A stretch of 62,345 bases of DNA, counting the filler, from an uncultured Thermoplasmatales archaeon (GTDB taxonomy: Archaea > Thermoplasmatota > E2 > DHVEG-1): assembly GCA_964517155.1 (NCBI GenBank). It is 4 parts of 4 records of this genome, joined end to end, with 100 filler letters (N's around TTAATTAATTAA, not from the genome) between each part and the next. Parts side by side here need not be neighbours in the genome. Positions count along the whole stretch, not along the records: positions 43,701 to 57,570 come from CAZFAZ010000074.1; 3 more parts are not named here. The stretch is one strand, 5' to 3'. Numbering within the stretch: the first letter of the stretch is position 1; every line of letters starts with the position of its first letter. Below are positions 1 through 62,345 of the stretch, in pieces. Both the position numbers and the translations under genes were made by a program. The notes under the pieces were generated by a model, which ran no database searches, was not told the DNA's origin, and was given only the letters and a program-made list of their open reading frames with translations.

Positions 1-26
1 CGGGAGTTCGAATCTCCCTCCTCGCG
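1..26 (+). tRNA. 3' end of a tRNA gene truncated by the window edge; isotype not determinable
   Basis: GGGAG-TTCGAAT-CTCCC T-arm followed by a 7-nt acceptor strand TCCTCGC and discriminator G. Confidence 0.8.
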
Positions 27-71
27 TAAATATAACAAATTTTTTAATATAACAAGTAATTATCGTAGATT

Positions 72-578
72 ATGAAAGTATTTTTTGGTGCTGCGATACA
101 AGGCTCAAAAAACAGAGAAGAAAGAGCAAATGTTCATCAATTTATTATTCAGGCAATTAAAAAACAAGGTTTTGAAGTATATACTGAGCATACAACAGGT
201 AAAACATATGAAGAAGCGATAAAAAAACTAGAGCAAGCAATAGGCAAACTTCCAAAAGATGACGTTCAGCGAAGGATATATGTGCGCAACAAAATGATAG
301 AAGCAGTTGAAAGCAATATCAAAGCAGCAATCTTTGAAGTTTCAAGCCCTAGTTTAGGAACAGGCGTGGAAATTGCACATGCTTATCTAAGACCAAGGAT
401 GGGACTAGCAACAATTCCAATTCTTGCATTATACGAAAAAGATTATTGGCCAAATAAATTATCAACAATGATACGAGGAATATCAAAAGAAAAAGTCCCG
501 CATTTTAATTTAATTGAATATACAAAATTAGAAGATACTGAAGAGGTTATAGCTGAATTTTTAAAATCTATCTTATAA
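72..578 (+). CDS. Nucleoside 2-deoxyribosyltransferase / DNPH1(Rcl)-like N-hydrolase
   Basis: N-terminal MKVFFGAAIQG and EVSSPSLGTGVEIAHA motif with the catalytic Glu. Confidence 0.7.
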   Translation: MKVFFGAAIQGSKNREERANVHQFIIQAIKKQGFEVYTEHTTGKTYEEAIKKLEQAIGKLPKDDVQRRIYVRNKMIEAVESNIKAAIFEVSSPSLGTGVEIAHAYLRPRMGLATIPILALYEKDYWPNKLSTMIRGISKEKVPHFNLIEYTKLEDTEEVIAEFLKSIL

Positions 579-2135
579 TTTTGCTTCAAGCTTTTTTAAC
601 TCAGTAATATCACGTGATATTCCCATTGTACCTATTATATTTCCTTCTGCATCAAACCTGGGTATTTTTGTAACAGATACCCAGCGTGTAGAGCCATCAA
701 CACACGTAAGTTTCTCGACTTTGTTTATTATGAATTTACCAGTGTTGAGTATCTCTTGATCATCATCAAAAGCTCTGCGTGCTTCTTCTTCAGGTAGAAA
801 CTCAAAATCTGTTTTACCAATCATATCTTCTGGTTTAACATTTGAATGAGCGGCTTTTGCTTTGTTTACTTTTATAAAACGGTTATTTTCATCTTTAAAA
901 TAAATTGAATCAGGTATGCTATCCATAAGAGTATGTAAAAGACCATGCTCGCGAGAAAGATTAATCTCTGCAGTTTTTCTATCACGTATATCTCTTATGA
1001 CAAGTACAAAGTTATCAACTTCATCTTGTTGTTTGACAAGGAAAAATGAGCTTAACTCTACATCAATGGTTTCACCTTTTTTATCATAAACTTCTGTTTC
1101 ATGAGCCGTTGAAATCCTATTTGACAGCAATTCTTGGAATTGGCTAACAACAATAGATAAAGATTTTGGAGTGAGAAGGCCCATGCTTAAAAAGTTTTTA
1201 CCTATCAATTGATCTCTGGGTAAATTAAAAAAATCTATAATTTTGGAGTTTACATCAAGTATCTCCCCTCTTGCATCAAGTACGAGCATTCCATCTGTAG
1301 AGCGATCAAATAATCCTCTGAATTTTGCTTCACTTTCTTTAATAAGTTTCTCTGCTTTTTTCTGCTCAGTTATATTTTTAATAACACCTATTGAACCGTA
1401 TATTTCATTTTTATCGTTTTTAAGAACGCTTACTGATATGTCAACATCAATTAAACTTTGATTTTTTGTATACATCTTTGATTCTAAATGATGCTGCATA
1501 CCTTTTTCACGGATACGCTCAGAACGTATTTTTGCCCATTCTTGAGGTGGATAAAGCATTGAGACAGGTTTGTTTAATAGTTCGTCTTCACCCATATTCA
1601 AAAGGGTTTCAGTGTATTTATTCCAAGATACAATACGTTCCTGGTCATCTGTAAGCATTATTGCTACAGCACTGTTATCAAAAATACAGCGATAGCGCTG
1701 TTCTGATTCACGAAGTTGTACTTCTGCAAGTTTTCTATCAGTGATATCCCAAACTAAACTAAGTAAAACTGGTTTTTTATCAAGTGTGAATAAAGAAGTA
1801 TCTATTGCAACAGGAAATTTTGTTCCATTTTTTCTAATGTTTTGACTTTCAAAATTCATACCGCCTTTTGAAATGATTTCTTCAAGTAAAGAACGCCAGT
1901 CAACATTTTCAGGAAAAATAGATTCAATATTCATCTGGTTAAATTCTTCCCAGCCGTAGCCAAAAAGATCACATGATTTAAGATTTGATTCTTTTATCTT
2001 TCCATCCAGAGTGGTTATAAAGGCTGCTGCATTAATTGATTCAAAAAGGGTTTTATAACGATCATAATCTGATGATTTGGAAGGTACATCCTTTTTTTGC
2101 GTTTGAAAAGATTTTTTATTGGATTCTTCTAACAT
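573..2135 (-). CDS. PAS-domain sensor with four PAS/PAC repeats and no output domain
   Basis: Repeated PAS ends DITDRK, NITEQK, DIRDRK, DITELK; no HisKA/HATPase/GGDEF. Confidence 0.85.
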   Translation of the reverse strand: MLEESNKKSFQTQKKDVPSKSSDYDRYKTLFESINAAAFITTLDGKIKESNLKSCDLFGYGWEEFNQMNIESIFPENVDWRSLLEEIISKGGMNFESQNIRKNGTKFPVAIDTSLFTLDKKPVLLSLVWDITDRKLAEVQLRESEQRYRCIFDNSAVAIMLTDDQERIVSWNKYTETLLNMGEDELLNKPVSMLYPPQEWAKIRSERIREKGMQHHLESKMYTKNQSLIDVDISVSVLKNDKNEIYGSIGVIKNITEQKKAEKLIKESEAKFRGLFDRSTDGMLVLDARGEILDVNSKIIDFFNLPRDQLIGKNFLSMGLLTPKSLSIVVSQFQELLSNRISTAHETEVYDKKGETIDVELSSFFLVKQQDEVDNFVLVIRDIRDRKTAEINLSREHGLLHTLMDSIPDSIYFKDENNRFIKVNKAKAAHSNVKPEDMIGKTDFEFLPEEEARRAFDDDQEILNTGKFIINKVEKLTCVDGSTRWVSVTKIPRFDAEGNIIGTMGISRDITELKKLEAKL

Positions 2136-2265
2136 AAAGCATCCTAATTATATTTTTTTGTATAAAATTAATTTTAATATTGTTTTTTCTCCTCTAAATC
2201 TATCACGTGTTGAATGCAATAGTAATTATTTAAATTTACTTTAAAATCGTCAAAAGAAAAAAAGA

Positions 2266-3324
2266 CTATATTTTTGCTAGTTCTTCGTTTAACTCTCTTA
2301 TTGCTTCTATCGGCGTAGGGTCAATATTTCGCAATATCCCTAGATAGCAACTTGTAAAATCACCAAGATACATCGCATACATCATTTTTGCAAGTCGCCT
2401 TTTTGCATATATTGGTATTTCAATTGTAGCCCCTGCTACATCCTGGAAAAGTTTTTTCATGAAATTTAAGCGTTTTATCATATATATTGATTCGTTTTCA
2501 TGATCCCTAAATAAAATACATGCAAATTGTTTTGAAGTTTCTGGATTCATAGACCATCCAACTATGTCATTGTGATTGCATTCTGATATTTCATCATATC
2601 TACATATTAACTTACTGTTCTCGTTAATCTGGGTACACCATCGCTTGGCAATTGGTGTATAAAAATCCCATCCATATACTTGAGGTATTTTATTAAAAAT
2701 TTTTTTTGCAAGTTGTTTTGAAAGATTTTTTTCTTCAGAAATATCTTTTTTATTGTTGTTTTTAACTTCTTCTACAACATGTATTGTTTCTTGAATTTCA
2801 TTATCTATATCTTTGTTTAATAATCCTACTTTTTTAAAAGCATATAAAGAACAAAAAAGTATGTAACCAGTTGCTGCTCTTGGTTGTATACCTGCAGGTG
2901 TTTTTATAAAAGCAACTTCTCTTTTTTCAGAGTATTCCTGTAGTTTTCCACCTGATGCAATAGCAATTATTTTACAATGTTTTTGATGAGCATGTTTAAA
3001 TGTGCTAAGTGTTTCTTCGGTGTTTCCGAAGTAACTTTGAGAAAAAACAAGTGTGTTTTTATTTGCCCATTTTGGCAGATCGTATTGTCTTGTTACAAAG
3101 ATCGGAATATCTATTTTATCTCTCAAAAGACTTTGGATGATATCTCCAGATATAGCAGATGCACCCATACCACTTATGATAATGTTGTCGATTTTATACA
3201 TACTTGTAACATTTGAGTTTTCTACTAGTTGTTCTGCTTCTTGTATCTGTTTTGGAAAGTTTGATACATCGTTTAGCATACCTGATTTGTCGATTTTCTC
3301 TATGGTTTTTAGGTCATCTAACAT
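2266..3324 (-). CDS. Bifunctional phosphoglucose/phosphomannose isomerase (SIS family)
   Basis: GMGASAISGD, SYxGNTEET, PRAA, QINENSK, ECNHND and DPTP motifs. Confidence 0.9.
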   Translation of the reverse strand: MLDDLKTIEKIDKSGMLNDVSNFPKQIQEAEQLVENSNVTSMYKIDNIIISGMGASAISGDIIQSLLRDKIDIPIFVTRQYDLPKWANKNTLVFSQSYFGNTEETLSTFKHAHQKHCKIIAIASGGKLQEYSEKREVAFIKTPAGIQPRAATGYILFCSLYAFKKVGLLNKDIDNEIQETIHVVEEVKNNNKKDISEEKNLSKQLAKKIFNKIPQVYGWDFYTPIAKRWCTQINENSKLICRYDEISECNHNDIVGWSMNPETSKQFACILFRDHENESIYMIKRLNFMKKLFQDVAGATIEIPIYAKRRLAKMMYAMYLGDFTSCYLGILRNIDPTPIEAIRELNEELAKI

Positions 3325-3453
3325 AGTTATTCCTCCGGGTTTTTTCTTATTTTAAATTAATTTAAACCTGTAAATATAGGGTTGTTATTTAGAAGTTTCC
3401 TTTCAGTGTTTTTAATGAAAATGCTTATATCAAAGATTTGTATCTAAAAAAAT

Positions 3454-4086
3454 ATGATAATTACAAAAAATAAGGATTTAGAAAGTGTTCTTTGTTTAAT
3501 TAAAAAAGACCCTGTTTTTATAATTGGCTGTAGTCAATGCGCAACTATTTGTCATACTGGAGGAGAAAATGAAATTAGAGAGATGCTTTCTGTTTTAAAA
3601 GATAGAAATATTAGTGTTACTGGTTGGGTTGTACTTGATCCTGCGTGTCATTTTTTAAATGATAAACGTATTTTAAAAAAATATAAAGAAGAGATTAAAA
3701 AAGCAAAGAAAATTCTTGTTTTAGCCTGTGGAAATGGGGTTCAAACGGTTGCAGAAATAATACAAGACATTCCAGTTATTCCTGGTTTGGATACTCTTTT
3801 TCTTGGTGAAATTAAACGTGCTGATGATTTTGAGAAACGCTGCAATCTTTGTGGTGAATGTATCCTGTATTTATTTGAAGGTTTGTGCCCAATTTCTAGA
3901 TGTCCTAAAAATATGTTAAACGGTCCATGTGGTGGCTCTATAAATGGTAAATGTGAAGTTTCAGAAGATTTGGAATGTATATGGGATGTTATAATCAAAA
4001 AACTTGAAAAACAGGGCAAACTTGATTCTTTGAAAAAAATTGTTGAACCTAAGAACTGGTCTAAATCTTTGGTTATGCGGAGGTGA
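3454..4086 (+). CDS. metV: Methylenetetrahydrofolate reductase small Cys-rich subunit (MetV-like)
   Basis: GCxxCATxCxTGG and CxxCGxC...CPxxxCPKxxxNGPCGG motifs; immediately upstream of metF. Confidence 0.85.
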   Translation: MIITKNKDLESVLCLIKKDPVFIIGCSQCATICHTGGENEIREMLSVLKDRNISVTGWVVLDPACHFLNDKRILKKYKEEIKKAKKILVLACGNGVQTVAEIIQDIPVIPGLDTLFLGEIKRADDFEKRCNLCGECILYLFEGLCPISRCPKNMLNGPCGGSINGKCEVSEDLECIWDVIIKKLEKQGKLDSLKKIVEPKNWSKSLVMRR

Positions 4087-4092
4087 AATGTT

Positions 4093-4998
4093 TTGGAATA
4101 TAAAAGTAATCTTGAAAAAGTTTTGAAAACAAAAGGTTTTGCAGTTACCGCAGAAATAGGTCCTCCTAAAGGTTGTGATAGCGAAAAAATAAAAGCAAAA
4201 GCAGATATTGTAAAAGGTTATGCTCATGCTTTTAATGTAACTGATAATCAAACTGCAGTTGTTAGATTGTCTAGTCTTGGCGGTAGTGTCATTTTGTTAA
4301 ATTTGGGCTTTGAACCAGTTATGCAAATGACTTGTCGCGACCGTAACCGTATTGCACTTCAGAGCGATGTTCTTGGTGCTTGTGCTGTTGGTGTTAGAAA
4401 TATTTTGTTTGTAACAGGTGATCATCAGTGTTTCGGTAATCATCCTAACGCTCGTGGTGTTTTTGATTTGGATTCTATTCAGCTTATTAAGATTGTTAAA
4501 GATATGCGTGATAAAGGTGTTTTTCAGAGTGGTGATAAGATAAAATTTGGCAATCCTAGTGTTTTTATTGGTGGTGCTGCAAACCCTTTTGCAGATCCAC
4601 TAAGTTTTCGTGTCGATAGACTTGAAAAAAAGATTTTTGCAGGTGTTGATTTTATTCAGACTCAAAGTGTTTTTAATCTTCAGCGTTTTAGTTGTTGGAT
4701 GGATGAGGTTTGTTCTAGAGGTTTGGATAAAAAAGTTTTTATTCTTGCGGGTGTGACTCCTCTTAAGTCGCTTAAGATGTGTGAGCGGATGAAGTTTCAT
4801 GTCCCTGGTGTTGATATTCCTGATGAGATTTATAATAGGATGAAAAATTCTAGTGATCCTGCAAAAGAAGGTTTTGATATTTCATTAGAACTTATTAAAA
4901 AGATTAAGAAAATTAAGGGCGTTTCTGGTATTCATATTACTGCTTTGTTTTGGGAGGATATAATTCCTAGTTTGGTTTCCAAAGCAGGGCTTTTGTAA
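4093..4998 (+). CDS. metF: Methylenetetrahydrofolate reductase
   Basis: VTAEIGPPKG, NVTDNQ, MQMTCRDRNRIALQ, TGDH, DFIQTQ. Confidence 0.93.
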   Translation: MEYKSNLEKVLKTKGFAVTAEIGPPKGCDSEKIKAKADIVKGYAHAFNVTDNQTAVVRLSSLGGSVILLNLGFEPVMQMTCRDRNRIALQSDVLGACAVGVRNILFVTGDHQCFGNHPNARGVFDLDSIQLIKIVKDMRDKGVFQSGDKIKFGNPSVFIGGAANPFADPLSFRVDRLEKKIFAGVDFIQTQSVFNLQRFSCWMDEVCSRGLDKKVFILAGVTPLKSLKMCERMKFHVPGVDIPDEIYNRMKNSSDPAKEGFDISLELIKKIKKIKGVSGIHITALFWEDIIPSLVSKAGLL

Positions 4999-5170
4999 AT
5001 TAAAATTGTTTTCTTCTGTTAATAATCTTTTTTTATCTATTTTTGTCATTTTGTCATTTTGGTTTTTTAACGCCAAATCTTTTTATATTGTAACTTGAGA
5101 ACAGTATACATGCTAAAGACTATCTTGCTATAAGATAGCAGGATGGAAATGGAAAAGAAGGTGAAAGGAA

Positions 5171-5887
5171 ATGAAAGTAAAAAAAAGATATTTGATATTG
5201 GCTGTTCTCTTTTTATTTTTGAATATGATTACAGCTACGCAATATGCCGTAACAAAAGTAGGTTATTCATATACGATTGTCCACCCGTCTGATGCATCTA
5301 TTAGATACATCGGATCAGATAACGCAAGTGATGGTGTGCGTGTTCTAAGAGTAGCTGGAAGCAATACAACCAATGTACAGGTAACACTACATCTAGGTGA
5401 TGTATATTCTACAAACATGGTTAGGACTTATTCAGCCGCATTTGGAATTGTAAATGAAGAACTTTATCCTATAAATATTACACATATAAACATATCATCA
5501 GCTAATTTTACATACATGAAAATATGGCTACATGGAAACAGAACGGCTAACGCAAATTCAACAGCAAACGATCCAAGTACTGTTTTCATGTGGAATAACA
5601 ATACAATAGTAAATGCAACTAACACAACAGCATGGATACTCGCCGCAGGTAATCAAAACTCAAGTGATATGTGTTACAATGTATCTAACAGAACAAACTA
5701 CAGCGTAAACACAACTTGGGATGAAACAGCACATGTAAGATATTCTATAGACAACAATAACGCAGTTAGCAGCATATCAGATTTCGTCTGGGTTCAGGTA
5801 ACATTAGATATTCCTGAATCAGTACAACAAATTGGAACAATGACTGGTACTATATGGATTCATCTTGAGTCAGAAGCAGGATCTTAA
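5171..5887 (+). CDS. Secreted beta-rich protein with about 15 N-glycosylation sequons
   Basis: Basic plus hydrophobic signal peptide, dense N-x-S/T motifs, AGGTGA RBS. Confidence 0.7.
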   Translation: MKVKKRYLILAVLFLFLNMITATQYAVTKVGYSYTIVHPSDASIRYIGSDNASDGVRVLRVAGSNTTNVQVTLHLGDVYSTNMVRTYSAAFGIVNEELYPINITHINISSANFTYMKIWLHGNRTANANSTANDPSTVFMWNNNTIVNATNTTAWILAAGNQNSSDMCYNVSNRTNYSVNTTWDETAHVRYSIDNNNAVSSISDFVWVQVTLDIPESVQQIGTMTGTIWIHLESEAGS

Positions 5888-6009
5888 TTTTAAAATATTC
5901 CTCCTCCTATTTTTCTTATTTTTTTATTTTTACTAAAAAACAGTAAAGTATGTATACCTGATTTCTATAGCCGTTATTCGACTAGTTTATACTGGGGGAA
6001 CTAAATTTT

Positions 6010-6987
6010 ATGGCAAAAAAAGAAATGAAAAAAATACTTGTTACAGGCGCTGTAGGTCAAATCGGATCAGAACTTACAATGGCTTTAAGAGAAAAACATG
6101 GAAATGATAATGTTGTTGCATGCGGTCGTAAAACTAAACCTAGTGATACATTACTTAACTCTGGTCCTTTTGAATATCTAGATATAACTGATAAAGAATC
6201 TGTACAAAAAACTGTTAAAAAATATGATATAGACACGATTTATAATATGGCTGCAATACTTTCTGCAGTAGGTGAAGAAAAACCTTTTTTATGCTGGAAT
6301 GTAAACATTAATGGGATGTATAATATCCTAGAAATAGCTCATGAATATGATATGACACGCGTTTTTGTACCAAGCAGTATTGCTGCTTTTGGACCTGAAA
6401 CACCCAGGGTTAACACTCCTAATGACACAATTTTAAAACCAAAAACAATGTATGGTGTTACAAAAGTTGCTGGAGAATTACTTGGGGATTACTATTTTAA
6501 GCGTTTCGGAGTAGATGTTAGGGGCATTCGCTATCCTGGCATAATCAGCAATGAAACCCTTCCAGGCGGTGGAACTACAGATTATGCAGTTGAAATTTTT
6601 TATGAGGCGATAAAAAACAAAAAATATACTTGTTTTTTGAAAAAAGATACAAAACTTCCAATGATGTATATGCCTGACTGTATAAAAGGTACTCTTGATT
6701 TAATGAATGCAGATATTAAAAAACTTAAACACCACTGTGACTTTAACATGGCCAGTATGAGTTTTAGTGCAGGTGAGCTTGCTGCTGAAATTAAAAAACA
6801 TATAACCGATTTTAAAGTTGATTATAAACCTGATTTCAGGCAAGCAATAGCTGATTCTTGGCCTCAAAGCATTGATGATAGTACTGCTCGTAAAGAATGG
6901 GGTTGGAAACCTTCGTATACACTTGAATCGATGACAGAAGACATGCTTGAGGTACTTGGTAAAAGATACAAAGACGGAAAAATTTAA
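6010..6987 (+). CDS. L-threonine 3-dehydrogenase, SDR/NAD-dependent epimerase type
   Basis: TGAVGQIG, PSSIAAFG, YGVTK, PGGGTTDYAV, RQAIADSWP. Confidence 0.9.
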   Translation: MAKKEMKKILVTGAVGQIGSELTMALREKHGNDNVVACGRKTKPSDTLLNSGPFEYLDITDKESVQKTVKKYDIDTIYNMAAILSAVGEEKPFLCWNVNINGMYNILEIAHEYDMTRVFVPSSIAAFGPETPRVNTPNDTILKPKTMYGVTKVAGELLGDYYFKRFGVDVRGIRYPGIISNETLPGGGTTDYAVEIFYEAIKNKKYTCFLKKDTKLPMMYMPDCIKGTLDLMNADIKKLKHHCDFNMASMSFSAGELAAEIKKHITDFKVDYKPDFRQAIADSWPQSIDDSTARKEWGWKPSYTLESMTEDMLEVLGKRYKDGKI

Positions 6988-7051
6988 ATTTTTTTACCAA
7001 TAAGTTTTTCAGCTTACAAATATTCTTTTTTATTAGGAGATATGATTATTT

Positions 7052-8161
7052 ATGCAAGAACTTGAGGAGATTAGTAATTATATGAGCAGTAGTAAAATAG
7101 AAACTATTAAAAATTTTTTAGGCAATGAATCAGATTATCTTTTAAATTTTAATAACCCAAGGATTCCAAAGGAATCTATACATGTACCAGGATCTAGTTT
7201 TGTCGATCGTATTTTTGTGGATTCAGACCGGCCAACGCCTGTTCTTCGTAATCTTAAATCTATTTATAATCATGGTCGGCTTAGCGGCACAGGATATGTC
7301 AGCATTTTACCTGTTGATCAAGGTATAGAGCATAGTGCTGCTGCAAGTTTTACAGCTAACCCTATTTATTTTGATCCTGAAAAAATTGTAGAGCTTGCGA
7401 TAAAAGGTGGTTGTAATGCAGTTGCTTCAACACTTGGAGTTCTTGGCATGGTTTCTAGAAAATATTCCCATCGTATACCATTTATTGTCAAGATTAATCA
7501 TAATGAACTACTAACTTATCCTAATACTTTTGATCAGATTATGTTTGCAGACATTGAACAAGCATGGAATATGGGTGCTGCAGCAGTTGGTGCAACTATT
7601 TATTTTGGCTCTGAGGAATCAAGTCGTCAGATAATTGAGGTTAGCAAGGCATTTAAATGGGCTCATGAACTAGGCATGGCTACAATTCTTTGGTGTTATT
7701 TGCGTAACTCTAGCTTTAAAGTTGGTGGGATAGATTATCATGCATCTGCAGATTTAACTGGTCAGGCTAATCATTTGGGCGCTACAATTGAGGCAGATAT
7801 TGTTAAACAAAAGCTTCCGACTAATAATGGCGGGTATCTTGCGTTAAATAAAGACAGTGTAAAATTTGGTAAAATGGATAAAAAGGCTTATGAAAAACTC
7901 TGCAGCGATCATCCTGTTGATATGACTCGTTATCAAGTTGCAAATTGTTATATGGGTAGAATTGGCTTGATAAATAGTGGTGGAGCATCTGGAGAAAATG
8001 ATTTTGCTCAAGCAGTTCGAACCGCGGTAATTAATAAACGCGCTGGTGGTACTGGTCTTATATCTGGTCGTAAAGCGTTTCAGAAACCTATGGAAGAAGG
8101 GGTTAAACTTCTTAATGCAATTCAAGATGTTTATCTCTGTAACGATGTAAACGTTGCATAA
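7052..8161 (+). CDS. fbaB: Class I fructose-bisphosphate aldolase (FbaB/DhnA type); start may be Met at 7082
   Basis: [21 protein letters not shown] (Schiff-base Lys), [10 protein letters not shown]. Confidence 0.95.
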
Positions 8162-8193
8162 AAACTTTCTTTTTTTTGTTTTTTTTCTAAGAT

Positions 8194-8256
8194 TTTTAGG
8201 CATACCAAAATCTATATAAACTATTTTTGATATAATACTATTTAGGCATACCTAAA
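8194..8256. promoter_or_regulatory. Two DtxR-family operator palindromes upstream of feoA
   Basis: TTTTAGGCATACCAAAA (8194-8210) and perfect TTTAGG-CATA-CCTAAA (8241-8256) flanking a TATA-like element; the operon encodes a DtxR regulator. Confidence 0.75.
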
Positions 8257-8259
8257 AAT

Positions 8260-8508
8260 GTGATATCAATGAATGAAAAAATAATATCGCTTATTCAACT
8301 ACCCCAAAAAAAGAAAGCAAAAATAGTATCAATTCAAGGTGGACACCAGTTTAACAGAAAAATGTGTGTGATGGGTTTAAGAGAAGGACAAATAATAGAA
8401 ATTGTATCAAAACAACCTTTCAGAGGACCACTGACAATATCCATTGGAAACTGTAAAATGACAATGGGTCGAGGAATGGCAAATAAGATATATGTTGAGG
8501 AATTATGA
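8260..8508 (+). CDS. feoA: Ferrous iron transport protein A
   Basis: MGLREG...GP...MGRGMA pattern; overlaps the feoB start. Confidence 0.9.
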   Translation: MISMNEKIISLIQLPQKKKAKIVSIQGGHQFNRKMCVMGLREGQIIEIVSKQPFRGPLTISIGNCKMTMGRGMANKIYVEEL

Positions 8509-10226
8509 TTAAAAAAATTGTTTTAATGGGAAATCCAAATGTCGGTAAAAGCGTAGTTTTCTCCAGATTAACAGGTGCAAACGTAATATCATCAAACTAC
8601 CCTGGAACAACTGTAGATTTTTCAAAAGGTAAAATGAGGCTCGATAAAAATCCAGTTGATATCATTGATGCACCTGGAACATATTCACTAGATCCTTCAA
8701 ACAAAGCTGAAGAAGTAGCATTAAAAATGCTAAAAGACGCAGATGTAGTAATTAATGTAGTCGATTCAACAAATCTAGAGAGAAACTTATACTTAACTTT
8801 AGAATTACTTGAAAGAGATATACCCATAATAATTGCTCTGAACTTATGGGATGAAGCAAAACATCTTGGCATATACATAGATGAAAAGCAAATGGAAAAG
8901 ATGCTTGAAGTTCCAGTTATCCCAATTGTTGCAATCACTGGAGAAGGAATAAAAGAATTAGTTGATAAAATCAAAAAAGCAAAATCCCCAAAAAAAATAA
9001 AGCCAACAATTGAAGAAGCAAGATGGATTGAAATAGGCCAAATTATAAAAAAAGTTGAAAAAATAGAGCATAAACATCACAAACTAAGAGAAAGATTAGA
9101 GGATTTAACAATTAAACCTATAACAGGAATACCAATCTCACTGGCAATTATAATAGGCGCGTTTTTGGTTGTTAGATTAATCGGTGAAACTTTAATCGAA
9201 TATGTTTTAGATCCTATCTTTACTAATTATTATTCACCTGTTTTAGAAAGATTAAGTGAAATAATCGGTGATAACTTTTTACATATTTTACTGCTTGGAG
9301 AATACGGTGTAGAGATTGAATTTATTGAATCTTTAGGAGTTTTAACTACTGGTTTATATGTTCCAATTGCTGTAGTTTTACCCTATATTATTGCCTTTTA
9401 TTTTATGTTGTCAATTCTAGAAGATACAGGATATCTGCCCAGGCTTGCAACGCTTGTTGACAATGTTTTTCATAAACTTGGAATGCATGGACACGGTATT
9501 GTTCCAATGTTTCTAGGCCTTGGCTGTAACGTTCCTGGAGCACTTGCTACAAGAACTCTTGAAACACGTAAACAAAGGTTTATTTCTGCAACACTTCTTG
9601 CAATAGCAATACCATGTATGGCACAACTTGCAATGATTTTTGGAATACTTGGTAAATTTGGTGTTTTTTACATCGGAATTGTATTTTTAACTTTAGGGAT
9701 TTTATATGTAGCTCTTGGTCTGATACTGAATAAAGTTGTAAAGGGCGATTCTCCTGAAATATTCCTTGAAATTCCCCCATATAGAAAACCTGATTTGAAA
9801 GCTACATTTAAAAAAACTTGGATGAGAATTAGATGGTTTTTAAAAGAAGCTATTCCTTTTTTATTTTTAGGAGTATTAATCATAAATGTATTGTATGCAA
9901 TTGGCTTTTTACAATGGTTGGGAACAGTTCTTGCCCCTGTTATGCAAGGACTTTTTGGATTACCTGGGGAAGCAAGTACCGCTCTTGTTATAGGGTTTTT
10001 AAGAAAAGATATTGCTACAGGAATGCTTTTGACAATTGATGGAATGGGTCCAATGCAGTTAACAATCGCTGCAACTATGCTTACTATTTATTTCCCATGT
10101 GTTGCAACTTTTGCAGTTCTCATAAGAGAACTTGGTATAAAAGATATGATTAAATCCACAATTATTATGGCTTTCACTACAGTTGCTGTTGGATTTGTTA
10201 TGAAAATTGTTTTATTAGGCGTGTGA
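8505..10226 (+). CDS. feoB: Ferrous iron transporter B
   Basis: GNPNVGKS, NYPGTT, DAPGTYSL GTPase motifs; LEDTGYLPR, GLGCNVP, YFPC membrane motifs. Confidence 0.96.
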   Translation: MIKKIVLMGNPNVGKSVVFSRLTGANVISSNYPGTTVDFSKGKMRLDKNPVDIIDAPGTYSLDPSNKAEEVALKMLKDADVVINVVDSTNLERNLYLTLELLERDIPIIIALNLWDEAKHLGIYIDEKQMEKMLEVPVIPIVAITGEGIKELVDKIKKAKSPKKIKPTIEEARWIEIGQIIKKVEKIEHKHHKLRERLEDLTIKPITGIPISLAIIIGAFLVVRLIGETLIEYVLDPIFTNYYSPVLERLSEIIGDNFLHILLLGEYGVEIEFIESLGVLTTGLYVPIAVVLPYIIAFYFMLSILEDTGYLPRLATLVDNVFHKLGMHGHGIVPMFLGLGCNVPGALATRTLETRKQRFISATLLAIAIPCMAQLAMIFGILGKFGVFYIGIVFLTLGILYVALGLILNKVVKGDSPEIFLEIPPYRKPDLKATFKKTWMRIRWFLKEAIPFLFLGVLIINVLYAIGFLQWLGTVLAPVMQGLFGLPGEASTALVIGFLRKDIATGMLLTIDGMGPMQLTIAATMLTIYFPCVATFAVLIRELGIKDMIKSTIIMAFTTVAVGFVMKIVLLGV

Positions 10227-10230
10227 TAAT

Positions 10231-10710
10231 TTGAGAAAAAAAACAATTGAAGATTATGTAGAGCGTTTATATGATCTTGAAGAAGGAAAAAATAAGGTTC
10301 ATACAAATGATATTGCAAATGCTTTAGAGATTAATCCTGCAAGTGTAACAGAGGTTTTACAAAAACTTAGTGATGAAGGTTTTGTAGATTACGAGAAATA
10401 TGGTGGTGCAACCTTAACAAAAAAAGGTAGAAAATTAGCAGTTGAAACCAAGAAAAAACATGATAAATTAATGGAATTTTTAGTTTTATTGGGCGTTGAT
10501 AAAAAAACAGCTGAAAAAGATGCATGTGAAATGGAGCATTTTTTGCACCCTAGTACAATGGACATTGTGATTAAATTTGTAGAAGTTGTAAATAATTGTA
10601 AGTACAGTCCTTTTTGGCTTAATCGCTTGAAAAATTATGTTAAAACAGGTAAACTTGAAAAATGTCCTGATGAACTAGTTAAAATTTGTATAAAATATTC
10701 TACTAATTAA
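10231..10710 (+). CDS. DtxR/MntR-family metal-dependent repressor
   Basis: EDY, HTH PASVTEVLQKL, KH..L..FL, DACEMEH. Confidence 0.92.
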   Translation: MRKKTIEDYVERLYDLEEGKNKVHTNDIANALEINPASVTEVLQKLSDEGFVDYEKYGGATLTKKGRKLAVETKKKHDKLMEFLVLLGVDKKTAEKDACEMEHFLHPSTMDIVIKFVEVVNNCKYSPFWLNRLKNYVKTGKLEKCPDELVKICIKYSTN

Positions 10711-10758
10711 AAAAATGAAAAGAATATCCCCGCGATTCTGTGGAGGATTTCTTGTTTT

Positions 10759-10926
10759 TTATAATGATATTGCTTCTACTGGGCATTCATCAACACATGT
10801 ACCACAATCAATGCAGACGTCTGGGTCGACTTTTGCTTTTCCATCTATTTTTAGTGCAGCTACTGGACATGCATCTACACATGCTCCGCATGCTGTACAT
10901 TTTTCTTCATCTATTGTTACTGCCAT
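10759..10926 (-). CDS. 2[4Fe-4S] ferredoxin, 55 aa (absent from the ORF track)
   Basis: Translated by hand: MAVTIDEEKCTACGACVDACPVAALKIDGKAKVDPDVCIDCGTCVDECPVEAISL, with two CxxCxxCxxxCP motifs. Confidence 0.95.
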   Translation of the reverse strand: MAVTIDEEKCTACGACVDACPVAALKIDGKAKVDPDVCIDCGTCVDECPVEAISL

Positions 10927-11016
10927 GTTTTGGGGCATATGTTTGACTTGTTTTAATATTTTTCGAATAAAAATTCACACTTTTTTTATACTAATAAATT
11001 ATTTTGTTTTTTTATA

Positions 11017-11493
11017 ATGAAACATTCTTTGCAGGTAGGTTTTAGTTTTGGTATTACCTCTGGGATTATCACTACTTTAGGTTTGTTAGCTGGTCTCAGC
11101 TCGGGCACTAATTCAAAGCTTGCAGTAATCGGAGGTATTTTAACTATTGCTATTGCTGATTCTTTATCTGATGCTATGGGAATTCATATATCTGAAGAAT
11201 CTGAAAATAGGCATAGTAATAGAGAAATTTGGGAATCAACTTTTTCTACTTTCTTTTGTAAGTTTGTAATTGCTGTATCTTTTGTTTTACCTGTTTTGTT
11301 TTTTGATTTAAAATATGCTACATTGATTTGTGTTTTTTGGGGTTTTTCTCTGCTTTGTATTTTTAGTTATTTTATTGCAAAAAACAACAAAGATCGGGTT
11401 GTACATGTTGTTTTTGAACATTTAGCAATTGGTGTTTTAGTAATTATTCTTGCACATTATGTAGGTGTTTTAATCTCCAATATCTATTTTTGA
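11017..11493 (+). CDS. VIT1/CCC1-family membrane protein
   Basis: FGITSGIITTLG, IADSLSDAMGIHISEESE; multiple TM helices. Confidence 0.85.
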   Translation: MKHSLQVGFSFGITSGIITTLGLLAGLSSGTNSKLAVIGGILTIAIADSLSDAMGIHISEESENRHSNREIWESTFSTFFCKFVIAVSFVLPVLFFDLKYATLICVFWGFSLLCIFSYFIAKNNKDRVVHVVFEHLAIGVLVIILAHYVGVLISNIYF

Positions 11494-11596
11494 GTATTAA
11501 CTAACTTTAAAAAAAATGTGAGATTTGGACGATATAATCGTCCTTAATATCTCTTGATTATATCGCTTTCCTAGTTTTCAATGTTAGATGTATAAC

Positions 11597-11719
11597 TCAT
11601 CCATCTAATCTTGTAAACTTTGCTCTTCGAAAGTCATCTTCTTCTAATGCTTGAAGTCGTTTTCTTATAATATAGTCCCTATCGTTTTCAAAGACTGTAA
11701 ATTCTCTGTTTATATTCAT
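11597..11719 (-). CDS. Small hypothetical protein, 40 aa
   Basis: MNINREFTVFENDRDYIIRKRLQALEEDDFRRAKFTRLDG preceded by an AGGTGA RBS. Confidence 0.5.
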   Translation of the reverse strand: MNINREFTVFENDRDYIIRKRLQALEEDDFRRAKFTRLDG

Positions 11720-11785
11720 TGATTTCACCTGTCCTTTCCAAAATTTGTTGGATGATAATAGTATATGCTAAGTAGTATATATCAT

Positions 11786-11835
11786 TGTGTACAAAGGTAT
11801 ATATGTGTGTAAAATTATTACATATTTGTGTAAAA
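11786..11835 (+). repeat. Three direct repeats TGTGTA(A/C)AA at 20-21 bp spacing; putative RHH operator
   Basis: Copies start at 11786, 11806 and 11827; the last ends just before the ATG at 11837. Confidence 0.55.
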
Positions 11836-11836
11836 C

Positions 11837-11983
11837 ATGGTAAAAAGAATAAGAATGAACATTTCTTTAACAAAAGAAGAAAACGCGCTCATCAAAAAAC
11901 TCGCGAAAGAAGAAGAAAGACCATATAGTAGACAAATAGTTTACATGATGAATTTTTACATAAAAAATAATAAGAAAAAATGA
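11837..11983 (+). CDS. Ribbon-helix-helix (CopG/Arc-like) protein, 48 aa (absent from the ORF track)
   Basis: MVKRIRMNISLTKEENALIKKLAKEEERPYSRQIVYMMNFYIK: alternating beta-strand then two helices. Confidence 0.7.
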   Translation: MVKRIRMNISLTKEENALIKKLAKEEERPYSRQIVYMMNFYIKNNKKK

Positions 11984-11993
11984 GGCAAAATAA

Positions 11994-12191
11994 ATGAAAT
12001 ATATATGTAATCAATGTGCTAAAGTTTTTCAAGCTGAGGACATAACCATTCATTATACAAAGGGTTCCAATGGATTAGAAATTGTTTCTATTTGTAAATT
12101 TTGTTTAGAAGATTACATGGAGAAAACAAAGATAGATACTGATAAAAAAGACGATAATGCTGAAAGAATGGAAATGAAAAGAAAATGGTAG
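11994..12191 (+). CDS. Small zinc-ribbon protein
   Basis: CNQC...CKFC; GAGG RBS. Confidence 0.6.
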   Translation: MKYICNQCAKVFQAEDITIHYTKGSNGLEIVSICKFCLEDYMEKTKIDTDKKDDNAERMEMKRKW

Positions 12192-12207
12192 AAGTGAAGA
12201 GAAAAAA

Positions 12208-12363
12208 ATGAGCAGCGATTTTGAAAGACATATGGATGAAAGAATTAGTGAAATGCGTGATAGGCTACGCAAGTCTAGATTAAAAAAGAAAGTAGAAGTT
12301 AGAATATTTGGACTACCTGCTGAAAAGGCAAAGAAAAACAAATATGAAATAAAGCCAAATTAA
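12208..12363 (+). CDS. Small basic hypothetical protein, 51 aa
   Basis: MSSDFERHMDERISEMRDRLRKSRLKKKVEVRIFGLPAEKAKKNKYEIKPN, co-oriented with the RHH and Zn-ribbon ORFs. Confidence 0.45.
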   Translation: MSSDFERHMDERISEMRDRLRKSRLKKKVEVRIFGLPAEKAKKNKYEIKPN

Positions 12364-12683
12364 AAGATATATCTATTATCCAATCTTTCTTGATTTTAGA
12401 TTTAATACAAGAAAAACAAATGAATTATCAAAAAAAGCAATATCATCATATAATACCATAATCAATAAATAAAAAATAAATTGATGATTTAAGAGGAAAA
12501 ACAGTTATTAATATGCCAAAAACCATTGCAATACATAGTTATTTAAGATAAGTCGTAGCTATACCTCTCTAGAAAGAAATAAAGCTGAGAGTTTCATTTT
12601 TCGTTTTTTTACGAGCTATCGAGATTTTTAATTTTTAATCTTTTATACACATTAGATGATATAATCTAAGGAGGTGAAAACAA

Positions 12684-12875
12684 ATGAAAGGAACTATAAA
12701 ATGGTACAACCCAATCAGAGGTTTTGGATTTATCCAAGGCGAAGATGGAAAAGACGTCTTTGTTCACTCTACAGCATTACCAACCGAAACAGATATTAAT
12801 CCAGATGATTCAGTTGAGTACACAATAGAAGAGTCAGAACGAGGGCTAAGAGCAATAAACGTAATAGTGTGTTAA
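12684..12875 (+). CDS. Cold-shock domain protein (CspA family)
   Basis: KGTIKWYN..RGFGFI (RNP1), DVFVH (RNP2); AGGAGGTGA RBS. Confidence 0.95.
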   Translation: MKGTIKWYNPIRGFGFIQGEDGKDVFVHSTALPTETDINPDDSVEYTIEESERGLRAINVIVC

Positions 12876-12913
12876 AAAGTACCCATATGATTTACAACCA
12901 TATTTTGGTTAAA

Positions 12914-12942
12914 TGCAATCTGTAGCATTATGCCAGATTGCA
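12914..12942 (+). terminator. Stem-loop downstream of the csp gene
   Basis: TGCAATCTG...CAGATTGCA inverted repeat, with a T-run near 12957-12964. Confidence 0.5.
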
Positions 12943-13105
12943 ATCTAACACATAACTTTTTTTTAAATTTTTCAGATTAGAATTATAACAGAAAAAGTCA
13001 ACAGACAAAGAATTTAAAAAAAATCAGAAATGAAATAGATATATTTTGAACACATCAAATTGGAAATGAGCAAAAATTTTATTCAACTGAATACATTTTG
13101 TATCC

Positions 13106-13438
13106 ATGCTTCAGCGCTTAATTACATCTAAAACAAGAGTCAAACTACTCACATTATTCTTTATGAATCCGGACAAAGAAATGTACATAAGAGAACTTGT
13201 TAGAAACACAGATGAAAACATAAACTCCATCCGCAGAGAGCTATCTAACTTGGAAGAAGCAGGTATGCATAGTGATATAGACTTATTTATCATAGGTACA
13301 GTAAATGAGAAAAAAATGATAATTAACATTAAAAAACTTGAGGAAAACTTCTCCCGTGAAATAAACTATGTTTTATTTAAAACAGAAAAAATCAAAAAAA
13401 GAATAAAAAAAAATTTAATATGGTGGTTCTTTAGATAG
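13106..13438 (+). pseudogene. wHTH plus minimal nucleotidyltransferase (MNT) gene with an in-frame internal deletion
   Basis: HTH (SKTRVKLL...YIRELVR...IRRELSNLEEAG) joined directly to SDIDLFIIG; the linker and GS motif are missing. Confidence 0.6.
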
Positions 13439-14152
13439 TTCAGATTGTTCAACTTTTTTATTTAGTTGATATTTTTTAACAATAGATCGGACTAAATCTA
13501 TAAACCAATCAGGAACACTAGGAGAAACAACAATTTTATCGATCAAGATGTTTAAATCTGTTTTAACATGAATTCCAAACCATTTTGGATCAACATATGA
13601 AATATGCTTTCCAATTCTTTCCTCTTGCGGGGAAGATTTCATGATAATTGCACGTAACTCTCTTTCATGTTCGAAGGCTTTGCGTTTATATAAAAATGGA
13701 TTGAAGATGTTTCCTTTAGTTGTAATATCCCTTGTATAATCAATGTATTTTACTTTACCGATAAAAATTTCATCTTCTTTATGAAGGCTGAAGCTATCTT
13801 TTAATCGTTTAAATGTTGATTTTATGGCGACACCTTCATTGCTTTGAAGGCATATTTCCCACATGGCAACTGATTCAATAGCATTTATATGCCAGCTGCT
13901 TATGTTAATATTTTTTCTGAATCTTTCATATATTTCCATATGATTCAATTTTGTCTTAGTTTTTAGTGCATCTTCCCAAAGTTTTATGTCTGCCTCGGTA
14001 AATTTTCCTTCATATTTATCAGATAATTGATCACTTCGAACAAAAAATAATGCATTTTTTTCTAAATATGATATAAACTTTGTGAAGTCTACATATCGCC
14101 AAATTATTGTATTATCTTCCGGTTCTTCAAATTCTGGGTTTTTTTGATACAT
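13415..14152 (-). CDS. DUF2971-like protein
   Basis: IWRYVDFTKF, DKYEG, ISSWH...ESVAMW, KRKAFEHERELR; GGTGGAG RBS before Met at 14152. Confidence 0.75.
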   Translation of the reverse strand: MYQKNPEFEEPEDNTIIWRYVDFTKFISYLEKNALFFVRSDQLSDKYEGKFTEADIKLWEDALKTKTKLNHMEIYERFRKNINISSWHINAIESVAMWEICLQSNEGVAIKSTFKRLKDSFSLHKEDEIFIGKVKYIDYTRDITTKGNIFNPFLYKRKAFEHERELRAIIMKSSPQEERIGKHISYVDPKWFGIHVKTDLNILIDKIVVSPSVPDWFIDLVRSIVKKYQLNKKVEQSELSKEPPY

Positions 14153-14518
14153 TTTTCTCCACCTAAAACAATATTTCAAAAACAGCTAGTCTTTTATAAA
14201 CCTCTTCTTAGTTAAAAATTAAATTATTTTTATTTCTAATTGAAAATATGGGTAACAATTGTTCAATATCATAAAAAGAGATTTATAAAAATAAAAAGAG
14301 AGATTTTGAGGTAAATCGTAAAGTATACTTAATAAAAATACAGAAAATCAGCATTTAAATCTATATTAGTTACTAAAGAGTAACTATCATGAATTTTGTT
14401 TTTTTGATTAATAACCAGATTGATTAGCTTTAAATTTAAAGAAAAACCAAAGAATAATTTCCCATTTTGCTATTTTGACAAGATAGCTTTTTATACAATT
14501 AATAAGAAATAGCGATAC

Positions 14519-15097
14519 TTGGTGGATGAAATGATAAAGAAATACATGTTAATGTTATCTATTTTATTTATAGTACTACTTTTTGCATCAACAAGTACTG
14601 CTTCATTTTCGTCTTATAAACAAAGAATATGTGAAAAATTTGGGGAAAACTCAGCTTTTTATAAAATGTTGGATAGATTTTTAGATACTTCATCGTACAA
14701 TAGTGATGAAGCAATAAATAACAATATACTAGATATATCTAAAGATGCCGCATTGGATGATGAACAAACTATAGATATAAATGGTGAAGAAGGAGCAACT
14801 CTAAATGAAGAAACAATAATCGATGAAAATGGAGAAGTTGGGGCTGCAAACGATGAGATAATAATTGAGGAAGGCGGCAGTGATAACAACGGAACTCTTG
14901 AATGTATAATTGAAATTATCACAGAACGAAATGGACAAATTGGGGAAATATTACAAAGAGTAATAAAAAGATCATATGTTTCCGAAGGCGGAGTAGAAAC
15001 TATCATCGAGGGTACTGTTATAAATGGATATATAGAAAAAGATAATGCGGAGAATACTGTTGTTGAACATGTCGTTCTTACATCTGATGATATATAG
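14519..15097 (+). CDS. Secreted acidic low-complexity protein
   Basis: Signal peptide; repeated (D/N)(D/E)E.(T/I)I..D/E..G motif. Confidence 0.6.
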   Translation: MVDEMIKKYMLMLSILFIVLLFASTSTASFSSYKQRICEKFGENSAFYKMLDRFLDTSSYNSDEAINNNILDISKDAALDDEQTIDINGEEGATLNEETIIDENGEVGAANDEIIIEEGGSDNNGTLECIIEIITERNGQIGEILQRVIKRSYVSEGGVETIIEGTVINGYIEKDNAENTVVEHVVLTSDDI

Positions 15098-15129
15098 AAT
15101 TTATGTATTAAAAATAAAGAATAGAAAAA

Positions 15130-16218
15130 TTATTTTTTAGGTTTAAATCCGTCTCTGAAAGCGCCACTTGTCGATTGAACTAAAACTGTTGCACCGCGCT
15201 CTTTTGCAATCTTTTTGGCTGCTTTTATAGCATTTTCTTGTGTCCTGTGATGGCTAAATATTTTACCATGGCTTCTTACTGCCCAGTCACCTCTTACTTG
15301 ACCCGGTTGAGGTTTGTTTACAACATATATTACGTTTGCAGGTTTTTTATATACTATTTCGCCTTTTGGCTCAGATTTTTTAGCTTTTGGCACCTCAACT
15401 TTAGAAGGCTCCTGTTTCTTAACCGGTTTTTTACCTTTCTTTCTAAGATACGGCAGTTTAGTTTTAGAGTTTACCCCTACTTCGTAACCATCAGGCATAA
15501 CACAAGCTGTACCACTTTTTGGCTTACCTTTGCAGAAGAAATAAATATCAATTTGGCGTCCAACGTTTTTAAGCTGAACTTTTCTTGTGTAAAGAGTATA
15601 ATCACCATATTTGAAAATTTTTGGTTTGCCTATTTTCTGAAGATATGGCATACCAGTTTTTTGGTTTACACCTACTTCGTAGCCTTCAGGCATATCACAG
15701 GGCGTACCACTTTTTGGAGTATGCGAGCTAAAGAAATAAATGTCTATTAATTTGCCTGTGTTCTTTAGATCTACTTGTCTGGTGTACAAAGTATAAGGGC
15801 CATATGTGAAAACTTTGATTTTTTCAAAGTATTGTTTTACATATGAACTCATCAGATACAGAACAATAAATACATATATTGCGAAAAATACTATGTTTTC
15901 AAAGACTCTGTTTCCAATTATTATTGCCCAAATAGGCCATATGCTTGCCCATATGCTAAATAGTATTGCAAATTTTCTAGCCCAGTCTTCACGTAGTATA
16001 AAACCTTGTATTATCTTATACAGTGAAAATACTACAACAATGTATAAGAAAAGGGTTACACCAGTATATGGTATATATCCAAGTGATTCAAGTGTATATC
16101 CATGAAATGGATATAATCCTGCAAATAAGTAGTCAAAGAAGAAATAGTATATTTCAAATAACAAGAATAATACTAAAAATAAGCTTATTCCCGGTGGCAT
16201 GTTTTTATCTTTAAACAT
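15130..16218 (-). CDS. Membrane protein: 4 TM helices, two tandem ~65-aa repeats, C-terminal DUF2188-like domain
   Basis: Repeat YTLYTRxVxLKN.G..IDIYFF...PKSGT.C.MP.GYEVGVN.KT..PYL occurs twice; C-terminus WAVRS...HRTQENAIKAAKKIA. Confidence 0.75.
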   Translation of the reverse strand: MFKDKNMPPGISLFLVLFLLFEIYYFFFDYLFAGLYPFHGYTLESLGYIPYTGVTLFLYIVVVFSLYKIIQGFILREDWARKFAILFSIWASIWPIWAIIIGNRVFENIVFFAIYVFIVLYLMSSYVKQYFEKIKVFTYGPYTLYTRQVDLKNTGKLIDIYFFSSHTPKSGTPCDMPEGYEVGVNQKTGMPYLQKIGKPKIFKYGDYTLYTRKVQLKNVGRQIDIYFFCKGKPKSGTACVMPDGYEVGVNSKTKLPYLRKKGKKPVKKQEPSKVEVPKAKKSEPKGEIVYKKPANVIYVVNKPQPGQVRGDWAVRSHGKIFSHHRTQENAIKAAKKIAKERGATVLVQSTSGAFRDGFKPKK

Positions 16219-18013
16219 ATATCTTCCTCCTGAAGAATAATAATCCTAACGCAGTAGTAATTGTAGTGCCTAATCCTGAGACTATGTACCAGAATAAACC
16301 GTCTTCTTCTCCACCTGTTGTATCTGATGGCTCGGTTTGGCCGTCATCTGTTTCTGTTGTATCATTTTCAGGAAGAGTATTTGAATCATCATCTATGCCA
16401 TCGCCGTCATCTGGCTCTACAGGAATTTCTTCACCTGTGTCTTTGTTTCTATTTCTTAAAAGATAAGTAATTCCAAGACCTGCGACTAATGCTGCAGCAA
16501 GGCGTTTATGATCGCGAATTGGAGTAAACTGTGATCGTATAACATTTATACTATCTGTGTTATTGTTGCCTTCTTTATCATATGCTTTTACACTAATTGT
16601 AAAGTTTTCTTTTTCACCTTTTGGTTTGAAAAGCCAGAGCCATGTATACGGCGCGTAGTTATCAGTGTGTTTAAGTTCTCCATTTATATAAAACTCTACT
16701 TTTTCTATTTCATTATCGCTTTCTGCTTTTACTTTTATTGTTATAGGGCCAATTATTTCGGTTTTATTATCAAGTTCTTTAAGTTTTATATTAAAGAAAT
16801 ATAAATGGTTAGCTTCAGGTTTTGTAATTTTTACGGTTGGTTTTTCTCCACCGTTTCCTGTGAAGTGTGCAGTTATTGTTTTATTTTCATTCATAACAAT
16901 TGTTTCTGTTGAATTATCACTTGAAAGATCTCCGCTCCAATGATCAAATACATAATCTGAGTCAATTAATGGTACTGCTTCTAAATCTACTGTAAATCCT
17001 TCAAGGAATAACTCGCCATCTGGATTTTTTATAACAGTGCCTTCTCCTTCAATGTTTATTGTAAGTGTAAATACAATATATGGATGGATTTGTTCGTCGT
17101 TTGGATCGTAGTATTTATCTGGTTTTCCATCTCCGTTGCTGTCATAGACCCATTCATATGTTCCATCGTAGTCTACATCAGTTATGAAAACGTTGCTTAG
17201 AATATTATCATCTGGATCCCAGTAACGCAGATACTGTCCGTTATCTGTCCCAATATCTATAAAATGATCAATTTTTCCGTCTCCATCGCCATCAAGTGAT
17301 TTAACTGCGTTTGAAGAGCCATCTGGATCTTTATAAAATTCATATCCATCTGAAAAATCAACATTTTTATCTATTGCTTCTTCTAAATTTCCATCGCCAT
17401 CTACGTCTTTGTATCTGGTATCATAACAGTCAGGGTCATCGCATTCAGATATAACTGTTGCCTGTGCACTGGCATTACGTTCTTGTCCGTAGCAGCTTTC
17501 TATAGCATTTACTTCTACGTTGTTTACAAGTGTACCTGTTGCCATTACCATTGCATCAAATTCAACGATTATACTATCGCCATCATATAGTATATCGCTT
17601 AGATCATAAAAATCCCAGGTTATTATTCTTTTATCTGTTGAGATAGTTGATGGTTCGTAATTTGAATTTCCTTTATATTCAAGCTCGGAGGGAAGTATAT
17701 CAGTTATTGTTATGTCTTTAAGCATGTATCCATTGGTTTCACCAGGGTATGAAGGTTCTCCATCCCAATCATGATATGTTACTTTTATTCTGAAACGTAT
17801 TTTTTCGCAAGGATGAGTATTATATGTGTTTACCCAGTTTTCATCGTTTTTTATTGTTTTTTCTAATATAATTGCATCTTCAGGGCTGCCTATTGACAAA
17901 GCTGTTAATCCATTAGATTTTATTTCAGTTGGTATTTCACATGCTGATGCTACTGGTAATAATATTGATATTATTAGTATCAAGCTTATAGTCATAGCAG
18001 GTATTTTTTTCAT
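16211..18013 (-). CDS. Membrane-anchored surface protein (DUF11-like, DxDGDG Ca-binding repeats, InlB-B-like repeat, Ig-like domain)
   Basis: Signal peptide; ITDILP; DVDGDG/DGDGDG/DSNGDG; FDHWSGD; VEFYING; C-terminal TM with RRK. Confidence 0.75.
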   Translation of the reverse strand: MKKIPAMTISLILIISILLPVASACEIPTEIKSNGLTALSIGSPEDAIILEKTIKNDENWVNTYNTHPCEKIRFRIKVTYHDWDGEPSYPGETNGYMLKDITITDILPSELEYKGNSNYEPSTISTDKRIITWDFYDLSDILYDGDSIIVEFDAMVMATGTLVNNVEVNAIESCYGQERNASAQATVISECDDPDCYDTRYKDVDGDGNLEEAIDKNVDFSDGYEFYKDPDGSSNAVKSLDGDGDGKIDHFIDIGTDNGQYLRYWDPDDNILSNVFITDVDYDGTYEWVYDSNGDGKPDKYYDPNDEQIHPYIVFTLTINIEGEGTVIKNPDGELFLEGFTVDLEAVPLIDSDYVFDHWSGDLSSDNSTETIVMNENKTITAHFTGNGGEKPTVKITKPEANHLYFFNIKLKELDNKTEIIGPITIKVKAESDNEIEKVEFYINGELKHTDNYAPYTWLWLFKPKGEKENFTISVKAYDKEGNNNTDSINVIRSQFTPIRDHKRLAAALVAGLGITYLLRNRNKDTGEEIPVEPDDGDGIDDDSNTLPENDTTETDDGQTEPSDTTGGEEDGLFWYIVSGLGTTITTALGLLFFRRKIYV

Positions 18014-18229
18014 TTTATATCAAGCCTCATTTTTATATAGTATAATTTTATATAAATATCTTCATATTTAAAGTTTGTTGTACAAACCTATTTAAAAAAA
18101 CTGATAAATATAGAAAAAACCAAAAAAATATCAATTCCAAAATAAATATAAAGCACGAACTTATAAAGGAAAATAATTCTGTGGGGGAAGAAAACTTTCA
18201 AAAATCTCTTAAAAAGAGGAGAAAATAAA

Positions 18230-19015
18230 ATGTCTACAAAAAAAGAATACATAAAAACAGGCATACCTGGTTTTGATAAATTATTCAAACATGGCATACC
18301 AAAAGGATCGCCTGTTATTCTTGCAGGTGGTACAGGGTCAGGTAAAACAATTTTTTGTTTACAATTACTTGCACATCAAGCCGCTCAAGGTAAAAATTGT
18401 TATTATATGAGTTTTGAAGAATCAAAAGAAAAATTAATAGAACATATGGATGAATTCGGCTGGGACCCTGAAAAACTTATACAATCAGGAAAAATAAAAA
18501 TCAGACGTTTTTTAACAAGTGAAATATATTATTACGACAAAGACAGTAAAATAGGTGGAGAAATCCAAGCAATGATGACAAAGGATGTAGATCCTTTACT
18601 TATGGAGCTGGAGCCACTTGCAGTTACTGAAGAAACTGGTTTTAAACCAGATTTTATTATTATTGATTCACTTACATCTATTTCATCTACATTTAAAGGC
18701 AAAGAACAATCATATAGATTTTACATAGAGCGCTTATTTAGATTCTTTGAAAAAATTGGCAGCACAAATTTTTTGATAACTGAGACTAAACAAATTCCTG
18801 AGGTTTTTTCACCAACAGGTGTTGAAGAATTTTTAGCAGATGGTGTTATTGTTTTTTACAGTATAAGAAAAAACAATATCAGAGAAAATGCTGTTGAAGT
18901 TCTAAAGATGCGTGGTGAAACACATGAAAAGAAAATTGTTGCAATGCAGATTACAGATAAAGGAATAGTAGTGCATCCTGACCAAGAAGTTTTTGGCGCT
19001 ATTGATATTAAATAA
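18230..19015 (+). CDS. KaiC-like (RAD55/GvpD) RecA-superfamily ATPase
   Basis: TGIPGFD, GGTGSGKT, SFEE, IIIDS, EEFLADGVI, VLKMRG. Confidence 0.92.
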   Translation: MSTKKEYIKTGIPGFDKLFKHGIPKGSPVILAGGTGSGKTIFCLQLLAHQAAQGKNCYYMSFEESKEKLIEHMDEFGWDPEKLIQSGKIKIRRFLTSEIYYYDKDSKIGGEIQAMMTKDVDPLLMELEPLAVTEETGFKPDFIIIDSLTSISSTFKGKEQSYRFYIERLFRFFEKIGSTNFLITETKQIPEVFSPTGVEEFLADGVIVFYSIRKNNIRENAVEVLKMRGETHEKKIVAMQITDKGIVVHPDQEVFGAIDIK

Positions 19016-19077
19016 TTTTGCTAATTTGCTTCAGGAATCTTTATATATTATATATATACTTACATATATTGATAGGG

Positions 19078-19716
19078 ATGCTTAAAACAGATAAGTATTA
19101 TGGTGAGGATGAAGCTAAAAATCATCTAATAAATGATTCGTTTACAAATAATATCTGCAAAAATAACAAAAGTGGAACCTTTTTATTGGAACTTCCTTCA
19201 GATGATTACTTTGTTGCAAGTAGTGCTTCTGTTAAATGTCTTACTGAAAAAGGCTATAAAGGCATTTATCTTAGTTTTCAGCGGCCTTTTGAAAATATTT
19301 ATAATTTATTTGATAAATATGAGATTAACAACGATAACGTTGTAATTATTGATTGTGCAAATTCCAAAGAAGATTTTGTAAATATATCTTCTTTTGATAA
19401 TGATAAATTATGCAAAAAAATTACTGATTGTCTCAAAGATTTAAAGGGTGAAAAAAAGTTTGTTTTTATTGATTCTTTAACTACTATTGCTCTTTATAAA
19501 AAAGAATCTGAGATTAAAAAATTAGCAAAAACATTAATTGAACTAAAAAACAGCAAACATTTTGATAATTTGTTAATTCTTTTCAATGTATCTGAAGAAC
19601 TTTCTTCTAAAAGATTTGTAAAGGATATTTCGTCTTATGCTGATGACATCATTAATGTTTCAGATTCTAATAAAAAATATTCAAGAGATGTTATAAAGCC
19701 TGGCGTATGCACTTAA
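19078..19716 (+). CDS. Degenerate KaiC/RecA-like ATPase-fold protein lacking Walker A
   Basis: IYLSFQRP, IIDC and FIDSLTT retained; no P-loop; start uncertain. Confidence 0.65.
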   Translation: MLKTDKYYGEDEAKNHLINDSFTNNICKNNKSGTFLLELPSDDYFVASSASVKCLTEKGYKGIYLSFQRPFENIYNLFDKYEINNDNVVIIDCANSKEDFVNISSFDNDKLCKKITDCLKDLKGEKKFVFIDSLTTIALYKKESEIKKLAKTLIELKNSKHFDNLLILFNVSEELSSKRFVKDISSYADDIINVSDSNKKYSRDVIKPGVCT

Positions 19717-19863
19717 AAGCCTAGGTTTTTATAGTAAAATTTGTTTTTAGTCAGCTACAATTGGTTTAAAAAAGGGGAGAATTGCGTTAAAACCATAGCA
19801 AGATATAAATATTATAGAAATCATAGAATAATAAATTGAATTGTTTAAAAAATGTGAAAAAAT

Positions 19864-20145
19864 ATGATTAATATCGAAAAACTAGTATCTGAATTAAAGG
19901 ATCTTCCTGAAGATTCTATTGTACTTATTGAAACATGTGCAGATAACGTGTTTCAAGTTGCTCTGGCAGCAGTTAAAATACTTACTGAGAAAAATGATTC
20001 AGGCATGGTTATTTCTGCCAGTAGGCCTTATGCTAATCTTCTTACAAACTATAAAAGAAACAATATTGATACAAAAAAAGTCTTTATTTTAGATTTACTT
20101 TCTAAAAATCATAACGCAGATATTGTTGCAGAAAACGTTATGTTT
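19864..20145 (+). CDS. Second degenerate KaiC-like protein, truncated by the assembly gap
   Basis: VISASRPY...IDTKKVFILD parallels the previous ORF. Confidence 0.6.
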
Positions 20146-20245
20146 NNNNNNNNNNNNNNNNNNNNNNNNNNNNNNNNNNNNNNNNNNNNTTAATTAATTA
20201 ANNNNNNNNNNNNNNNNNNNNNNNNNNNNNNNNNNNNNNNNNNNN
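20146..20245. other. Artificial contig linker
   Basis: N44-TTAATTAATTAA-N44; stop codons in all six frames. Confidence 0.97.
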
Positions 20246-20410
20246 TTCTTCTTATATAATGTGGTTTACAGGAGTAAAAAACCTAAAAATTTGACAAAGT
20301 TTTTCTATTTATAATAAATTATTTGTATACTTTCGGAACTACTAAATCTTTGATAAGTTATTTATAAGGCTATATTTTTACGGTGTTGACTAAGCTTAGG
20401 TGAAAAAACA

Positions 20411-23400
20411 ATGCGAAAAAGAGCTCAATTTAAAAGCAAACCAGTAACATATGAACCAAAACATGTATCTGTAGTTAAATCAAAAACATTTGATAAAAAA
20501 TCAATTAAGATAAGTAAAAACTGTTGGGTTGCAATAGCATTAATTAGTATCTTTTTTTTGGTATTGTTTTTTAATACTTATTTTAATTTTACTAGTGAAA
20601 TTGCAATATATCCGGATGGTGAAGGCTATTCTAAATATATGTTGTCTGGTCCTGATCCATATTATAATCTAAGAATAGTTGAAGAAACAAGTAAAACAGG
20701 GATATATCAATATTATTCTGAAAATGATCCGCTTCTTAATTATCCGTTAGGGCGATCCGGAGGGCGTGCTCCGTTAATGAATATGATGGCACTGGGTTTT
20801 AGTAATTTTTTAACGCCGTTTATGGATGAGGTTGATGCAATAGGGTATTCTATGCAGTTTATACCTGCCTTGTTTGGTGCTTTAATTGTTTTTCCAATTT
20901 ATTATATTGGTAAAATACTTTTTAATAAAAAAGCAGGTCTTGCAGCTGCATTTTTTATAGCGATAATTCCTATTCATATTGGTTCTGGTCACGGCTCTGC
21001 TTATTCTTTATTTGATCATGACTCGTTTAATTTGTTTTTATATTTTATCACATTTTTATTTATGATTTTAAGTATAAAAGAGAAAGATAACATAAAATCA
21101 ATTTTTTATGCACTTCTTGCAGGTGTTTCTTTAGCAGGTCTTTCCATGGTTTGGACTGAGGCTCGGTTCTTGTATGTTGTTATAGCAATTTATGCTGTAG
21201 TTCAGATGATTATTGATATTTTTTCAAGTAAAATCGAGTTAAATGTATTTAGAGCAACAGCTGTTACCATGCTGTCAGGTTATCTTATATCGCTACCTGT
21301 TATTAGTTCAAGATGGGTTAGTGGGTTTTCTTTTGATGTTACTTTTTTCATGGTTTTTGTTGTTGTTGGTTTTGGGTTTTTATATTATTTATTTGGTGTT
21401 AAGAAAATCCCTTGGACTTTGTCTTTGCCTTTTGTTTTTATAGTCGGTGGTATAGGCATAGTTTTTCTTTATTTTGCAAAGGTGTTATCAGAATCCTTTA
21501 AGTTTCTTGGTAGTTTAAATAAACTTTCAGATATATTATTTGGCACAGGGATTTATGGTAATAAAGTATCTATGACTATTGCTGAAGCAAATACCTATGA
21601 AATAAGTCAGACTGTTATGAATTTTGGTCCTGCGCTTTATTGGGTTGGTTGGGCTGGTTTTATTTTTGTTTTATGGTATTATTATAAAGATAAACTTAGA
21701 CGAGATTATCTTTTTTTTATTGTTGTATTTATAGTTTATCTTTGGCTTACTAGTACGGCTGGTCGTTTCCTTAATGATATGGTTCCTTTAATTGCGATTT
21801 TTGCAGGTTTTATTGTGTGGTTTGCTATGGATAAAATTGATTATAAGCAGATGATTAAAAATATCCGTAGTGCCGGCGGTGGCCTTCATGGCATTCGTCG
21901 CGGCGTTAAAATAATACATGTTTTTGGAATTGTTTTATTGGCATTTGTTGTTATTTTACCTAATATTTTTATAACACTTGATGCAGCAATTCCAAACAAG
22001 GTTTATGCTTTAGATGAAAATAAAACAGATTGGGGTAATTTTAAACAGGATTATTTTGCAGATGAGAACTATTCTGGTGTTTTTGGGCTATCTTTGTATA
22101 AAGAGTCTTATTGGACTGATGCTTTCAATTGGCTTGCACAACAAGATACAGATATAGAAAAAGATGTTGATCGCCCTGCTTTTATTTCATGGTGGGATTA
22201 CGGGTTTTATGGAGTGGCTCTTAGTGGTCATCCTATGGTGGCAGATAACTTTCAGGATGGTATTCCTCCTGCAGGTAATTTTCATACTGCGACAAGTGAA
22301 AAAGATGCAGTAGCTGTTTTAATTGTTAGAATTCTTGAAGGAAACAAAAAGGATGAGGGGGGTAAGCTTTCTGATAATGTCAGAGATATTCTGGCTAAAT
22401 ATCTTGATAGTGAAAAAGCAGAGGATGTTGCAGGATGGATAGAGTCTCCTGAGATATCTCCATCTTATACTAAATGGATAGATGAAGATTTTAATGAGTA
22501 TGTGCGAGAGGAATTTAATAAAAACCTTTTGAAGGTTGGTGCTCAGTGGGCTGAGAATGCTGTTTATCATGATGTCATTGATTTGTTTAATGATGAAAAT
22601 GGTCTAACTGAAGAAGAGGTTACTTTGTTATATCTTGATCTTCAAGAGGAAACAGGATATAGTATTCGTTATTATGGTGTTGAAGGTTATGATCGTCAGA
22701 TTTTTAATATTTTTGCGTTTTTATCTGATAAAAGCCTTGTACTTCTTGGCGCACCTGAAGATGGTTTCATTCGGATTGTATATGTAACACAGAGCGGCAT
22801 GGAATTAACATTGGAACAAGTTTTAAATCGTACAGCACTTGAAAATAACGATGATCCTGTTAGTCCAAAAACTATATACAAAAATGATTATTTTGATACA
22901 ATGTTTTATCGTACTTATATCGGGCCTTCACAGACAGAGTCAACTGGCCAGAAAAGTGCGTATAAATGGCAGGTGCCTTGTATTGATATGAAACATTTTT
23001 ATGCTGAGTTTATATCAGATTTAAATAAGTATCAATATTCTCAGGGTCAAGCTGCAGTTGTTATAGCAAAATATTATGCAGGTGCTCTTATAAATGGAAC
23101 TGTTACTTTTAAAGGTGAGCCTGTTGATGCGCAGGTTGTAGTTCAGAAGAATTTAACTTATACTGACGGCTATACAATTCCAATTGATCACGATAAAGAT
23201 AGCACTAATGATACAGGCTACTTTAGTCTTCTTGTAGGGGCGGGAAGTCATTTGCAGATACGTAAAACTCTTTCAGCAGGTGGTGTATTTGTATTTACAA
23301 ATATTACCTTTGAAGGAGACGAGGGAACAGTTTATGCACCAATCTCAGATGATGATGCGATGAGGAAAAGAGATTCTAATTATGAAAGAACATTAAATAT

Positions 23401-24622
23401 AGATATTAAACCTGCTAATCTTGAAGGCTATTTCTATGAAGATGTAGATGGTGATGACTTATATGATTCTTCAGTTGATACTTCATTGTCTGATGGTTCT
23501 TTAATGCTTTATGAAATAAAAGATATTGTAGATAATAAAATTACGATAGGAAGTACATATCCTATTGAAATCGATGAAGCAACTGGATATTATAATGCAT
23601 CTGATTTACTACCTGGTTATTACAGAATTGTACTTGAAAGAGAAGACAGGGGTATAGTTCATCTTAATGATATTGCATTGTATTCTGGTAATAAAACTTA
23701 TAACTTTTCTGAACCTGCTGCTGCAAATTTACAAGGTACTGTATATTACAATAAAGATGACGATGAAAATTATACGGCAGGAGATGAAAAAATAGCAGGT
23801 GCCAATGTTGAACTTATTTTATCTACGAATAAAGGAGAGATATCACTTGCAAATACAACTTCTGATAGCAATGGAGGGTATTCATTTGAATCTTTACTTC
23901 CTGGGCAATTTAATAACTATTCTGTCATAGTAACAAAAGATAAATTATACGAAGGCATGGTAAGTTTAACTCTTGTTGAAAATGAAACAAAAATCCAAAA
24001 TATCTCTCTTAGTCTTACACCGGTAACTGTTTCAGGTTATGCTAAATATTTAGCTACACCTGTTGAAGGTGCTACAGTTATTTTTGAAAAAGACGGCTCT
24101 GTTTTGGAAAATACTGCAGTTGACGGCTCTGCTGAAACAAATGCTGACGGTTATTATACAGTTAGTTTACAGCCTGGTTCATATAATATCACTGTTATAA
24201 AGGGAACTACTACTATTGAATATTATTTAGATGGTGAAAAAATAACTCTTGCTAAGGCACAGGGAACCGATAGTAAAGATTTTTCAGTTGATAAAAAATC
24301 AGTAACAGTTACTGGCGAAACATTATACGGCGGCTCAGGTGTTGATAACGTAACAGTTATGTTTAATAAAGACAACTCTGCAAATAACACAGCGGTATCT
24401 AATAGTGTTAAATCTAGTATAAACGGCGATTACAGCATTGAGCTTTCACCAGGTTCATATACTGTTTCTATAACTCCAAAAGAGGATAATGTAGCTGGTG
24501 TAACTTATATTTATAAAGCATCTGAAGGTTTAGCATTAAATCTGTATGAATCAGATATAGCTAAGAGCGAAGTACCGTTTAATATTGATCTGATAAGAGA
24601 ACTCAAAGAAGAATCATCATAA
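20411..24622 (+). CDS. aglB: Oligosaccharyltransferase AglB (STT3) with long C-terminal beta-sandwich repeats
   Basis: DPYY, DHD, TIAEA and WWDYG motifs; many TM helices; C-terminal G.V...GA.V...T...G.Y...L.PG.Y repeats. Confidence 0.93.
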   Translation: MRKRAQFKSKPVTYEPKHVSVVKSKTFDKKSIKISKNCWVAIALISIFFLVLFFNTYFNFTSEIAIYPDGEGYSKYMLSGPDPYYNLRIVEETSKTGIYQYYSENDPLLNYPLGRSGGRAPLMNMMALGFSNFLTPFMDEVDAIGYSMQFIPALFGALIVFPIYYIGKILFNKKAGLAAAFFIAIIPIHIGSGHGSAYSLFDHDSFNLFLYFITFLFMILSIKEKDNIKSIFYALLAGVSLAGLSMVWTEARFLYVVIAIYAVVQMIIDIFSSKIELNVFRATAVTMLSGYLISLPVISSRWVSGFSFDVTFFMVFVVVGFGFLYYLFGVKKIPWTLSLPFVFIVGGIGIVFLYFAKVLSESFKFLGSLNKLSDILFGTGIYGNKVSMTIAEANTYEISQTVMNFGPALYWVGWAGFIFVLWYYYKDKLRRDYLFFIVVFIVYLWLTSTAGRFLNDMVPLIAIFAGFIVWFAMDKIDYKQMIKNIRSAGGGLHGIRRGVKIIHVFGIVLLAFVVILPNIFITLDAAIPNKVYALDENKTDWGNFKQDYFADENYSGVFGLSLYKESYWTDAFNWLAQQDTDIEKDVDRPAFISWWDYGFYGVALSGHPMVADNFQDGIPPAGNFHTATSEKDAVAVLIVRILEGNKKDEGGKLSDNVRDILAKYLDSEKAEDVAGWIESPEISPSYTKWIDEDFNEYVREEFNKNLLKVGAQWAENAVYHDVIDLFNDENGLTEEEVTLLYLDLQEETGYSIRYYGVEGYDRQIFNIFAFLSDKSLVLLGAPEDGFIRIVYVTQSGMELTLEQVLNRTALENNDDPVSPKTIYKNDYFDTMFYRTYIGPSQTESTGQKSAYKWQVPCIDMKHFYAEFISDLNKYQYSQGQAAVVIAKYYAGALINGTVTFKGEPVDAQVVVQKNLTYTDGYTIPIDHDKDSTNDTGYFSLLVGAGSHLQIRKTLSAGGVFVFTNITFEGDEGTVYAPISDDDAMRKRDSNYERTLNIDIKPANLEGYFYEDVDGDDLYDSSVDTSLSDGSLMLYEIKDIVDNKITIGSTYPIEIDEATGYYNASDLLPGYYRIVLEREDRGIVHLNDIALYSGNKTYNFSEPAAANLQGTVYYNKDDDENYTAGDEKIAGANVELILSTNKGEISLANTTSDSNGGYSFESLLPGQFNNYSVIVTKDKLYEGMVSLTLVENETKIQNISLSLTPVTVSGYAKYLATPVEGATVIFEKDGSVLENTAVDGSAETNADGYYTVSLQPGSYNITVIKGTTTIEYYLDGEKITLAKAQGTDSKDFSVDKKSVTVTGETLYGGSGVDNVTVMFNKDNSANNTAVSNSVKSSINGDYSIELSPGSYTVSITPKEDNVAGVTYIYKASEGLALNLYESDIAKSEVPFNIDLIRELKEESS

Positions 24623-24679
24623 CTAAACTAATTTTTTCACCAATCATTTTTTTAATCTTTTTTTGTTACTATTTTTTAT

Positions 24680-25279
24680 ATGATTAATATTTCTGAGGGT
24701 GTAAAAGCAGTTTGTTATGCTAGAAACGTTATTGAAGAATATGTAAAAAATAAAAATATTTTTGATTGTACTCTCTCAAGTGTTTTTAAAAATAAACAAG
24801 GTGCTTTTGTAACGATTCATACTTATCCAGATCATGACTTGCGTGGTTGCATTGGTATACCTTTACCTGTTATGAGTTTGTGTGAAGCTATTGCCGAGGG
24901 TGCTGCATCCGCAACTCGTGACCCGCGTTTTCCACCACTTACATCTAAAGAGTTAGACGGTATCATTATTGAGGTTACTATTTTGTCTCCTCCTGAGTTA
25001 ATTAAAATAAATAAACCTGAAGAATATTTAAAAAATATTGTTGTAGGTCGTGATGGTCTTATTGTTGAACAAGGATTTTATAAAGGTTTACTGTTGCCGC
25101 AGGTGCCTGTGGAGCAAGGCTGGGATAAAGAAGAGTTTCTTAGTCAAACTTGTGTTAAGGCAGGTCTTATGCCGGATGCATGGTTTGATAAACAAACCAA
25201 GGTTTACAGGTTTAGCGGTCAGGTTTTTACAGAGGTTAAACCTAGAGGAGAAGTTAAGGAGAAGAAGTTAAATGAGTGA
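24680..25279 (+). CDS. AMMECR1-domain protein
   Basis: GAFVTI...LRGCIG, DPRF, GLLLPQV, CVKAGL. Confidence 0.93.
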   Translation: MINISEGVKAVCYARNVIEEYVKNKNIFDCTLSSVFKNKQGAFVTIHTYPDHDLRGCIGIPLPVMSLCEAIAEGAASATRDPRFPPLTSKELDGIIIEVTILSPPELIKINKPEEYLKNIVVGRDGLIVEQGFYKGLLLPQVPVEQGWDKEEFLSQTCVKAGLMPDAWFDKQTKVYRFSGQVFTEVKPRGEVKEKKLNE

Positions 25280-26558
25280 GCTTGTTGTTAAAGGTAAAGT
25301 TTTTTTCAGAGGAAGTTTTGAGGATTGTTGTATTGGTATTGATAATGGTAAAGTAACTGAGGTAAAAAAGATTTTAGAAGGTGATAAAACCCTTGATTTT
25401 GGCAGTAAACTTGTTTTACCTGCAGGTGTTGATATACATGTTCATTTTCGTGAGCCTGGTCTTACTAATAAAGAAGATTTTTTTTCAGGTAGTACTGCGG
25501 CGGCCTTTGGCGGTATAAGCTGTGTTTTTGATATGCCAAATACCGTTCCTCAGACAACTAGTGTTGAAACAATTTCTGATAAGATAAGTATTGCTAATAG
25601 TAAATCTATTGTTGATTTTGGAGTTTATGCAGGTGTTACAAATGAAAATTTTAGTCTCATTGAACAGATTGCAAAAAAATGCAGTGGTTTTAAATTATTT
25701 CTTGGGAGCAGTACTCTTTCTTTAGCTTTTGATAAGAAACGTCTTCGTGAGGCTTTTGATTTAGCAGGTATCTCTGGTAAAATAGTTCTTGTTCATGCTG
25801 AGGATGAAGAATGTCTTATTAAACATAAAAAAGTTGAAACTAGTTTATCTGATCATATGCGTTTTAGGCCTAGTGTCTGTGAAGAGTTATCTATAAATGA
25901 GGTTTTAAATGCTGCAAATGGTCTTAGAACTAGAGTTCATATTTGTCATGTTTCTTCTTGTGAAGGTCTTGAGCTTTTAAAGAAGAAACCTAGTAATGTT
26001 AGTTTTGGTATAACTCCTCATCATTGTCTTTTAAATGTTGAAAATAATATGGGTTCAGAGGGTTTGTTTAAGGTTAATCCTCCTATTAGAACTGGTTTTG
26101 ATAAAGAATCTTTGTTTTCTTGTGTTAAATCAGGAAATGTTGATGTTATTGAGTCTGATCATGCTCCGCATACCCGTGATGAGAAAGTAGGAGAGTTTGA
26201 TGTTGTTCCATGTGGTGTTCCCGGGGTTGAGACTATTTATCCTTTGTTTTTGTATTTTGCAAAAAAAGAAATTATTAGTTTTCAGCGTCTTGTTTCTTTA
26301 ATGTGTTATAATCCTGCTAATCTTTTAGGTGTTGGTAAAGGCAGACTTGAACCAGGTTATGATGCTGATTTTATTGTTGTTGATTTTAAAGAAGACTGTA
26401 AAATCAAATCTGAAAATCTTCATTCTCGTTGTGGTTGGTCTCCTTTTGAGGATTGGCCTGCAGTTTTTCCCAAAAGTGTTTTTATTCGTGGAAACAAAGT
26501 GGTAGATGCAGGTGAACTGCAGGTAAAACAAGGTTTTGGAAGATTTACTGGAGAATAA
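25272..26558 (+). CDS. pyrC: Dihydroorotase
   Basis: DIHVHFREPG, DMPNT, VHAED, KVNPPIR, SDHAPH. Confidence 0.9.
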   Translation: MSELVVKGKVFFRGSFEDCCIGIDNGKVTEVKKILEGDKTLDFGSKLVLPAGVDIHVHFREPGLTNKEDFFSGSTAAAFGGISCVFDMPNTVPQTTSVETISDKISIANSKSIVDFGVYAGVTNENFSLIEQIAKKCSGFKLFLGSSTLSLAFDKKRLREAFDLAGISGKIVLVHAEDEECLIKHKKVETSLSDHMRFRPSVCEELSINEVLNAANGLRTRVHICHVSSCEGLELLKKKPSNVSFGITPHHCLLNVENNMGSEGLFKVNPPIRTGFDKESLFSCVKSGNVDVIESDHAPHTRDEKVGEFDVVPCGVPGVETIYPLFLYFAKKEIISFQRLVSLMCYNPANLLGVGKGRLEPGYDADFIVVDFKEDCKIKSENLHSRCGWSPFEDWPAVFPKSVFIRGNKVVDAGELQVKQGFGRFTGE

Positions 26559-26561
26559 AAA

Positions 26562-27119
26562 ATGCTTGAGATACTACCTGAATGGTTTCGTATTTTCTTT
26601 TTTTCTATGATTCCTTGGCTTGAATCACGTTATGTTATCCCTTTTGCTATTAGGCCTGTGCAAGAGTTGGGCTTAGGTTGGCCTTGGTGGCAGGCTTTTC
26701 CAATAGCAGTTATTGGTAATATGCTTCCGATTCCTTTTATTTTATTGTTTTTTCATCATATTGAAAAATGGCTTAGAAAGTACAAGTTTTGGTCTAAATT
26801 GATGGATTGGCTTTTTGCAAGAACTCGCGATCGGGCAAATGATACTATTCGTAAATATGAGTATCTAGGTTTGCTTGTTTTTGTTGCATTACCTGTTCCT
26901 TTTACAGGTGCTTGGACTGGTGCTTTGATTGCTTATTTGTTTAATTTGAAGTTTGGTAAATCTCTTATCACGATTTTTATTGGTGTTATTTCTGCTGCAA
27001 GTATTATGACTATTGTTACTTTGACTGGTGTTGATTTGTTGTATATTGTTTTAGGTGTAATTATTGCAGGTATTGTTATGGCTTTATTTGTTTTCTTAGG
27101 CTCGTCAAAGAAAAAATAA
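26562..27119 (+). CDS. Small multidrug export-family membrane protein (COG2426-like)
   Basis: SMIPWLESR, GNMLP, FVALPVPFTGAWTG. Confidence 0.85.
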   Translation: MLEILPEWFRIFFFSMIPWLESRYVIPFAIRPVQELGLGWPWWQAFPIAVIGNMLPIPFILLFFHHIEKWLRKYKFWSKLMDWLFARTRDRANDTIRKYEYLGLLVFVALPVPFTGAWTGALIAYLFNLKFGKSLITIFIGVISAASIMTIVTLTGVDLLYIVLGVIIAGIVMALFVFLGSSKKK

Positions 27120-27138
27120 TTTGGTTTGTGAATTAAAG

Positions 27139-27918
27139 ATGGATGAAAATATAAAGTTGCTTGCTATAAAAACAGCTGAGAGTGTTGCAAGAAAAGTTAA
27201 AAAAGCCTGTGTTACTGATTTTTATAGGTTTGGAAATACCGTGGGTCTTGGTGCAGATGGTACTGTTACTAAGTTTATTGATAAACTTGCAGAGGATGTG
27301 GCATTAAAGATAGTTAATAAATCTAAAGTTAAAGTTAATGTTTTAAGTGAAGAAGCAGGTTTTATTGATAATGGCGGTAAATATACTTTTGTTTTAGATC
27401 CGCTTGACGGTACTCGTAATGCATATCGTGGCATTCCTTTTTATTCGGTGTCTATTGGTGTTGGTAAAAAGCGTATTAGTGATGTTGAATATGGTGTTGT
27501 TAAAAACATTCCAACTGGTGATATTTATACTGCTGAGAAAGGTTTTGGTGCTTTTTTGAATGGTAAACGTTTTTGCGTACCTGAAGTTCCTGATAAAGAG
27601 CTTTTATCGTCTCTTGCACTTGGTAAAAACTCTGATAAAGTAACTCTTAAATTTGCTAAAAGAGACAAGGTTCGCTCTCTTGGGTCTTCTTCTCTTGAGA
27701 TGTGTATGGTTGCAATTGGTGGTCTTGATTATTTTATTGTTGGTAACGAGTATCTCAGAGTTATTGATATTGCTGCATCTGTTTTGATTCTTCGTGAGGC
27801 TGGCGGTTTTGTTACCAATATCTCTGGTAAAAATTTAGATATGCCTTTTGATTTAGAAGAGCGCAGTAGTGTTGTTGCAGCATGCAATATGGATTTAGTA
27901 AAAGAAATTATTTCTTGA
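27139..27918 (+). CDS. Inositol monophosphatase / FBPase family
   Basis: GADGT, SEE, LDPLDGTRN, RSLGS, DIAAS. Confidence 0.9.
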   Translation: MDENIKLLAIKTAESVARKVKKACVTDFYRFGNTVGLGADGTVTKFIDKLAEDVALKIVNKSKVKVNVLSEEAGFIDNGGKYTFVLDPLDGTRNAYRGIPFYSVSIGVGKKRISDVEYGVVKNIPTGDIYTAEKGFGAFLNGKRFCVPEVPDKELLSSLALGKNSDKVTLKFAKRDKVRSLGSSSLEMCMVAIGGLDYFIVGNEYLRVIDIAASVLILREAGGFVTNISGKNLDMPFDLEERSSVVAACNMDLVKEIIS

Positions 27919-28060
27919 ATTCTTTTACATGATCAAGTGTCCTTTTCCATTCCAAAATTTCTCTGCATTTACCGCAATAGCCATTATAATTTTCATAATC
28001 AAACTTATGCATTTTTCTACCGCAGTATTTGCATTTGTATTCTTTTTTTTCTTTGGTCAT
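27908..28060 (-). CDS. Small zinc-finger protein, 50 aa (absent from the ORF track)
   Basis: MTKEKKEYKCKYCGRKMHKFDYENYNGYCGKCREILEWKRTLDHVKEFKK; starts 2 nt after the nucS stop. Confidence 0.7.
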   Translation of the reverse strand: MTKEKKEYKCKYCGRKMHKFDYENYNGYCGKCREILEWKRTLDHVKEFKK

Positions 28061-28062
28061 TT

Positions 28063-28830
28063 TTATCCTTTAAATTCTTTTAACGTTTTTTGATTATCAT
28101 CAGGAAGTATTACTTTTCTTTCTACTTCCTGCCACTCAAGTCCATATTCTGAAAGCAGATGTTTTACCATATCAGGGATTTTTGGTGCACATAGTATTCC
28201 TCTAACATTTGCTTCCTCTACATCTCTTTTTATGTCTTTTACATACATGCGTAGCTGATGAACAGCACTAATATTTGCAAGACTTCTTTTAACCTCTATT
28301 ATCACAGGAGTATGATTTTTATCATAACAAAACAAATCAATCATACCTGATTTTACTTGTTTTTCTCTTTTAACAACTCTGAGACCTTCTTCTACAACAC
28401 AAGGATTATTGATTATTTCATTTACTACATCCAACTCCATTCCAGAAATCACTAGTTTTGCTTTATCTTTAAGAATAGTTGCTGTTATAAATTTTATATT
28501 TCTAAATTTTATATTCATTTTTTCAGGAGGTTTTCTGTTATATGATTTTAAAATAAATTCATCATCTTTTATCTTAAAATCTGTTTTACTTCCTGTTGGC
28601 TGCCAATTTATAGGTTCCCGCATCTCAGGTTGATGAACAAGTAATGTTCCATCTTGTTTAATCATGATAACCCTCTCACCCCAATCAAGAAAAGAACGAG
28701 CTCTGCCTTTGTAGTCTACCATGCAATCTCCAGCGATTAGAAGCATTGTTTTATCAGGTTTGTTTGTATGATTTTTTCTAATAAATTCTAAAGCATCTGT
28801 GTTATTTGGATTAACAATGGTTTTTGTCAT
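28063..28830 (-). CDS. nucS: Endonuclease NucS/EndoMS
   Basis: VDYKGRARS, KQDGTLLVH, PINWQP, IDL...IIEVKR, QLRMY; likely start MTKTIVNP. Confidence 0.93.
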   Translation of the reverse strand: MTKTIVNPNNTDALEFIRKNHTNKPDKTMLLIAGDCMVDYKGRARSFLDWGERVIMIKQDGTLLVHQPEMREPINWQPTGSKTDFKIKDDEFILKSYNRKPPEKMNIKFRNIKFITATILKDKAKLVISGMELDVVNEIINNPCVVEEGLRVVKREKQVKSGMIDLFCYDKNHTPVIIEVKRSLANISAVHQLRMYVKDIKRDVEEANVRGILCAPKIPDMVKHLLSEYGLEWQEVERKVILPDDNQKTLKEFKG

Positions 28831-28926
28831 ACCGCTTCTTTTAATAGATATGCTCCTTGGTATAATTGTTTGTTTTGGTTGAATATGCACATTTTTATAT
28901 ACTTGTTTTTTAATTTGGGGTTTCAG

Positions 28927-29664
28927 ATGAGCATTACAGAGGATATCCTTAAAAAGGTTAGTAAGAAAAAACTTCATTTTTCGTTACTTGACCCCGAGGA
29001 TCAAACACCACAAGAAGCTGGAAAACTAGCAAAAATTGCAGAAAATGCAGGTAGTTCTGCTATGATGGTCGGAGGATCAACTCTTTCTTCAAGTGCACAA
29101 GTAGATGAAACCGTAAAAGCAATAAAAGAAAATTCTAAACTACCAGTTATCTTGTTTCCATCAGGTGCAAAATTCCTCAGTAAATATGCAGATGCAATAT
29201 TTTTTATGAGCTGTCTGAATTCACGCAACCTTGGTTTTGTAATACGTGAACATGTACAAGGAGCACCATTTATAAAACACGTTGGAATTGAACCAATATC
29301 AATGGGTTATCTAATAGTTGAACCAGGAATGACTGCAGGTAAAATGGGTCAAGTAGATTTAGTTAAACGCGATGACCTGCAAACTGCTGTCGGCTATGCC
29401 CTTTCAACACAATATTTTGGAATGAAATTTTTTTATCTTGAAGCAGGATCAGGTGCGCCTGAACCTATAACAAACAAGATGATTGCAGCGGTTAAAAAAA
29501 ATACAAACATACCTCTAGTTGTAGGCGGAGGTATACGCTCTGCAAAAACTGCTCATGAAAAAGCTCGTGCTGGTGCAGATATAATTGTTACAGGAACTAC
29601 TTTTGAAAAAGATAAAAACATTGAAAAAACACTCAGAGAAATTATAAAAGCAATAGAACAATAA
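28927..29664 (+). CDS. Geranylgeranylglyceryl phosphate synthase
   Basis: HFSLLDP, MVGGS, ILFP, FYLEAGSGA, VGGGIR. Confidence 0.95.
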   Translation: MSITEDILKKVSKKKLHFSLLDPEDQTPQEAGKLAKIAENAGSSAMMVGGSTLSSSAQVDETVKAIKENSKLPVILFPSGAKFLSKYADAIFFMSCLNSRNLGFVIREHVQGAPFIKHVGIEPISMGYLIVEPGMTAGKMGQVDLVKRDDLQTAVGYALSTQYFGMKFFYLEAGSGAPEPITNKMIAAVKKNTNIPLVVGGGIRSAKTAHEKARAGADIIVTGTTFEKDKNIEKTLREIIKAIEQ

Positions 29665-29672
29665 AGATTGCT

Positions 29673-30224
29673 ATGAAAATTTTACTCTCTATTGGTGGAG
29701 CATCAGGAAGCATATATGGAATTCGTCTTTTAGAAGAACTTAAAAAAGCAGAGGTTGAAATTCATTTAATTTTTTCAGAAGGAGCTAAAAAAATAATCGA
29801 ACATGAAACAAAATATAAAATCAAAGATTTAAAAAAAACAGCTGATTTTTATTATGAAAACAATAATGTGTTTTCAGGGCCCGCAAGTGGTTCATTTAAA
29901 CTTGATGCAATGATAATATGTCCATGTAGCATGAAGACTTTATCTGCTATTGCAAATGGATATGGAGATACACTGACAAGCAGATCTGCAATATGTACTT
30001 TAAAAGAAGAAAGAAAACTAATACTTGTTCCTCGTGAAACACCACTTGATCTTGCAAGTATTGAAAATATGAAAAAGGCAAAGCTTGCAGGGGCAACTAT
30101 ACTTCCTGCAATGCCGGGTTTTTATCATAAACCAAAAAAAATAGAGGATTTAGTTGATTTTATAGTTGGCAAAATCCTTGATCAAATAAATATCAATCAT
30201 TCTCTTTTTAAACGCTGGGGATAA
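29673..30224 (+). CDS. ubiX: Flavin prenyltransferase
   Basis: GASG, ASGS, PCSMKTL, PRETP, PAMPGFY. Confidence 0.95.
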   Translation: MKILLSIGGASGSIYGIRLLEELKKAEVEIHLIFSEGAKKIIEHETKYKIKDLKKTADFYYENNNVFSGPASGSFKLDAMIICPCSMKTLSAIANGYGDTLTSRSAICTLKEERKLILVPRETPLDLASIENMKKAKLAGATILPAMPGFYHKPKKIEDLVDFIVGKILDQININHSLFKRWG

Positions 30225-30240
30225 AGACTCTTTTTTTGCT

Positions 30241-30813
30241 TTATCTTATACATATTTCTACAAAATTTTCAAAAATTAATTCACCATATTCTGTATGTTC
30301 TACTTCTGGGTGAAACTGCAAACCATAAAACGGTTTATTTTTATGTTTCATTGCTTGAATCTCACAATTTTCACTAGATGCAAGCAGCTCAAAATCTTTA
30401 GGTAATTTTGATACTTCATCGTTATGAGATTCCCAAACAATAGATTTCTTGGGAACTCCTTTAAAAATCTTATCTTCTTTTAAAATAGTAAGCTGTATTT
30501 TACCAAACTCTGGTTTTTCTGCAGGTTTTGCCATTCCACCAAAAAAACGAGCCATATACTGATGACCTGCACAAATACCTAAAATAGGAAAATTTGCTTT
30601 TTCAAGGTATTCATCAATATTTCCAAGAGTATCTGCAAGGCCAATCCTTGGTGCACCACCAGATAAAACCAAGCCATTAATCTCCTCTTTTACTAGTTCA
30701 TCAAATGAAATGGTATTTGGAACAATTTTTGTTTCAACATCAAGGTCTCGCAAAGTCCGCCATTCCCTATGCGTCCATTGCCCGCCGTTATCAACAACAT
30801 AAATTTTAACCAT
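30241..30813 (-). CDS. guaAA: GMP synthase glutamine amidotransferase subunit
   Basis: DNGGQWTHR, GICAGHQ, QFHPEV; likely start MVKIYVV. Confidence 0.94.
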   Translation of the reverse strand: MVKIYVVDNGGQWTHREWRTLRDLDVETKIVPNTISFDELVKEEINGLVLSGGAPRIGLADTLGNIDEYLEKANFPILGICAGHQYMARFFGGMAKPAEKPEFGKIQLTILKEDKIFKGVPKKSIVWESHNDEVSKLPKDFELLASSENCEIQAMKHKNKPFYGLQFHPEVEHTEYGELIFENFVEICIR

Positions 30814-30818
30814 CTGTT

Positions 30819-31766
30819 TTACTCCCATTCAACAGTTCCAGGTGGTTTATTTGTTATATCATATACTACACGATTGACTTTTTCCTTAAGGGTATTTGTG
30901 ATACGAGTAGAAATTTTATCTAGTACATCATGAGGAATACTACTATAGTTACAAGTCATAGCATCAATACTTTCAACTGAACGTACTGCAATAACATCAC
31001 CATAAGCACGACGGTCGCCATGAACACCAACACTTCTAACAGGTAAAAGTACTGCAAAATACTGCCAAGGATGTTTCATAAGTCCTTTTGAAACTGCTTT
31101 ATCGATTTCATCTTCAACAATAAAACAAGCCTCGCGAACAATTTTTACACGCTCAGGGCTTGCCTCACCAAGAATTCTAACGGCAAGACCCGGTCCAGGA
31201 AAAGGCTGTCTTTCAGAAACCTCAAGTTTTAATTCACGTGCAACCTTTCTTACTTCATCTTTATATAAATCACGAAGTGGCTCGACAAGCTTGAGTTTCA
31301 TATCTTTTGGAAGACCACCGACATTATGATGAGATTTAATAGTATCACGAAGCTCACCACCTGATTCAATCCAATCAGGTGCAATAGTTCCCTGAACCAG
31401 ATACTTTACTTTTTCTTCTTTTGCAACTTTTTCAAAAACACGAATGAATTTTTCACCAATGATTTTACGTTTTTTCTCTGGATCTTCAACGTCTTTTAAA
31501 GCAGCATAAAAATCGTTGCTTGCATCAACAAAACGAAAATTAAGATTCATTCTCTTCATTAATTTTTTTACATCACTACTTTCGTTTTTACGCATATATC
31601 CTGTGTCAACATGAACCGCGATTAATCTTTCCCCAACTGCTTTATTTACAAGTGCTGCACAAACAGCACTGTCTACACCACCAGAAAATGCAATGAGCGC
31701 TTTACCAGAAACATCATTTTTAAGATTTTTTATAGTTTCTTCTATGAATTTTTCTGCTTTAAACAT
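30819..31766 (-). CDS. guaAB: GMP synthase ATP pyrophosphatase subunit
   Basis: SGGVDS, IKSHHNVGG, RQPFPGPGL, KPPGTVEWE. Confidence 0.96.
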   Translation of the reverse strand: MFKAEKFIEETIKNLKNDVSGKALIAFSGGVDSAVCAALVNKAVGERLIAVHVDTGYMRKNESSDVKKLMKRMNLNFRFVDASNDFYAALKDVEDPEKKRKIIGEKFIRVFEKVAKEEKVKYLVQGTIAPDWIESGGELRDTIKSHHNVGGLPKDMKLKLVEPLRDLYKDEVRKVARELKLEVSERQPFPGPGLAVRILGEASPERVKIVREACFIVEDEIDKAVSKGLMKHPWQYFAVLLPVRSVGVHGDRRAYGDVIAVRSVESIDAMTCNYSSIPHDVLDKISTRITNTLKEKVNRVVYDITNKPPGTVEWE

Positions 31767-31772
31767 CTTTTT

Positions 31773-32228
31773 TTATCCCTTGAGAACTTTTTCTTTCATT
31801 TTTTCTCTATAATTCTTCATTTCCTCTGCAAGTTTTTTATCTTTAACAGATAAAATTTGAACGGCAAGAAGGGCTGCGTTATCTCCTCTATCAAGTCCAA
31901 CAGCAGCAACAGGAATACCTGGAGGCATCTGAACAATACTAAGAATAGAATCAAAATTTACTTTACCGCTAACAGGAACACCAATTACTGGTTTTACAGT
32001 ATGAGCTGCAATTGCACCAGGAAGTGCTGCTGAAAGACCTGCAACACCAATAAAAACATCAGATGTGTTTTTTTCAACAAGCTCTTTTAAAAAATCTGGT
32101 GTTCTATGGGCACTTGCAACTTTTATATTGTATTCGACGCTAAACTCTTTAAGTATTTTTTCTGCTTTTTCGGCAACCGGCATATCTGATTTACTACCAA
32201 GTATTATTTGAATTTTCATGTCTATCAC
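31773..32228 (-). CDS. purE: N5-CAIR mutase / AIR carboxylase
   Basis: [27 protein letters not shown]. Confidence 0.95.
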
Positions 32229-32342
32229 GCCAAGGAAATAGAAAAAGATATATAAAATGTTTCGACCAATTAAAAAAATTGGGCGTAAACTAATTATACA
32301 AGTTATTTATGTTGTCTGCAAAACCAAAGTTTGGAATTCAAA

Positions 32343-34343
32343 ATGAAGCTTGTAATCTGTGAAAAAAACATTTCTGCAAGAAGAATCGCATATTTTTTAT
32401 CAGCTGGAAAATCAAAAAGTATCCGTATCGGCAGCATACCTGTTTATGAATTTACAAGAAACAATGAACCTTGGAGTGTCGTAGGTTTAAAAGGACATAT
32501 TATAAACCTTGATTTTCCAAAGAGTTTTAACAACTGGAATCAAGTTCAACCAAAAGACCTAATAAATATTGAGCCTGTAAAAAAAGTAAGTGAAAAAAGT
32601 ATCGGTGCTGCAATAAAAACACTTTCAGATAAAAACCCTTTTATTATTGTTGCAACAGATTTTGACCGTGAAGGAGAACTAATCGGCGTCGAGGTAATAA
32701 ATCTTTTAAAAGAATATAATAAAAACATTAAAGAAATTAAAAGAGCAAAATTTAGTGCTATTACAGATTATGAAATAAGAAATGCGTTTGATAACTTATC
32801 AAAAGTTGATTATAACCTTGCTAGCTCTGGTGAAACAAGACAAATAATTGATCTTATATGGGGTGCGGTTCTTACTCGTTTTATTAGCATTACATCAAAT
32901 CACCTGGGAAGAGATTTTTTGTCAATAGGTCGTGTTCAATCACCAACACTTGCTTTACTTGTTGACCGGGAAAAAGAAATACAAAATTTCGTTCCAAAAC
33001 CTTTCTGGAAGATTATTGCAACATGCAAAAAAGATAAATCTTTTGATTGTGTTCATTTTGAGGGACAGTTTTGGGATGAAAAACAAGTTAAAACCATTTT
33101 TGATAAAATAAAAAATTCTAAACAAGCAACAGTTGAAAAAGTTGATAAAAAAACTCAAAAAGAGCTACCACCTAGTCCTTTTAATACAACTAGTTTTCTT
33201 GAATCTGTTTCATATCTTGGTATTAGTGCCGCCCATGCTATGAGTATCGCTGAAGAATTATACATGGCTGGGCTTATTTCATATCCTCGTACAGATAACA
33301 CTGTTTATCCTTCTAGTTTAAATATTAAAGGCATACTTGAGAAACTTAAAAATTCAGATTTTTCAAAAGAAACAGAAGAGGTTATAAAAAACGGCAGAAG
33401 CTATCCTACACGTGGCAAGAAACAAACAACAGATCATCCACCTATTCATCCGGTAGGTGTACCTGGCGCTAAAAAACTTTCTGGTGAATCTAAGCAAATT
33501 TATGAACTTATAGTAAGGCGTTTTCTTGCAACACTAGCAAAAGATGCGATTTCTGAAATTGTAAAAGCAGTTATTGATATATCTTCTGAAAAATTCAATG
33601 CAGATGGATATCGTTTAATTGAGTCAAACTGGAGAGACATCTACATATATTATAAAGAAAGAAGAAAACCACTTCCTGAGCTTGTGAAAGATGAAAAAAT
33701 AGATGTTACAAAAATTGTTTTAAAAGAAGATAAAACAAAACCACCAGCTCGGTTTACACAAGGTAGTATAATAGGTAAAATGGAGCAGTTAAACCTTGGA
33801 ACTAAAAGCACACGTCATGAAATCATTCAGAAACTGTTTTATAGAAAATATATTGTGCTTTCTCCTTTGAAACCTACGCCCATGGGTTTTGCAGTAGTTG
33901 AAGCAATGGGTGATTGTGATGTTGTAAAACCAAAAATGACATCAAAACTTGAGAAAGACATGGATGATATTTCTGAAGGTAAAAAAACACTAGATGAAAC
34001 TGTTGATGAATCAAGAAAGATGCTTACGCAGGTTATGATTTCTCTGGAGAAAGATAAAGAAAAAATAAAAACTAATATTAGAAATGCATCAAAACAGCAG
34101 AATATAATTGGTAAATGCCCAAAATGTGGTAAAGAGTTGGTTATGCGTTTTTCTAAAAAAGGTAACCGTTTCGTTGGTTGTACAGGTTACCCTGATTGTA
34201 AAAATACTTATCCTTTACCACAAAAAGGCGGAGTTGTTCCAGTTGATGAGCCTTGTGATAAATGCAATTCCCCGCAAGTTAAGATAATTAGTAAGGGGAA
34301 AAAGCCATGGAAGATATGTATTAATCCAGAATGTAAAAAATAA
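32343..34343 (+). CDS. topA: DNA topoisomerase IA with C-terminal Zn ribbons
   Basis: ICEK, ATDFDREGE, GRVQSP, ISYPRTD, C4 ribbons. Confidence 0.96.
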   Translation: MKLVICEKNISARRIAYFLSAGKSKSIRIGSIPVYEFTRNNEPWSVVGLKGHIINLDFPKSFNNWNQVQPKDLINIEPVKKVSEKSIGAAIKTLSDKNPFIIVATDFDREGELIGVEVINLLKEYNKNIKEIKRAKFSAITDYEIRNAFDNLSKVDYNLASSGETRQIIDLIWGAVLTRFISITSNHLGRDFLSIGRVQSPTLALLVDREKEIQNFVPKPFWKIIATCKKDKSFDCVHFEGQFWDEKQVKTIFDKIKNSKQATVEKVDKKTQKELPPSPFNTTSFLESVSYLGISAAHAMSIAEELYMAGLISYPRTDNTVYPSSLNIKGILEKLKNSDFSKETEEVIKNGRSYPTRGKKQTTDHPPIHPVGVPGAKKLSGESKQIYELIVRRFLATLAKDAISEIVKAVIDISSEKFNADGYRLIESNWRDIYIYYKERRKPLPELVKDEKIDVTKIVLKEDKTKPPARFTQGSIIGKMEQLNLGTKSTRHEIIQKLFYRKYIVLSPLKPTPMGFAVVEAMGDCDVVKPKMTSKLEKDMDDISEGKKTLDETVDESRKMLTQVMISLEKDKEKIKTNIRNASKQQNIIGKCPKCGKELVMRFSKKGNRFVGCTGYPDCKNTYPLPQKGGVVPVDEPCDKCNSPQVKIISKGKKPWKICINPECKK

Positions 34344-34366
34344 GATAAAACGTAAATAAATATTTT

Positions 34367-35320
34367 TTATTTTTTTATCATTCCATCTTCTGTTATAAAA
34401 CCAGTTACGTATTTATGAGGAGTTACATCAAAAGCAGGGTTACGAACTTTTGTATAATCTGGCATAATTTTACAATTATTAATTGTTGCTAACTCTTCTC
34501 TACCTCTTTCCTCAATTACTATTTCATCACCTGATTTTATATTTTTATCAAAAGTACTAACAGGTGCTGCAACATAAAAAGGAATATCGTTTTCATATGC
34601 AAGAACTGCTTTTTCATATGTGCCGATTTTATTTGCAAAATCTCCATTTGCAGCAATTCTGTCGGCACCAGTAATAACCATATCAATTTCGCCTTTTTTC
34701 ATGAAATATCCTGCGGCGTTATCAGCAATTACAGCATGAGGAATTCCTTCTTGCTCAAGCTCCCAATCGGTCAATAAACCTTGACATCTCGGACGTGTTT
34801 CATCTGCAAAAACAAAGAATTTTTTACCTTTTCTATGAGCAACATAAAAAGGTGCAAGAGCCGTACCCCAATCAACAGTCGCCAATGCACCAGCATTACA
34901 ATGTGTAAGAATCTTCATATTATTTTTAATTAATTTTTCACCATGCATGCCGATATTGTGGCATTTATCAACAATATCTTCAACATACGCATTTGCAGAT
35001 TCTAGTGGATCCTGACACTGTTTTATTTTATCAAGCATAAACTCTACGGCATAAAACAAATCATGAGCAGTAGGCCGCGTCTTACATAGTTTTTCAGCAG
35101 TTTCTTTTAAATCACTTGCTCCAAGAACCATGCTGTATACAGCAGCCGCACCAATAGCAGGTGCACCACGAACTACCATGTCTTTTATTGCAAAACAACA
35201 ATCATCAACAGTCTCTGCAGTATAATACTCAAGTTTATATGGTAGTTTTCTTTGGTCGATAAACTTGATTTTACCCTTTTCAAACCAGAGCGCGCGACCT
35301 TCTTTTCCATTAATCTTCAT
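34367..35320 (-). CDS. mtnA: Methylthioribose-1-phosphate isomerase
   Basis: DQRKLP, VRGAPAIG, RPTA, THCNAGALAT, DETRP, NKIGTY. Confidence 0.92.
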   Translation of the reverse strand: MKINGKEGRALWFEKGKIKFIDQRKLPYKLEYYTAETVDDCCFAIKDMVVRGAPAIGAAAVYSMVLGASDLKETAEKLCKTRPTAHDLFYAVEFMLDKIKQCQDPLESANAYVEDIVDKCHNIGMHGEKLIKNNMKILTHCNAGALATVDWGTALAPFYVAHRKGKKFFVFADETRPRCQGLLTDWELEQEGIPHAVIADNAAGYFMKKGEIDMVITGADRIAANGDFANKIGTYEKAVLAYENDIPFYVAAPVSTFDKNIKSGDEIVIEERGREELATINNCKIMPDYTKVRNPAFDVTPHKYVTGFITEDGMIKK

Positions 35321-35327
35321 TTTCTAA

Positions 35328-35882
35328 TCATTCCCCTAAAAATTCCTTAATTTGTTTTTCAACCTCAAAAATATTTCTTCCAACAAACAGCAAATCATTA
35401 TTTTTAATTGCGACTTTCTTTTTATTTCTTAAAGCTTTCAAAACCTCTTTAGTATTATCAAGACTGCCAATAGGATATTTATCTGTTACATCCACATCTT
35501 TTATTTTATTAAAATCTGTTTTTTTAATTTGAACAATAAAACTTACATCATCTCTTGCATGATGAATCATCCAGTGTAAAAAAGTTTCAACTCTAGGTTT
35601 TGCAAAACCTATTAAAAGCAGATTATTTTTAATTGGATCAAAATCTACAACTTCAAGGAGTTCTTCTCTTTTAATCTTTGAAAAATCTTCAACCATGCTA
35701 TTGATAATTATTCTTTTTCCAAAGCCAATGCTAAATACGGCATCATCCTCTTTTTTTAAAATGCCGCTTTGTTTTAGTTTATTGCCAAGTTTTATAATTT
35801 CAATTGCAAGCGGACAATTTGTTTCTTCTTTTGAAACATAGAAAACTTGTAGAGCAAGATTAGTTAGTCCTCCCCGGTTCAT
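35328..35882 (-). CDS. Divergent class II aldolase/adducin-fold protein lacking the HxH metal ligands
   Basis: PRVETFLHWMIHHARDDVSFIVQ aligns with the PSSE..LH..IY..RPD...VIHTH consensus; upstream of mtnA. Confidence 0.6.
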   Translation of the reverse strand: MNRGGLTNLALQVFYVSKEETNCPLAIEIIKLGNKLKQSGILKKEDDAVFSIGFGKRIIINSMVEDFSKIKREELLEVVDFDPIKNNLLLIGFAKPRVETFLHWMIHHARDDVSFIVQIKKTDFNKIKDVDVTDKYPIGSLDNTKEVLKALRNKKKVAIKNNDLLFVGRNIFEVEKQIKEFLGE

Positions 35883-35933
35883 ATCAATTAATCAGTAAAA
35901 TAAGACTCTCTTTTTACCTTTTCCATTAAAAAC

Positions 35934-36263
35934 TTAGATTTCACAATCACATTTTTTGTTTTTTAACAATTTAATTTGTTTTTCAACCGAGTCTACAAAA
36001 ACATCTTGGGTACTTTTTCCAGTTGCTAGTTTTTCATCAAGAGGACTATTGTGATTGTAACCTCTCTTTTTCATCTCAGCTACTTGTTTTTCATGTCTAA
36101 GATATAATGCTTTTAATTTTCCTCTCCATCGAATTGTTTCAGGATGTTTTGAGTAACCTTTTTTATTATTTATAATAATGGACCAGAGAGCATGTAGTTC
36201 TCTATGCTCTCCTAGTAAATGATTACGGCATAGTTTTTCTGGTGGAACGTCCCATATTCTCAT
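35934..36263 (-). CDS. Pyrimidine dimer DNA glycosylase / T4 endonuclease V-like protein
   Basis: MRIW...LCRNHLLGEHRELH, HPET.RW, EMKKRGYNHNSP. Confidence 0.8.
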   Translation of the reverse strand: MRIWDVPPEKLCRNHLLGEHRELHALWSIIINNKKGYSKHPETIRWRGKLKALYLRHEKQVAEMKKRGYNHNSPLDEKLATGKSTQDVFVDSVEKQIKLLKNKKCDCEI

Positions 36264-36266
36264 TTT

Positions 36267-36521
36267 TTAATTAAATCCTTGTATGTATTGTCTTATATGG
36301 CTTGCTTTCATGTAAGTCTGTGTAAGCTCATCTGCTGTTTCTTTGTCTATACCTTGTTTTATCAACTCTTTTTTAAAAACTTTACCTGCCTTATTTGCAT
36401 CACTTTTAAATCTTAGAAGAGTTCCTGTAAGTCTAAATGTTAAAGATGGTATTTTGGGAAGTATCATGCCAAATATCTTTATTGTTTCTACTTCCCTTTC
36501 ATCTTTTATATTTTCATTCAT
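36267..36521 (-). CDS. Small helical hypothetical protein
   Basis: Operonic; C-terminal FKKELIKQGIDKETADELT resembles the neighbouring ORF. Confidence 0.7.
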   Translation of the reverse strand: MNENIKDEREVETIKIFGMILPKIPSLTFRLTGTLLRFKSDANKAGKVFKKELIKQGIDKETADELTQTYMKASHIRQYIQGFN

Positions 36522-36549
36522 TTTTCATACCAGCAGTTCTGCATCTTTT

Positions 36550-36843
36550 TTAATCGTGGTGATGATGTTCTCCAACGTTTCTCATCATTTTGCCAAGGTT
36601 TAGAGTAGATAAATATTGGCTGGTAAGTTCATATGCTTGCTCAGGTGTCATACCTGCTTTTACAAGTTCTTTATAAAATGTTGCTGCCGCCTCTGCATAC
36701 TGTTTTGCGCTTTCTGGGCTGTATAAAAGGCCGCTTAACTCTTTTAAGAGTCCAGGTATCTTTTCAGAGACTACATCTAATATTTCTTTTATTTTTTCTG
36801 GGTCCGGCATTTGTTCATGTTTATTCATATTTTTTTCCTCCAA
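36550..36843 (-). CDS. Small helical hypothetical protein with a His-rich tail
   Basis: FYKELVKAGMTPEQAYELT; ends EHHHHD. Confidence 0.75.
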   Translation of the reverse strand: MEEKNMNKHEQMPDPEKIKEILDVVSEKIPGLLKELSGLLYSPESAKQYAEAAATFYKELVKAGMTPEQAYELTSQYLSTLNLGKMMRNVGEHHHHD

Positions 36844-36877
36844 TATTTTAATTCTAAACTATGTTACAGTGGTCATT

Positions 36878-37309
36878 TTATATATTAAAACCGAGCATTT
36901 GTGACCATTTCTTGAGCACTTTGTCAGTTAGGGTATAAACATATAATTTTCCTTTCATCTGTTTTGTTATAATGTTTTTTTCTTCGAGTTCTTTTAATCT
37001 TTCACGTATTATTCGCCTAGAAGCCGTTCCTCTCTTGTTTCTCACAAGATCTGTTATCTCTGATACGTTCTGGTCTTTTTTGTCTAAGAGTACTCGAACT
37101 ATTTCTCTGCTGATATGATCTTTTATTTCAGGCAGTATCATATCTGGTGTAAGGCCACCATGCTCAAGGATTAGACTTGTGATTTTTAGATAATTCCTGG
37201 TGGTTTTACCTACTTCTCTTAAGGGACTCATTACCTCAGAAAGCATTTTTTCAAGTTCACTAATTCTTTTATTTAACTCTTTTACTTCTTTTTCTAATTC
37301 ATTGGCCAC
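36878..37309 (-). CDS. Coiled-coil plus winged-HTH transcriptional regulator
   Basis: N-terminal coiled coil; NVSEITD...ASRRIIRERLKELEEKNII. Confidence 0.75.
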   Translation of the reverse strand: MANELEKEVKELNKRISELEKMLSEVMSPLREVGKTTRNYLKITSLILEHGGLTPDMILPEIKDHISREIVRVLLDKKDQNVSEITDLVRNKRGTASRRIIRERLKELEEKNIITKQMKGKLYVYTLTDKVLKKWSQMLGFNI

Positions 37310-37360
37310 AAAAACTCAAATAAGGTATCTAATTAAAAATACTTGTCAATATATAATAAA

Positions 37361-37384
37361 TAGTGCAGGGAAGGGATTTGAACC
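37361..37384 (-). other. Isolated tRNA 3'-end remnant (T-loop plus acceptor strand, tRNA-Leu-like); possible att scar
   Basis: Reverse complement GGTTCAAATCCCTTCCCTGCACTA; no D arm or anticodon arm present. Confidence 0.6.
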
Positions 37385-37443
37385 TATTTTTAATAGTAAA
37401 AATATTTATTGTTTTTCAAAAAGATAAAAGCAGTTAGATTATT

Positions 37444-37697
37444 TTAATATGCTTTGTCGTGATGATCAAGCGATATTATTCTTACAATATTTTCTTCTAT
37501 TTTGTATATTAAAACAAATGGGCCAAAGTGTATTCGCCTATATCCTGCTAAGATGTTGCTAAGAGATTTGCTGTGTTCTGGATTATTAACAACATCGATA
37601 AGCTTTTTTGTATTTGATGAAATAATGTTTTGTCTTTTTTCTTTAATTTTTTCATAGATTTTTCAAATTGAGAACTAAATTCAATTATGTATTCCAT
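37444..37697 (-). pseudogene. RelE/ParE-family toxin frameshifted at an A6 run
   Basis: Adding one A at 37604-37609 restores an 84-aa ORF: MEYIIEFSSQFEKSMKKLKKKD...NPEHSKSLSNILAGYRRIHFGPFVLIYKIEENIVRIISLDHHDKAY. Confidence 0.8.
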
Positions 37698-37698
37698 G

Positions 37699-37935
37699 TT
37701 ATAAGCTCTCTAAATATTCCACGGCATTTTTTTGATTGAATTTCTTAACATTCTTGCCCTTTGCCATTTCTTTTTCAATTTTTTGGTATCTTTCAATTTT
37801 TTCAAAAAACACCTTCTTTCTAATAAGTTCTAGAATAAATTCTTGGATATTTTTATAGCCAAATTCTTTAGAGTATTCTTTAGAAGCTTTGAGTAAATTT
37901 TCTGGTATTGTTAAACTTATTTGTTTTAGAGTCAC
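37699..37935 (-). CDS. RHH-type antitoxin
   Basis: KQISLTIPENLL...GYKNIQEFILELIR; directly upstream of the RelE-like toxin. Confidence 0.8.
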   Translation of the reverse strand: MTLKQISLTIPENLLKASKEYSKEFGYKNIQEFILELIRKKVFFEKIERYQKIEKEMAKGKNVKKFNQKNAVEYLESL

Positions 37936-38018
37936 AAGATCACCAAATATTTATAAGTATTTATATGTACTTAATAATACTTAAATTTTCCTAATAAATA
38001 ATCAAAATTAAATTTTAA

Positions 38019-38104
38019 CGCCGAGGAGGAGATTTGAACTCCTGCGGGGTCGAAACCCCACGAGCTTTCCAGGCTCGCGCCGTACCAGGCTGGGCCACCT
38101 CGGC
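38019..38104 (-). tRNA. tRNA-Ser (GGA)
   Basis: Full cloverleaf GCCGAGG...GAGC-CT-GGA-AA-GCTC, long variable arm GGGGTTTCGACCCC, T-loop TTCAAAT, G discriminator; no intron and no encoded CCA. Confidence 0.96.
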
Positions 38105-38138
38105 AATAAAAAAACAATACCCTGAATAAAACATGCTT

Positions 38139-39149
38139 TTAAGGTTTTTTCCAGAAACTAGGATATGTATCTTTTTTCATAATAACACGTTCAAGATTTG
38201 CACAGAAACCTTTTTCCTTTTGAATCATTTCTTCTGTTGGCATCAAAGCTCTTCCAACAGCAACAGCCTCACCTTTAAGCGTTGAAATAAGTACAACATC
38301 ATTTTTCTTAATATTTGTATCAAGCTCTACAACACCAGGCAATGCAAGAGATGCACCATGACATAGGGCATTTACTGCAGAATCACGAACAACAATATTT
38401 GGTAAATGCTTAAGCATATATTCTACAGGATGCAAAATACTACGAATACTTTCTTCATCATTTTCTTCTTTATAAAAAACAAAACAATCTTTTAAATCAT
38501 GAAGAAGTACAGAATCACTTTCTTTTATATGGCCAATCTGAGTACGCCTCAATTCAGCAAGATGAGCACCAGATCTTAACTTTCGGCCAATATCAACACA
38601 AAGAGTTCTAACATAAAACCCTGATTCACAACCGACTCTGAATAAAACCTCACGATCTTTTATTTGAATAATATCAAGATAATAAATACTTCTTTTACGC
38701 CTTACTCTCTTAACAGCACTTCTAACCGGCGGCAGTTGAACAACATCACCAACAAAACTTTTGCAAACATCTCTTAACTTTTTTTCATCAACATCCTTAT
38801 GTAACTTCATAACGCCAACGTACTCTTTACCGGCAAGAAGCAAAAAAGATAAAACCTTTGTAGCATTGCCAATGCCCGTGGGTAGAATACCTGTAGCATT
38901 AGGATCAAGTGTACCACTATGACCAACTTTTTCATTCCCAATTATTTTTTTAACCCAAGAGTCAACCTGATGACTAGTTGGACCATTAGGCTTATCAATT
39001 ATTATTAAACAACTCTCTAAAAGCTCATTTATGGTTCTTTCTTCAGGTTTTTTGCCAAAAGTAGGATTAGTTTTAACATTTTTCTTAATTAATCTTTCAT
39101 ATGAACTTATACCGGGTAATACTTTTTTATTCATAGTTTTACTTTTCAC
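38139..39149 (-). CDS. truB: H/ACA / tRNA pseudouridine synthase Cbf5
   Basis: DKPNGPTSHQV, GHSGTLDP, QLPPVRSAVKR, PUA domain. Confidence 0.95.
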   Translation of the reverse strand: MKSKTMNKKVLPGISSYERLIKKNVKTNPTFGKKPEERTINELLESCLIIIDKPNGPTSHQVDSWVKKIIGNEKVGHSGTLDPNATGILPTGIGNATKVLSFLLLAGKEYVGVMKLHKDVDEKKLRDVCKSFVGDVVQLPPVRSAVKRVRRKRSIYYLDIIQIKDREVLFRVGCESGFYVRTLCVDIGRKLRSGAHLAELRRTQIGHIKESDSVLLHDLKDCFVFYKEENDEESIRSILHPVEYMLKHLPNIVVRDSAVNALCHGASLALPGVVELDTNIKKNDVVLISTLKGEAVAVGRALMPTEEMIQKEKGFCANLERVIMKKDTYPSFWKKP

Positions 39150-39174
39150 AGGAACAATAACAAGTTAATAAAAA

Positions 39175-39699
39175 TTATTCAAGTTTTTCCAAAATAAGAT
39201 TTACTATCTCCTGAGGTGTTTTATTACCAGAATCTACAACAAAATCATATATACTTGTATCATCAATATTTATATTATAATAGTTTTTATAACGAGCAGA
39301 CTCACTTCTTTCACGTTCGATAATCTCTTTTTGTCTTTTTTTTAAATCTCCGTTTTCCCTATTTACAATACGATTTGAACGCGTTTTAATATCTGCATCT
39401 ATAAAAACTTTAAAAGAAGAAATATTGTTTTTATATGCAAGCCAACCTGAGAGCCTTCCTTCGAGTATAACATTTCCTTTTTTTAGGATATTTACTTGTT
39501 TTTTATCAAGTTCTTTATCAACGTTACTATTTTTCTCACAATATTTTCCAAATTCTTCAAGACTCATATTGTGCTCTTTTGCACTCTCGCGGAAAATCAT
39601 GCCAGAATAAACATACGGAATTCTTAGTTTCTCATGTAAAAGATTTGCAACTGTGCTTTTACCACTACCCGGTTTTCCACTAATAGTTATAACCGTCAT
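39175..39699 (-). CDS. cmk: Cytidylate kinase, archaeal type
   Basis: ISGKPGSGKST, SGMIFR, EGRLSG; conserved synteny. Confidence 0.93.
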   Translation of the reverse strand: MTVITISGKPGSGKSTVANLLHEKLRIPYVYSGMIFRESAKEHNMSLEEFGKYCEKNSNVDKELDKKQVNILKKGNVILEGRLSGWLAYKNNISSFKVFIDADIKTRSNRIVNRENGDLKKRQKEIIERERSESARYKNYYNINIDDTSIYDFVVDSGNKTPQEIVNLILEKLE

Positions 39700-39709
39700 A
39701 ACTCAAATC

Positions 39710-40369
39710 CTAATTTGAGGAAGGTTTAATCTTTGATTTAAGGTTTTTCCAAAAATCAGACCAGCTTATGTATTTCAAACCGTTTCTTATAACAGAACCG
39801 ATAACCATTGAAAATATCATATAAAGCCATAACCAGGCCTGCATCAGAAATGGTTTATCAAAAAAACTTACAGAATTTGCCCAGGGTGCTGTAAAATAAA
39901 AATGATCAAGGCCTGCTAGAAAACCTCTTAGCCATATAAATATCGGGAATATGAAAATAATTAAAAACATCATAGATTTCATAGAGCCTGTTTGTGCATC
40001 CTGTTGTTTTTTCATCATCTCAGGCTGCATCTTCATGAGTTTATTGACTCTATTTGTATTTCCCTCTTTTCTTGCTTTCTGCAGTTCTTTTTGAAAAGCT
40101 TTTTGTGTTTCCTGTGTTTCACCCATTTTTTTCCAATCTGTAAAAAAGTTTGTAAGTGAGCCTGATAAGAAAACAACTATCAAACCAGCAAGCATGATAG
40201 TTAAAACAGGATATTTACCGCCAAAACCTATTATTGGTTCTAAGGCAAGGCCAAAATAGTAACCAAGTATTTCACCGACGCCTGTTAAAATCATTGCATA
40301 CATTACAACTAAAAATAGTAACATATACATCATGCTGCTGCCTTGTGCTTTATTATCCATTTTTATCAT
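39710..40369 (-). CDS. DUF106 / EMC3-TMCO1 (Oxa1 superfamily) membrane insertase
   Basis: TM, coiled coil, TM layout; WLWLYMIFS; between adk and cmk. Confidence 0.88.
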   Translation of the reverse strand: MIKMDNKAQGSSMMYMLLFLVVMYAMILTGVGEILGYYFGLALEPIIGFGGKYPVLTIMLAGLIVVFLSGSLTNFFTDWKKMGETQETQKAFQKELQKARKEGNTNRVNKLMKMQPEMMKKQQDAQTGSMKSMMFLIIFIFPIFIWLRGFLAGLDHFYFTAPWANSVSFFDKPFLMQAWLWLYMIFSMVIGSVIRNGLKYISWSDFWKNLKSKIKPSSN

Positions 40370-40383
40370 ATTATCATCTATTA

Positions 40384-40932
40384 TTATTTTAATACAGGTG
40401 ATGCTTGTTTAACTGCATCATCTAAAGCATTGTCATGGTTAAATACTATTTTAACTGTTGCACCAGTAAGTGCTGCATATGCCATTGCAGCAGCACGGTT
40501 CATCATTTGATGTTCATTTATTTGCTCTTGGCTATCTGGATCGCGGTTACGGGTCGAATCACTTGCTCTGCGAGCATATATCTCTTTTGCATCTGCTTCT
40601 ACAAGGACGATTGATGTCGGGTTAATCTTTTTGATAACCCATTCTGGAAGTCCAGGCATATAACCTTTAGGTGTTTTAATAGTGCAATGTGTATCAAGTA
40701 TCACATTTCCCATTGAACCGATTTTTTCAGCAGCTTTAATTTGCAGATCTTTTTGCTGTTTAAGAGAAAGTTTTCTCATATCATCTCTATCTTTTACAAG
40801 ACCTTCTTCTTCTGCAATTTCAAACATTACAGTTCCCATTGTTACAAACTGTATATCCATTCCTTCAGCTGCTTTTTTCATAACTGTTGTTTTACCAACA
40901 CCAGGTATTCCTGTTACAACTATAACGCCCAT
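40384..40932 (-). CDS. adkA: Adenylate kinase, archaeal type
   Basis: GIPGVGKTT, RDDMRK, DTH, GYMPGLP. Confidence 0.95.
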   Translation of the reverse strand: MGVIVVTGIPGVGKTTVMKKAAEGMDIQFVTMGTVMFEIAEEEGLVKDRDDMRKLSLKQQKDLQIKAAEKIGSMGNVILDTHCTIKTPKGYMPGLPEWVIKKINPTSIVLVEADAKEIYARRASDSTRNRDPDSQEQINEHQMMNRAAAMAYAALTGATVKIVFNHDNALDDAVKQASPVLK

Positions 40933-40955
40933 ACTAAAAACCCCACCTATGTTTT

Positions 40956-42488
40956 TTATTCATTTCCAAAGAAACCACGCAGTACAGGATGCATTTCCAT
41001 TGCTTGTTCTTTACCAATCTGCTCGTACAGTTGAATGATAATGCTAACAGCCAATAATACACCTGTTCCACTCACATTGCCTATAGTTCCTATCATATCT
41101 GAAAAACCTGCGAGTGCACCTATTGCAGCTCCACCAATTACAGTTATAACTGGTATGTATCTTTCAAGTACTTTTCTTAGAACCCGTGGATCTCGCCTGA
41201 ACCCAGGTATTTGCATACCGCTACTCTGAATTTGTCTGGCGACAGCAGATGGTCCCATATCTGTTGTTTCAATCCAAAATTTAGCAAATAAAATAGAGCC
41301 TATAATTAAAATGGACATGTAAATAATCACTTTTAATGCATATTGTAAAGCGTTATGTACGCCATCGCCACCTGCAAGAATTGGCATAAGCCATCCATTG
41401 ATTCCGTTGGGGCTAGATAAATACCAGGCACCACCGCCAAGGGCTTGAGTGCCTACAGTGAGATCGTATGTACCTATCCACCATTGATTGCCTAGCAAGG
41501 GTAGATTAGACTGCCAAAGAAGCAAAGAAAACATGCTAATGTTTGCAAGAAGCGCTGAAACTAAAATAACTGGAATAACTGATGCATAAATAAGTCTAAT
41601 TGGATACCGGCCACGGGCACCACGAACTTTTCCATGGGCAAGAGGCAGCTCAATACGAGTAGATTCAGCGTATACAACCAGGAAGAATATAAAAATCGTG
41701 CCAATTAGTGCCACGATAGAATTTTGAAAGGTGGCATTACCAAGAAATATTGTTTGATAATGCCCGCTCGTTAAGCCGCTAAGGCCTGCTTCAGTTGCGA
41801 TATAATAGGTACCGGGAATAACGCCGGCAGGGGGATTGCTCAAAGAAATAACTTCATGAGGCATATAACCAGGCAGCCAATTAAACAAACCCGTAAACAT
41901 GGCTTGGGCAACACCAGCTGCAATAAACAACGATATACCTGAGCCGATACCCCATTTAGATATAAGCTCATCCATGAAAAACACTAAAAGTGCACCGATT
42001 ACCAATTGTATAACTATCAAAATATTTGCCCAATCAGCACCAACCATTACCGCAAACTCAGGACTTGGCTGAAGATAACCAAAAATCTGAGGGATCGCTT
42101 CAACAAAAATCATTACAATTACAAGGATTTTTTGTGTTCCCTGATAAATTGCTTTATCTTCTGTTTTCTGAAGATCAAGTTTTATTATTTTTGCACCAAC
42201 AAACAACTGCAGAATAATAGATGCAGTAACAATAGGTCCTATTCCAAGATGCATGATACTACCAGATGCACCAGCCATGATGAAACGATAATTTTCAAAA
42301 AGATCAATAACATCTGATTTTAACCCATAAATCATAACATTAGTGAGAATAAAATAGATAATGAGACAAAACAAAGTCCAAAGAAGTTTAGTTCTAAAAT
42401 TAACATGCCCCTCCGGTTTAGTAACCGCGGGCCAACGTTCAATAATTGGTTTAAGTACAAACAGTTTACTATTTTTTTCCTCTGCCAT
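40956..42488 (-). CDS. secY: Preprotein translocase SecY
   Basis: LGIGPIVTASII, KWGIGSGISLFI, IPGFRRDPR. Confidence 0.97.
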   Translation of the reverse strand: MAEEKNSKLFVLKPIIERWPAVTKPEGHVNFRTKLLWTLFCLIIYFILTNVMIYGLKSDVIDLFENYRFIMAGASGSIMHLGIGPIVTASIILQLFVGAKIIKLDLQKTEDKAIYQGTQKILVIVMIFVEAIPQIFGYLQPSPEFAVMVGADWANILIVIQLVIGALLVFFMDELISKWGIGSGISLFIAAGVAQAMFTGLFNWLPGYMPHEVISLSNPPAGVIPGTYYIATEAGLSGLTSGHYQTIFLGNATFQNSIVALIGTIFIFFLVVYAESTRIELPLAHGKVRGARGRYPIRLIYASVIPVILVSALLANISMFSLLLWQSNLPLLGNQWWIGTYDLTVGTQALGGGAWYLSSPNGINGWLMPILAGGDGVHNALQYALKVIIYMSILIIGSILFAKFWIETTDMGPSAVARQIQSSGMQIPGFRRDPRVLRKVLERYIPVITVIGGAAIGALAGFSDMIGTIGNVSGTGVLLAVSIIIQLYEQIGKEQAMEMHPVLRGFFGNE

Positions 42489-42516
42489 TTTACAAACCCA
42501 GATATAAAATCATATA

Positions 42517-42972
42517 TTATTTATCTTCTGTTTTTTCTTTAACTTTAGACTCAACTTTTTCTTCTTTAAATACTTCCTCCGTAGAAAGTATTATTTTTCC
42601 ACCTTGCTCTTCTATTTTTTCTATTGCTTTCTCAGATGCACTATCTACAGTAATTTTGAGTTTGCTTTTTATTCTACCAGCTCCCAGAAGTTTATCATAT
42701 CCAAGTTCTGTAAGATTTATATCTTTTTTACCAGGGAATTTCTCTTCGATTTCTCCGACATTTATAGTTTTATCTTCTTTTAAAATACTCTGAGGTCTTT
42801 TAAAACCATGTCTGCCAAAATGATCTGGCATGTACTTGTTCATATACATAACCTTATGTTTGTTTAAACCGGCGTTTCCCCTTCCTCCACGAAGTCCTGC
42901 TCCACGACCTGCTTTTTTACCTTTACCATGAGTCATGGATCCTCTGAATTTCTTGGTTTTTGTTCGTGCCAT
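42517..42972 (-). CDS. rpl15: 50S ribosomal protein uL15
   Basis: RGSMTHGKG, GGRGNAG, FGRHGF, KLLGAG. Confidence 0.95.
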   Translation of the reverse strand: MARTKTKKFRGSMTHGKGKKAGRGAGLRGGRGNAGLNKHKVMYMNKYMPDHFGRHGFKRPQSILKEDKTINVGEIEEKFPGKKDINLTELGYDKLLGAGRIKSKLKITVDSASEKAIEKIEEQGGKIILSTEEVFKEEKVESKVKEKTEDK

Positions 42973-43079
42973 TTTACATCACTTTTTCATTAAGTTTTTA
43001 ATATCCAGGACAATGCCTGATATAATTATATATTATATTATTTTCGATTAATAAGTGTCACCCAGATAAAAAAACCCCT

Positions 43080-43600
43080 TTAATTACCTTTTGTTAGAAT
43101 TCTAAGCAATGAAACATAAAAATAAACTACTTTTTTAGAATGAAAAGACTGACTATGTTTAATTGGAAAAGAATAATTTTTTGTAAAATCAATTGTTCCT
43201 TTTAATGAAGAAACCATTTTTTCAATAAAAGGTACTGTTTTAGTTAGATGAAGAGAATAAATAACATCTCCTAGAACAAAGGCTTTTTCAATAAATTTTC
43301 TATCTGCATTAATATTGCTTTTTTGTGCACCAAACGGTGGATTCATAAGAATAGTATCACAAGAAACATTTACATCTTTTACATCTTGTACAATAAAATT
43401 AATATCAAATTTATTTTCATCGGCAAAGCGTTTAGCAGTTTTTACAGCATCTTCATCTAAATCTATACCTGTTACTTTTTTTGCACCAGCAATATGTGCA
43501 GCTATTGAAAAAATACCAGTGCCGCAGCCTAAATCTAAAACTATTTTATCTTCAATGTCTCCCATTTGAAATGCAATAAAAATAATATCAGCGACAACAC
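43080..43600 (-). CDS. METTL5-like SAM-dependent RNA methyltransferase, 5' truncated by the gap
   Basis: DLGCGTG, MNPPFG, IYSLH. Confidence 0.88.
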
Positions 43601-43700
43601 NNNNNNNNNNNNNNNNNNNNNNNNNNNNNNNNNNNNNNNNNNNNTTAATTAATTAANNNNNNNNNNNNNNNNNNNNNNNNNNNNNNNNNNNNNNNNNNNN
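43601..43700. other. Artificial contig linker
   Basis: N44-TTAATTAATTAA-N44. Confidence 0.97.
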
Positions 43701-43742
43701 AGGCTAATAAATGATAATATATATAAGCGTAACGGAAACGTT

Positions 43743-44066
43743 TTATTTTTTGGGTTTATAAGGAATTCTTGTATATTTTTGACAGTTTTTACAAAAAATA
43801 ATAATTTTTCCTTTGTTTATTCTAGTTCTTGAGTTTATATTTGGTAATAGATAGCTGTAGCAGTGTTTGCAAAAAGATCTTTTAAATTCTAGGGGTATTG
43901 GAGTTAAGTATTTCATTGATATTTTACGAGCAATATTTACGTATCTATTTGCTAGTTCAAAGTTTTTCTCTTTTGCTTTGTTATAGGCTAGTTTAAATAA
44001 TCTATGAATTCTTTTTATTGCTATTTGCTTCTGGTTTTTTTTTTTAAATGTTTTTTTGTATGTCAC
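43743..44066 (-). CDS. rnp4: RNase P protein component 4 (Rpp21)
   Basis: IA..RI..LF, A.RYV.IARKI, FCKHC...CKNC...RIP. Confidence 0.92.
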   Translation of the reverse strand: MTYKKTFKKKNQKQIAIKRIHRLFKLAYNKAKEKNFELANRYVNIARKISMKYLTPIPLEFKRSFCKHCYSYLLPNINSRTRINKGKIIIFCKNCQKYTRIPYKPKK

Positions 44067-44114
44067 GTAGTACTTGTATATCTTATTTATTAGATAAAAG
44101 CTGTGTTTTTCCTC

Positions 44115-46454
44115 TTAAACAAAAATTTTGTATTCATATGCTTTTATAAGTGCAGATACAGAATGTTGCGTAAAGTCATTTCGAATTTTGTTGTCTATTA
44201 AAGAGTATCTAAAACCACCGATTACTCTTGACTTATTTTTAAGATAAAAAGAATTATTTTCTGTAAACTGTAATTGCATTATAAATCTTGAACCCTTTTT
44301 TATTGTATCATAATATTTTTGCATATGTTCTGTGTCATTTATCATTTTTGCAACAGCATATGCATCATTTATTCCCTCCAGATAAGTTGATGTTGAAATA
44401 GCGGGATTTGTTTTTGGGAAACCACCACGCTCATCAGGATATGTACTATTTGTTATTTGATATTGGACAATCCAATCGTTCATTTCAAAAATAAAAATTG
44501 GTATATCTGAATCTTGTGTTTCTTCATATAAAATTTTATATGCTTGTGTATGCCAAGGTATAAAAGCAGTATTTTTATTCTCAATCCAATATTTAGTATA
44601 ATACCCATATGCTTTTTGGACGGAATCCAAGTAACTTGTATTTTTTGTTTCCTGATAAAGTCTCATTAGTGAAAGCATTGCCTCACCTGGGTAAAAGTTA
44701 ATGCCAGATGTACTATTATACAAGAAATTCGTGTTATATGAACCATCTTCCTGTTGAAGTGAAATTATTCCTTTTGCAAATTTTTTAAGTAATTCCATTC
44801 TATTACTGTAATCTCGTGTTTCTACAAGCCCAAGGATCATAAAAGCATTGTATGCAAGTGGTGCATTATTGCTTATGTTTAAATAAGCATAATTGTTTTT
44901 TTCTTCTATAAAAGTCAAATAATAATCAAATGTGTTTTTAATCAAATCTTGGGTTTTGTTATTTGTTAAAAAGTTTTGTAGCGTTGATGCTGCCCAGGTT
45001 GAAGCTATTTGTCGTACATGATTATTATCATTTGAATAGTAGTCTAGGCTTGGATAATATTCATATTCAAGTAAACTAGATTCTTCGTTCGTATTGTTGA
45101 TAAACCAATTCTGAGCAAGAGACAGTCTACTCAGAAGCATTTTTGTATCAATTTCAGCTTCGTCTAGTAAAATATTATAGCGGTATAAATCAATTATTTC
45201 ACCTGTTCTATAGCCTAAAAATGTAGTAGTATCATATGTATAGATATCAACTAGTTGATTAGTATAACATTCAACTGGCAAACCTGCTTTTAAGCATAGG
45301 TTTTTAAGGGTATTAATAAGATCATAACCACTTGTTATAGGAACCGATTCTTTATAGTAAGCATAGTTGTTACCACTTTTAATTTCTATTGCATTAATTC
45401 CAAGTGCTATCTGTTGATTTAAAGATTCTAAAGGCTCAACATAAGTAGCATATTTTATTTCTTTTTTATTATACATAAAAGTAAATACCAAGGAAACAAA
45501 TTGCGTTTCATTTTGTTCAAGGGTGTTTCCAAACCTGTCATCTTCAATGGATTCAACAACTGCTTCAGATATATCTAGATAAACTCTGTTTTTTGTTGTT
45601 TTGTTGTTGCTTCCACTTTGACACCCATGGATAGAAGAATTTTTCAAAATTGTTATATATAATCTTTCATAGTCTTGTTCAAAAGATATTTTTGGGAGTT
45701 CCGTGGCCTGTTGTAAATCATTTTTAAAATATGCGTCAATTATGTCGTAGGCATAGTTCAATAAAACAGTTTTTTGATTTTTAGAAATTTCAAAAAAATT
45801 TGTTTCAGAAGAATCAACTGGTTGTTCTTCATATGGACAATATAAGCATGTTATAGATAAAATAATTAATATTAGTGATACTAATATGCAAAATATCTTT
45901 TTGTTTTTTATTTTTTTAAAGAAAAATAAAAAAAACAAAATAAAGATAGATATGCCTGCTAGAAAAATCAATACAAAAAAAGTATTTGAAAATAATTTGT
46001 TTTCTCTGTAGTTTGAAGAATCATTTTTATCTGAGAGTTCTATATACTCTCCAGATACATGAAAATCAATTGATTCTTTTATATTTTCTTTAGTAATTCT
46101 TTCAAAAGTAAAAAGAGTATAATATCCACTAGATGTATTTTTTACTACTGCAGCAGGTAAATATTTAAAACCATAATCATCAAATTTTTCTTTATTTTCG
46201 GTATATCTTAAACGCGATATTGTTATTTTGTCACCATAATATTGTTCTATCTCATCTATTATTGGTTCTTTTTGTATACAGCTTGGGCAACTATCGGAAT
46301 AAAAAAACTCCAATACAACATTGTCCGTTGTAGTAATCTGCGATTGTTCTGCTTGTACATCTTGATTAAAAAGAAAAGCTGTAGTAAGTTGTAAAGATAA
46401 AAATATTAGGATGATAGTAAAAAAGATATATTTATTCATGAGTTTAATAGTCAT
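44115..46454 (-). CDS. Membrane/secreted fusion: thioredoxin-like, TMs, AMMECR1-like, (alpha/alpha) toroid domain
   Basis: FFYSDSCPSC; LYITI...IHGC and LCLKAGL match the AMMECR1 at 24680; NHVRQ, FYPGEAML, GGF...RNDFTQH. Confidence 0.65.
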   Translation of the reverse strand: MTIKLMNKYIFFTIILIFLSLQLTTAFLFNQDVQAEQSQITTTDNVVLEFFYSDSCPSCIQKEPIIDEIEQYYGDKITISRLRYTENKEKFDDYGFKYLPAAVVKNTSSGYYTLFTFERITKENIKESIDFHVSGEYIELSDKNDSSNYRENKLFSNTFFVLIFLAGISIFILFFLFFFKKIKNKKIFCILVSLILIILSITCLYCPYEEQPVDSSETNFFEISKNQKTVLLNYAYDIIDAYFKNDLQQATELPKISFEQDYERLYITILKNSSIHGCQSGSNNKTTKNRVYLDISEAVVESIEDDRFGNTLEQNETQFVSLVFTFMYNKKEIKYATYVEPLESLNQQIALGINAIEIKSGNNYAYYKESVPITSGYDLINTLKNLCLKAGLPVECYTNQLVDIYTYDTTTFLGYRTGEIIDLYRYNILLDEAEIDTKMLLSRLSLAQNWFINNTNEESSLLEYEYYPSLDYYSNDNNHVRQIASTWAASTLQNFLTNNKTQDLIKNTFDYYLTFIEEKNNYAYLNISNNAPLAYNAFMILGLVETRDYSNRMELLKKFAKGIISLQQEDGSYNTNFLYNSTSGINFYPGEAMLSLMRLYQETKNTSYLDSVQKAYGYYTKYWIENKNTAFIPWHTQAYKILYEETQDSDIPIFIFEMNDWIVQYQITNSTYPDERGGFPKTNPAISTSTYLEGINDAYAVAKMINDTEHMQKYYDTIKKGSRFIMQLQFTENNSFYLKNKSRVIGGFRYSLIDNKIRNDFTQHSVSALIKAYEYKIFV

Positions 46455-46560
46455 ATACTTTAGATATAGAAAGGTTTACTTTTAATGGTTTTTATTTTTG
46501 TTTTTTTAAAAAAAGATAATAAAAAATAAAGAGAGCTGATTATGTGTAAATATCTCTTTT

Positions 46561-48267
46561 TTATACACCAGATACAACTACCGTAAATATCGCAGGTACG
46601 CCAGATTGGTATTGAGCATCCCAAACAATAACAGTTTCTTCATACGATGCTACATATTTAGCATCATATGGTGAAATGCCAGCATTATAATTTAACAAAG
46701 TTTCTGCGCCATCTAGTGATTTTATTATAATAGTAATACCTACGGTATCTGGTAGATTAAATGTCTGTTTCATTGTTTCATGAGTTATTGTTTTCATTGC
46801 ATTTATTTTATATATGCTAAGCATAGGTAAGGGATCGCTTTCTGTTGCTTTCCTTGCTTTGGATGAATCTTGTACTGATTCATCGTATCCTCCAACTACG
46901 TAATTATTTTGGTTATGGGCAATAACATAATCATCATTGAGTTTGACAAGATATGTATGATATACCTTTGTCTCCATGTTATATGTTGGTACTCTTTCAA
47001 ATATTTTTTCTATGGATGTAACATAAGCTTTATCAGCAAATAAATCACCTGTGTTTAGATCACCTGCTGGTATCCATTGTCCATTTACATATAATAGATG
47101 ATCTGGCGTTACTTTTAGTTCATTGTTAAGAACTAAATAGTGATCTGTTATCATTTGATCGGGTGAATCGTGGAAGACTTCTTCGACTTCATCGACTGTA
47201 ATAATCTGGTTTTTTTCGTCAAATGATTTAATTAAGTCTCCAATTTGTAGGTCTTCTATGTTTTTTGTTGTTCCGTCGGCCATTAGTATTTGGCTACCGG
47301 AAAGGAAACAGGTACTAGCTTGTTGTGAACCTCCTGGCAACATATCATCAATTGTTCCTCCTGCTGCAGGATTAGTTGTTTGTGTTGTTTGTGATGTTTG
47401 TGTTAGCCCAGTTGCTTGTTGTTGACCCGTGGCACCAGAATCCGTTGGACAGCTACAAGCAAAATGCCCGGAAGTTCCGACCAGACTATTCGGCGGACAC
47501 CACACCATAGGTGCTCCTCCAGCGCAAGGACCTTCCGCCTCTTGTCCACCTAAATACTCAGGGCCATTAGGGTCATCATCATCTGGATACCATGGATTAT
47601 ATGGGCCTGAGCCATCATCTGAAGAGTTCACGATAACAATAAGAGGTGCAGACCAATCACTAACATTACCACAAGGATCCTTGGCTCTTACAGTAACACC
47701 ATAGCTCCCTATACTATTCCAAGTATGTGATCTACTACTAAGCCCCCATCCACTAAATCCTGTTCCATCATTCCAATTAAATTGATATACTAATTTGTCA
47801 CCATCAGGATCAGTTGTTGATGCAGTGTAAATATAAGAAAAACCTTTTACTGCATTAGTTTCACCCTGAGGCACCCCTGGAATATTTGGAGGATTATTTA
47901 TATCGCATTCACCCGCAGGAATACTATCCTCTTCATATTCATCAGGAGAAATAGATACCAAAGACGTATCTACAGGTGTTTCATCTGGATCTAATCCAAG
48001 ACCTATATCTTTTACAAAAGCTACCTCAACCTGCCATTTTGGAGAGCCTGTTTGAGTTTCACCCGAGAGCTTTAATAGGCTTGAAATTTCAAGAGCCTGA
48101 GCTTTAAGCTCAATTGTTTTTTGTACTGAAGACTGCTCTAAAGACGGAGATATCGAAGCCACAATAATACCTACTGTAAATATAATTACTGTAAGAGATA
48201 TAGCTGCCTCCATAGGATAAGATAACGCGCTTTTATTATTACATATTTTTTTAATTTTTCTCATCAT
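46561..48267 (-). CDS. Pilin-like protein (class III signal) with PKD domain, Cys-rich mini-domain and Hint domain
   Basis: KKICNNKSA|LSYPME then hydrophobic helix; NNPP...DPDGD...FNWNDG PKD; CFLSG...TPDH...IAHN. Confidence 0.8.
   Translation of the reverse strand: MMRKIKKICNNKSALSYPMEAAISLTVIIFTVGIIVASISPSLEQSSVQKTIELKAQALEISSLLKLSGETQTGSPKWQVEVAFVKDIGLGLDPDETPVDTSLVSISPDEYEEDSIPAGECDINNPPNIPGVPQGETNAVKGFSYIYTASTTDPDGDKLVYQFNWNDGTGFSGWGLSSRSHTWNSIGSYGVTVRAKDPCGNVSDWSAPLIVIVNSSDDGSGPYNPWYPDDDDPNGPEYLGGQEAEGPCAGGAPMVWCPPNSLVGTSGHFACSCPTDSGATGQQQATGLTQTSQTTQTTNPAAGGTIDDMLPGGSQQASTCFLSGSQILMADGTTKNIEDLQIGDLIKSFDEKNQIITVDEVEEVFHDSPDQMITDHYLVLNNELKVTPDHLLYVNGQWIPAGDLNTGDLFADKAYVTSIEKIFERVPTYNMETKVYHTYLVKLNDDYVIAHNQNNYVVGGYDESVQDSSKARKATESDPLPMLSIYKINAMKTITHETMKQTFNLPDTVGITIIIKSLDGAETLLNYNAGISPYDAKYVASYEETVIVWDAQYQSGVPAIFTVVVSGV
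46912..47310 (-). other. Hint domain 3 (aa C320-N452), junction HN|Q
   Basis: Block A CFLSGSQILMADG, block B VTPDH, block F TYNME, block G IAHN. Confidence 0.9.
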
Positions 48268-48407
48268 GTTTTATCACCTTAAGTTATTATTTTATTATTA
48301 TACTCCTATTCATCACAACGTGACATGTAATATTTTACTAATCATGATATTTAAAGTTATTGTGCAAAAAAGTCAAAATGCAAAAATGATAAATAAAAAA
48401 AAAATCA

Positions 48408-48908
48408 CTATATACCATATTTAACCTCTTCATAAATATAATCATTTTTATTGCTTAAACTTAAACCAACAAGTATAGTATCTGGTGAATTATCAAACTT
48501 ATAAGAAATTCCTAAATATACTGCATCAAAACAATTTCCACGTAAACCTTCAGCAAAAATAAATATGTCTCTTGTATCATTAAAATAGATACTTACGACA
48601 TCCTCATAATTAATGTAATTAGATTTATCTTCTAATCTATCCTGTAATGCTACACCAAATTCTCTACGTGCATTATCAAAATCAAGTTTTATAAAAGATT
48701 TTTTATCTATAGGTATGTTAATATCAGATAAACTAATAGAAATCACAGCCAATGCAACAATAAATACTGTTATCATCACTCCACCCAACAACAGCAACTG
48801 ACCATCATTTCTCTGACAAAAACTATTTTTAGAATTTCTTTTTATATTAAAATCTAAAAGAAACTTTGCATGTCTTTTAAAAAATCCACGCCACATAAAA
48901 GCATTCAC
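48408..48908 (-). CDS. Pilin-like protein (class III signal peptide)
   Basis: RNDG|QLLLLGGVMITVFIVALAVI; operonic overlap with the upstream gene. Confidence 0.7.
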   Translation of the reverse strand: MNAFMWRGFFKRHAKFLLDFNIKRNSKNSFCQRNDGQLLLLGGVMITVFIVALAVISISLSDINIPIDKKSFIKLDFDNARREFGVALQDRLEDKSNYINYEDVVSIYFNDTRDIFIFAEGLRGNCFDAVYLGISYKFDNSPDTILVGLSLSNKNDYIYEEVKYGI

Positions 48909-49378
48909 CTCTCCAAATTAAACCACATATAAATTATCAATTCATAAATAAAACCATTCGCAACAACAATTCTGGAAACACGAGCTTCATTGTTAATCCA
49001 GATTCCAGGATCATACAGAACCTCGGTACAATTGTTTAGTGTAGCAGTTGAATTATACATTAACATTGAAACATTTACTCTTGAAATCTTAAATAAAGTA
49101 CCTGAAGGTAAAACCTCATAAACATAATTAACCAACTTAGAATTATGCGAGCTGTCATCAGCAATATATGAGGCCAATAAACTTGAATATTCTCCCGAAG
49201 GATCCTTTTGGCCACCCAAACTTGTAAAAATGCTGTTGCCATATGATTCAAACCTGTTGTCACGCCCCATAGGTAAATGAATTGAAACATCTATACTTCT
49301 CACGAAAAATATTGCTAAAAGCAACATTCCTGCAACAATAACTGCCTCAAGTACTTGTAATTGAGCAGAATCATTCAT
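48905..49378 (-). CDS. Pilin-like protein (class III signal peptide)
   Basis: NDSA|QLQVLEAVIVAGMLLLAIFFV. Confidence 0.75.
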   Translation of the reverse strand: MNDSAQLQVLEAVIVAGMLLLAIFFVRSIDVSIHLPMGRDNRFESYGNSIFTSLGGQKDPSGEYSSLLASYIADDSSHNSKLVNYVYEVLPSGTLFKISRVNVSMLMYNSTATLNNCTEVLYDPGIWINNEARVSRIVVANGFIYELIIYMWFNLER

Positions 49379-51327
49379 ATATATTCTCCCCTTACAACAA
49401 TACTTCTTTCACCTTTTTCAAGAGTTAAACCACCAATCGTCCAATAATAATCAGAAACACTATCAGAATCAAATTTAATTTCCAGCACACCTGCTGCAGT
49501 AACAGATACATTAGATTTTAAGATTTGTTTATACGGTTCATCCGAAGAGCAAGTTATACCTGAGAGTATTATGTTTCCATCACCTCCATTTAAAGTTATG
49601 TTCATATCATTTACAATTATATCTTCATCACCTACAGTAAAAACTATACTGTAAAAACCTTCTGTTAAATTCATGATTTTAAAAAAAGCAGGACCTGAAC
49701 CTGTAGCATTACAAACAAAAGTCCTGCCTAACCCCTCACCCAAATCTTTTGAATTTACTAAACCACTATCCCACGTATAATCCAGTGAATGAGTTCCATT
49801 TATATATGCAACTGGTTCAGCGTCAGCACGCCCACCACTACCGATGGATGTAACCATTGCAAACTTTCGAACAAATATCCAATCATAATATGCAATAGTA
49901 CCACTGTTAGTTGTGCAAAGCCCAAAATAGCCCTCATTAAGTAAATTATATATAGTTGCATTAGATCCATCTACAGAAAAGCTCTCATAAAAATATCTAC
50001 ATATTACATTATCTGTACCATTTAAGATATATTTCAACCGATTCCACTCAGTATTAACAGGGTTTTTGCCATAATTGGAAGATATGTTTTTCCATTCATT
50101 ATTTTGATATTTTATAATAGTCAAATAATTCTCTAAATTATCCCCCGGAGATCCTGTAGCTATAGAACTTGATGAAAAAACTAATCCTTCTTGATAAGGT
50201 AGTTTATTAATGCCTAAAATATTTTTACTTCTAACAAACATGCTAGCCTCCCTCTTATTTTCTGTAACTTCAACTGCTTTTGTTTTAACTTCAATTATGC
50301 AGGGCGATGACTCAGGATACAACATCAATTTAGATTTTAATGCAGATTTATTTGTTAAAACTAACATTTTGTCTTTAACATACAACTCACCACCCGAAGG
50401 AATATAAGTACTCCATCTACCCGAATCAGGAGCAGACCCCTGAGAAAAATCATCAAAGAAAATAAATGTATCAAAACCATTGCTATAAGGAAGAGCTAAG
50501 GGATTGCTATAATACATATAAATTGTACATCCTGTTGCAGGTATATCTGTTACATTTACCCATATCCTTGAAACATGTGTTTCACTTGGATACCACCGCT
50601 CTATCCAATACGGCAATAATTGTCCTCCAGCATTATCAGAAACAAATCTCAAATCAGAGGCGTTATTATTAACTAGTGAATAATCAAAATTTTTGTCAGT
50701 TAATTGAATTAGAATTTGATAACCATCATCTATATCACTTCCAGTTGGATTGCTTATGTATATAGGGGTTCTATATCGATATTGTAAAAGTTGCGGATGC
50801 CAATTATTAGGCTCACAATTATCTGATATTCTTGTGTATCCTAAAGTTCCAAGTGAATTTTCTCCACCAAAATCAAACTTATATACATAATCAGTTTTTT
50901 TACAAAAAACAACCAATTTTCCCTCCGAACTATATACCCTACCATATACATCCATAATCAACCTTTGAGGAACATTATAATTTGTACTGCTTACTTTAAT
51001 CACTCCATCTGTAGAATTAACATATACTGCTTGGTTACTAATTTCTACATAATAAGAGTACTTATCAATTAATTTTAAAGGAATCTCAAATGTTGTTGAA
51101 TAATTTGCATTAGGATATTGTTCTTTTATTAAACAAATATTAGTTATAAGGCTTGCTACACGATTTGCAAGATCTTGAGCATATAACTCTGCAGCAGATA
51201 CTGTCTTTTCATCAATAACTGTAACAACTGCAAGTGTAGAAGCAGCAACTACAAATCCTGTTAAAGAAAGTGTTAAGACGTATCCAACTAAATTAGATAC
51301 TGCATCATTTCTTTCTAAAAAATTCAT
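49375..51327 (-). CDS. Pilin-like protein with an inserted DUF2341 domain
   Basis: RNDA|VSNLVGYVLTLSL; YRTPIYI, DLRF, PYWIERW, IWVNV, YMYYSNP, FFDDF. Confidence 0.8.
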   Translation of the reverse strand: MNFLERNDAVSNLVGYVLTLSLTGFVVAASTLAVVTVIDEKTVSAAELYAQDLANRVASLITNICLIKEQYPNANYSTTFEIPLKLIDKYSYYVEISNQAVYVNSTDGVIKVSSTNYNVPQRLIMDVYGRVYSSEGKLVVFCKKTDYVYKFDFGGENSLGTLGYTRISDNCEPNNWHPQLLQYRYRTPIYISNPTGSDIDDGYQILIQLTDKNFDYSLVNNNASDLRFVSDNAGGQLLPYWIERWYPSETHVSRIWVNVTDIPATGCTIYMYYSNPLALPYSNGFDTFIFFDDFSQGSAPDSGRWSTYIPSGGELYVKDKMLVLTNKSALKSKLMLYPESSPCIIEVKTKAVEVTENKREASMFVRSKNILGINKLPYQEGLVFSSSSIATGSPGDNLENYLTIIKYQNNEWKNISSNYGKNPVNTEWNRLKYILNGTDNVICRYFYESFSVDGSNATIYNLLNEGYFGLCTTNSGTIAYYDWIFVRKFAMVTSIGSGGRADAEPVAYINGTHSLDYTWDSGLVNSKDLGEGLGRTFVCNATGSGPAFFKIMNLTEGFYSIVFTVGDEDIIVNDMNITLNGGDGNIILSGITCSSDEPYKQILKSNVSVTAAGVLEIKFDSDSVSDYYWTIGGLTLEKGERSIVVRGEYI

Positions 51328-53156
51328 TTGATCGCCTCCAAGTTTAATTCGATAAGAGAGTTATCAAAAATAAGTTTTTTCCCATTGTGAGTATATACTA
51401 GTGTATCTTCATCCAAGGGTTCAAAGTCATAGTTATTTCTGAAATATTCAAGCCAAATATCCTTATTATCCCCATAAATCTGTATTTTTAGATTGTATAC
51501 GCTAGGAAACCGTGGCTCTCTGCTTAAACTATTTTTCATATTAATTCCAAGTTGATATGCTCCAGCACCACCACCTCCTGTCGACCCAGTTCCTCTCACT
51601 TGGATTATCCTTAATGCAAGAGCGTTTTCTCCTTCAAAAAAAGATGGTTTTTTCACAAAGTTATTCTCAGATGATTCGATAGATATTACTGCCCCATTTT
51701 CAAATATAGTTTCCAGAATTCCAACATTATACGGCGCAGTATATGTGACTGATCCTAAATCAAAAACCCAGATTCTACCAAAAGGAGTACCATATGTATT
51801 AGGAAAACGATTTGACTGATTAAAATAAACATCACATGTAGAATTAATAATATCCATACGTAATGTTCCAGACAATTCCTTTACAGCATCAAAAGTACCC
51901 TCCTGATTAATTCCAACATTAAGAAACTGATAACTTGCATCTTCTGGAAAATACTCCCAAGGACGAACACGAATACCGGGACTAACATAATCTATTTCAT
52001 TTATCGCACCATCTTCATTCTTTGCTTGTACGGTCACAGTATAAGTACCAGGTTTTTTAAAAATATGCCAAAAATAGACCGACTCTCCTGAAGTAAATAA
52101 TCCTTCCGTCCAATCATCAACAGTTCCATCGCCCCACATTATTCTATATCTTAAATCCTTATTATCAGGATCTTCTCCAGTTATATTAAACAAACATTTC
52201 AAACCTGAATATCTAAAAACAGGCAGTATCACGCTTGGCGTAAATGGAGGTGGACACTCTACATAAAATGTGCTATAAGGAAAATCGTACAGAGGCATTG
52301 AAACTAAGCCTGTACTTTCATTTATATATGCCATGCCATTTGTATAAATATTTCCTCCAAAATACCACATATAATAGTTCGAATTTCCATCACCACCTAA
52401 AGTACTTAATACAATATAATACTCCTCATCCTGAATTAATGTTATATTTTCAAAATCACAGTTTATCCAACCCCAAGAATTTAAAATACTGCTGGAAGGT
52501 AAAGATACAGATGTAAAAGGTTCATTATTTAAACCCGGAAAATCACTAGCATTATAAATAGAAACAACAAGATCACCAGTAACTATACCATATGATTTTA
52601 CATAAACCTGGATTTTATCTAAAGTCCATCCATATGAATTGTTAAAAGATTGTGCACACCAATGATTGTTATATATCTTTTTATAAGGTGTTGTTTGCGG
52701 AGAAAAATACCATGTTGGCATTCCCGGGTCAAGCCAATATATATTAGCTGAATCAACAGTAGGTGAACTGCCATCCATATTTACTGTAAAATATTGATCT
52801 TTATCATCTAAACCGGATACAGTAAAATTGTAACTTTCATTAAAAGAATACATTATTATCATTTTAGTCGAATTTGAATCTATAGATAGTGAACCTTTAT
52901 CATTCATACTTACTATCTCGCCACCTGCTCTTGTGTCTGGGCCATCTATTATCAAGTTACGTATAGTGTCATCCATAACATCAAAGTTACCCAAGGCAGT
53001 CTGCAATTGACTGCTCATTTTTTTTTCTTCTATATACGGCAAACCCCATGCAAGAACTACAGTTATAGTACCAAAAACAATCATAATTACAAGAAGCGCT
53101 GAAACAACCTCTGAAACACCCTGATTATCCATCTTTATTTTTTTCATCATCCTCAC
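51324..53156 (-). CDS. Pilin-like protein with beta-sandwich and PKD inserts; Hint-less paralog of the next gene
   Basis: DNQG|VSEVVSALLVIMI; WGLPYIE; AQSF domain; DPDN...WGDG PKD; PFGRIWVFDLG. Confidence 0.8.
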   Translation of the reverse strand: MRMMKKIKMDNQGVSEVVSALLVIMIVFGTITVVLAWGLPYIEEKKMSSQLQTALGNFDVMDDTIRNLIIDGPDTRAGGEIVSMNDKGSLSIDSNSTKMIIMYSFNESYNFTVSGLDDKDQYFTVNMDGSSPTVDSANIYWLDPGMPTWYFSPQTTPYKKIYNNHWCAQSFNNSYGWTLDKIQVYVKSYGIVTGDLVVSIYNASDFPGLNNEPFTSVSLPSSSILNSWGWINCDFENITLIQDEEYYIVLSTLGGDGNSNYYMWYFGGNIYTNGMAYINESTGLVSMPLYDFPYSTFYVECPPPFTPSVILPVFRYSGLKCLFNITGEDPDNKDLRYRIMWGDGTVDDWTEGLFTSGESVYFWHIFKKPGTYTVTVQAKNEDGAINEIDYVSPGIRVRPWEYFPEDASYQFLNVGINQEGTFDAVKELSGTLRMDIINSTCDVYFNQSNRFPNTYGTPFGRIWVFDLGSVTYTAPYNVGILETIFENGAVISIESSENNFVKKPSFFEGENALALRIIQVRGTGSTGGGGAGAYQLGINMKNSLSREPRFPSVYNLKIQIYGDNKDIWLEYFRNNYDFEPLDEDTLVYTHNGKKLIFDNSLIELNLEAIK

Positions 53157-53306
53157 CTAATAAATAGGTATACATTTTATTCTCATTTATCATAACAACC
53201 ACTGTTTCTCTCATTTTTACAGTCGTTGTTAAGAGCATTTATGCTCTCACCAAGGATAATTAATTTTTATATCCAACTATGAGTAAATCTACATATTATC
53301 TTTATT

Positions 53307-56303
53307 TTATCTTATATCTAATATATTGACTCTAATAATTGAACTATAGCAAGCCAACTTTGTTGAAGCCCCATTTTTGTATAACAGCGTATCAGAATAG
53401 CTACCAGACTGCTCAGTGAAATCAGGAGTCCATGCAAACGTAAGATATGTATACCAAAGGTCTTGGTTTGAACCAATTATTTTAAGTTTTAAATTGCATA
53501 CCTGAGAAGTTTGCGATTCAGCTACAAAAGAATTTAAAAGATGAAGTTGAAACTTGTAATTACCAGTGCCGCTACCACTAGTTGCTCCATCCCCTCTAAT
53601 CTGAGTAACTTTGCATACAAGAGTACTACTGCCACTTTCATAAATATTTGAAGATTCTTGTAGATATCTGCTAGAAGGAGTTATCTTTACAACTCCACCA
53701 TTTTGAAACATTGTTTTGTAAAAACCATTATTGGACTGATAAGTATGGCAGATATGACCAAGATCAAAGATCCATATCCTACCAAATGGAATACGACCCC
53801 TGAGACCAATGGGCGTAGAAGGGTAATTATTATTATAAAGGTCTATACGAACTGTCCCTTTTAAAGCATGTATGCCTTGTGTAGAAATAGGATATACTCC
53901 AGTTATACCGCTCAGGTCCTCAAAAAAAGAAGAAGCAAACATCTCCTCATCAAGAGGCGCTCTAACTGTATATTTAACTTGTATGACCAATGGTTCAGAC
54001 CAATCGCTTTGCAGACCCTCACCATCTATTGCTTTTGCTCTAATCTCATAGATGCCTGCTTGAGACCAACTATGCTCTTGAACACTTCCTCCTTCAATAT
54101 ACGTTCCATCACCCCATGAAAAATTATAAGAAGAGATTCCACCACCGCCCGAAGGAGCTGCAATAAAACTATAGAGGGTGTCATTATAATAAACATTATA
54201 AGAACCAGTAAGCGACGGCGGATTTGGAGGATTATTTGAAGAGTCCAATATCGCTGAAGCAGTAGATGCTGCACCATATGGTTTTGCATTACTACCATCT
54301 GACTCTTGCCCTCTATCATTTGCGATTGACCATGCTTTGTAATAATATACGCTATTCGATGATAGTCCTGTATGAATAGTACTTGTTCCACTAAATATAC
54401 CAAGGTCTCCACCCGGCACTATAGTTCCAGATCCTTTGTTCCATGGAATGGGCTCAGAATCTTGAGAATATTCTATATATACTTTGTCTCCCCCTGTTCC
54501 ATGTGTCCATGAAAGCATTACCTGATCTGTATCAGCAGTTGCACTAAAACTTAACAAGGCAGCAGGTTTAGTAAGAAAATATTGTTCAAGACCAAAACTA
54601 CATCCAATACGATTACAAGCCACTGCATAATAACGATAATATGTTCCTTCCGATAATGAAGAAATTGATGTAGAATAAGCACCTGTATCAAAGTAACCAG
54701 TTTCAGATTCACACTCTTCTTCTATCAAACCACCAGTATAACATATTCCCCTAGAAAATCTTTCCTCTGAACCAATAAAAAGAATATTGCCTCTACCAAT
54801 GAATGTAGTTTCACCAACATCACCAGATTGAATTACTTCTGTAGTAACTAGTGGATATTTCGGTTTTTCTGGCGCTGAGTTATGAGTAATAATATCATCT
54901 GCAATAAAAGTGCCATATTTCATATCTACAAAATTATAAGTAAGATAATTGCCCTCAAATGATACAATGTCCAGCACTTCAACCACATCTAGTTCATCCT
55001 TAGAATTTAAACAAAAAAGAAAATCACCAATCTCAATTATACCTGCACCCATCTCCAACTCATCCAAACCACTAATAGTACACCACCCCTTACCACTCAC
55101 AAGAAAAGGATGATTAGCTGTAGGTTTCAAAACCTTACCATCGCTAAGTAAAATCTCATGAACATTATCATGCCAAATTGTTTGCAAACGCACCACAGGA
55201 GCAATCTCAACAATACTAGTCTCTTCATTAAAAACCTTAACCAGATCACCAATAACAATATCTTCAATATTTTTATAAGATCCATCCGCCATATTAACAG
55301 GAGTACCTGGCATAAAACATATTATCACTTCTTGACCTATAGCCGTAAGTTGATATTTTTCATTTTCAACATAATCTATTTCAATTCCATACTCCATATC
55401 ATTATGACCAAAAGCATCTTTTGCATTCGGATTAAAAGTAAATAAGTTATGAAAGTTATAAAAAATATCAAAAAGTGCGTTTTCTAAATAACCTAAATCT
55501 GATTTAACTAAGAAGCCATCAGCAAAATATACATTACAAGAAGAAAGTTTTAGATCATAGGTAATCTTTCTTTCGTATTCTTTTTCAACTGAAAAGATAT
55601 TAACCTCGTTTAAATTCTCATTAGTTAAATAATCACCAATTCTAATTTGTTCAGCTGAAACCCATTCATTATTAACATAGAATAAATGATTAGGAGTAAC
55701 ACAAACGTTTCCATTTAAAACGAGGTAATAATCATACATAAGGCTTTCATTATAAATCAATAGCTCTTCAACCTTATCTTCAACAAAAATATCCTTATTA
55801 AAATCATAAGATAAAACTACATCTCCGCTTTTAATAAACTCAATATTTTTATAACTACCATCAGCCATTAAAACCTGAGTACCTGAAAGAAAACATGTTG
55901 TTTCTTCAAACCAATAAACTTTTGCATCATTTAGTTGACCTTTTGACATATGTATATCAATTTGATTTTCAGCAAGATCTGATACATTGAATTCATAACC
56001 CTCATCAAATGAATACATGAGTAATAGCTTGTCCCCACTTGACTCTATATCAATGGAGCCATCTTCATTAAAAATATCTTCAATTCTAATTGAATCAGCT
56101 CCATCTGTAGCCAACTTTTGCAAGATTTCATCTAAAGAAGAAAACTCACCGGCTATTGCCTCACTTCTATTTTTTGCTTTTTCACTTTCAATATAAGGCA
56201 ATCCCCATAAAAGAATAGAGGTAATACTAGAAAAAAAAATAATAAGAACCAAAATAAGCGAAAAAACAGAGCTAACTGCATCTTTTCTTTTCTTCAGATT
56301 CAT
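53307..56303 (-). CDS. Pilin-like protein with two tandem Hint domains, two FN3-like domains and a PKD domain
   Basis: Likely start MNLKKRKDA|VSSVFSLILVLII; WGLPYIE; two CF..G..V.MADGSYKNIE Hints; PFGRIWIFDLG. Confidence 0.85.
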   Translation of the reverse strand: MNLKKRKDAVSSVFSLILVLIIFFSSITSILLWGLPYIESEKAKNRSEAIAGEFSSLDEILQKLATDGADSIRIEDIFNEDGSIDIESSGDKLLLMYSFDEGYEFNVSDLAENQIDIHMSKGQLNDAKVYWFEETTCFLSGTQVLMADGSYKNIEFIKSGDVVLSYDFNKDIFVEDKVEELLIYNESLMYDYYLVLNGNVCVTPNHLFYVNNEWVSAEQIRIGDYLTNENLNEVNIFSVEKEYERKITYDLKLSSCNVYFADGFLVKSDLGYLENALFDIFYNFHNLFTFNPNAKDAFGHNDMEYGIEIDYVENEKYQLTAIGQEVIICFMPGTPVNMADGSYKNIEDIVIGDLVKVFNEETSIVEIAPVVRLQTIWHDNVHEILLSDGKVLKPTANHPFLVSGKGWCTISGLDELEMGAGIIEIGDFLFCLNSKDELDVVEVLDIVSFEGNYLTYNFVDMKYGTFIADDIITHNSAPEKPKYPLVTTEVIQSGDVGETTFIGRGNILFIGSEERFSRGICYTGGLIEEECESETGYFDTGAYSTSISSLSEGTYYRYYAVACNRIGCSFGLEQYFLTKPAALLSFSATADTDQVMLSWTHGTGGDKVYIEYSQDSEPIPWNKGSGTIVPGGDLGIFSGTSTIHTGLSSNSVYYYKAWSIANDRGQESDGSNAKPYGAASTASAILDSSNNPPNPPSLTGSYNVYYNDTLYSFIAAPSGGGGISSYNFSWGDGTYIEGGSVQEHSWSQAGIYEIRAKAIDGEGLQSDWSEPLVIQVKYTVRAPLDEEMFASSFFEDLSGITGVYPISTQGIHALKGTVRIDLYNNNYPSTPIGLRGRIPFGRIWIFDLGHICHTYQSNNGFYKTMFQNGGVVKITPSSRYLQESSNIYESGSSTLVCKVTQIRGDGATSGSGTGNYKFQLHLLNSFVAESQTSQVCNLKLKIIGSNQDLWYTYLTFAWTPDFTEQSGSYSDTLLYKNGASTKLACYSSIIRVNILDIR
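54879..55319 (-). other. Hint domain 2 (aa C344-N490 of the 1013-aa ORF), canonical splicing junction HN|S
   Basis: CFMPGTPVNMADG, PTANHPF, TYNF, ITHN|S. Confidence 0.9.
55500..55895 (-). other. Hint domain 1 (aa C152-S283 of the 1013-aa ORF), lacks terminal His-Asn (LVKS|D)
   Basis: CFLSGTQVLMADG, VTPNHLF, TYDL, YFADGFLVKS. Confidence 0.88.
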
Positions 56304-56358
56304 TAATACATCCCCATCCATTAACATCTCTAATTTTAATTTAAACAATACCTCATTT

Positions 56359-57291
56359 TTATACTCCTGTAACCAGAAATTTGAAGATAAACCATGTAAT
56401 TAAAACCATGATAAACATATGTTTAACACCAGCAACAATTTTGCCATCTTCAAATACACCTGTTACAACACCCATACCTGCGCTTTGAAATATAGCTGCA
56501 ACAAAAAATGCAAAAGTAATATCATACTGAGTTATAGTTGAAGATCCACCCATTGCACCTGAAAGACCACCTGAACCAGGACCAAGCATAGCAGGAACCA
56601 AACTTTTACATAAAATAACTATAATTAAAAGAAAAACAAACATACCAACATAAACAACTGCAACATAAGAAAGCATACCTGCACGACGTTCAGATTCAAT
56701 AAGTTTAAGCTCTCTTGCATCCCTTGATGCTGCATCAAGAACATCTGCAACATTTCCACCACTGCGGCTTGCTTCAATAATCAGAGAAACAGTTCGACGG
56801 ATAAGCTTAGTATTAACACGTTTTGCAAAAGATTCAAGTGCTTTTTCAACACTATTACCCCAAGAAATCTGACGAGCAATATTTTGAATTTCAGGCGTAA
56901 GAAGACCATAATTGCCTTTTGAAGCAGCCATAATAGTCTTTGTAAAAGTCATACCCGCACGACGAGACTCAGCAAGATCACGTACAAAATCTGGAAATCT
57001 ATGATCAATTTTACGTACCTTTCGCTCACGCAAGAAACTATAAATACCAAAAATACCAGTTGAAACAATAAATGCTAAAACTAGATAATCAACATTAGTA
57101 CCAAGAATTACACCACCAATTTCAAAAGGTTTTATAATATCTATTGGGGGCGTAGATAAAATTGATAAAAAAATAAATAAAACTGCAGAAAAAGCAATAA
57201 CCATATAAATAACAAAACGAGAAAATTCACCTGTTACAATCATACGTTTTATAAAACCGGGTTTTGAGATCTTATCTATATTCTCATCCAT
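56359..57291 (-). CDS. Type IV pilus / T2SS-F membrane platform protein (TadC/FlaJ-like)
   Basis: FPDFVRDLAESRRAGMT, YGLLTPEI, ISWG, EASRSGGNVADVL. Confidence 0.92.
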   Translation of the reverse strand: MDENIDKISKPGFIKRMIVTGEFSRFVIYMVIAFSAVLFIFLSILSTPPIDIIKPFEIGGVILGTNVDYLVLAFIVSTGIFGIYSFLRERKVRKIDHRFPDFVRDLAESRRAGMTFTKTIMAASKGNYGLLTPEIQNIARQISWGNSVEKALESFAKRVNTKLIRRTVSLIIEASRSGGNVADVLDAASRDARELKLIESERRAGMLSYVAVVYVGMFVFLLIIVILCKSLVPAMLGPGSGGLSGAMGGSSTITQYDITFAFFVAAIFQSAGMGVVTGVFEDGKIVAGVKHMFIMVLITWFIFKFLVTGV

Positions 57292-57297
57292 TTTTTA

Positions 57298-57570
57298 TCA
57301 CACCCTCTGAGACATAGAAGCCAAAACAACAGCAAAACCAGTATGAATTAAAGGAATAACAACAAATGCAAAAACATAAATAATCAAAAGCTGACCTTTA
57401 TCAGCATTTGAAATAATCATAAGAAGAGGAATTATAATAATAATTAACAAAACACCTGCGACCGCCGCTGTAACATATGCCTCAGCCATTATTCCAAGGC
57501 TTTCAATAAGTTGTCTTTGAGCAACACGATTCTCACGTGTATATTGATCTGCTTTACTCATAAAATATGG
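57298..57570 (-). CDS. C-terminal fragment of a second TadB/TadC-like platform protein, truncated by the gap
   Basis: IESLGIMAEAYVTAAVAG followed by TM helices. Confidence 0.8.
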   Translation of the reverse strand, partial: PYFMSKADQYTRENRVAQRQLIESLGIMAEAYVTAAVAGVLLIIIIIPLLMIISNADKGQLLIIYVFAFVVIPLIHTGFAVVLASMSQRV

Positions 57571-57670
57571 NNNNNNNNNNNNNNNNNNNNNNNNNNNNNN
57601 NNNNNNNNNNNNNNTTAATTAATTAANNNNNNNNNNNNNNNNNNNNNNNNNNNNNNNNNNNNNNNNNNNN
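57571..57670. other. Artificial contig linker
   Basis: N44-TTAATTAATTAA-N44. Confidence 0.97.
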
Positions 57671-57760
57671 AAGTTTTTATTCAGGTTTAACCCAATTTAA
57701 AATAAAAATTTAAGAGTTCACTTAAATTGACGATTTGGTTTATAAAAAAGGAATTTTTTT

Positions 57761-59305
57761 ATTAAACAACTGTTAAGGAGAAGTTTATAAAAGACAGGGA
57801 CATATTTAAAAATAGATATGACAAAATGGACAAAGGAAGATATAAATAATCTTAAAACTAAATATCCTAAGAATGGAACTAAGATTCCTGAGTTAACAGA
57901 TAAGTTCTCAGTTTCAGCTATTAAAACTAAAGCAAGAATATTAAATATTAAAAAACAAACTTGGACAGAAGAAGAAATAAAGATTTTAAAAGAAAAATAT
58001 CAAAAAAATGGTTGTAAGATTCCTGAATTGCTAAATAATAAAACTCAAAGTTCAATTGTCTGCAAAGCACATAAACTAGGAATAAAATCTAATGTTCGTT
58101 CAATTCCAAGAAAATGGACCGATGAAAGGATTCACAAATTAAAACAGGATTATAAACAAAAAGGTACAGATATACCTGAACTCCTTGAAATTTTTTCTAG
58201 AAACGCAATAATGATAGCAGCAAGAAATCTAAATCTAAAATGCCATAAAAAAATAAACAAGAAATTTGATATTTCTAAGGATGAATTAGTTGAGTTGTAT
58301 ACTAATCAGAAAAAATCTACAACACAAATCGCAAAGATTTATAACTGCTCTTTTAACACAATCGTATCAAGACTTGAGGGATATAATATTCAAATAAGAA
58401 AACGCAAAGACAGTATTTGCATAGTTCGTGGTTATCATAAAAATATAAAATTAAATGATTACATTTTACAGATTATGGATGGTATTTTATTAAGTGATGG
58501 TGGTTATGATTTTGGTGGAAAAGATAAAAAAACTGCTTCATTAAAAATCACACAAATGGAAAGTCATAGAGAATGGTTAGATGAATTAAAATCTATTTTT
58601 GAAAATAACAATATTGAGTGTTCGATGGTTCATAGATTTTCAAGGCCAATTGATAAAAGTTTTCCTCAATGGGTTTTGAAAACAAGGTATTATTTGGAAT
58701 TAGGTGATGAACGGAAAAGATGGTATCCAAAAGGTAAAAAAATAGTTCCAAAAGACGTTAGAATAACTCCTTTGGTTCTTGCTCAGTGGTATATGGGTGA
58801 TGGAAATTTAAGTGCTACAGGTGGGACTAAAAGTGGAAAAAAATTCTATAGACTAAGTCTCTGTACAGATAGTTTTACTAAAGAAGAAAATGAGTTTTTA
58901 AGAGATAAACTCAAAAAACTTTATGGTTGGAATTTTAGAGTTTTTAAATATCGTAATAGTTCGTATAGACTAGTAATTAATCTGCCTAAAGAGATTAAAG
59001 ATTTTTTATTTAAAACAGCGCCTTACAAAGTGGAATGTTTTAACTATAAATGGGAAGCATTGTATGATATTAATTATGCTCCTATCAGAACTGAATGGAC
59101 TAAAAGAAAAGATATGATTATAATAAAGAAATTCCCTGAAAATGGTACTAATATTCGTGAATTATTAGATGATGGTATATCAGAATATGCTATTCAGCAC
59201 AGGGCAATAAAACTTGGTGTAAAATGTAATTATATATTCAATCAATCTGGAAAAACTAAAAGAAAAAATTCATGATTAAAAAACTGCTAATGAGAAATCT
59301 ATAAA
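57761..59305 (+). repeat. Imperfect 31-bp direct repeats flanking the LAGLIDADG gene (57761-57791 and 59275-59305)
   Basis: ATTAAACAACTGTTAAGGAGAAGTTTATAAA vs ATTAAAAAACTGCTAATGAGAAATCTATAAA; 26/31 identical by hand alignment. Confidence 0.5.
57818..59275 (+). CDS. Free-standing two-motif LAGLIDADG endonuclease with Myb/SANT-like repeats and an HTH
   Basis: IMDGILLSDG and LAQWYMGDG motifs; WT.E....LK..Y...G..IPEL three times N-terminally and once C-terminally; ELVELY...STTQIAKIYNCS HTH. Confidence 0.8.
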   Translation: MTKWTKEDINNLKTKYPKNGTKIPELTDKFSVSAIKTKARILNIKKQTWTEEEIKILKEKYQKNGCKIPELLNNKTQSSIVCKAHKLGIKSNVRSIPRKWTDERIHKLKQDYKQKGTDIPELLEIFSRNAIMIAARNLNLKCHKKINKKFDISKDELVELYTNQKKSTTQIAKIYNCSFNTIVSRLEGYNIQIRKRKDSICIVRGYHKNIKLNDYILQIMDGILLSDGGYDFGGKDKKTASLKITQMESHREWLDELKSIFENNNIECSMVHRFSRPIDKSFPQWVLKTRYYLELGDERKRWYPKGKKIVPKDVRITPLVLAQWYMGDGNLSATGGTKSGKKFYRLSLCTDSFTKEENEFLRDKLKKLYGWNFRVFKYRNSSYRLVINLPKEIKDFLFKTAPYKVECFNYKWEALYDINYAPIRTEWTKRKDMIIIKKFPENGTNIRELLDDGISEYAIQHRAIKLGVKCNYIFNQSGKTKRKNS

Positions 59306-59420
59306 CAATTAGTTGTTTTGAAATTGCAGTTTTGAGGGGAAAAAATAAATAACCAAGCTAGGGGTTAGCCAAAAATATAAAAGTTTTTATTTAAGTTAAC
59401 ACTGACCTAATGCAAGTAAA

Positions 59421-60077
59421 ATGAAACATCTCAAGCTTAAATGCAAGCCTCTTGATGATCTTTTAGGGGGAGGAATAGAAAGCGGTGCAATCACTGAAGT
59501 TTACGGTGAAGCAGGTAGCGGTAAATCAAATCTTTGCTTGCAGGCTGCTCGTGAATGTGCAAACTTGGGTAAAAAAGTTGCATTTGTTGATAGTGAAGGT
59601 GTTTCAATTGAAAGGCTTAATCAAATGTGTAAAAAGGATTATAATTTTAAAAAAATCCTTGATAATATAATGTTTTTTACACCAGATTCCTTTGATTCTC
59701 AAGAAAAAATGATAAAAGAAGCAATTGATAATAATGATGTTGAGTTAATAGTTATTGATACCTTAAATCTTTTTTATAGGATGCATCTTGAAGAAGATAA
59801 AGAAGCAACAATGCGTTCTTTTCTAAGACAGATGGGCAGTATGCAGCTTGCAGCAAGAAAAAAAGATATTTTTGTATTGGTATCTGAACAAGTTTATACT
59901 GATAAAAACGGTGAAATACGTCCTTTTACTCATCGTGAAACAGAGCATATGATTAAAACTAGTATCAAACTTGAAAAAACAGGTGTTGGAAAAAGAAATG
60001 CAACAATTATGAAACACCGGTCGCAGCCTGAAGGAAAAACAGCTTCTTTTACAATAACTTCTATTGGATTGGAATAA
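59421..60077 (+). CDS. radB: DNA repair protein RadB
   Basis: LDDLLGGG, GEAGSGKS, basic KHR motif near the C-terminus. Confidence 0.93.
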   Translation: MKHLKLKCKPLDDLLGGGIESGAITEVYGEAGSGKSNLCLQAARECANLGKKVAFVDSEGVSIERLNQMCKKDYNFKKILDNIMFFTPDSFDSQEKMIKEAIDNNDVELIVIDTLNLFYRMHLEEDKEATMRSFLRQMGSMQLAARKKDIFVLVSEQVYTDKNGEIRPFTHRETEHMIKTSIKLEKTGVGKRNATIMKHRSQPEGKTASFTITSIGLE

Positions 60078-60081
60078 ATTT

Positions 60082-61194
60082 ATGCAAAAAACTGTAAACT
60101 GGTTAAATGAAAGCATATATACAGAGCCTTTGTCACCAGCATGTAGGATGTGTGCAGAAGGCTCAAAAATGGTTCTGCTTGTGACCGGCTTGTGTCCTGC
60201 ATCATGTTTTTATTGTCCATTAAGTGAAAAAAAAATTAAAAAAGATTTAATTTTTGCAGATGAATGGCAGTTATCTGATGAAAATGATACAGAAAAGCTG
60301 ATACTTGAAGCAGAATATATCAATGCCAAAGGTGCAGGAATCACAGGCGGCGATCCACTTGTCACCTGGGAGCGTACAAAAAAATATATCTCTCTTTTAA
60401 AAAATGAGTTTGGATCTGATTTTCATATTCATCTTTATACATCTGGCTTGAAAAATGCTGAGCACATAAAAGATTTAGTAGATTCAGGTCTTGATGAAAT
60501 TCGTTTTCATCCGATGCCTATGTATTGGAAAAAAATGCAAGATGCACCTTTTTTAAAATATATCAAAGAAGCAACGCAACTTGGTTGTGATGTAGCATTT
60601 GAAATACCTGTAATTCCGGGTTTTCAAGCTGATATATTTTCACTAGTCAAATGGGCAAGTGAGAATAATATTTCTTGGATTAATCTAAATGAGCTTGAGT
60701 ATTCTGAGACAAATGCTTTAAAACTAAATGATAAAAATTTTACAGTTAAAGATGATATATCATCAGCTGTAAAAGATAGTCAAAAAACAGCATATAATGT
60801 TATTAAAAAAATAGTTGATTCTGAATTAAAAATAGGAGTTCATTATTGTTCGTCTTCTTTTAAAGATGGTATACAGTTGAGGAATCGTATTAAACGACGG
60901 GCAAAAAACATTGCAAAAAAAGGCGATATAATAACAGAGGATGGGACACTGCTTAAAGGTGTTGTTGTTTCAAAAAATAAATCTTTAAACGAAATTTATG
61001 ATTTGTTACTTAACGTTTTAAAAATACCAAAAAAATACATAAATCTTGATCTTGATAAAAAACGAGTTGAGCTTGCAGTTTGGATTCTTGAAAAAAATTT
61101 AAAGTTTTTAAAAGAAAATAATTTTGAGTGTTTTATTGTTGAAGAATATCCTACTGCAGATAGACTTGAAGTAGAAAAAATTCCTTTGACTTAA
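60082..61194 (+). CDS. Radical SAM protein, conserved archaeal family
   Basis: CRMC; CPASCFYCP; ITGGDP; DEIRFHP; EEYPT. Confidence 0.9.
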   Translation: MQKTVNWLNESIYTEPLSPACRMCAEGSKMVLLVTGLCPASCFYCPLSEKKIKKDLIFADEWQLSDENDTEKLILEAEYINAKGAGITGGDPLVTWERTKKYISLLKNEFGSDFHIHLYTSGLKNAEHIKDLVDSGLDEIRFHPMPMYWKKMQDAPFLKYIKEATQLGCDVAFEIPVIPGFQADIFSLVKWASENNISWINLNELEYSETNALKLNDKNFTVKDDISSAVKDSQKTAYNVIKKIVDSELKIGVHYCSSSFKDGIQLRNRIKRRAKNIAKKGDIITEDGTLLKGVVVSKNKSLNEIYDLLLNVLKIPKKYINLDLDKKRVELAVWILEKNLKFLKENNFECFIVEEYPTADRLEVEKIPLT

Positions 61195-61317
61195 AAGATA
61201 TTTCAAAGATGTCTTTCACTTGAACAACCTTTTTATAATAGACCTGTATTCAAGTGCTTTACATATCTAGTAAAGAATATGTCTATGAAAGCTTAAAAAT
61301 AAGGAGGCTAAAAACCT

Positions 61318-61689
61318 ATGCCGATGTATGTAAAATTTCAAACACCAAAAGAAATCCAAGATTTAGCCTATGATCTTGTAGAAAAAGCTAGAGATAATGG
61401 CAAAATCAGTAAAGGAGCAAATGAAGTTACAAAACAAGTAGAACGCGGACAAGCAAAACTAGTAGTAATGGCAGAAGATGTAACACCTGAAGAAATACTT
61501 GCACATATGCCTGTTTTATGTGAAGAAAAAAACATACCTTATGCATATGTACAAAGTAAAGATGAACTCGGAAGCTGTGCAGGTTTAAAAGTTAGCACTG
61601 CGGCAATTGCTATTACAAATCCTGGAAAAGATAAATCTGGAATTGAAACTATTGTCAAAAAAATTGAACCACTTAAAAAGCAACAGTGA
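61318..61689 (+). CDS. rpl7ae: 50S ribosomal protein L7Ae
   Basis: KGANEVTK..ERG.AKLV..AEDV.PEEI. Confidence 0.97.
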   Translation: MPMYVKFQTPKEIQDLAYDLVEKARDNGKISKGANEVTKQVERGQAKLVVMAEDVTPEEILAHMPVLCEEKNIPYAYVQSKDELGSCAGLKVSTAAIAITNPGKDKSGIETIVKKIEPLKKQQ

Positions 61690-61695
61690 TAGAAT

Positions 61696-61908
61696 ATGGT
61701 TGTAGAAGGAACACCTTGTGAAGTAGTAGAAATAATCGATCGTACAGGTATGGCTGGTGAAGCATCACAAGTAAAAGTCAGAGTACTTGACGGATTTGAT
61801 AAAGGTAAAATTATTACTAGAAACGTTATAGGTCCAATTCAGCTTGGCGATATATTAATGCTTGGTGAAACACAGCGTGAAGCAAGACGACTTGGCGGAC
61901 CACGTTAA
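61696..61908 (+). CDS. rps28e: 30S ribosomal protein S28e
   Basis: RTGMAGE..QVKVRVL, RNVIGP, EARRL. Confidence 0.96.
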
Positions 61909-61920
61909 GAGGTTAAGTTT

Positions 61921-62103
61921 ATGGTTGAGAGACGTAAATGTTCATTTTGTGGAGATGAAATAGAACCTGGTACTGGTAAACTCTATGCTAAAAAAGATGG
62001 TACTGTTCTTTATTTTTGTAAACTTAAATGTCAGAAAAACATGCTTGTTTTAAAGCGTGTACCTCGACGTGTACGTTGGAGTAAGTTTTATACTAAAAAA
62101 TAA
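61921..62103 (+). CDS. rpl24e: 50S ribosomal protein L24e
   Basis: CSFCG..IEPGTG...FC..KC, PRRVRW. Confidence 0.96.
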   Translation: MVERRKCSFCGDEIEPGTGKLYAKKDGTVLYFCKLKCQKNMLVLKRVPRRVRWSKFYTKK

Positions 62104-62178
62104 ACATTTTTTCTTTTTTTCAAATACATTATTTTTAAATAACACTTTTTTAATCACAATTAGTTGAGGTTTTAAAAC

Positions 62179-62345
62179 ATGGGGGATATAGAACTTAAAA
62201 CAGTTAAAATTGAAAAGCCAGATGATATGAATTTTATACTAGGTCAAAGTCATTTTATAAAAACAGTTGAAGACATTTATGAGGCTATGGTAAATAGTGT
62301 ACCTTCTGCAAAGTTTGGTATTGCTTTTTGTGAGGCTAGCGGTGC
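62179..62345 (+). CDS. Adenosine-specific kinase family (DUF355), partial
   Basis: [19 protein letters not shown]...[11 protein letters not shown]. Confidence 0.85.

Follow-up and report, generated by a model that had tools for sequence, protein, structure and literature searches.

Inteins reside at conserved sites of mostly cytoplasmic enzymes. Hint domains of the same fold are also met in exported proteins. Among them are the A-type bacterial intein-like domains (BILs), which, according to the passages concerned in PMC7765530, occur in hypervariable regions of secreted proteins and perform Asn-dependent C-cleavage and N-cleavage; they usually lack a +1 nucleophile and an endonuclease and cannot ligate their flanks. 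The Hint of Hedgehog, as outlined in the same passages, has a region for sterol recognition and transfers cholesterol. BIL2 of BUBL1 from Tetrahymena thermophila (6tmm/6y75) is a cytoplasmic Hint between ubiquitin-like domains whose role, the processing of its flanks, is non-selfish; a section of PMC8616854 reports that it makes an isopeptide bond and attaches ubl4 to substrates. As to archaeal pili, the relevant parts of Makarova et al. 2016 (PMC4858521) describe clade 1 (Epd-type) loci with an ATPase, two TadC components, at least five minor pilins with class III signals, and large DUF2341 proteins, which are proposed tip proteins and are likened to PilY. The words "Hint" and "intein" have 0 occurrences in the main text of that paper, and in the literature searched we found no description of pilus subunits with inserted Hints.

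Such subunits are predicted in the genome discussed here, whose closest named homologues bear the annotation Thermoplasmatales or Thermoplasmata archaeon. The window, i.e., the whole stretch of 62,345 nucleotides analysed, was concatenated from contigs with N linkers, and neighbours across the linkers need not be genomic neighbours. Positions 46561-57570, however, are all on a single MAG contig (C74). The genes of the locus are (a slash in a motif marks a junction):

57298..57570, minus strand: 3' end of a TadB-like T2SSF gene (first half-platform), truncated where the contig stops (57570); remainder on contig C52 (L011 17195-17884)
56359..57291, minus strand: TadC-like gene (second half-platform), 310 aa; T2SSF 79.7 bits
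53307..56303, minus strand: pilin A, a large minor-pilin-like subunit of 998 aa, comprising N-piece, Hint 1, linker, Hint 2, adhesin-like modules with PKD, and C-piece
51324..53156, minus strand: pilin B, 610 aa, paralogous to pilin A but without a Hint; DUF7289 38.6 bits, PKD 36.4 bits
49375..51327, minus strand: large protein with class III signal, DUF7266 and DUF2341 (74.1 bits), candidate tip protein
48905..49378, minus strand: small pilin-like protein, 157 aa, with the N-terminal motif; orthologues at the same operon position
48408..48908, minus strand: small pilin-like protein, 166 aa, motif DG/QLLLL; orthologues found
46561..48267, minus strand: last pilin-like gene, 568 aa, comprising N-piece, PKD, low-complexity linker, Hint 3 and a 116-aa C-piece; the orthologue in genome G014 keeps the Hint
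44115..46454, minus strand: downstream co-oriented gene, 779 aa, with hydrophobic N-terminus, thioredoxin-fold region and AMMECR1; membership in the operon uncertain

The minus-strand ORFs have the coordinates of the listed operon genes, apart from the first (57298-57561) and that of pilin A (53307-56348), which is open from a TTG at 56348; the true start of pilin A is likely the ATG at 56303 (MNLKKRKDAVSS), which matches the homologues. Start and stop codons overlap by 4 nt in three places (51324-51327, 49375-49378 and 48905-48908). The first ORF (the "87-aa" one) belongs to a second T2SSF gene, of which the contig end leaves only the C-terminal part. The end of C52 and the reverse-complemented end of C74 share an exact 99-nt overlap, in frame, and C52 adds the remainder of TadB and two secretion ATPases; the rebuilt TadB has 230+90-33 = 287 aa, as have its orthologues. 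The ArlJ/FlaJ and UpsF models align through their C-terminal half to the 310-aa TadC-like protein, with scores under the cut-offs. In two related genomes (G128 and G023) the gene order is identical, i.e., ATPase1, ATPase2, TadB, TadC, pilin A, pilin B, DUF2341 protein, two small pilins, last pilin; in four others (G143, G292, G241 and G021) it is partly seen, to the ends of the stretches examined. By its predicted gene content, the operon is archaeal, type IV pilus-like and complete, with two secretion ATPases, two half-platform genes and six pilin-like genes. A LAGLIDADG gene at 57818-59275 is no neighbour of the operon; it sits on a different contig.

A self-made, FlaFind-like regular expression was applied to the six N-termini of the pilin-like proteins. 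In all six, a charged/polar-[GA] site precedes a hydrophobic stretch, and two have the strict pattern at the expected site (DAVSSV and DGQLLL). A Peptidase_A24 gene is present in the genome (33.7 bits, cut-off 26.5). Family searches with the 157-aa and the 166-aa protein gave no match. The preliminary description had seen a minus-strand, type IV pilus-like operon with overlapping start and stop codons, two TadC-like platform genes and six class-III-like N-termini; all of this holds, and the ATPases missing upstream lie on C52. The operon resembles the clade 1 loci, with two ATPases instead of one; the likeness is one of gene content. The Hint carriers look like minor-pilin or tip-adhesin subunits, not major pilins. 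Structure comparison found no clear solved relative of the body fold, and the term "pilin-like" therefore rests on N-terminus, helix and operon context.

The two Hint carriers are subdivided as follows (residues of Hints 1 and 2 are counted from the TTG at 56348):

55896..56303, minus strand: N-piece of pilin A, with class-III-like signal KD A/VSSVF, long N-terminal helix and beta strands
55500..55895, minus strand: Hint 1, 132 aa, residues 152-283, ETT/CFLSGTQV..TPNH..GFLVKS/DLGY; PT-HINT 36.2 bits, cut-off 27.7
55320..55499, minus strand: linker between Hints 1 and 2, 60 aa, Phe/Tyr-rich, predicted disordered
54879..55319, minus strand: Hint 2, 147 aa, residues 344-490, VII/CFMPGTPV..TANH..DIITHN/SAPE; NCBIfam intein_Nterm 36.1, cut-off 24.5
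53994..54173, minus strand: PKD domain of pilin A; PKD_4 24.9 bits, under the cut-off of 27
53310..53951, minus strand: C-piece of pilin A, about 214 aa, conserved family-wide, with a GRIWxFDLG region; pLDDT 80-93, predicted to pack on the N-piece
47653..47859, minus strand: PKD domain of the 568-aa protein; 29.7 bits, cut-off 23.5
46912..47310, minus strand: Hint 3, 133 aa, residues 320-452, AST/CFLSGSQI..TPDH..YVIAHN/QNNY; Hint 41.5, cut-off 29.7; PT-HINT 38.1

The three Hints, by sequence and model, are genuine HINT-fold domains. In Hint 1, Cys1 and TPNH are retained and the end is VKS/D, without the terminal His-Asn; Hint 3 has Cys1 and TPDH and ends with AHN/Q. Hint 2, which alone of the three has no single Pfam family above cut-off when the domain is searched by itself, possesses Cys1, TANH and the end THN/S, so that all sequence elements for splicing chemistry are present. 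Endonuclease families matched none of the three (132-147 aa). The best structural match is 2lwy, a BIL of C. thermocellum (Z 16.3, rmsd 2.5, 127 of 138 residues aligned, 24% identity), which Hint 2 matches too (E 1.5e-4); the best solved relative of Hint 1 by sequence is BIL2 (E 5e-5; in structure Z 15.4, rmsd 2.9, 134 aligned). The mini-intein NpuDnaB (4o1r, Z 15.5) and the Hedgehog Hint (1at0, Z 14.1, rmsd 2.9, 123 aligned) follow, and the Z scores of BIL, intein and Hedgehog structures are all within about 2 of one another.

Since Hint 1 has its best Pfam match in PT-HINT, which also scores above cut-off for Hint 3, one might think of polymorphic-toxin-like proteins, in which the Hint frees a C-terminal effector; contig C63 encodes another large secreted protein with a Hint near the contig end. 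The regions behind the Hints, however, are the C-pieces conserved in the pilin family and not toxin tips of variable sequence, the next genes are conserved operon members, no immunity-like small gene was recognised among them, and the toxin families searched gave no match. This explanation is hardly credible.

The pilin-plus-Hint design recurs. The family was surveyed with the best 150 of 5471 matches, which are representatives (50% identity clusters) among 1.84 billion proteins. Within these best 150, 79 have a pilin-like N-terminus, and in 71 of the 79 a Hint starts at residue 113-175, with Cys1 in 70/71 on reading the rows and Thr at -1 in 55/71. The 62 of these 71 whose end is complete finish with HN (52), KS (6) or RS (4), and their +1 residue is Ser or Thr in 9 and Cys in 0. 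Because Ser/Thr at +1 is scarce and Cys absent, the family resembles the A-type BILs, not splicing inteins. As judged from these alignments, the Hints are at a conserved site across many homologues. The variant ending with KS/D or RS/D, found in 10/62 complete clusters of the best 150 and having its own conserved downstream motif, appears to be an old, conserved one. With the A-type BILs the Hints of this family share the fold, Cys1, TxxH, location in variable regions of exported proteins and, in Hint 3 and the HN majority, the terminal His-Asn. Unlike them, they have an archaeal host, are found at a single fixed edge of the loop insertion that a pilin-like subunit of a pilus operon carries, and include a sub-lineage, that of Hint 1, with Lys/Arg-Ser in place of His-Asn.

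Could all three Hints nevertheless be true inteins that splice precisely and leave the mature pilins as seamless single chains? Hint 2 has all it takes, including +1 Ser, and in its type +1 is Ser, Thr or Cys in 14/19 complete domains. Moreover, BILs without a C'-flanking nucleophile can reportedly splice, to go by the title of Dassa et al. 2004. Yet Hint 1 has no terminal Asn, Hint 3 has Gln at +1, the scarcity of Ser/Thr at +1 (9/62 within the best 150 of 5471) extends to the family, and the A-type BILs cleave without ligating. Also, the hosts are exported and variable, and Hint 2 lies in a non-conserved linker, not at a conserved host site. We consider general splicing very improbable.

Insert-free homologues of 332-337 aa align solely to the N-piece and the C-piece of pilin A, and the model of one of them (pLDDT 85.7, pTM 0.82) consists of one long helix and an all-beta part. 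The N-piece of pilin A is likewise modelled as a helix (7-67) and strands (72-132) with a pLDDT of about 80-92. Complex prediction of N-piece (33-136) and C-piece (785-998), with a self-made alignment, scored 0.89, the best of 3 controls scoring 0.00; since both chains are from one polypeptide, this value shows domain packing, not a tested interaction. The mark of 0.89 is reached by 116/157 solved complexes and by 2/215 mismatched pairs; at least 87% of the contacts are common to the runs, and the partner pLDDT is at least 84. Models and alignments indicate that N- and C-piece make one body, into a loop of which Hints and adhesin modules are inserted. The PKD domain of pilin B occupies the same insertion region as that of pilin A. 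Residues 690-780 of the pilin A model match PKD/FN3-like structures (Z 10-12); of the PKD/FN3 modules claimed in the preliminary description, PKD is present in three proteins, whereas Pfam FN3 is not found at E <= 0.01 in the proteins of the window. Its three endonuclease-free Hints in two proteins, with the ends given above, stand.

Our best reading, to which we give an even chance, is that extracellular autoprocessing opens the loop and yields a two-chain minor pilin or tip adhesin, as predicted from sequence and models. The two carriers would be built alike: N-piece and C-piece fold into a single globular body, the loop between them holds a large, variable set of adhesin modules as an insertion, and a Hint is placed at one boundary of the insertion, on the N-side in pilin A, on the C-side in the 568-aa protein. 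After export, each Hint would undergo the N-S acyl shift at Cys1, and hydrolysis would resolve the thioester. In Hints with His-Asn, which are most of the family and include Hint 3, cyclisation of the Asn would also cut the C-terminal side, as in A-type BILs. Hint 1, lacking His-Asn, should therefore cut only at its own N-terminus and stay on the product; in this it would be like the Hedgehog Hint, which also lacks the terminal Asn, so that only the N-terminal junction reacts. Hint 2, of a different, variable type with +1 Ser/Thr, may splice itself out. With the loop open, two chains would stay joined via the N-piece/C-piece interface, and the string of adhesin modules, anchored at both ends while the loop is closed, would become a tether anchored at one; the benefit may lie in this change. 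Because N- and C-piece are predicted as one body, cleavage would more likely open the loop than release the adhesin; shedding had been proposed in the preliminary description, next to splicing and ligation. In the SEA and GAIN domains of mucins and adhesion receptors, self-cleavage within a folded extracellular unit also gives two associated chains; these are working analogies only, as fold and chemistry are unrelated.

The thioester may instead drive extracellular covalent chemistry. The new C-terminus of the N-piece would then be transferred to an amine, resulting in an isopeptide bond to another subunit or to its own modules, as with BIL2, or in a covalent "harpoon" on a surface. The kinship of Hint 1 with BIL2, its Hedgehog-like equipment (Cys1 and TxxH without Asn, which leaves the thioester to an outside nucleophile) and the conserved Thr at -1 speak for this. 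The BIL2 likeness is, however, unspecific in view of the similar Z scores, and most family members keep His-Asn, as do the plainly self-cleaving A-type BILs. The stretch behind Hint 1 is disordered in the model (pLDDT <50 at residues 264-329) and not conserved among other KS/D-type homologues, in contrast to the sterol-recognition region of Hedgehog, and we identified neither an acceptor residue nor an adduct-recognition region nor a partner. Such chemistry is improbable, and we return to the opened loop.

The most serious objection to a function of loop opening comes from the evolution of the Hints. They could be tolerated, essentially selfish or neutral mini-intein-like modules that spread by recombination in a permissive loop; self-excision or self-cleavage would only keep a fast-evolving surface protein usable, and the pilus would gain nothing. 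Between the pilin A genes of G143 and G292, the Hint is 69% identical with a dS of 0.71, the flanks 92-96% with a dS of 0.14-0.18; Hints are therefore exchanged as modules at the fixed site, which is typical of mobile elements. The pilin A locus of G014, G000 and G128 varies in Hint copy number (1, 2 and 3, respectively), related MAG proteins carry tandem arrays of up to 9, and pilin A of G016 and G015 has none, so the Hint is dispensable for the pilus. A two-piece body would, moreover, tolerate a chain break, and the distribution is patchy. On the other hand, a homing endonuclease is in none of the domains, the site and its -1 Thr are kept across clusters of 50% identity, most lack the +1 nucleophile on which a splicing parasite would depend to be harmless, and the variant ending with KS/D or RS/D persists although it cannot excise. 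We hold this view to be rather unlikely.

For the opened loop as a function, selection and inheritance are pertinent. The orthologous cassette of G014, another genus, keeps Hint 1 (AKS/D) and Hint 3 (AHN/V) and misses Hint 2; by this comparison Hint 2 is variable, Hints 1 and 3 conserved. The preliminary description had named patchiness with relaxed selection as a check. Patchiness applies to the whole pilin cassette, not to the Hints within it: the cassette was not found in two genomes of the same genus (83% and 88% complete), and matches at E <= 1e-20 occur in 18/401 sampled genomes of the phylum, mainly in one family. Relaxed selection did not bear out: between two congeneric genomes the Hint has an omega of 0.087 in pilin B and of 0.237 in pilin A, and by these estimates the Hints are under purifying selection. 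The latter is also expected for a selfish element whose failure cripples its host protein.

The pilus operon had been described as one minus-strand unit with overlapping start and stop codons, and this it is: eight co-oriented genes with three 4-nt overlaps. The genome assembly totals 1.59 Mb over 91 contigs, at 90.8% completeness; its taxonomy follows from the names of homologues, the nearest named ones being assigned to Thermoplasmatales or Thermoplasmata archaea. The Pfam families of the operon products, and of what lies upstream on a second contig of the same genome (C52), are as follows.

43701-57570: contig C74, its right edge (57570) being the contig end
46561-57570, minus strand: pilus operon
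310-aa protein: T2SSF
610-aa protein (pilin B, the Hint-less paralogue of pilin A): DUF7289 and PKD
650-aa protein: DUF7266 and DUF2341
1013-aa protein (pilin A) and 568-aa protein (last pilin): Hint-superfamily families and PKD
C52, upstream: T2SSE ATPase, 938 aa
C52, upstream: T2SSE ATPase, 635 aa, with an N-terminal zinc-ribbon match and a C-terminal helix-hairpin-helix
C52, upstream: first 230 aa of a TadB-like gene

The PKD modules claimed in the preliminary description are thus found by Pfam; FN3, claimed along with them, was not confirmed by Pfam in the window proteins.

An "87-aa" open reading frame at the end of C74 proved to be the 3' part of a T2SSF gene. C52 ends in 99 nt that are the reverse complement of the C74 end, identical and in frame, and the rebuilt TadB-like protein has 287 aa, the same as its orthologues. 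The missing upstream ATPase was recovered through this overlap as two T2SSE genes (121.5 and 120.6 bits). T2SSF is present twice, in agreement with the two TadC-like platform genes noticed before; they correspond to the N- and C-terminal halves of ArlJ/UpsF-type models, respectively. The order ATPase1, ATPase2, TadB, TadC, pilin A, pilin B, DUF2341 protein, two small pilins, last pilin is also that of the related genomes G128 and G023, and part of it is seen in G143, G292, G241 and G021 as far as the fetched stretches reach. The shared order supports the C52-C74 join independently of the overlap; the link of the ATPases to the operon rests on the 99-nt overlap together with this synteny. A Peptidase_A24 gene is encoded elsewhere in the genome. 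With a T2SSE ATPase, a T2SSF platform and a prepilin peptidase gene, the operon can be classed by its gene content as archaeal type IV pilus-like.

Some features around the operon deserve mention. The second ATPase (stretch L011 of C52, 15262-17169, plus strand) combines its N-terminal zinc-ribbon match with a C-terminal HHH_5 domain (46.1 bits), and its CPxC...CPxC start recurs in the G128, G023 and G143 orthologues; in a pilus ATPase, such a DNA-binding motif could be a sign of DNA handling. Directly downstream of the operon, and co-oriented with it, lies a gene for a 779-aa protein (44115-46454, minus strand) with a hydrophobic N-terminus, a thioredoxin-fold region, AMMECR1, further hydrophobic segments (by eye) and a long C-terminal part that has no family match. 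An exported thiol-redox protein beside Cys-dependent Hints may be more than coincidence. At 20146-20245, 43601-43700 and 57571-57670 the window holds N runs and a short TTAATTAATTAA spacer; separate MAG contigs were chained there, and any neighbourhood across these joins is therefore artificial. This applies to RadB and the other genes right of 57570, which lie on another contig and are not operon neighbours. It also applies to a free-standing LAGLIDADG_2 endonuclease (57818-59275, plus strand; 98.7 bits; repeated Myb/HTH-like N-terminal modules), which was considered as a homing partner and rejected as a neighbour, being located past the N linker on a contig different from that of the operon.

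In all six proteins said to carry class III-like signals the N-terminus is short and charged or polar, with a [GA] site of cleavage type and a hydrophobic segment. The expression applied was a FlaFind-like one of our own; the strict FlaFind pattern falls at the expected site in two of the six. By signal and hydrophobic segment the six are predicted to be type IV pilin-like subunits, with putative processing by the peptidase; a long N-terminal helix and a beta body are seen in the models of pilin A and of an insert-free homologue.

The AF2 model of pilin A, in its 998-aa form, has a mean pLDDT of 62.6 and shows the following parts.

7-67: helix
72-132: strands
137-253: Hint 1
264-329: disordered linker
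thereafter: a poorly modelled middle part, then a PKD domain
785-998: confident C-terminal domain

Insert-free homologues, 332-337 aa long, cover in alignment only the two terminal parts of the pilin, its N-piece and its C-piece. One of them was modelled confidently (pLDDT 85.7, pTM 0.82) as a 60-residue helix with an all-beta part. When the N-piece (33-136) and the C-piece (785-998) of pilin A were submitted as a complex, the prediction scored 0.89, a mark that 116 out of 157 solved complexes attain, compared with 2 out of 215 mismatched pairs; the best of three controls scored 0.00. Contacts exceeded 400, agreed between runs to at least 87%, and the partner pLDDT was at least 84. Strand 128-131 is predicted to pair with 818-821, and 92-97 with 842-846 and 938-943. 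The score is read as domain packing, since the pair was predicted with an alignment of our own and both chains stem from one polypeptide. The packing implies that Hints and adhesin modules together would make up one giant insertion, placed in a loop of a single pilin-like body at about residues 133-150 of the insert-free form according to a rough alignment. A clear solved relative of the insert-free body was not found beyond the helix (best VIA Z 5.0; no Foldseek match at E <= 0.001), and a weak or absent fold match is no proof of a new fold. The structure models proposed in the preliminary description yielded two results: Hint 1 has the HINT fold, and the N- and C-pieces are predicted to pack as one body.

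The three Hint domains keep Cys1 and the block-B TxxH, as had been noticed, and their lengths of 132-147 aa are too short to accommodate an endonuclease. Their ends, too, are as claimed: VKS↓D, THN↓S and AHN↓Q for Hints 1, 2 and 3, respectively (↓, junction). Hint 1 (132 aa) scores 36.2 bits with PT-HINT (cut-off 27.7), Hint 3 (133 aa) 41.5 with Hint (cut-off 29.7) and 38.1 with PT-HINT. Both belong to the HINT superfamily by fold, N-terminal Cys and TxxH. Hint 2 (147 aa) on its own stays below every Pfam cut-off; it reaches 36.1 bits with the NCBIfam model intein_Nterm (cut-off 24.5) and matches the sequence of the BIL structure 2lwy (E 1.5e-4). Its membership of the superfamily is supported by sequence only, as the model is of low pLDDT over this domain. 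The best structural match of modelled Hint 1 is 2lwy as well (Z 16.3, rmsd 2.5, 127 aligned), followed by the NpuDnaB intein (Z 15.5), Tetrahymena BIL2 6tmm (15.4) and Hedgehog 1at0 (14.1); these matches span about 2 Z units in all. Like the Hedgehog Hint, Hint 1 has no terminal Asn. That it might be followed by an adduct-recognition region of the Hedgehog kind was weighed and is not supported, the next 60 aa being non-conserved and of low pLDDT; other KS/RS↓D members do share a short motif downstream (below).

Compared with A-type BILs, the three are not alike. The conserved C-terminal His-Asn is present in Hint 3 (AHN) and Hint 2 (THN), not in Hint 1 (VKS); a non-nucleophile at +1 is seen in Hint 3 (Gln) and Hint 1 (Asp), not in Hint 2 (Ser). 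An exported, variable host and the lack of an endonuclease apply to all, the flanks being variable. The element set of a canonical intein (Cys1/Ser1, TxxH, terminal HN, +1 Cys/Ser/Thr) is complete only in Hint 2; Hint 1 lacks HN and Hint 3 has Gln at +1. Yet the intein habit of sitting at a conserved host site is not that of Hint 2, which lies in a non-conserved linker and is missing from the orthologue in G014, a genome of another genus.

How regular the arrangement is became evident from homologous proteins. A word-based search with pilin A residues 1-520 yielded 83 proteins, several of which pair DUF7289 with Hint families; searched with a profile made of the three window domains, these 83 and the six window proteins contain 159 Hint domains, 4 of which lie in the window proteins. 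With the N-piece plus Hint 1 (268 aa) as phmmer query against 1.84 billion representatives, 5471 matches were obtained at E <= 1e-3 and 124 at E <= 1e-30. Among the best 150 of the 5471, 79 have a pilin-like N-terminus, and in 71 of these 79 the Hint starts at residue 113-175; in the other 8 the first complete Hint starts at residue 537-1412. The residue before the junction is Thr in 55 of the 71, and the first Hint residue is Cys in 70 of them. A complete end is available for 62 of these Hints, the last residues being HN in 52, KS in 6 and RS in 4; Asp follows all ten KS/RS ends. Over the 62, the +1 residue is D in 19, A in 10, P in 8, S in 5, T in 4, Q in 3, G in 3, another in 10 and Cys in none. 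Ser or Thr at +1 is thus seen in only 9 of 62. By chemistry, these counts say, the pilin Hints are not splicing inteins, and full splicing of the Hints, one of the outcomes proposed earlier, appears very improbable. The pilin Hints fit the A-type BIL description as presented in the review PMC7765530, with 10 of the 62 complete members lacking the conserved His-Asn. Hint 1 is of the KS/RS↓D sub-lineage, which is incapable of Asn cyclisation. Hint 2 is of a different type, with a TANH-like block B and about 147 aa; among the 83 word-search matches this type ends in HN in 19 of 19 complete domains and has S, T or C at +1 in 14 of 19.

The distribution among relatives is uneven. Some match at E <= 1e-3 occurs in 21 of 41 relatives. 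The survey of Thermoplasmatota suggested in the preliminary description gave a divided answer: pilin plus Hint recurs, and the cassette is patchy, with matches at E <= 1e-20 in 18 of 401 genomes sampled across the phylum. They comprise 15 of 53 genomes from the family of the window genome and, in two further families, 1 of 4 and 1 of 12, besides the window's own genome; among the 401, no other family had a match at that threshold. Contiguous matches to the N-piece plus Hint were found in G128, G335, G292, G143, G192, G023 and G241, and a partial one in G407. A search for related loci with a single protein returned only one unrelated bacterial Hint locus.

Two genomes of the same genus (83% and 88% complete) keep the TadB-TadC orthologues, TadC being 76% and 74% identical. 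The pilin cassette was not found in them: there is no orthologue of the DUF2341 protein, and pilin B matches at the PKD level only. In their stretches (L031 1-3951, L032 1-2773) ATPase, TadB and TadC are followed by ribosomal-protein-type and Rpr2-like genes, names that reflect our reading of the sequences, and not by the 10-kb pilin cassette. An Rpr2-like gene flanks the cassette in the window too (43743-44066). In G014 all six cassette genes are present and in unchanged order, but not adjoining TadC; of the Hints, its orthologues keep the first, with the end AKS↓D, and the third, with the end AHN↓V. By such gene orders, the pilin cassette acts like a single unit of insertion/deletion.

The comparison of loci, operon or cassette, covered ten, all picked as query matches, a choice that favours carriers. 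One Hint or more is present in pilin A at 8 of the 10 (none in G016 and G015), and pilin B has one in 4 of the 10. The last pilin has one in all six of these query-matched loci where the fetched stretch held the whole gene. There it sits either just after the N-piece (G241, where it is the sole insert, G021 and G016) or just before a C-piece of some 110-120 aa (window, G014 and G023).

A module that comes and goes might be selfish and merely tolerated. Selection was compared in two congeneric genomes, G143 and G292. The pilin B Hint has an omega of 0.087 (dN 0.006, dS 0.069), the pilin B N-piece 0.066 and the rest of the protein 0.139. In pilin A (L038 3977-6985, minus strand, versus L039 4737-7730, minus strand) the Hint has an omega of 0.237 and is 69% identical with a dS of 0.71, in contrast to flanks that are 96% and 92% identical with a dS of 0.18 and 0.14. 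Gene conversion from the neighbouring paralogue was rejected as the source of the swapped Hint, as the two are only 51-57% identical. The low omega and the contrast between Hint and flanks imply that Hints are constrained, yet replaceable as modules at the same site. Relaxed selection on the Hints in related genomes, which the preliminary description had envisaged, is not what was found. A tolerated selfish module we regard as rather unlikely.

What could the Hints do? The reading that we prefer, and to which we give about an even chance, is that Hint cleavage after export opens the loop while the two body pieces stay together. The subunit would be exported and anchored by its class III N-terminus. 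The boundary Hint would then form a Cys1 thioester and cut its own N-terminal junction; where His-Asn is present, the C-terminal junction would be cut too. The loop would open, the body pieces being held by their large interface and the adhesin modules hanging from one end only. For Hint 1 the single cut would be at ...ETT↓C, and the domain would stay attached to the product; Hint 2 may either splice or cleave inside the tether. Loop opening fits both Hint positions, the N-side boundary in pilin A and the C-side one in the 568-aa protein. Simple shedding, the first of the earlier proposals of shedding, splicing or ligation, fits less well because the PKD of the 568-aa protein would stay on the helix-bearing N-piece. 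Release of a toxin by the Hint proteins we consider extremely unlikely: the pieces C-terminal of the Hints are domains conserved in the family, the genes next to them are operon members that are conserved too, and no toxin family is matched.

Covalent ligation or adhesion based on the thioester has a precedent in BIL2, and still appears improbable to us. The Hints would then be a thioester device of the pilus tip, an equally improbable proposal, in which the exported Thr-Cys junction yields a reactive thioester that couples the N-piece to a subunit, to its own adhesin modules or to a surface. The Asn-less KS↓D lineage of Hint 1 would be the specialised thioester-holding form of such a device. 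If true, archaea would possess a means of covalent pilus or adhesin chemistry that needs neither ATP nor sortase.

Hint/BIL autoprocessing is known mainly from inteins, Hedgehog, bacterial surface and toxin proteins and a ciliate ubiquitin-like locus. Hints in pilins were not found described in full-text searches of the literature outside subscription journals. HINT/BIL chemistry and archaeal type IV pilus loci are each known already; their combination was not found in the literature searched. More precisely, what we rate as new is a BIL-type Hint, conserved and site-specific, in archaeal minor-pilin-like subunits, together with a sub-lineage lacking Asn and a further, intein-like type that the same protein contains. 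An ATPase, two TadC components, large DUF2341 proteins and at least five minor pilins likewise make up the "clade 1" loci of Makarova et al. (2016), a likeness by locus content; the DUF2341 proteins are proposed there as tip proteins, and neither "Hint" nor "intein" occurs in the survey's main text (PMC4858521).

In at least 71 protein clusters at 50% identity the Hint is a conserved, site-specific part of archaeal pilus subunits. If active, the Hints would provide a natural, genetically compact system by which a filament subunit is cleaved, or possibly ligated, after export. Three variants (HN and no nucleophile at +1, KS↓D and no Asn, HN↓S and the elements for splicing) could be compared side by side within one family. 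The models further suggest that minor pilins can be built as split-body scaffolds with very large loop insertions, and extracellular Hint domains are candidate tools for protein engineering.

Several related proteins show other arrangements. KS/RS↓D Hints of ten homologues (P0088-P0094, P0101, P0105, P0119) are followed by a shared motif, ~VVVSD..ISKMS.A..KL.PLG; it is absent from the window protein and from P0007, which have extra Hints instead. In Thermoplasmatales MAG proteins the Hint 2 type occurs in tandem as well, with as many as 9 copies in a row. Head-to-tail arrays of up to 9 Hints with gaps of 0-4 residues are seen in P0002-P0006, in a 2927-aa frame of G030 (contig C62) and in a 3405-aa frame of G143 (contig C1); in these related archaea most Hints have T, S or C at +1, and some arrays lie downstream of a subtilisin-like domain. 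Located at the C-terminal end of its protein, a fourth Hint (CFLAGTQ...SLVHN; stretch L012 of contig C63, 3-5420, minus strand) is encoded in the window's own genome; the protein looks secreted, exceeds 1806 aa and is cut by the contig end. P0056 is a bacterial-type prepilin (N_methyl domain) with a Hint 5 residues from its C-terminus, and six alpha-2-macroglobulin-like proteins (P0050-P0052, P0057, P0059, P0063) have an internal Hint of the form GGG↓CF...VHN↓xKG. Hints in exported scaffold proteins therefore extend beyond the archaeal pilin family.

What the first reader, a model, noticed from the sequence alone, without database searches (positions are those of the whole stretch)
54876..55895. 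Tandem Hint pair with complementary chemistry inside one pilin
Seen: Hint1 (C152...LVKS|D, no His-Asn) and Hint2 (C344...THN|S, fully canonical) are separated by a 60-aa spacer and share the identical peptide MADGSYKNIE. Inference: Hint2 can splice out. Hint1 can only form an N-terminal thioester, as a Hedgehog-type Hint does. That thioester could hydrolyse and release the FN3-PKD arm, be captured by an external nucleophile (covalent attachment), or be resolved by Ser491 to excise Hint1-spacer-Hint2. One gene could thus give several pilin isoforms.
Basis: partly seen in the sequence, partly recalled or inferred. Interest (0 to 1): 0.85.

Follow-up and report, generated by a model that had tools for sequence, protein, structure and literature searches.

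The report
Two unrelated Hint domains in pilin
An archaeal pilus-operon surface protein carries two self-processing Hint domains: a conserved one that has lost its C-terminal cutting residues, and an add-on mini-intein that probably works on its own.

Summary
The ORF at 53307..56348 (-) holds Hint1 (C152...LVKS|D284) and Hint2 (C344...THN|S491), 60 aa apart.

The "complementary pair" reading is mostly not supported.
- Hint1 belongs to a well-supported clade of 13 pilin-embedded Hints. All end [K/R/C]-S-D and keep Cys1, block-B Thr/His and the block-F Asp. All lack the three residues used for Asn cyclisation.
- KS is conserved, not decay. The Ser uses both TCN and AGC codons within the clade.
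- 11 of the 13 have no second Hint.
- Hint2 lies in a separate clade of 32 units. All have Cys1, and 30 of the 31 complete ones have HN plus Ser/Thr/Cys. None sits at the pilin position. In relatives these units form tandem arrays of up to nine.
- MADGSYKNIE is the family's block-A consensus.
- The N-terminal part (aa 24-151) and C-terminal part (aa 822-1013) are predicted to interlock as one domain. Cutting at T151|C152 would therefore open a loop, not release the arm.

Most likely, Hint1 makes an N-terminal thioester and cuts only there, like a type-B BIL or Hedgehog Hint, while Hint2 splices out independently. No processing has been observed. The invariant Ser-Asp is unexplained.

The parts
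53307..56348 (-). Whole ORF ('pilin A'), 1013 aa from TTG. The likely true start is ATG at 56303 (aa 16).
   Evidence: It is the first pilin-like gene after T2SSF in an operon conserved in 5 of 5 genomes compared.
55896..56303 (-). Leader, hydrophobic N-terminal helix and N-terminal half of the head domain (aa 16-151). Ends ...WFEETT just before Cys152.
   Evidence: phmmer finds this part in 92 rows of the fetched set. Weak DUF7289 match, E 0.022. The paralog's equivalent part matches DUF7289 at E 1.2e-9. The AF2 model of the paralog has a helix at aa 16-71 followed by strands.
55500..55895 (-). Hint1, aa 152-283: Cys152, Thr218-x-x-His221, Asp265, ending Lys282-Ser283.
   Evidence: AF2 pLDDT is above 90 for aa 150-279. 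Foldseek top hits are BIL domains.
55497..55502 (-). Ser283-Asp284, invariant in all 13 members of the clade. These sit at the positions of intein Asn G:7 and the +1 residue.
   Evidence: Ser codons are TCA x4, TCT x1 and AGC x1 in 6 gene copies from 5 genomes.
55320..55499 (-). Spacer, aa 284-343. An aromatic-rich helix at aa 284-300 of low to moderate confidence, then disorder.
   Evidence: AF2 block pLDDT falls from 76 to about 50 over the helix and is 34-50 for the rest. No similarity to Hint or anything else in the fetched set. Only P0008 has a loosely similar aromatic stretch (by eye).
54879..55319 (-). Hint2, aa 344-490: mini-intein-like, Cys344, T-A-N-H, ending Thr-His-Asn.
   Evidence: Member of a starred clade of 32 units.
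54876..54878 (-). Ser491, the +1 nucleophile of Hint2.
   Evidence: The +1 residue is Thr 14, Ser 13, Cys 3 and Phe 1 among the 31 complete units of the clade.
53886..54875 (-). Variable arm, aa 492-821, with a borderline PKD domain (aa 726-785, window 53994..54173) and a weak FN3-like stretch.
53310..53885 (-). C-terminal half of the head domain (aa 822-1013).
   Evidence: Found at the extreme C-terminus of the family (75 match rows). Co-occurs with the N-terminal part in 60 fetched proteins. Predicted to interlock with aa 24-151.
51324..53156 (-). 'Pilin B', a paralog with the same N- and C-terminal head parts and a PKD insert but no Hint.
46561..48267 (-). Last operon gene, 568 aa: leader-like N-terminus, PKD, Gly/Pro/Thr/Gln-rich linker, and Hint3 (aa 320-452, window 46912..47310; Cys...Ala-His-Asn|Gln).
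   Evidence: A Hint ending [IV]IAHN followed by Q, A, V, A or A is present in the last gene of 5 of 5 operons.
56359..57291 (-). T2SSF / FlaJ-TadC-like membrane platform gene directly upstream. The contig ends at 57570.
   Evidence: In relative G024 the operon starts with a T2SSE ATPase and two T2SSF genes.
48408..51327 (-). Three further operon genes: 650 aa (DUF7266 + DUF2341), 157 aa and 166 aa.
   Evidence: The same order and sizes occur in 5 of 5 operons.

Best explanation
The gene is the first pilin-like subunit ('pilin A') of a Tad/archaellum-type type IV filament operon in an uncultured archaeon. Its head domain is built from aa ~24-151 and aa ~822-1013. A ~670-aa insertion (aa 152-821) splits that domain, and it begins directly with Hint1.

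Hint1 is a domesticated BIL-like Hint from a clade that has lost the whole Asn-cyclisation apparatus. It has kept Cys1, block-B Thr/His and the block-F Asp. The inferred mechanism: Hint1 folds outside the cell, shifts the Thr151-Cys152 peptide bond to a thioester, and that bond is then broken, most simply by hydrolysis or thiolysis. This gives a two-chain pilin. The insertion changes from a closed loop to a free-ended arm that stays held through the interlocked C-terminal half. There is no cut at Hint1's C-terminus.

Hint2 is a separate, accessory mini-intein. Its type proliferates in surface proteins of this lineage. It is inferred to splice itself out, joining Ile343 to Ser491.

The two Hints act independently.

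Shown here: the anatomy, conservation, phylogeny, operon context and predicted interlock. Inferred: every chemical step.
For: 1. Conserved site.
- Among 245 fetched proteins, 85 have an N-terminal hydrophobic helix and a Hint starting at aa 90-200.
- All 85 start with Cys, and 56 of 85 have Thr at -1.
- 70 end His-Asn, 12 end Lys/Arg-Ser, and 3 end otherwise.

2. The xS-D clade.
- It has 13 rows, with SH-like support 99 in FastTree on 368 Hints.
- SH-aLRT support is 99 in IQ-TREE on an 88-row subset.
- Cys1, V-T-x-N-H, Asp-Leu in block F and the terminal Ser-Asp are invariant.
- The column of intein His F:13 is His in 0 of 13, against 62 of 70 in the His-Asn pilin Hints.
- F:13, G:6 and G:7 are the residues assigned to Asn cyclisation. 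Thr B:7, His B:10 and residue F:4 affect the N-terminal reaction (PMC4031507: section 6 read in full, other passages).

3. Selection.
- The Ser codons are TCA x4, TCT x1 and AGC x1.
- Hint1 is 60% identical between the window protein and P0008, against 38-40% for the head parts.

4. Independence of the two Hints.
- 11 of 13 clade members have one Hint only.
- In 3 of the 5 operons compared, pilin A has no extra Hint.

5. Hint2.
- Its clade has 32 rows (support 98; 16 of 16 sampled rows at 99).
- Cys1 is present in 32 of 32, and His-Asn in all 31 complete units.
- The +1 residue is Thr, Ser or Cys in 30 of 31.
- None of the 32 is at the pilin position.
- BIL domains have been turned into efficient splicers by a single mutation (PMC7664689, passage).

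6. Interlock of aa 24-151 with aa 822-1013.
- ipSAE was 0.86 (three runs: 0.86, 0.88, 0.82). The best of 3 controls was 0.01.
- The runs agree in at least 93% of contacts, and the partner's pLDDT is at least 80.
- This mark was reached by 116 of 157 solved complexes and 2 of 215 mismatched pairs. These counts hold only roughly here, because my own alignment was used.
- Strands 107-112 pair with 857-861 and 953-958, and residues 143-144 pair with 834-836.
- phmmer of the paralog against the PDB found no solved relative of the head parts at E up to 1.
- The model supports binding; it does not show it.

7. Fold.
- Foldseek's best matches to the Hint1 model are BIL2 of Tetrahymena (6y75, E 2.9e-10, TMt 0.78) and the Clostridium thermocellum BIL (2lwy, E 5.1e-10, TMt 0.82).
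- The first intein is at rank 6, and Hedgehog 1at0 is at rank 36.
Against: - No processing of any kind has been observed. Everything chemical is inferred from residues.
- The invariant Ser283-Asp284 and the basic residue before them are under selection. Simple loss of C-terminal cleavage does not explain this, so the C-terminal junction may have its own chemistry.
- Hydrolysis of an intein-type thioester is normally slow without an added nucleophile. Which nucleophile resolves it here is unknown.
- Hint2 lacks the usual Asp at F:4 (Asn) and His at F:13 (Gly), as does most of its clade. Its splicing competence is therefore likely but not certain.
- The fetched protein set was collected by similarity to these Hints, so the proportions are not a census.
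- The interlock is a prediction made with my own alignment.
- The benefit of opening the loop is not explained.
Confidence: 0.5

Rival explanations
1. The thioester at Thr151 is not simply hydrolysed. A specific nucleophile captures it: a lysine or free amino terminus of another pilus subunit, a glycan, a lipid, or a target surface. The N-terminal head part, which is anchored in the filament, would then become covalently attached. This is Hedgehog-like or sortase-like transfer.
For: - This is the only canonical use of a Hint that keeps step 1 and nothing else. Hedgehog uses only the initial acyl shift, to attach cholesterol (PMC7664689, passage).
- Cys1 is kept in 85 of 85 pilin-position Hints, and Thr at -1 in 56 of 85.
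- A second conserved Hint with His-Asn and no +1 nucleophile sits in the last gene of 5 of 5 operons. Its Asn cyclisation would free an amino terminus. Type-A BIL ligation is proposed to work through such an amine attacking the thioester (PMC4031507, passage).
Against: - No acceptor is identified.
- The stretch after Ser-Asp is not conserved across the whole clade. The window protein and P0008 differ from the other 11, so there is no clear adduct-recognition region.
- No test here bears on it directly.
Confidence: 0.15
2. Hint1 still acts at its C-terminal junction, by chemistry other than Asn cyclisation. There are three sub-options. Asp284 may cyclise. Ser283 may make an N-to-O shift. Ser283 may take over the acyl group from Cys152, giving a stable ester-branched protein. 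Under this reading Hint1 excises itself or rewires the chain.
For: - Ser-Asp is invariant in 13 of 13, preceded by Lys, Arg or Cys.
- The Ser is kept across both codon families.
- Inteins ending in Asp or Gln can cleave by cyclisation (PMC4031507, section 6).
- Ser recurs at the last position in other lineages: VLVHS|R, VLVQS|R, YLVHS|V, ILVHS|G, LLVQS|K.
Against: - In the gap-free alignment Ser sits at G:7 and Asp at +1.
- Asp, with Ala, is also the commonest +1 residue (11 of 70 each) in the His-Asn pilin Hints, so it may simply be inherited.
- The helper histidines F:13 and G:6 are both gone.
- Asn to Ser is a one-step change for AAY to AGY, so its recurrence elsewhere may be mutational.
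Confidence: 0.15
3. Hint1 is catalytically silent: a structural module or spacer kept for folding or for display of the arm.
For: - The C-terminal catalytic residues are lost.
- After any cleavage the domain would stay attached to the protein anyway.
Against: - Cys1, Thr, His and the block-F Asp are invariant in 13 of 13 sequences whose head parts have diverged to about 40% identity.
- Cys1 is present in 85 of 85 Hints at this site.
- A purely structural module would not be expected to keep exactly the step-1 residues.
Confidence: 0.12
4. One reading: Hint1 and Hint2 cooperate. Ser491 resolves Hint1's thioester, so that Hint1-spacer-Hint2 leaves as one piece and several isoforms arise from one gene.
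For: - The chemistry is formally complementary within this one protein.
- P0008 also has Hint1 followed by intein-like units ending THN|S.
Against: - 11 of 13 members of the Hint1 clade have no second Hint.
- The two Hints come from different clades.
- A 60-aa, mostly disordered spacer separates the two active sites.
- The closest relative of Hint2 (73%) sits in a different kind of protein.
Confidence: 0.05

Closest known systems
Bacterial intein-like (BIL) domains, type A (Clostridium thermocellum BIL, PDB 2lwy; Tetrahymena BUBL BIL2, PDB 6y75)
   Same: - Best fold matches to Hint1, and among the few sequence matches in the PDB for both Hints (6y75/6tmm for Hint1; 2lwy second to 8w20 for Hint2).
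- They sit in variable regions of non-conserved secreted or surface proteins and lack a +1 nucleophile (PMC7765530 and PMC4031507, passages).
- Hint3 and the 70 His-Asn pilin Hints fit this type.
   Different: - Type A keeps C-terminal His-Asn. Hint1 has Lys-Ser.
- The reviews I read describe BILs as bacterial, and the name says the same. These are archaeal, and fixed at one site of a pilin-like head domain.
Type B BIL domains
   Same: [quoted passage not shown] Hint1 most likely works this way.
   Different: - Hint1 keeps the block-G strand (YFADGFLV) and changes only its last two residues.
- Membership by sequence could not be tested, as no type-B profile was on hand.
Hedgehog C-terminal autoprocessing (Hog) domain
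   Same: A Hint that uses only the N-to-S acyl shift and has no terminal Asn (PMC7664689, passage).
   Different: - Only a distant fold match: 1at0 at rank 36, E 5.2e-5.
- No conserved sterol- or adduct-recognition region follows Hint1.
- The C-terminal product would stay bound here rather than leave.
Class 1 mini-inteins
   Same: Hint2 has Cys1, block-B T-x-x-H, His-Asn and a +1 Ser. It passes TIGR01445 and Pfam Intein_splicing.
   Different: - The host is a variable linker of a surface protein, not a conserved site of an essential enzyme.
- There is no endonuclease domain.
- Relatives stand head to tail in arrays with linkers of 0-6 aa.
- Asn at the F:4 column and Gly at the F:13 column.
Pretoxin HINT (PT-HINT, PF07591) of polymorphic toxins
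   Same: Hint1 passes this Pfam model (45.8 bits, cut-off 27.7).
   Different: No toxin domain follows. The downstream parts are PKD/FN3-like and the pilin head.
SEA and GAIN autoproteolytic domains (recalled, no call)
   Same: Self-cleavage within a folded domain whose two chains stay associated. This is what the predicted interlock implies here.
   Different: Unrelated folds and chemistry. The comparison is an analogy only.

Membership tests
HINT superfamily (Hint1) | Profile match over the curated cut-off | tested here: met
   PF01079 48.4 bits (cut-off 29.7) and PF07591 45.8 (27.7), with the best stretches at aa 148-279.
HINT superfamily (Hint1) | Hint fold | tested here: met
   AF2 pLDDT above 90 over aa 150-279. 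Foldseek gives 62 PDB matches at E <= 0.001. Those listed are BIL, intein, Vint and Hedgehog chains.
Class 1 intein (Hint1) | N-terminal Cys/Ser and block-B Thr-x-x-His | tested here: met
   Cys152 and Thr218-Pro-Asn-His221.
Class 1 intein (Hint1) | C-terminal Asn (or Asp/Gln) able to cyclise | tested here: not met
   Ser283 is at that column in 13 of 13 clade members.
Class 1 intein (Hint1) | Cys/Ser/Thr at +1 | tested here: not met
   Asp284, invariant in the clade.
Type A BIL (Hint1) | C-terminal His-Asn without a +1 nucleophile | tested here: not met
   Hint1 has Lys-Ser in place of His-Asn. The feature is met by Hint3 (AHN|Q) and by 59 of the 70 His-Asn pilin Hints.
Type B BIL (Hint1) | Intein N-terminal motifs present, block-G motif absent, cleavage without splicing | tested here: inconclusive
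   The N-terminal motifs are present and His-Asn is absent, but the block-G strand is kept. No type-B profile was available, and cleavage is not testable here.
Hedgehog Hog domain (Hint1) | Hint followed by a sterol/adduct recognition region | tested here: inconclusive
   A helix at aa 284-300 with block pLDDT falling from 76 to about 50, then disorder. The region after Ser-Asp is not conserved across the clade.
Hedgehog Hog domain (Hint1) | Closest relatives are Hog Hints | tested here: not met
   1at0 is at rank 36 (E 5.2e-5), behind BILs and inteins.
Class 1 intein (Hint2) | Cys1, block-B T-x-x-H, His-Asn, +1 Ser/Thr/Cys | tested here: met
   Cys344, T-A-N-H, His489-Asn490 and Ser491. In its clade, Cys1 is 32 of 32 and HN plus a nucleophile is 30 of 31.
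Class 1 intein (Hint2) | Curated intein profile | tested here: met
   TIGR01445 36 bits (cut-off 24.5), aa 344-417. PF14890 42.6 bits (cut-off 35.8).
Class 1 intein (Hint2) | Precise insertion relative to intein-free alleles of the host | tested here: inconclusive
   11 of 13 related pilins lack it, but the flanking linker cannot be aligned.
Class 1 intein (Hint2) | Excision with ligation of the flanks | not testable with these tools
   Needs protein chemistry.
Archaeal type IV pilin-like protein (DUF7289) | Profile match | tested here: inconclusive
   The N-terminal part of the window protein scores E 0.022 (14.8 bits, cut-off 27). It is homologous to the paralog (E 6.8e-26), which passes (38.6 bits). 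P0008 carries PF23960 in the precomputed list.
Archaeal type IV pilin-like protein (DUF7289) | Short charged leader, long hydrophobic N-terminal helix, then a beta domain | tested here: met
   Sequence. The AF2 model of the paralog has a helix at aa 16-71 followed by strands at pLDDT around 90.
Archaeal type IV pilin-like protein (DUF7289) | Encoded with a type IV filament ATPase and platform protein | tested here: met
   T2SSF lies directly upstream. T2SSE plus two T2SSF genes occur in the syntenic operon of G024.
Archaeal type IV pilin-like protein (DUF7289) | Prepilin peptidase cleavage and assembly into a filament | not testable with these tools
   Needs experiments.

The most novel reading that the evidence does not exclude
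The Hints of this operon are a built-in protein-ligation system for a pilus. Pilin A's Asn-less Hint1 makes a thioester at the end of the filament-anchored N-terminal head part, and a nucleophile captures it instead of water. The boldest form places the 'complementary chemistry' between subunits rather than inside this gene. The operon's last protein has a conserved Hint with His-Asn and no +1 nucleophile. Its Asn cyclisation would free an amino terminus, which attacks pilin A's thioester. That would be a type-A-BIL ligation in trans, welding two pilus proteins together. A related form is an arrested, ester-branched pilin made through the invariant Ser283.
Probability: 0.12. Interest if true: 0.9.

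Novelty: new variant of a known kind. Interest (0 to 1): 0.6.

Why it matters
Hint domains are known in three roles: inteins in conserved enzymes, Hedgehog processing domains in animals, and BIL or pretoxin domains in bacterial surface proteins and toxins.

Here a BIL-like Hint is fixed at the border between the head domain and the variable arm of archaeal type IV pilin-like proteins. This holds across many genomes of one archaeal family. One clade has shed the Asn-cyclisation residues while keeping the thioester-forming ones, and it holds a new Ser-Asp ending under selection.

That is a natural experiment in separating the steps of protein splicing. It predicts post-translationally cut, or possibly ligated, archaeal pilus subunits, which have not been described in the papers I could search.

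The same lineage also holds head-to-tail arrays of intein-like units in surface proteins. This challenges the usual picture of where inteins live. It may also be a source of small, orthogonal splicing or thioester-generating modules for protein engineering.

Tried and rejected
- **Recent tandem duplication of one Hint.** Rejected. The two Hints are 35% identical over 101 aa, lie in different clades, and the shared decapeptide is the family consensus.
- **Sequencing error or recent decay at KS.** Rejected.
- **The spacer as a relic of a lost Hint.** hmmsearch with all filters off gave -0.6 bits. BLAST found only weak hits with E of 0.4 or more, some on Hint C-termini. This gives no support. The two His-Asn dipeptides in the spacer remain unexplained.
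- **The search for related loci in genome contigs with the single protein.** It returned one bacterial Hint (Arenicella) and nothing useful. The genome search was used instead.
- **VIA-align search of the 610-aa paralog model against 48,161 chains.** Every top row covered only the PKD domain (model residues 300-401). The fold of the head domain was therefore not tested, and nothing can be said about its likeness to solved pilins.
- **The LAGLIDADG gene at 57818..59275 as a homing partner for Hint2.** It lies beyond an N run, on another contig, so adjacency is not established.
- **Literature searches.**
  - 'Hint domain' + archaea + pilin gave 1 irrelevant paper.
  - DUF7289 gave 0 papers.
  - Tandem, adjacent or consecutive inteins, intein array and tandem Hint gave 2 papers, neither on such arrays.
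  - pilin + intein + archaeal gave 12 papers. None concerned a Hint in a pilin, judging by title and abstract.
  - PT-HINT + archaea gave 6 papers, and polymorphic toxins + archaea + HINT domain gave 2, also judged by listings only.
  - Subscription journals are not covered, so prior description cannot be excluded.

Full report
**What is in the sequence**

The finding's coordinates are exact. The ORF 53307..56348 on the minus strand encodes 1013 aa from a TTG start. Hint1 runs from Cys152 (55895) to Lys282-Ser283 and is followed by Asp284. Hint2 runs from Cys344 to His489-Asn490 and is followed by Ser491 (54876). The spacer between them is 60 aa. MADGSYKNIE occurs in both Hints.

Pfam places its best Hint (48.4 bits) and PT-HINT (45.8 bits) stretches on Hint1, and its best Intein_splicing stretch (42.6 bits) on Hint2. 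All three are over their cut-offs. NCBIfam's intein N-terminal model (36 bits, cut-off 24.5) matches Hint2 only.

The shared decapeptide is not a sign of recent duplication:
- It is the block-A consensus of the whole family (consensus of alignment A1).
- The two DNA copies differ at 6 of 30 bases in 4 codons, including AGT versus TCT for Ser.
- The two Hints are 35% identical over 101 aa.

The window is a concatenation of contigs joined by N runs. The operon discussed here lies on one contig, window 43701..57570.

**The host protein and its operon**

The gene directly follows a T2SSF/FlaJ-like gene. Five further genes follow it:
- A paralog with the same N- and C-terminal parts but no Hint (DUF7289, 38.6 bits).
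- A DUF7266 + DUF2341 protein.
- Two small proteins.
- A 568-aa protein with a third Hint, Cys...Ala-His-Asn|Gln.

The same gene order is found in four relatives of the same family. In one of them it is preceded by a T2SSE ATPase and two T2SSF genes.

In all five operons, pilin A carries a Hint ending [K/R]-S-D. In all five, the last gene carries a Hint ending [IV]IAHN followed by Q, A, V, A or A. Extra Hints occur only in the window's pilin A (one) and in genome G024 (two more in pilin A, four more in the last gene).

With the N-terminal part plus Hint1 as query, 71 of 197 genomes of the class have a match at E <= 1e-5. In the window's family the figure is 50 of 107.

**Hint1 is a conserved, Asn-less clade**

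Two searches gave 244 further proteins:
- A word-index search found 162 hits at E <= 0.001 and listed 120.
- An exhaustive search with aa 120-343 found 5787 hits at E <= 0.001 and listed the best 150.

A Hint HMM built from the window's three Hints found 425 domains in them.

I defined 'pilin-position' Hints as those with an N-terminal hydrophobic stretch and a Hint starting at aa 90-200. There are 85:

| Feature | Count |
|---|---|
| Start with Cys | 85 of 85 |
| Thr at -1 | 56 of 85 |
| End His-Asn | 70 |
| End Lys-Ser | 7 |
| End Arg-Ser | 5 |
| End otherwise | 3 |

After His-Asn the +1 residue is a nucleophile in only 11 of 70 (D 11, A 11, K 9, G 9, P 8, S 6, T 4, and others). This is the BIL pattern rather than the intein pattern.

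The [K/R]-S Hints, plus one fragment ending Cys-Ser, form one clade of 13. Support is 99 in FastTree on 368 Hints and 99 SH-aLRT in IQ-TREE on an 88-row subset. The last two residues were left out of both trees.

Within the clade, Cys1, V-T-x-N-H, the block-F Asp-Leu and the terminal Ser-Asp are invariant. The column of intein His F:13 is His in 0 of 13, against 62 of 70 in the His-Asn pilin Hints.

The review PMC4031507 (section 6 read in full; other passages) assigns His F:13, His G:6 and Asn G:7 to Asn cyclisation. It assigns Thr B:7, His B:10 and residue F:4 to the N-terminal reaction. The clade has therefore lost the whole step-3 set and kept the whole step-1 set.

This is not decay or error:
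- His-Asn to AAA-TCA needs at least four base changes.
- Six gene copies from five genomes encode the Ser with TCA (4), TCT (1) and AGC (1).
- Hint1 is 60% identical between the window protein and P0008, while their head parts are 38-40% identical.

The wider set of pilin Hints does have His-Asn.

**Hint2 is something else**

Hint2 falls in a clade of 32 units (support 98; 16 of 16 sampled rows at 99). None of them is at the pilin position. All 32 start with Cys. All 31 complete ones end His-Asn, and the +1 residue is Thr 14, Ser 13, Cys 3 and Phe 1.

Its nearest relative (73% identity) is a unit in a different kind of protein, P0009. The unit at the corresponding place in P0008 is 59% identical.

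Members of this clade make up much of the head-to-tail arrays in partial proteins named by their sources as Thermoplasmatales or Thermoplasmata archaeon. P0002 has 9 units, P0004 has 8 and P0003 has 7. Over the fetched set, 104 of 244 Hint proteins have two or more Hints. The linker between neighbours is 6 aa or less in 87 of 146 cases, and in 3 cases it is zero.

Only 2 of the 13 Hint1-clade proteins have any further Hint. Hint2 is thus an accessory unit, not a partner that Hint1 needs.

Most of the Hint2 clade has Asn at the F:4 column and Gly at the F:13 column. Such departures occur in working inteins (PMC4031507, section 6). By sequence Hint2 is, like Hint1, nearest to a BIL among the few solved structures matched (2lwy, E 1.6e-4, second to 8w20). 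BILs have been turned into efficient splicers by a single mutation (PMC7664689, passage). Splicing of Hint2 is likely, but not shown.

**Where the Hints sit in the fold**

The N-terminal part (aa 16-151) and the last ~190 aa recur together in 60 fetched proteins. In 48 of these the Hint follows the N-terminal part directly. In 3 it precedes the C-terminal part. In 8 it lies between, some of these because the N-terminal match was partial. One, the paralog, has none.

In some members the insertion sits one strand earlier, and the displaced strand reappears just before the C-terminal part.

A complex prediction of aa 24-151 against aa 822-1013, with my alignment A1, gave the following:
- ipSAE 0.86 (runs 0.86, 0.88, 0.82), against a best control of 0.01.
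- The runs agree in at least 93% of contacts, and the partner's pLDDT is at least 80.
- The mark was reached by 116 of 157 solved complexes and 2 of 215 mismatched pairs in the tool's calibration. These counts hold only roughly here.
- Strands 107-112 pair with 857-861 and 953-958, and residues 143-144 pair with 834-836.

I found no solved sequence relative of these parts, so the pass is unlikely to be memory of a known complex. The model supports binding but does not show it.

The paralog's AF2 model has a 56-residue N-terminal helix and confident beta parts at both ends. This fits a type IV pilin-like head. A fold search with that model returned only PKD matches, so the head fold itself remains untested.

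The consequence is that everything from Cys152 to about aa 821 is an insertion in a hairpin of one domain. A cut at Thr151|Cys152 opens that loop but leaves the arm attached through the C-terminal half.

**Structure of Hint1**

AF2 with alignment A2 gave pLDDT above 90 for aa 150-279. A helix follows at aa 284-300, with block pLDDT falling from 76 to about 50, and then disorder.

Foldseek ranks BIL domains first: 6y75 at E 2.9e-10 and 2lwy at E 5.1e-10. Inteins follow from rank 6, and Hedgehog 1at0 is at rank 36. Hint1 thus works like a Hedgehog or type-B BIL Hint but descends from the BIL-like group. I do not file it as a Hog domain or as an intein.

**Most likely mechanism and open points**

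I commit to the following, at about 0.5 for the whole statement:
- Hint1 forms the Thr151-Cys152 thioester and the bond is broken there only, giving a two-chain pilin with a free-ended arm.
- Hint2 splices out on its own, joining Ile343 to Ser491.

Rivals:

| Rival | Confidence |
|---|---|
| A specific nucleophile captures the thioester | 0.15 |
| The invariant Ser-Asp carries out its own chemistry at the C-terminal junction | 0.15 |
| Hint1 is a silent, structural module | 0.12 |

The strongest unexplained fact is the selected [K/R]-Ser-Asp ending, which simple loss of function does not predict.

**Novelty**

BIL and Hog-type processing are known. What appears new:
- The fixed placement at the border between head and arm of archaeal pilin-like proteins.
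- The derived Asn-less Ser-Asp clade.
- The intein-like arrays.

My literature searches found no description of any of these. They cover open-access papers and bioRxiv only, and most results were judged from listings.

Noticed in passing
window 46561..48267 (-), Hint3 at 46912..47310: The last operon gene holds a third Hint (Cys...Ala-His-Asn|Gln). It has His-Asn but no +1 nucleophile, and it sits just before a 116-aa C-terminal part. A Hint with the same ending is in the last gene of all 5 operons compared.
   Followed up: partly
proteins P0002, P0003, P0004, P0006, P0007; L029:12593-16519: Head-to-tail arrays of 5 to 9 intein-like Hint units with linkers of 0-6 aa, in partial surface proteins of related archaea. 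One array follows a subtilase domain. In three cases the +1 residue of one unit is Cys1 of the next.
   Followed up: partly
window 44115..46454 (-): A 779-aa protein with a signal-like N-terminus and a thioredoxin CPSC motif lies next to the operon. Homologous CxxC proteins sit inside the operon in 2 of the 4 relatives. This could be redox control of the Hint cysteines, but it was not tested.
   Followed up: partly
window 20146-20245, 43601-43700, 57571-57670: N runs show that the window is several contigs of a 1.59-Mb, 91-contig genome bin laid end to end. Genes on either side of an N run need not be neighbours.
   Followed up: yes
window 57818..59275 (+): A free-standing LAGLIDADG_2 endonuclease (98.7 bits) with several Myb/HTH-like repeats at both ends. 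It lies on a different contig piece from the Hints.
   Followed up: no
window 55446..55451 and 55401..55406 (-), aa 300-301 and 315-316: Both histidines of the 60-aa spacer are followed by Asn (FHN|L and GHN|D). There is no significant similarity to a Hint C-terminus, so this may be chance in an Asn-rich protein.
   Followed up: partly
G000:C63:36-401 (-), locus L003: A further Hint at the edge of another contig of the same genome, inside an open frame given as 1813 aa. It is probably a giant surface protein.
   Followed up: no
proteins P0047, P0051, P0054, P0055, P0057, P0059, P0224, P0229: In part of the family the Hint and its arm are inserted one strand earlier (after about aa 110). In at least P0055, P0057 and P0229 the displaced strand reappears just before the C-terminal head part. 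This gives independent support that the two head parts are one domain.
   Followed up: partly
proteins P0068, P0078, P0082, P0083, P0089 and others: Hints ending VHN|QKG or similar are embedded in alpha-2-macroglobulin (YfaS-like) proteins of 1700 aa. This is another fixed Hint site in a large surface or periplasmic protein family.
   Followed up: no
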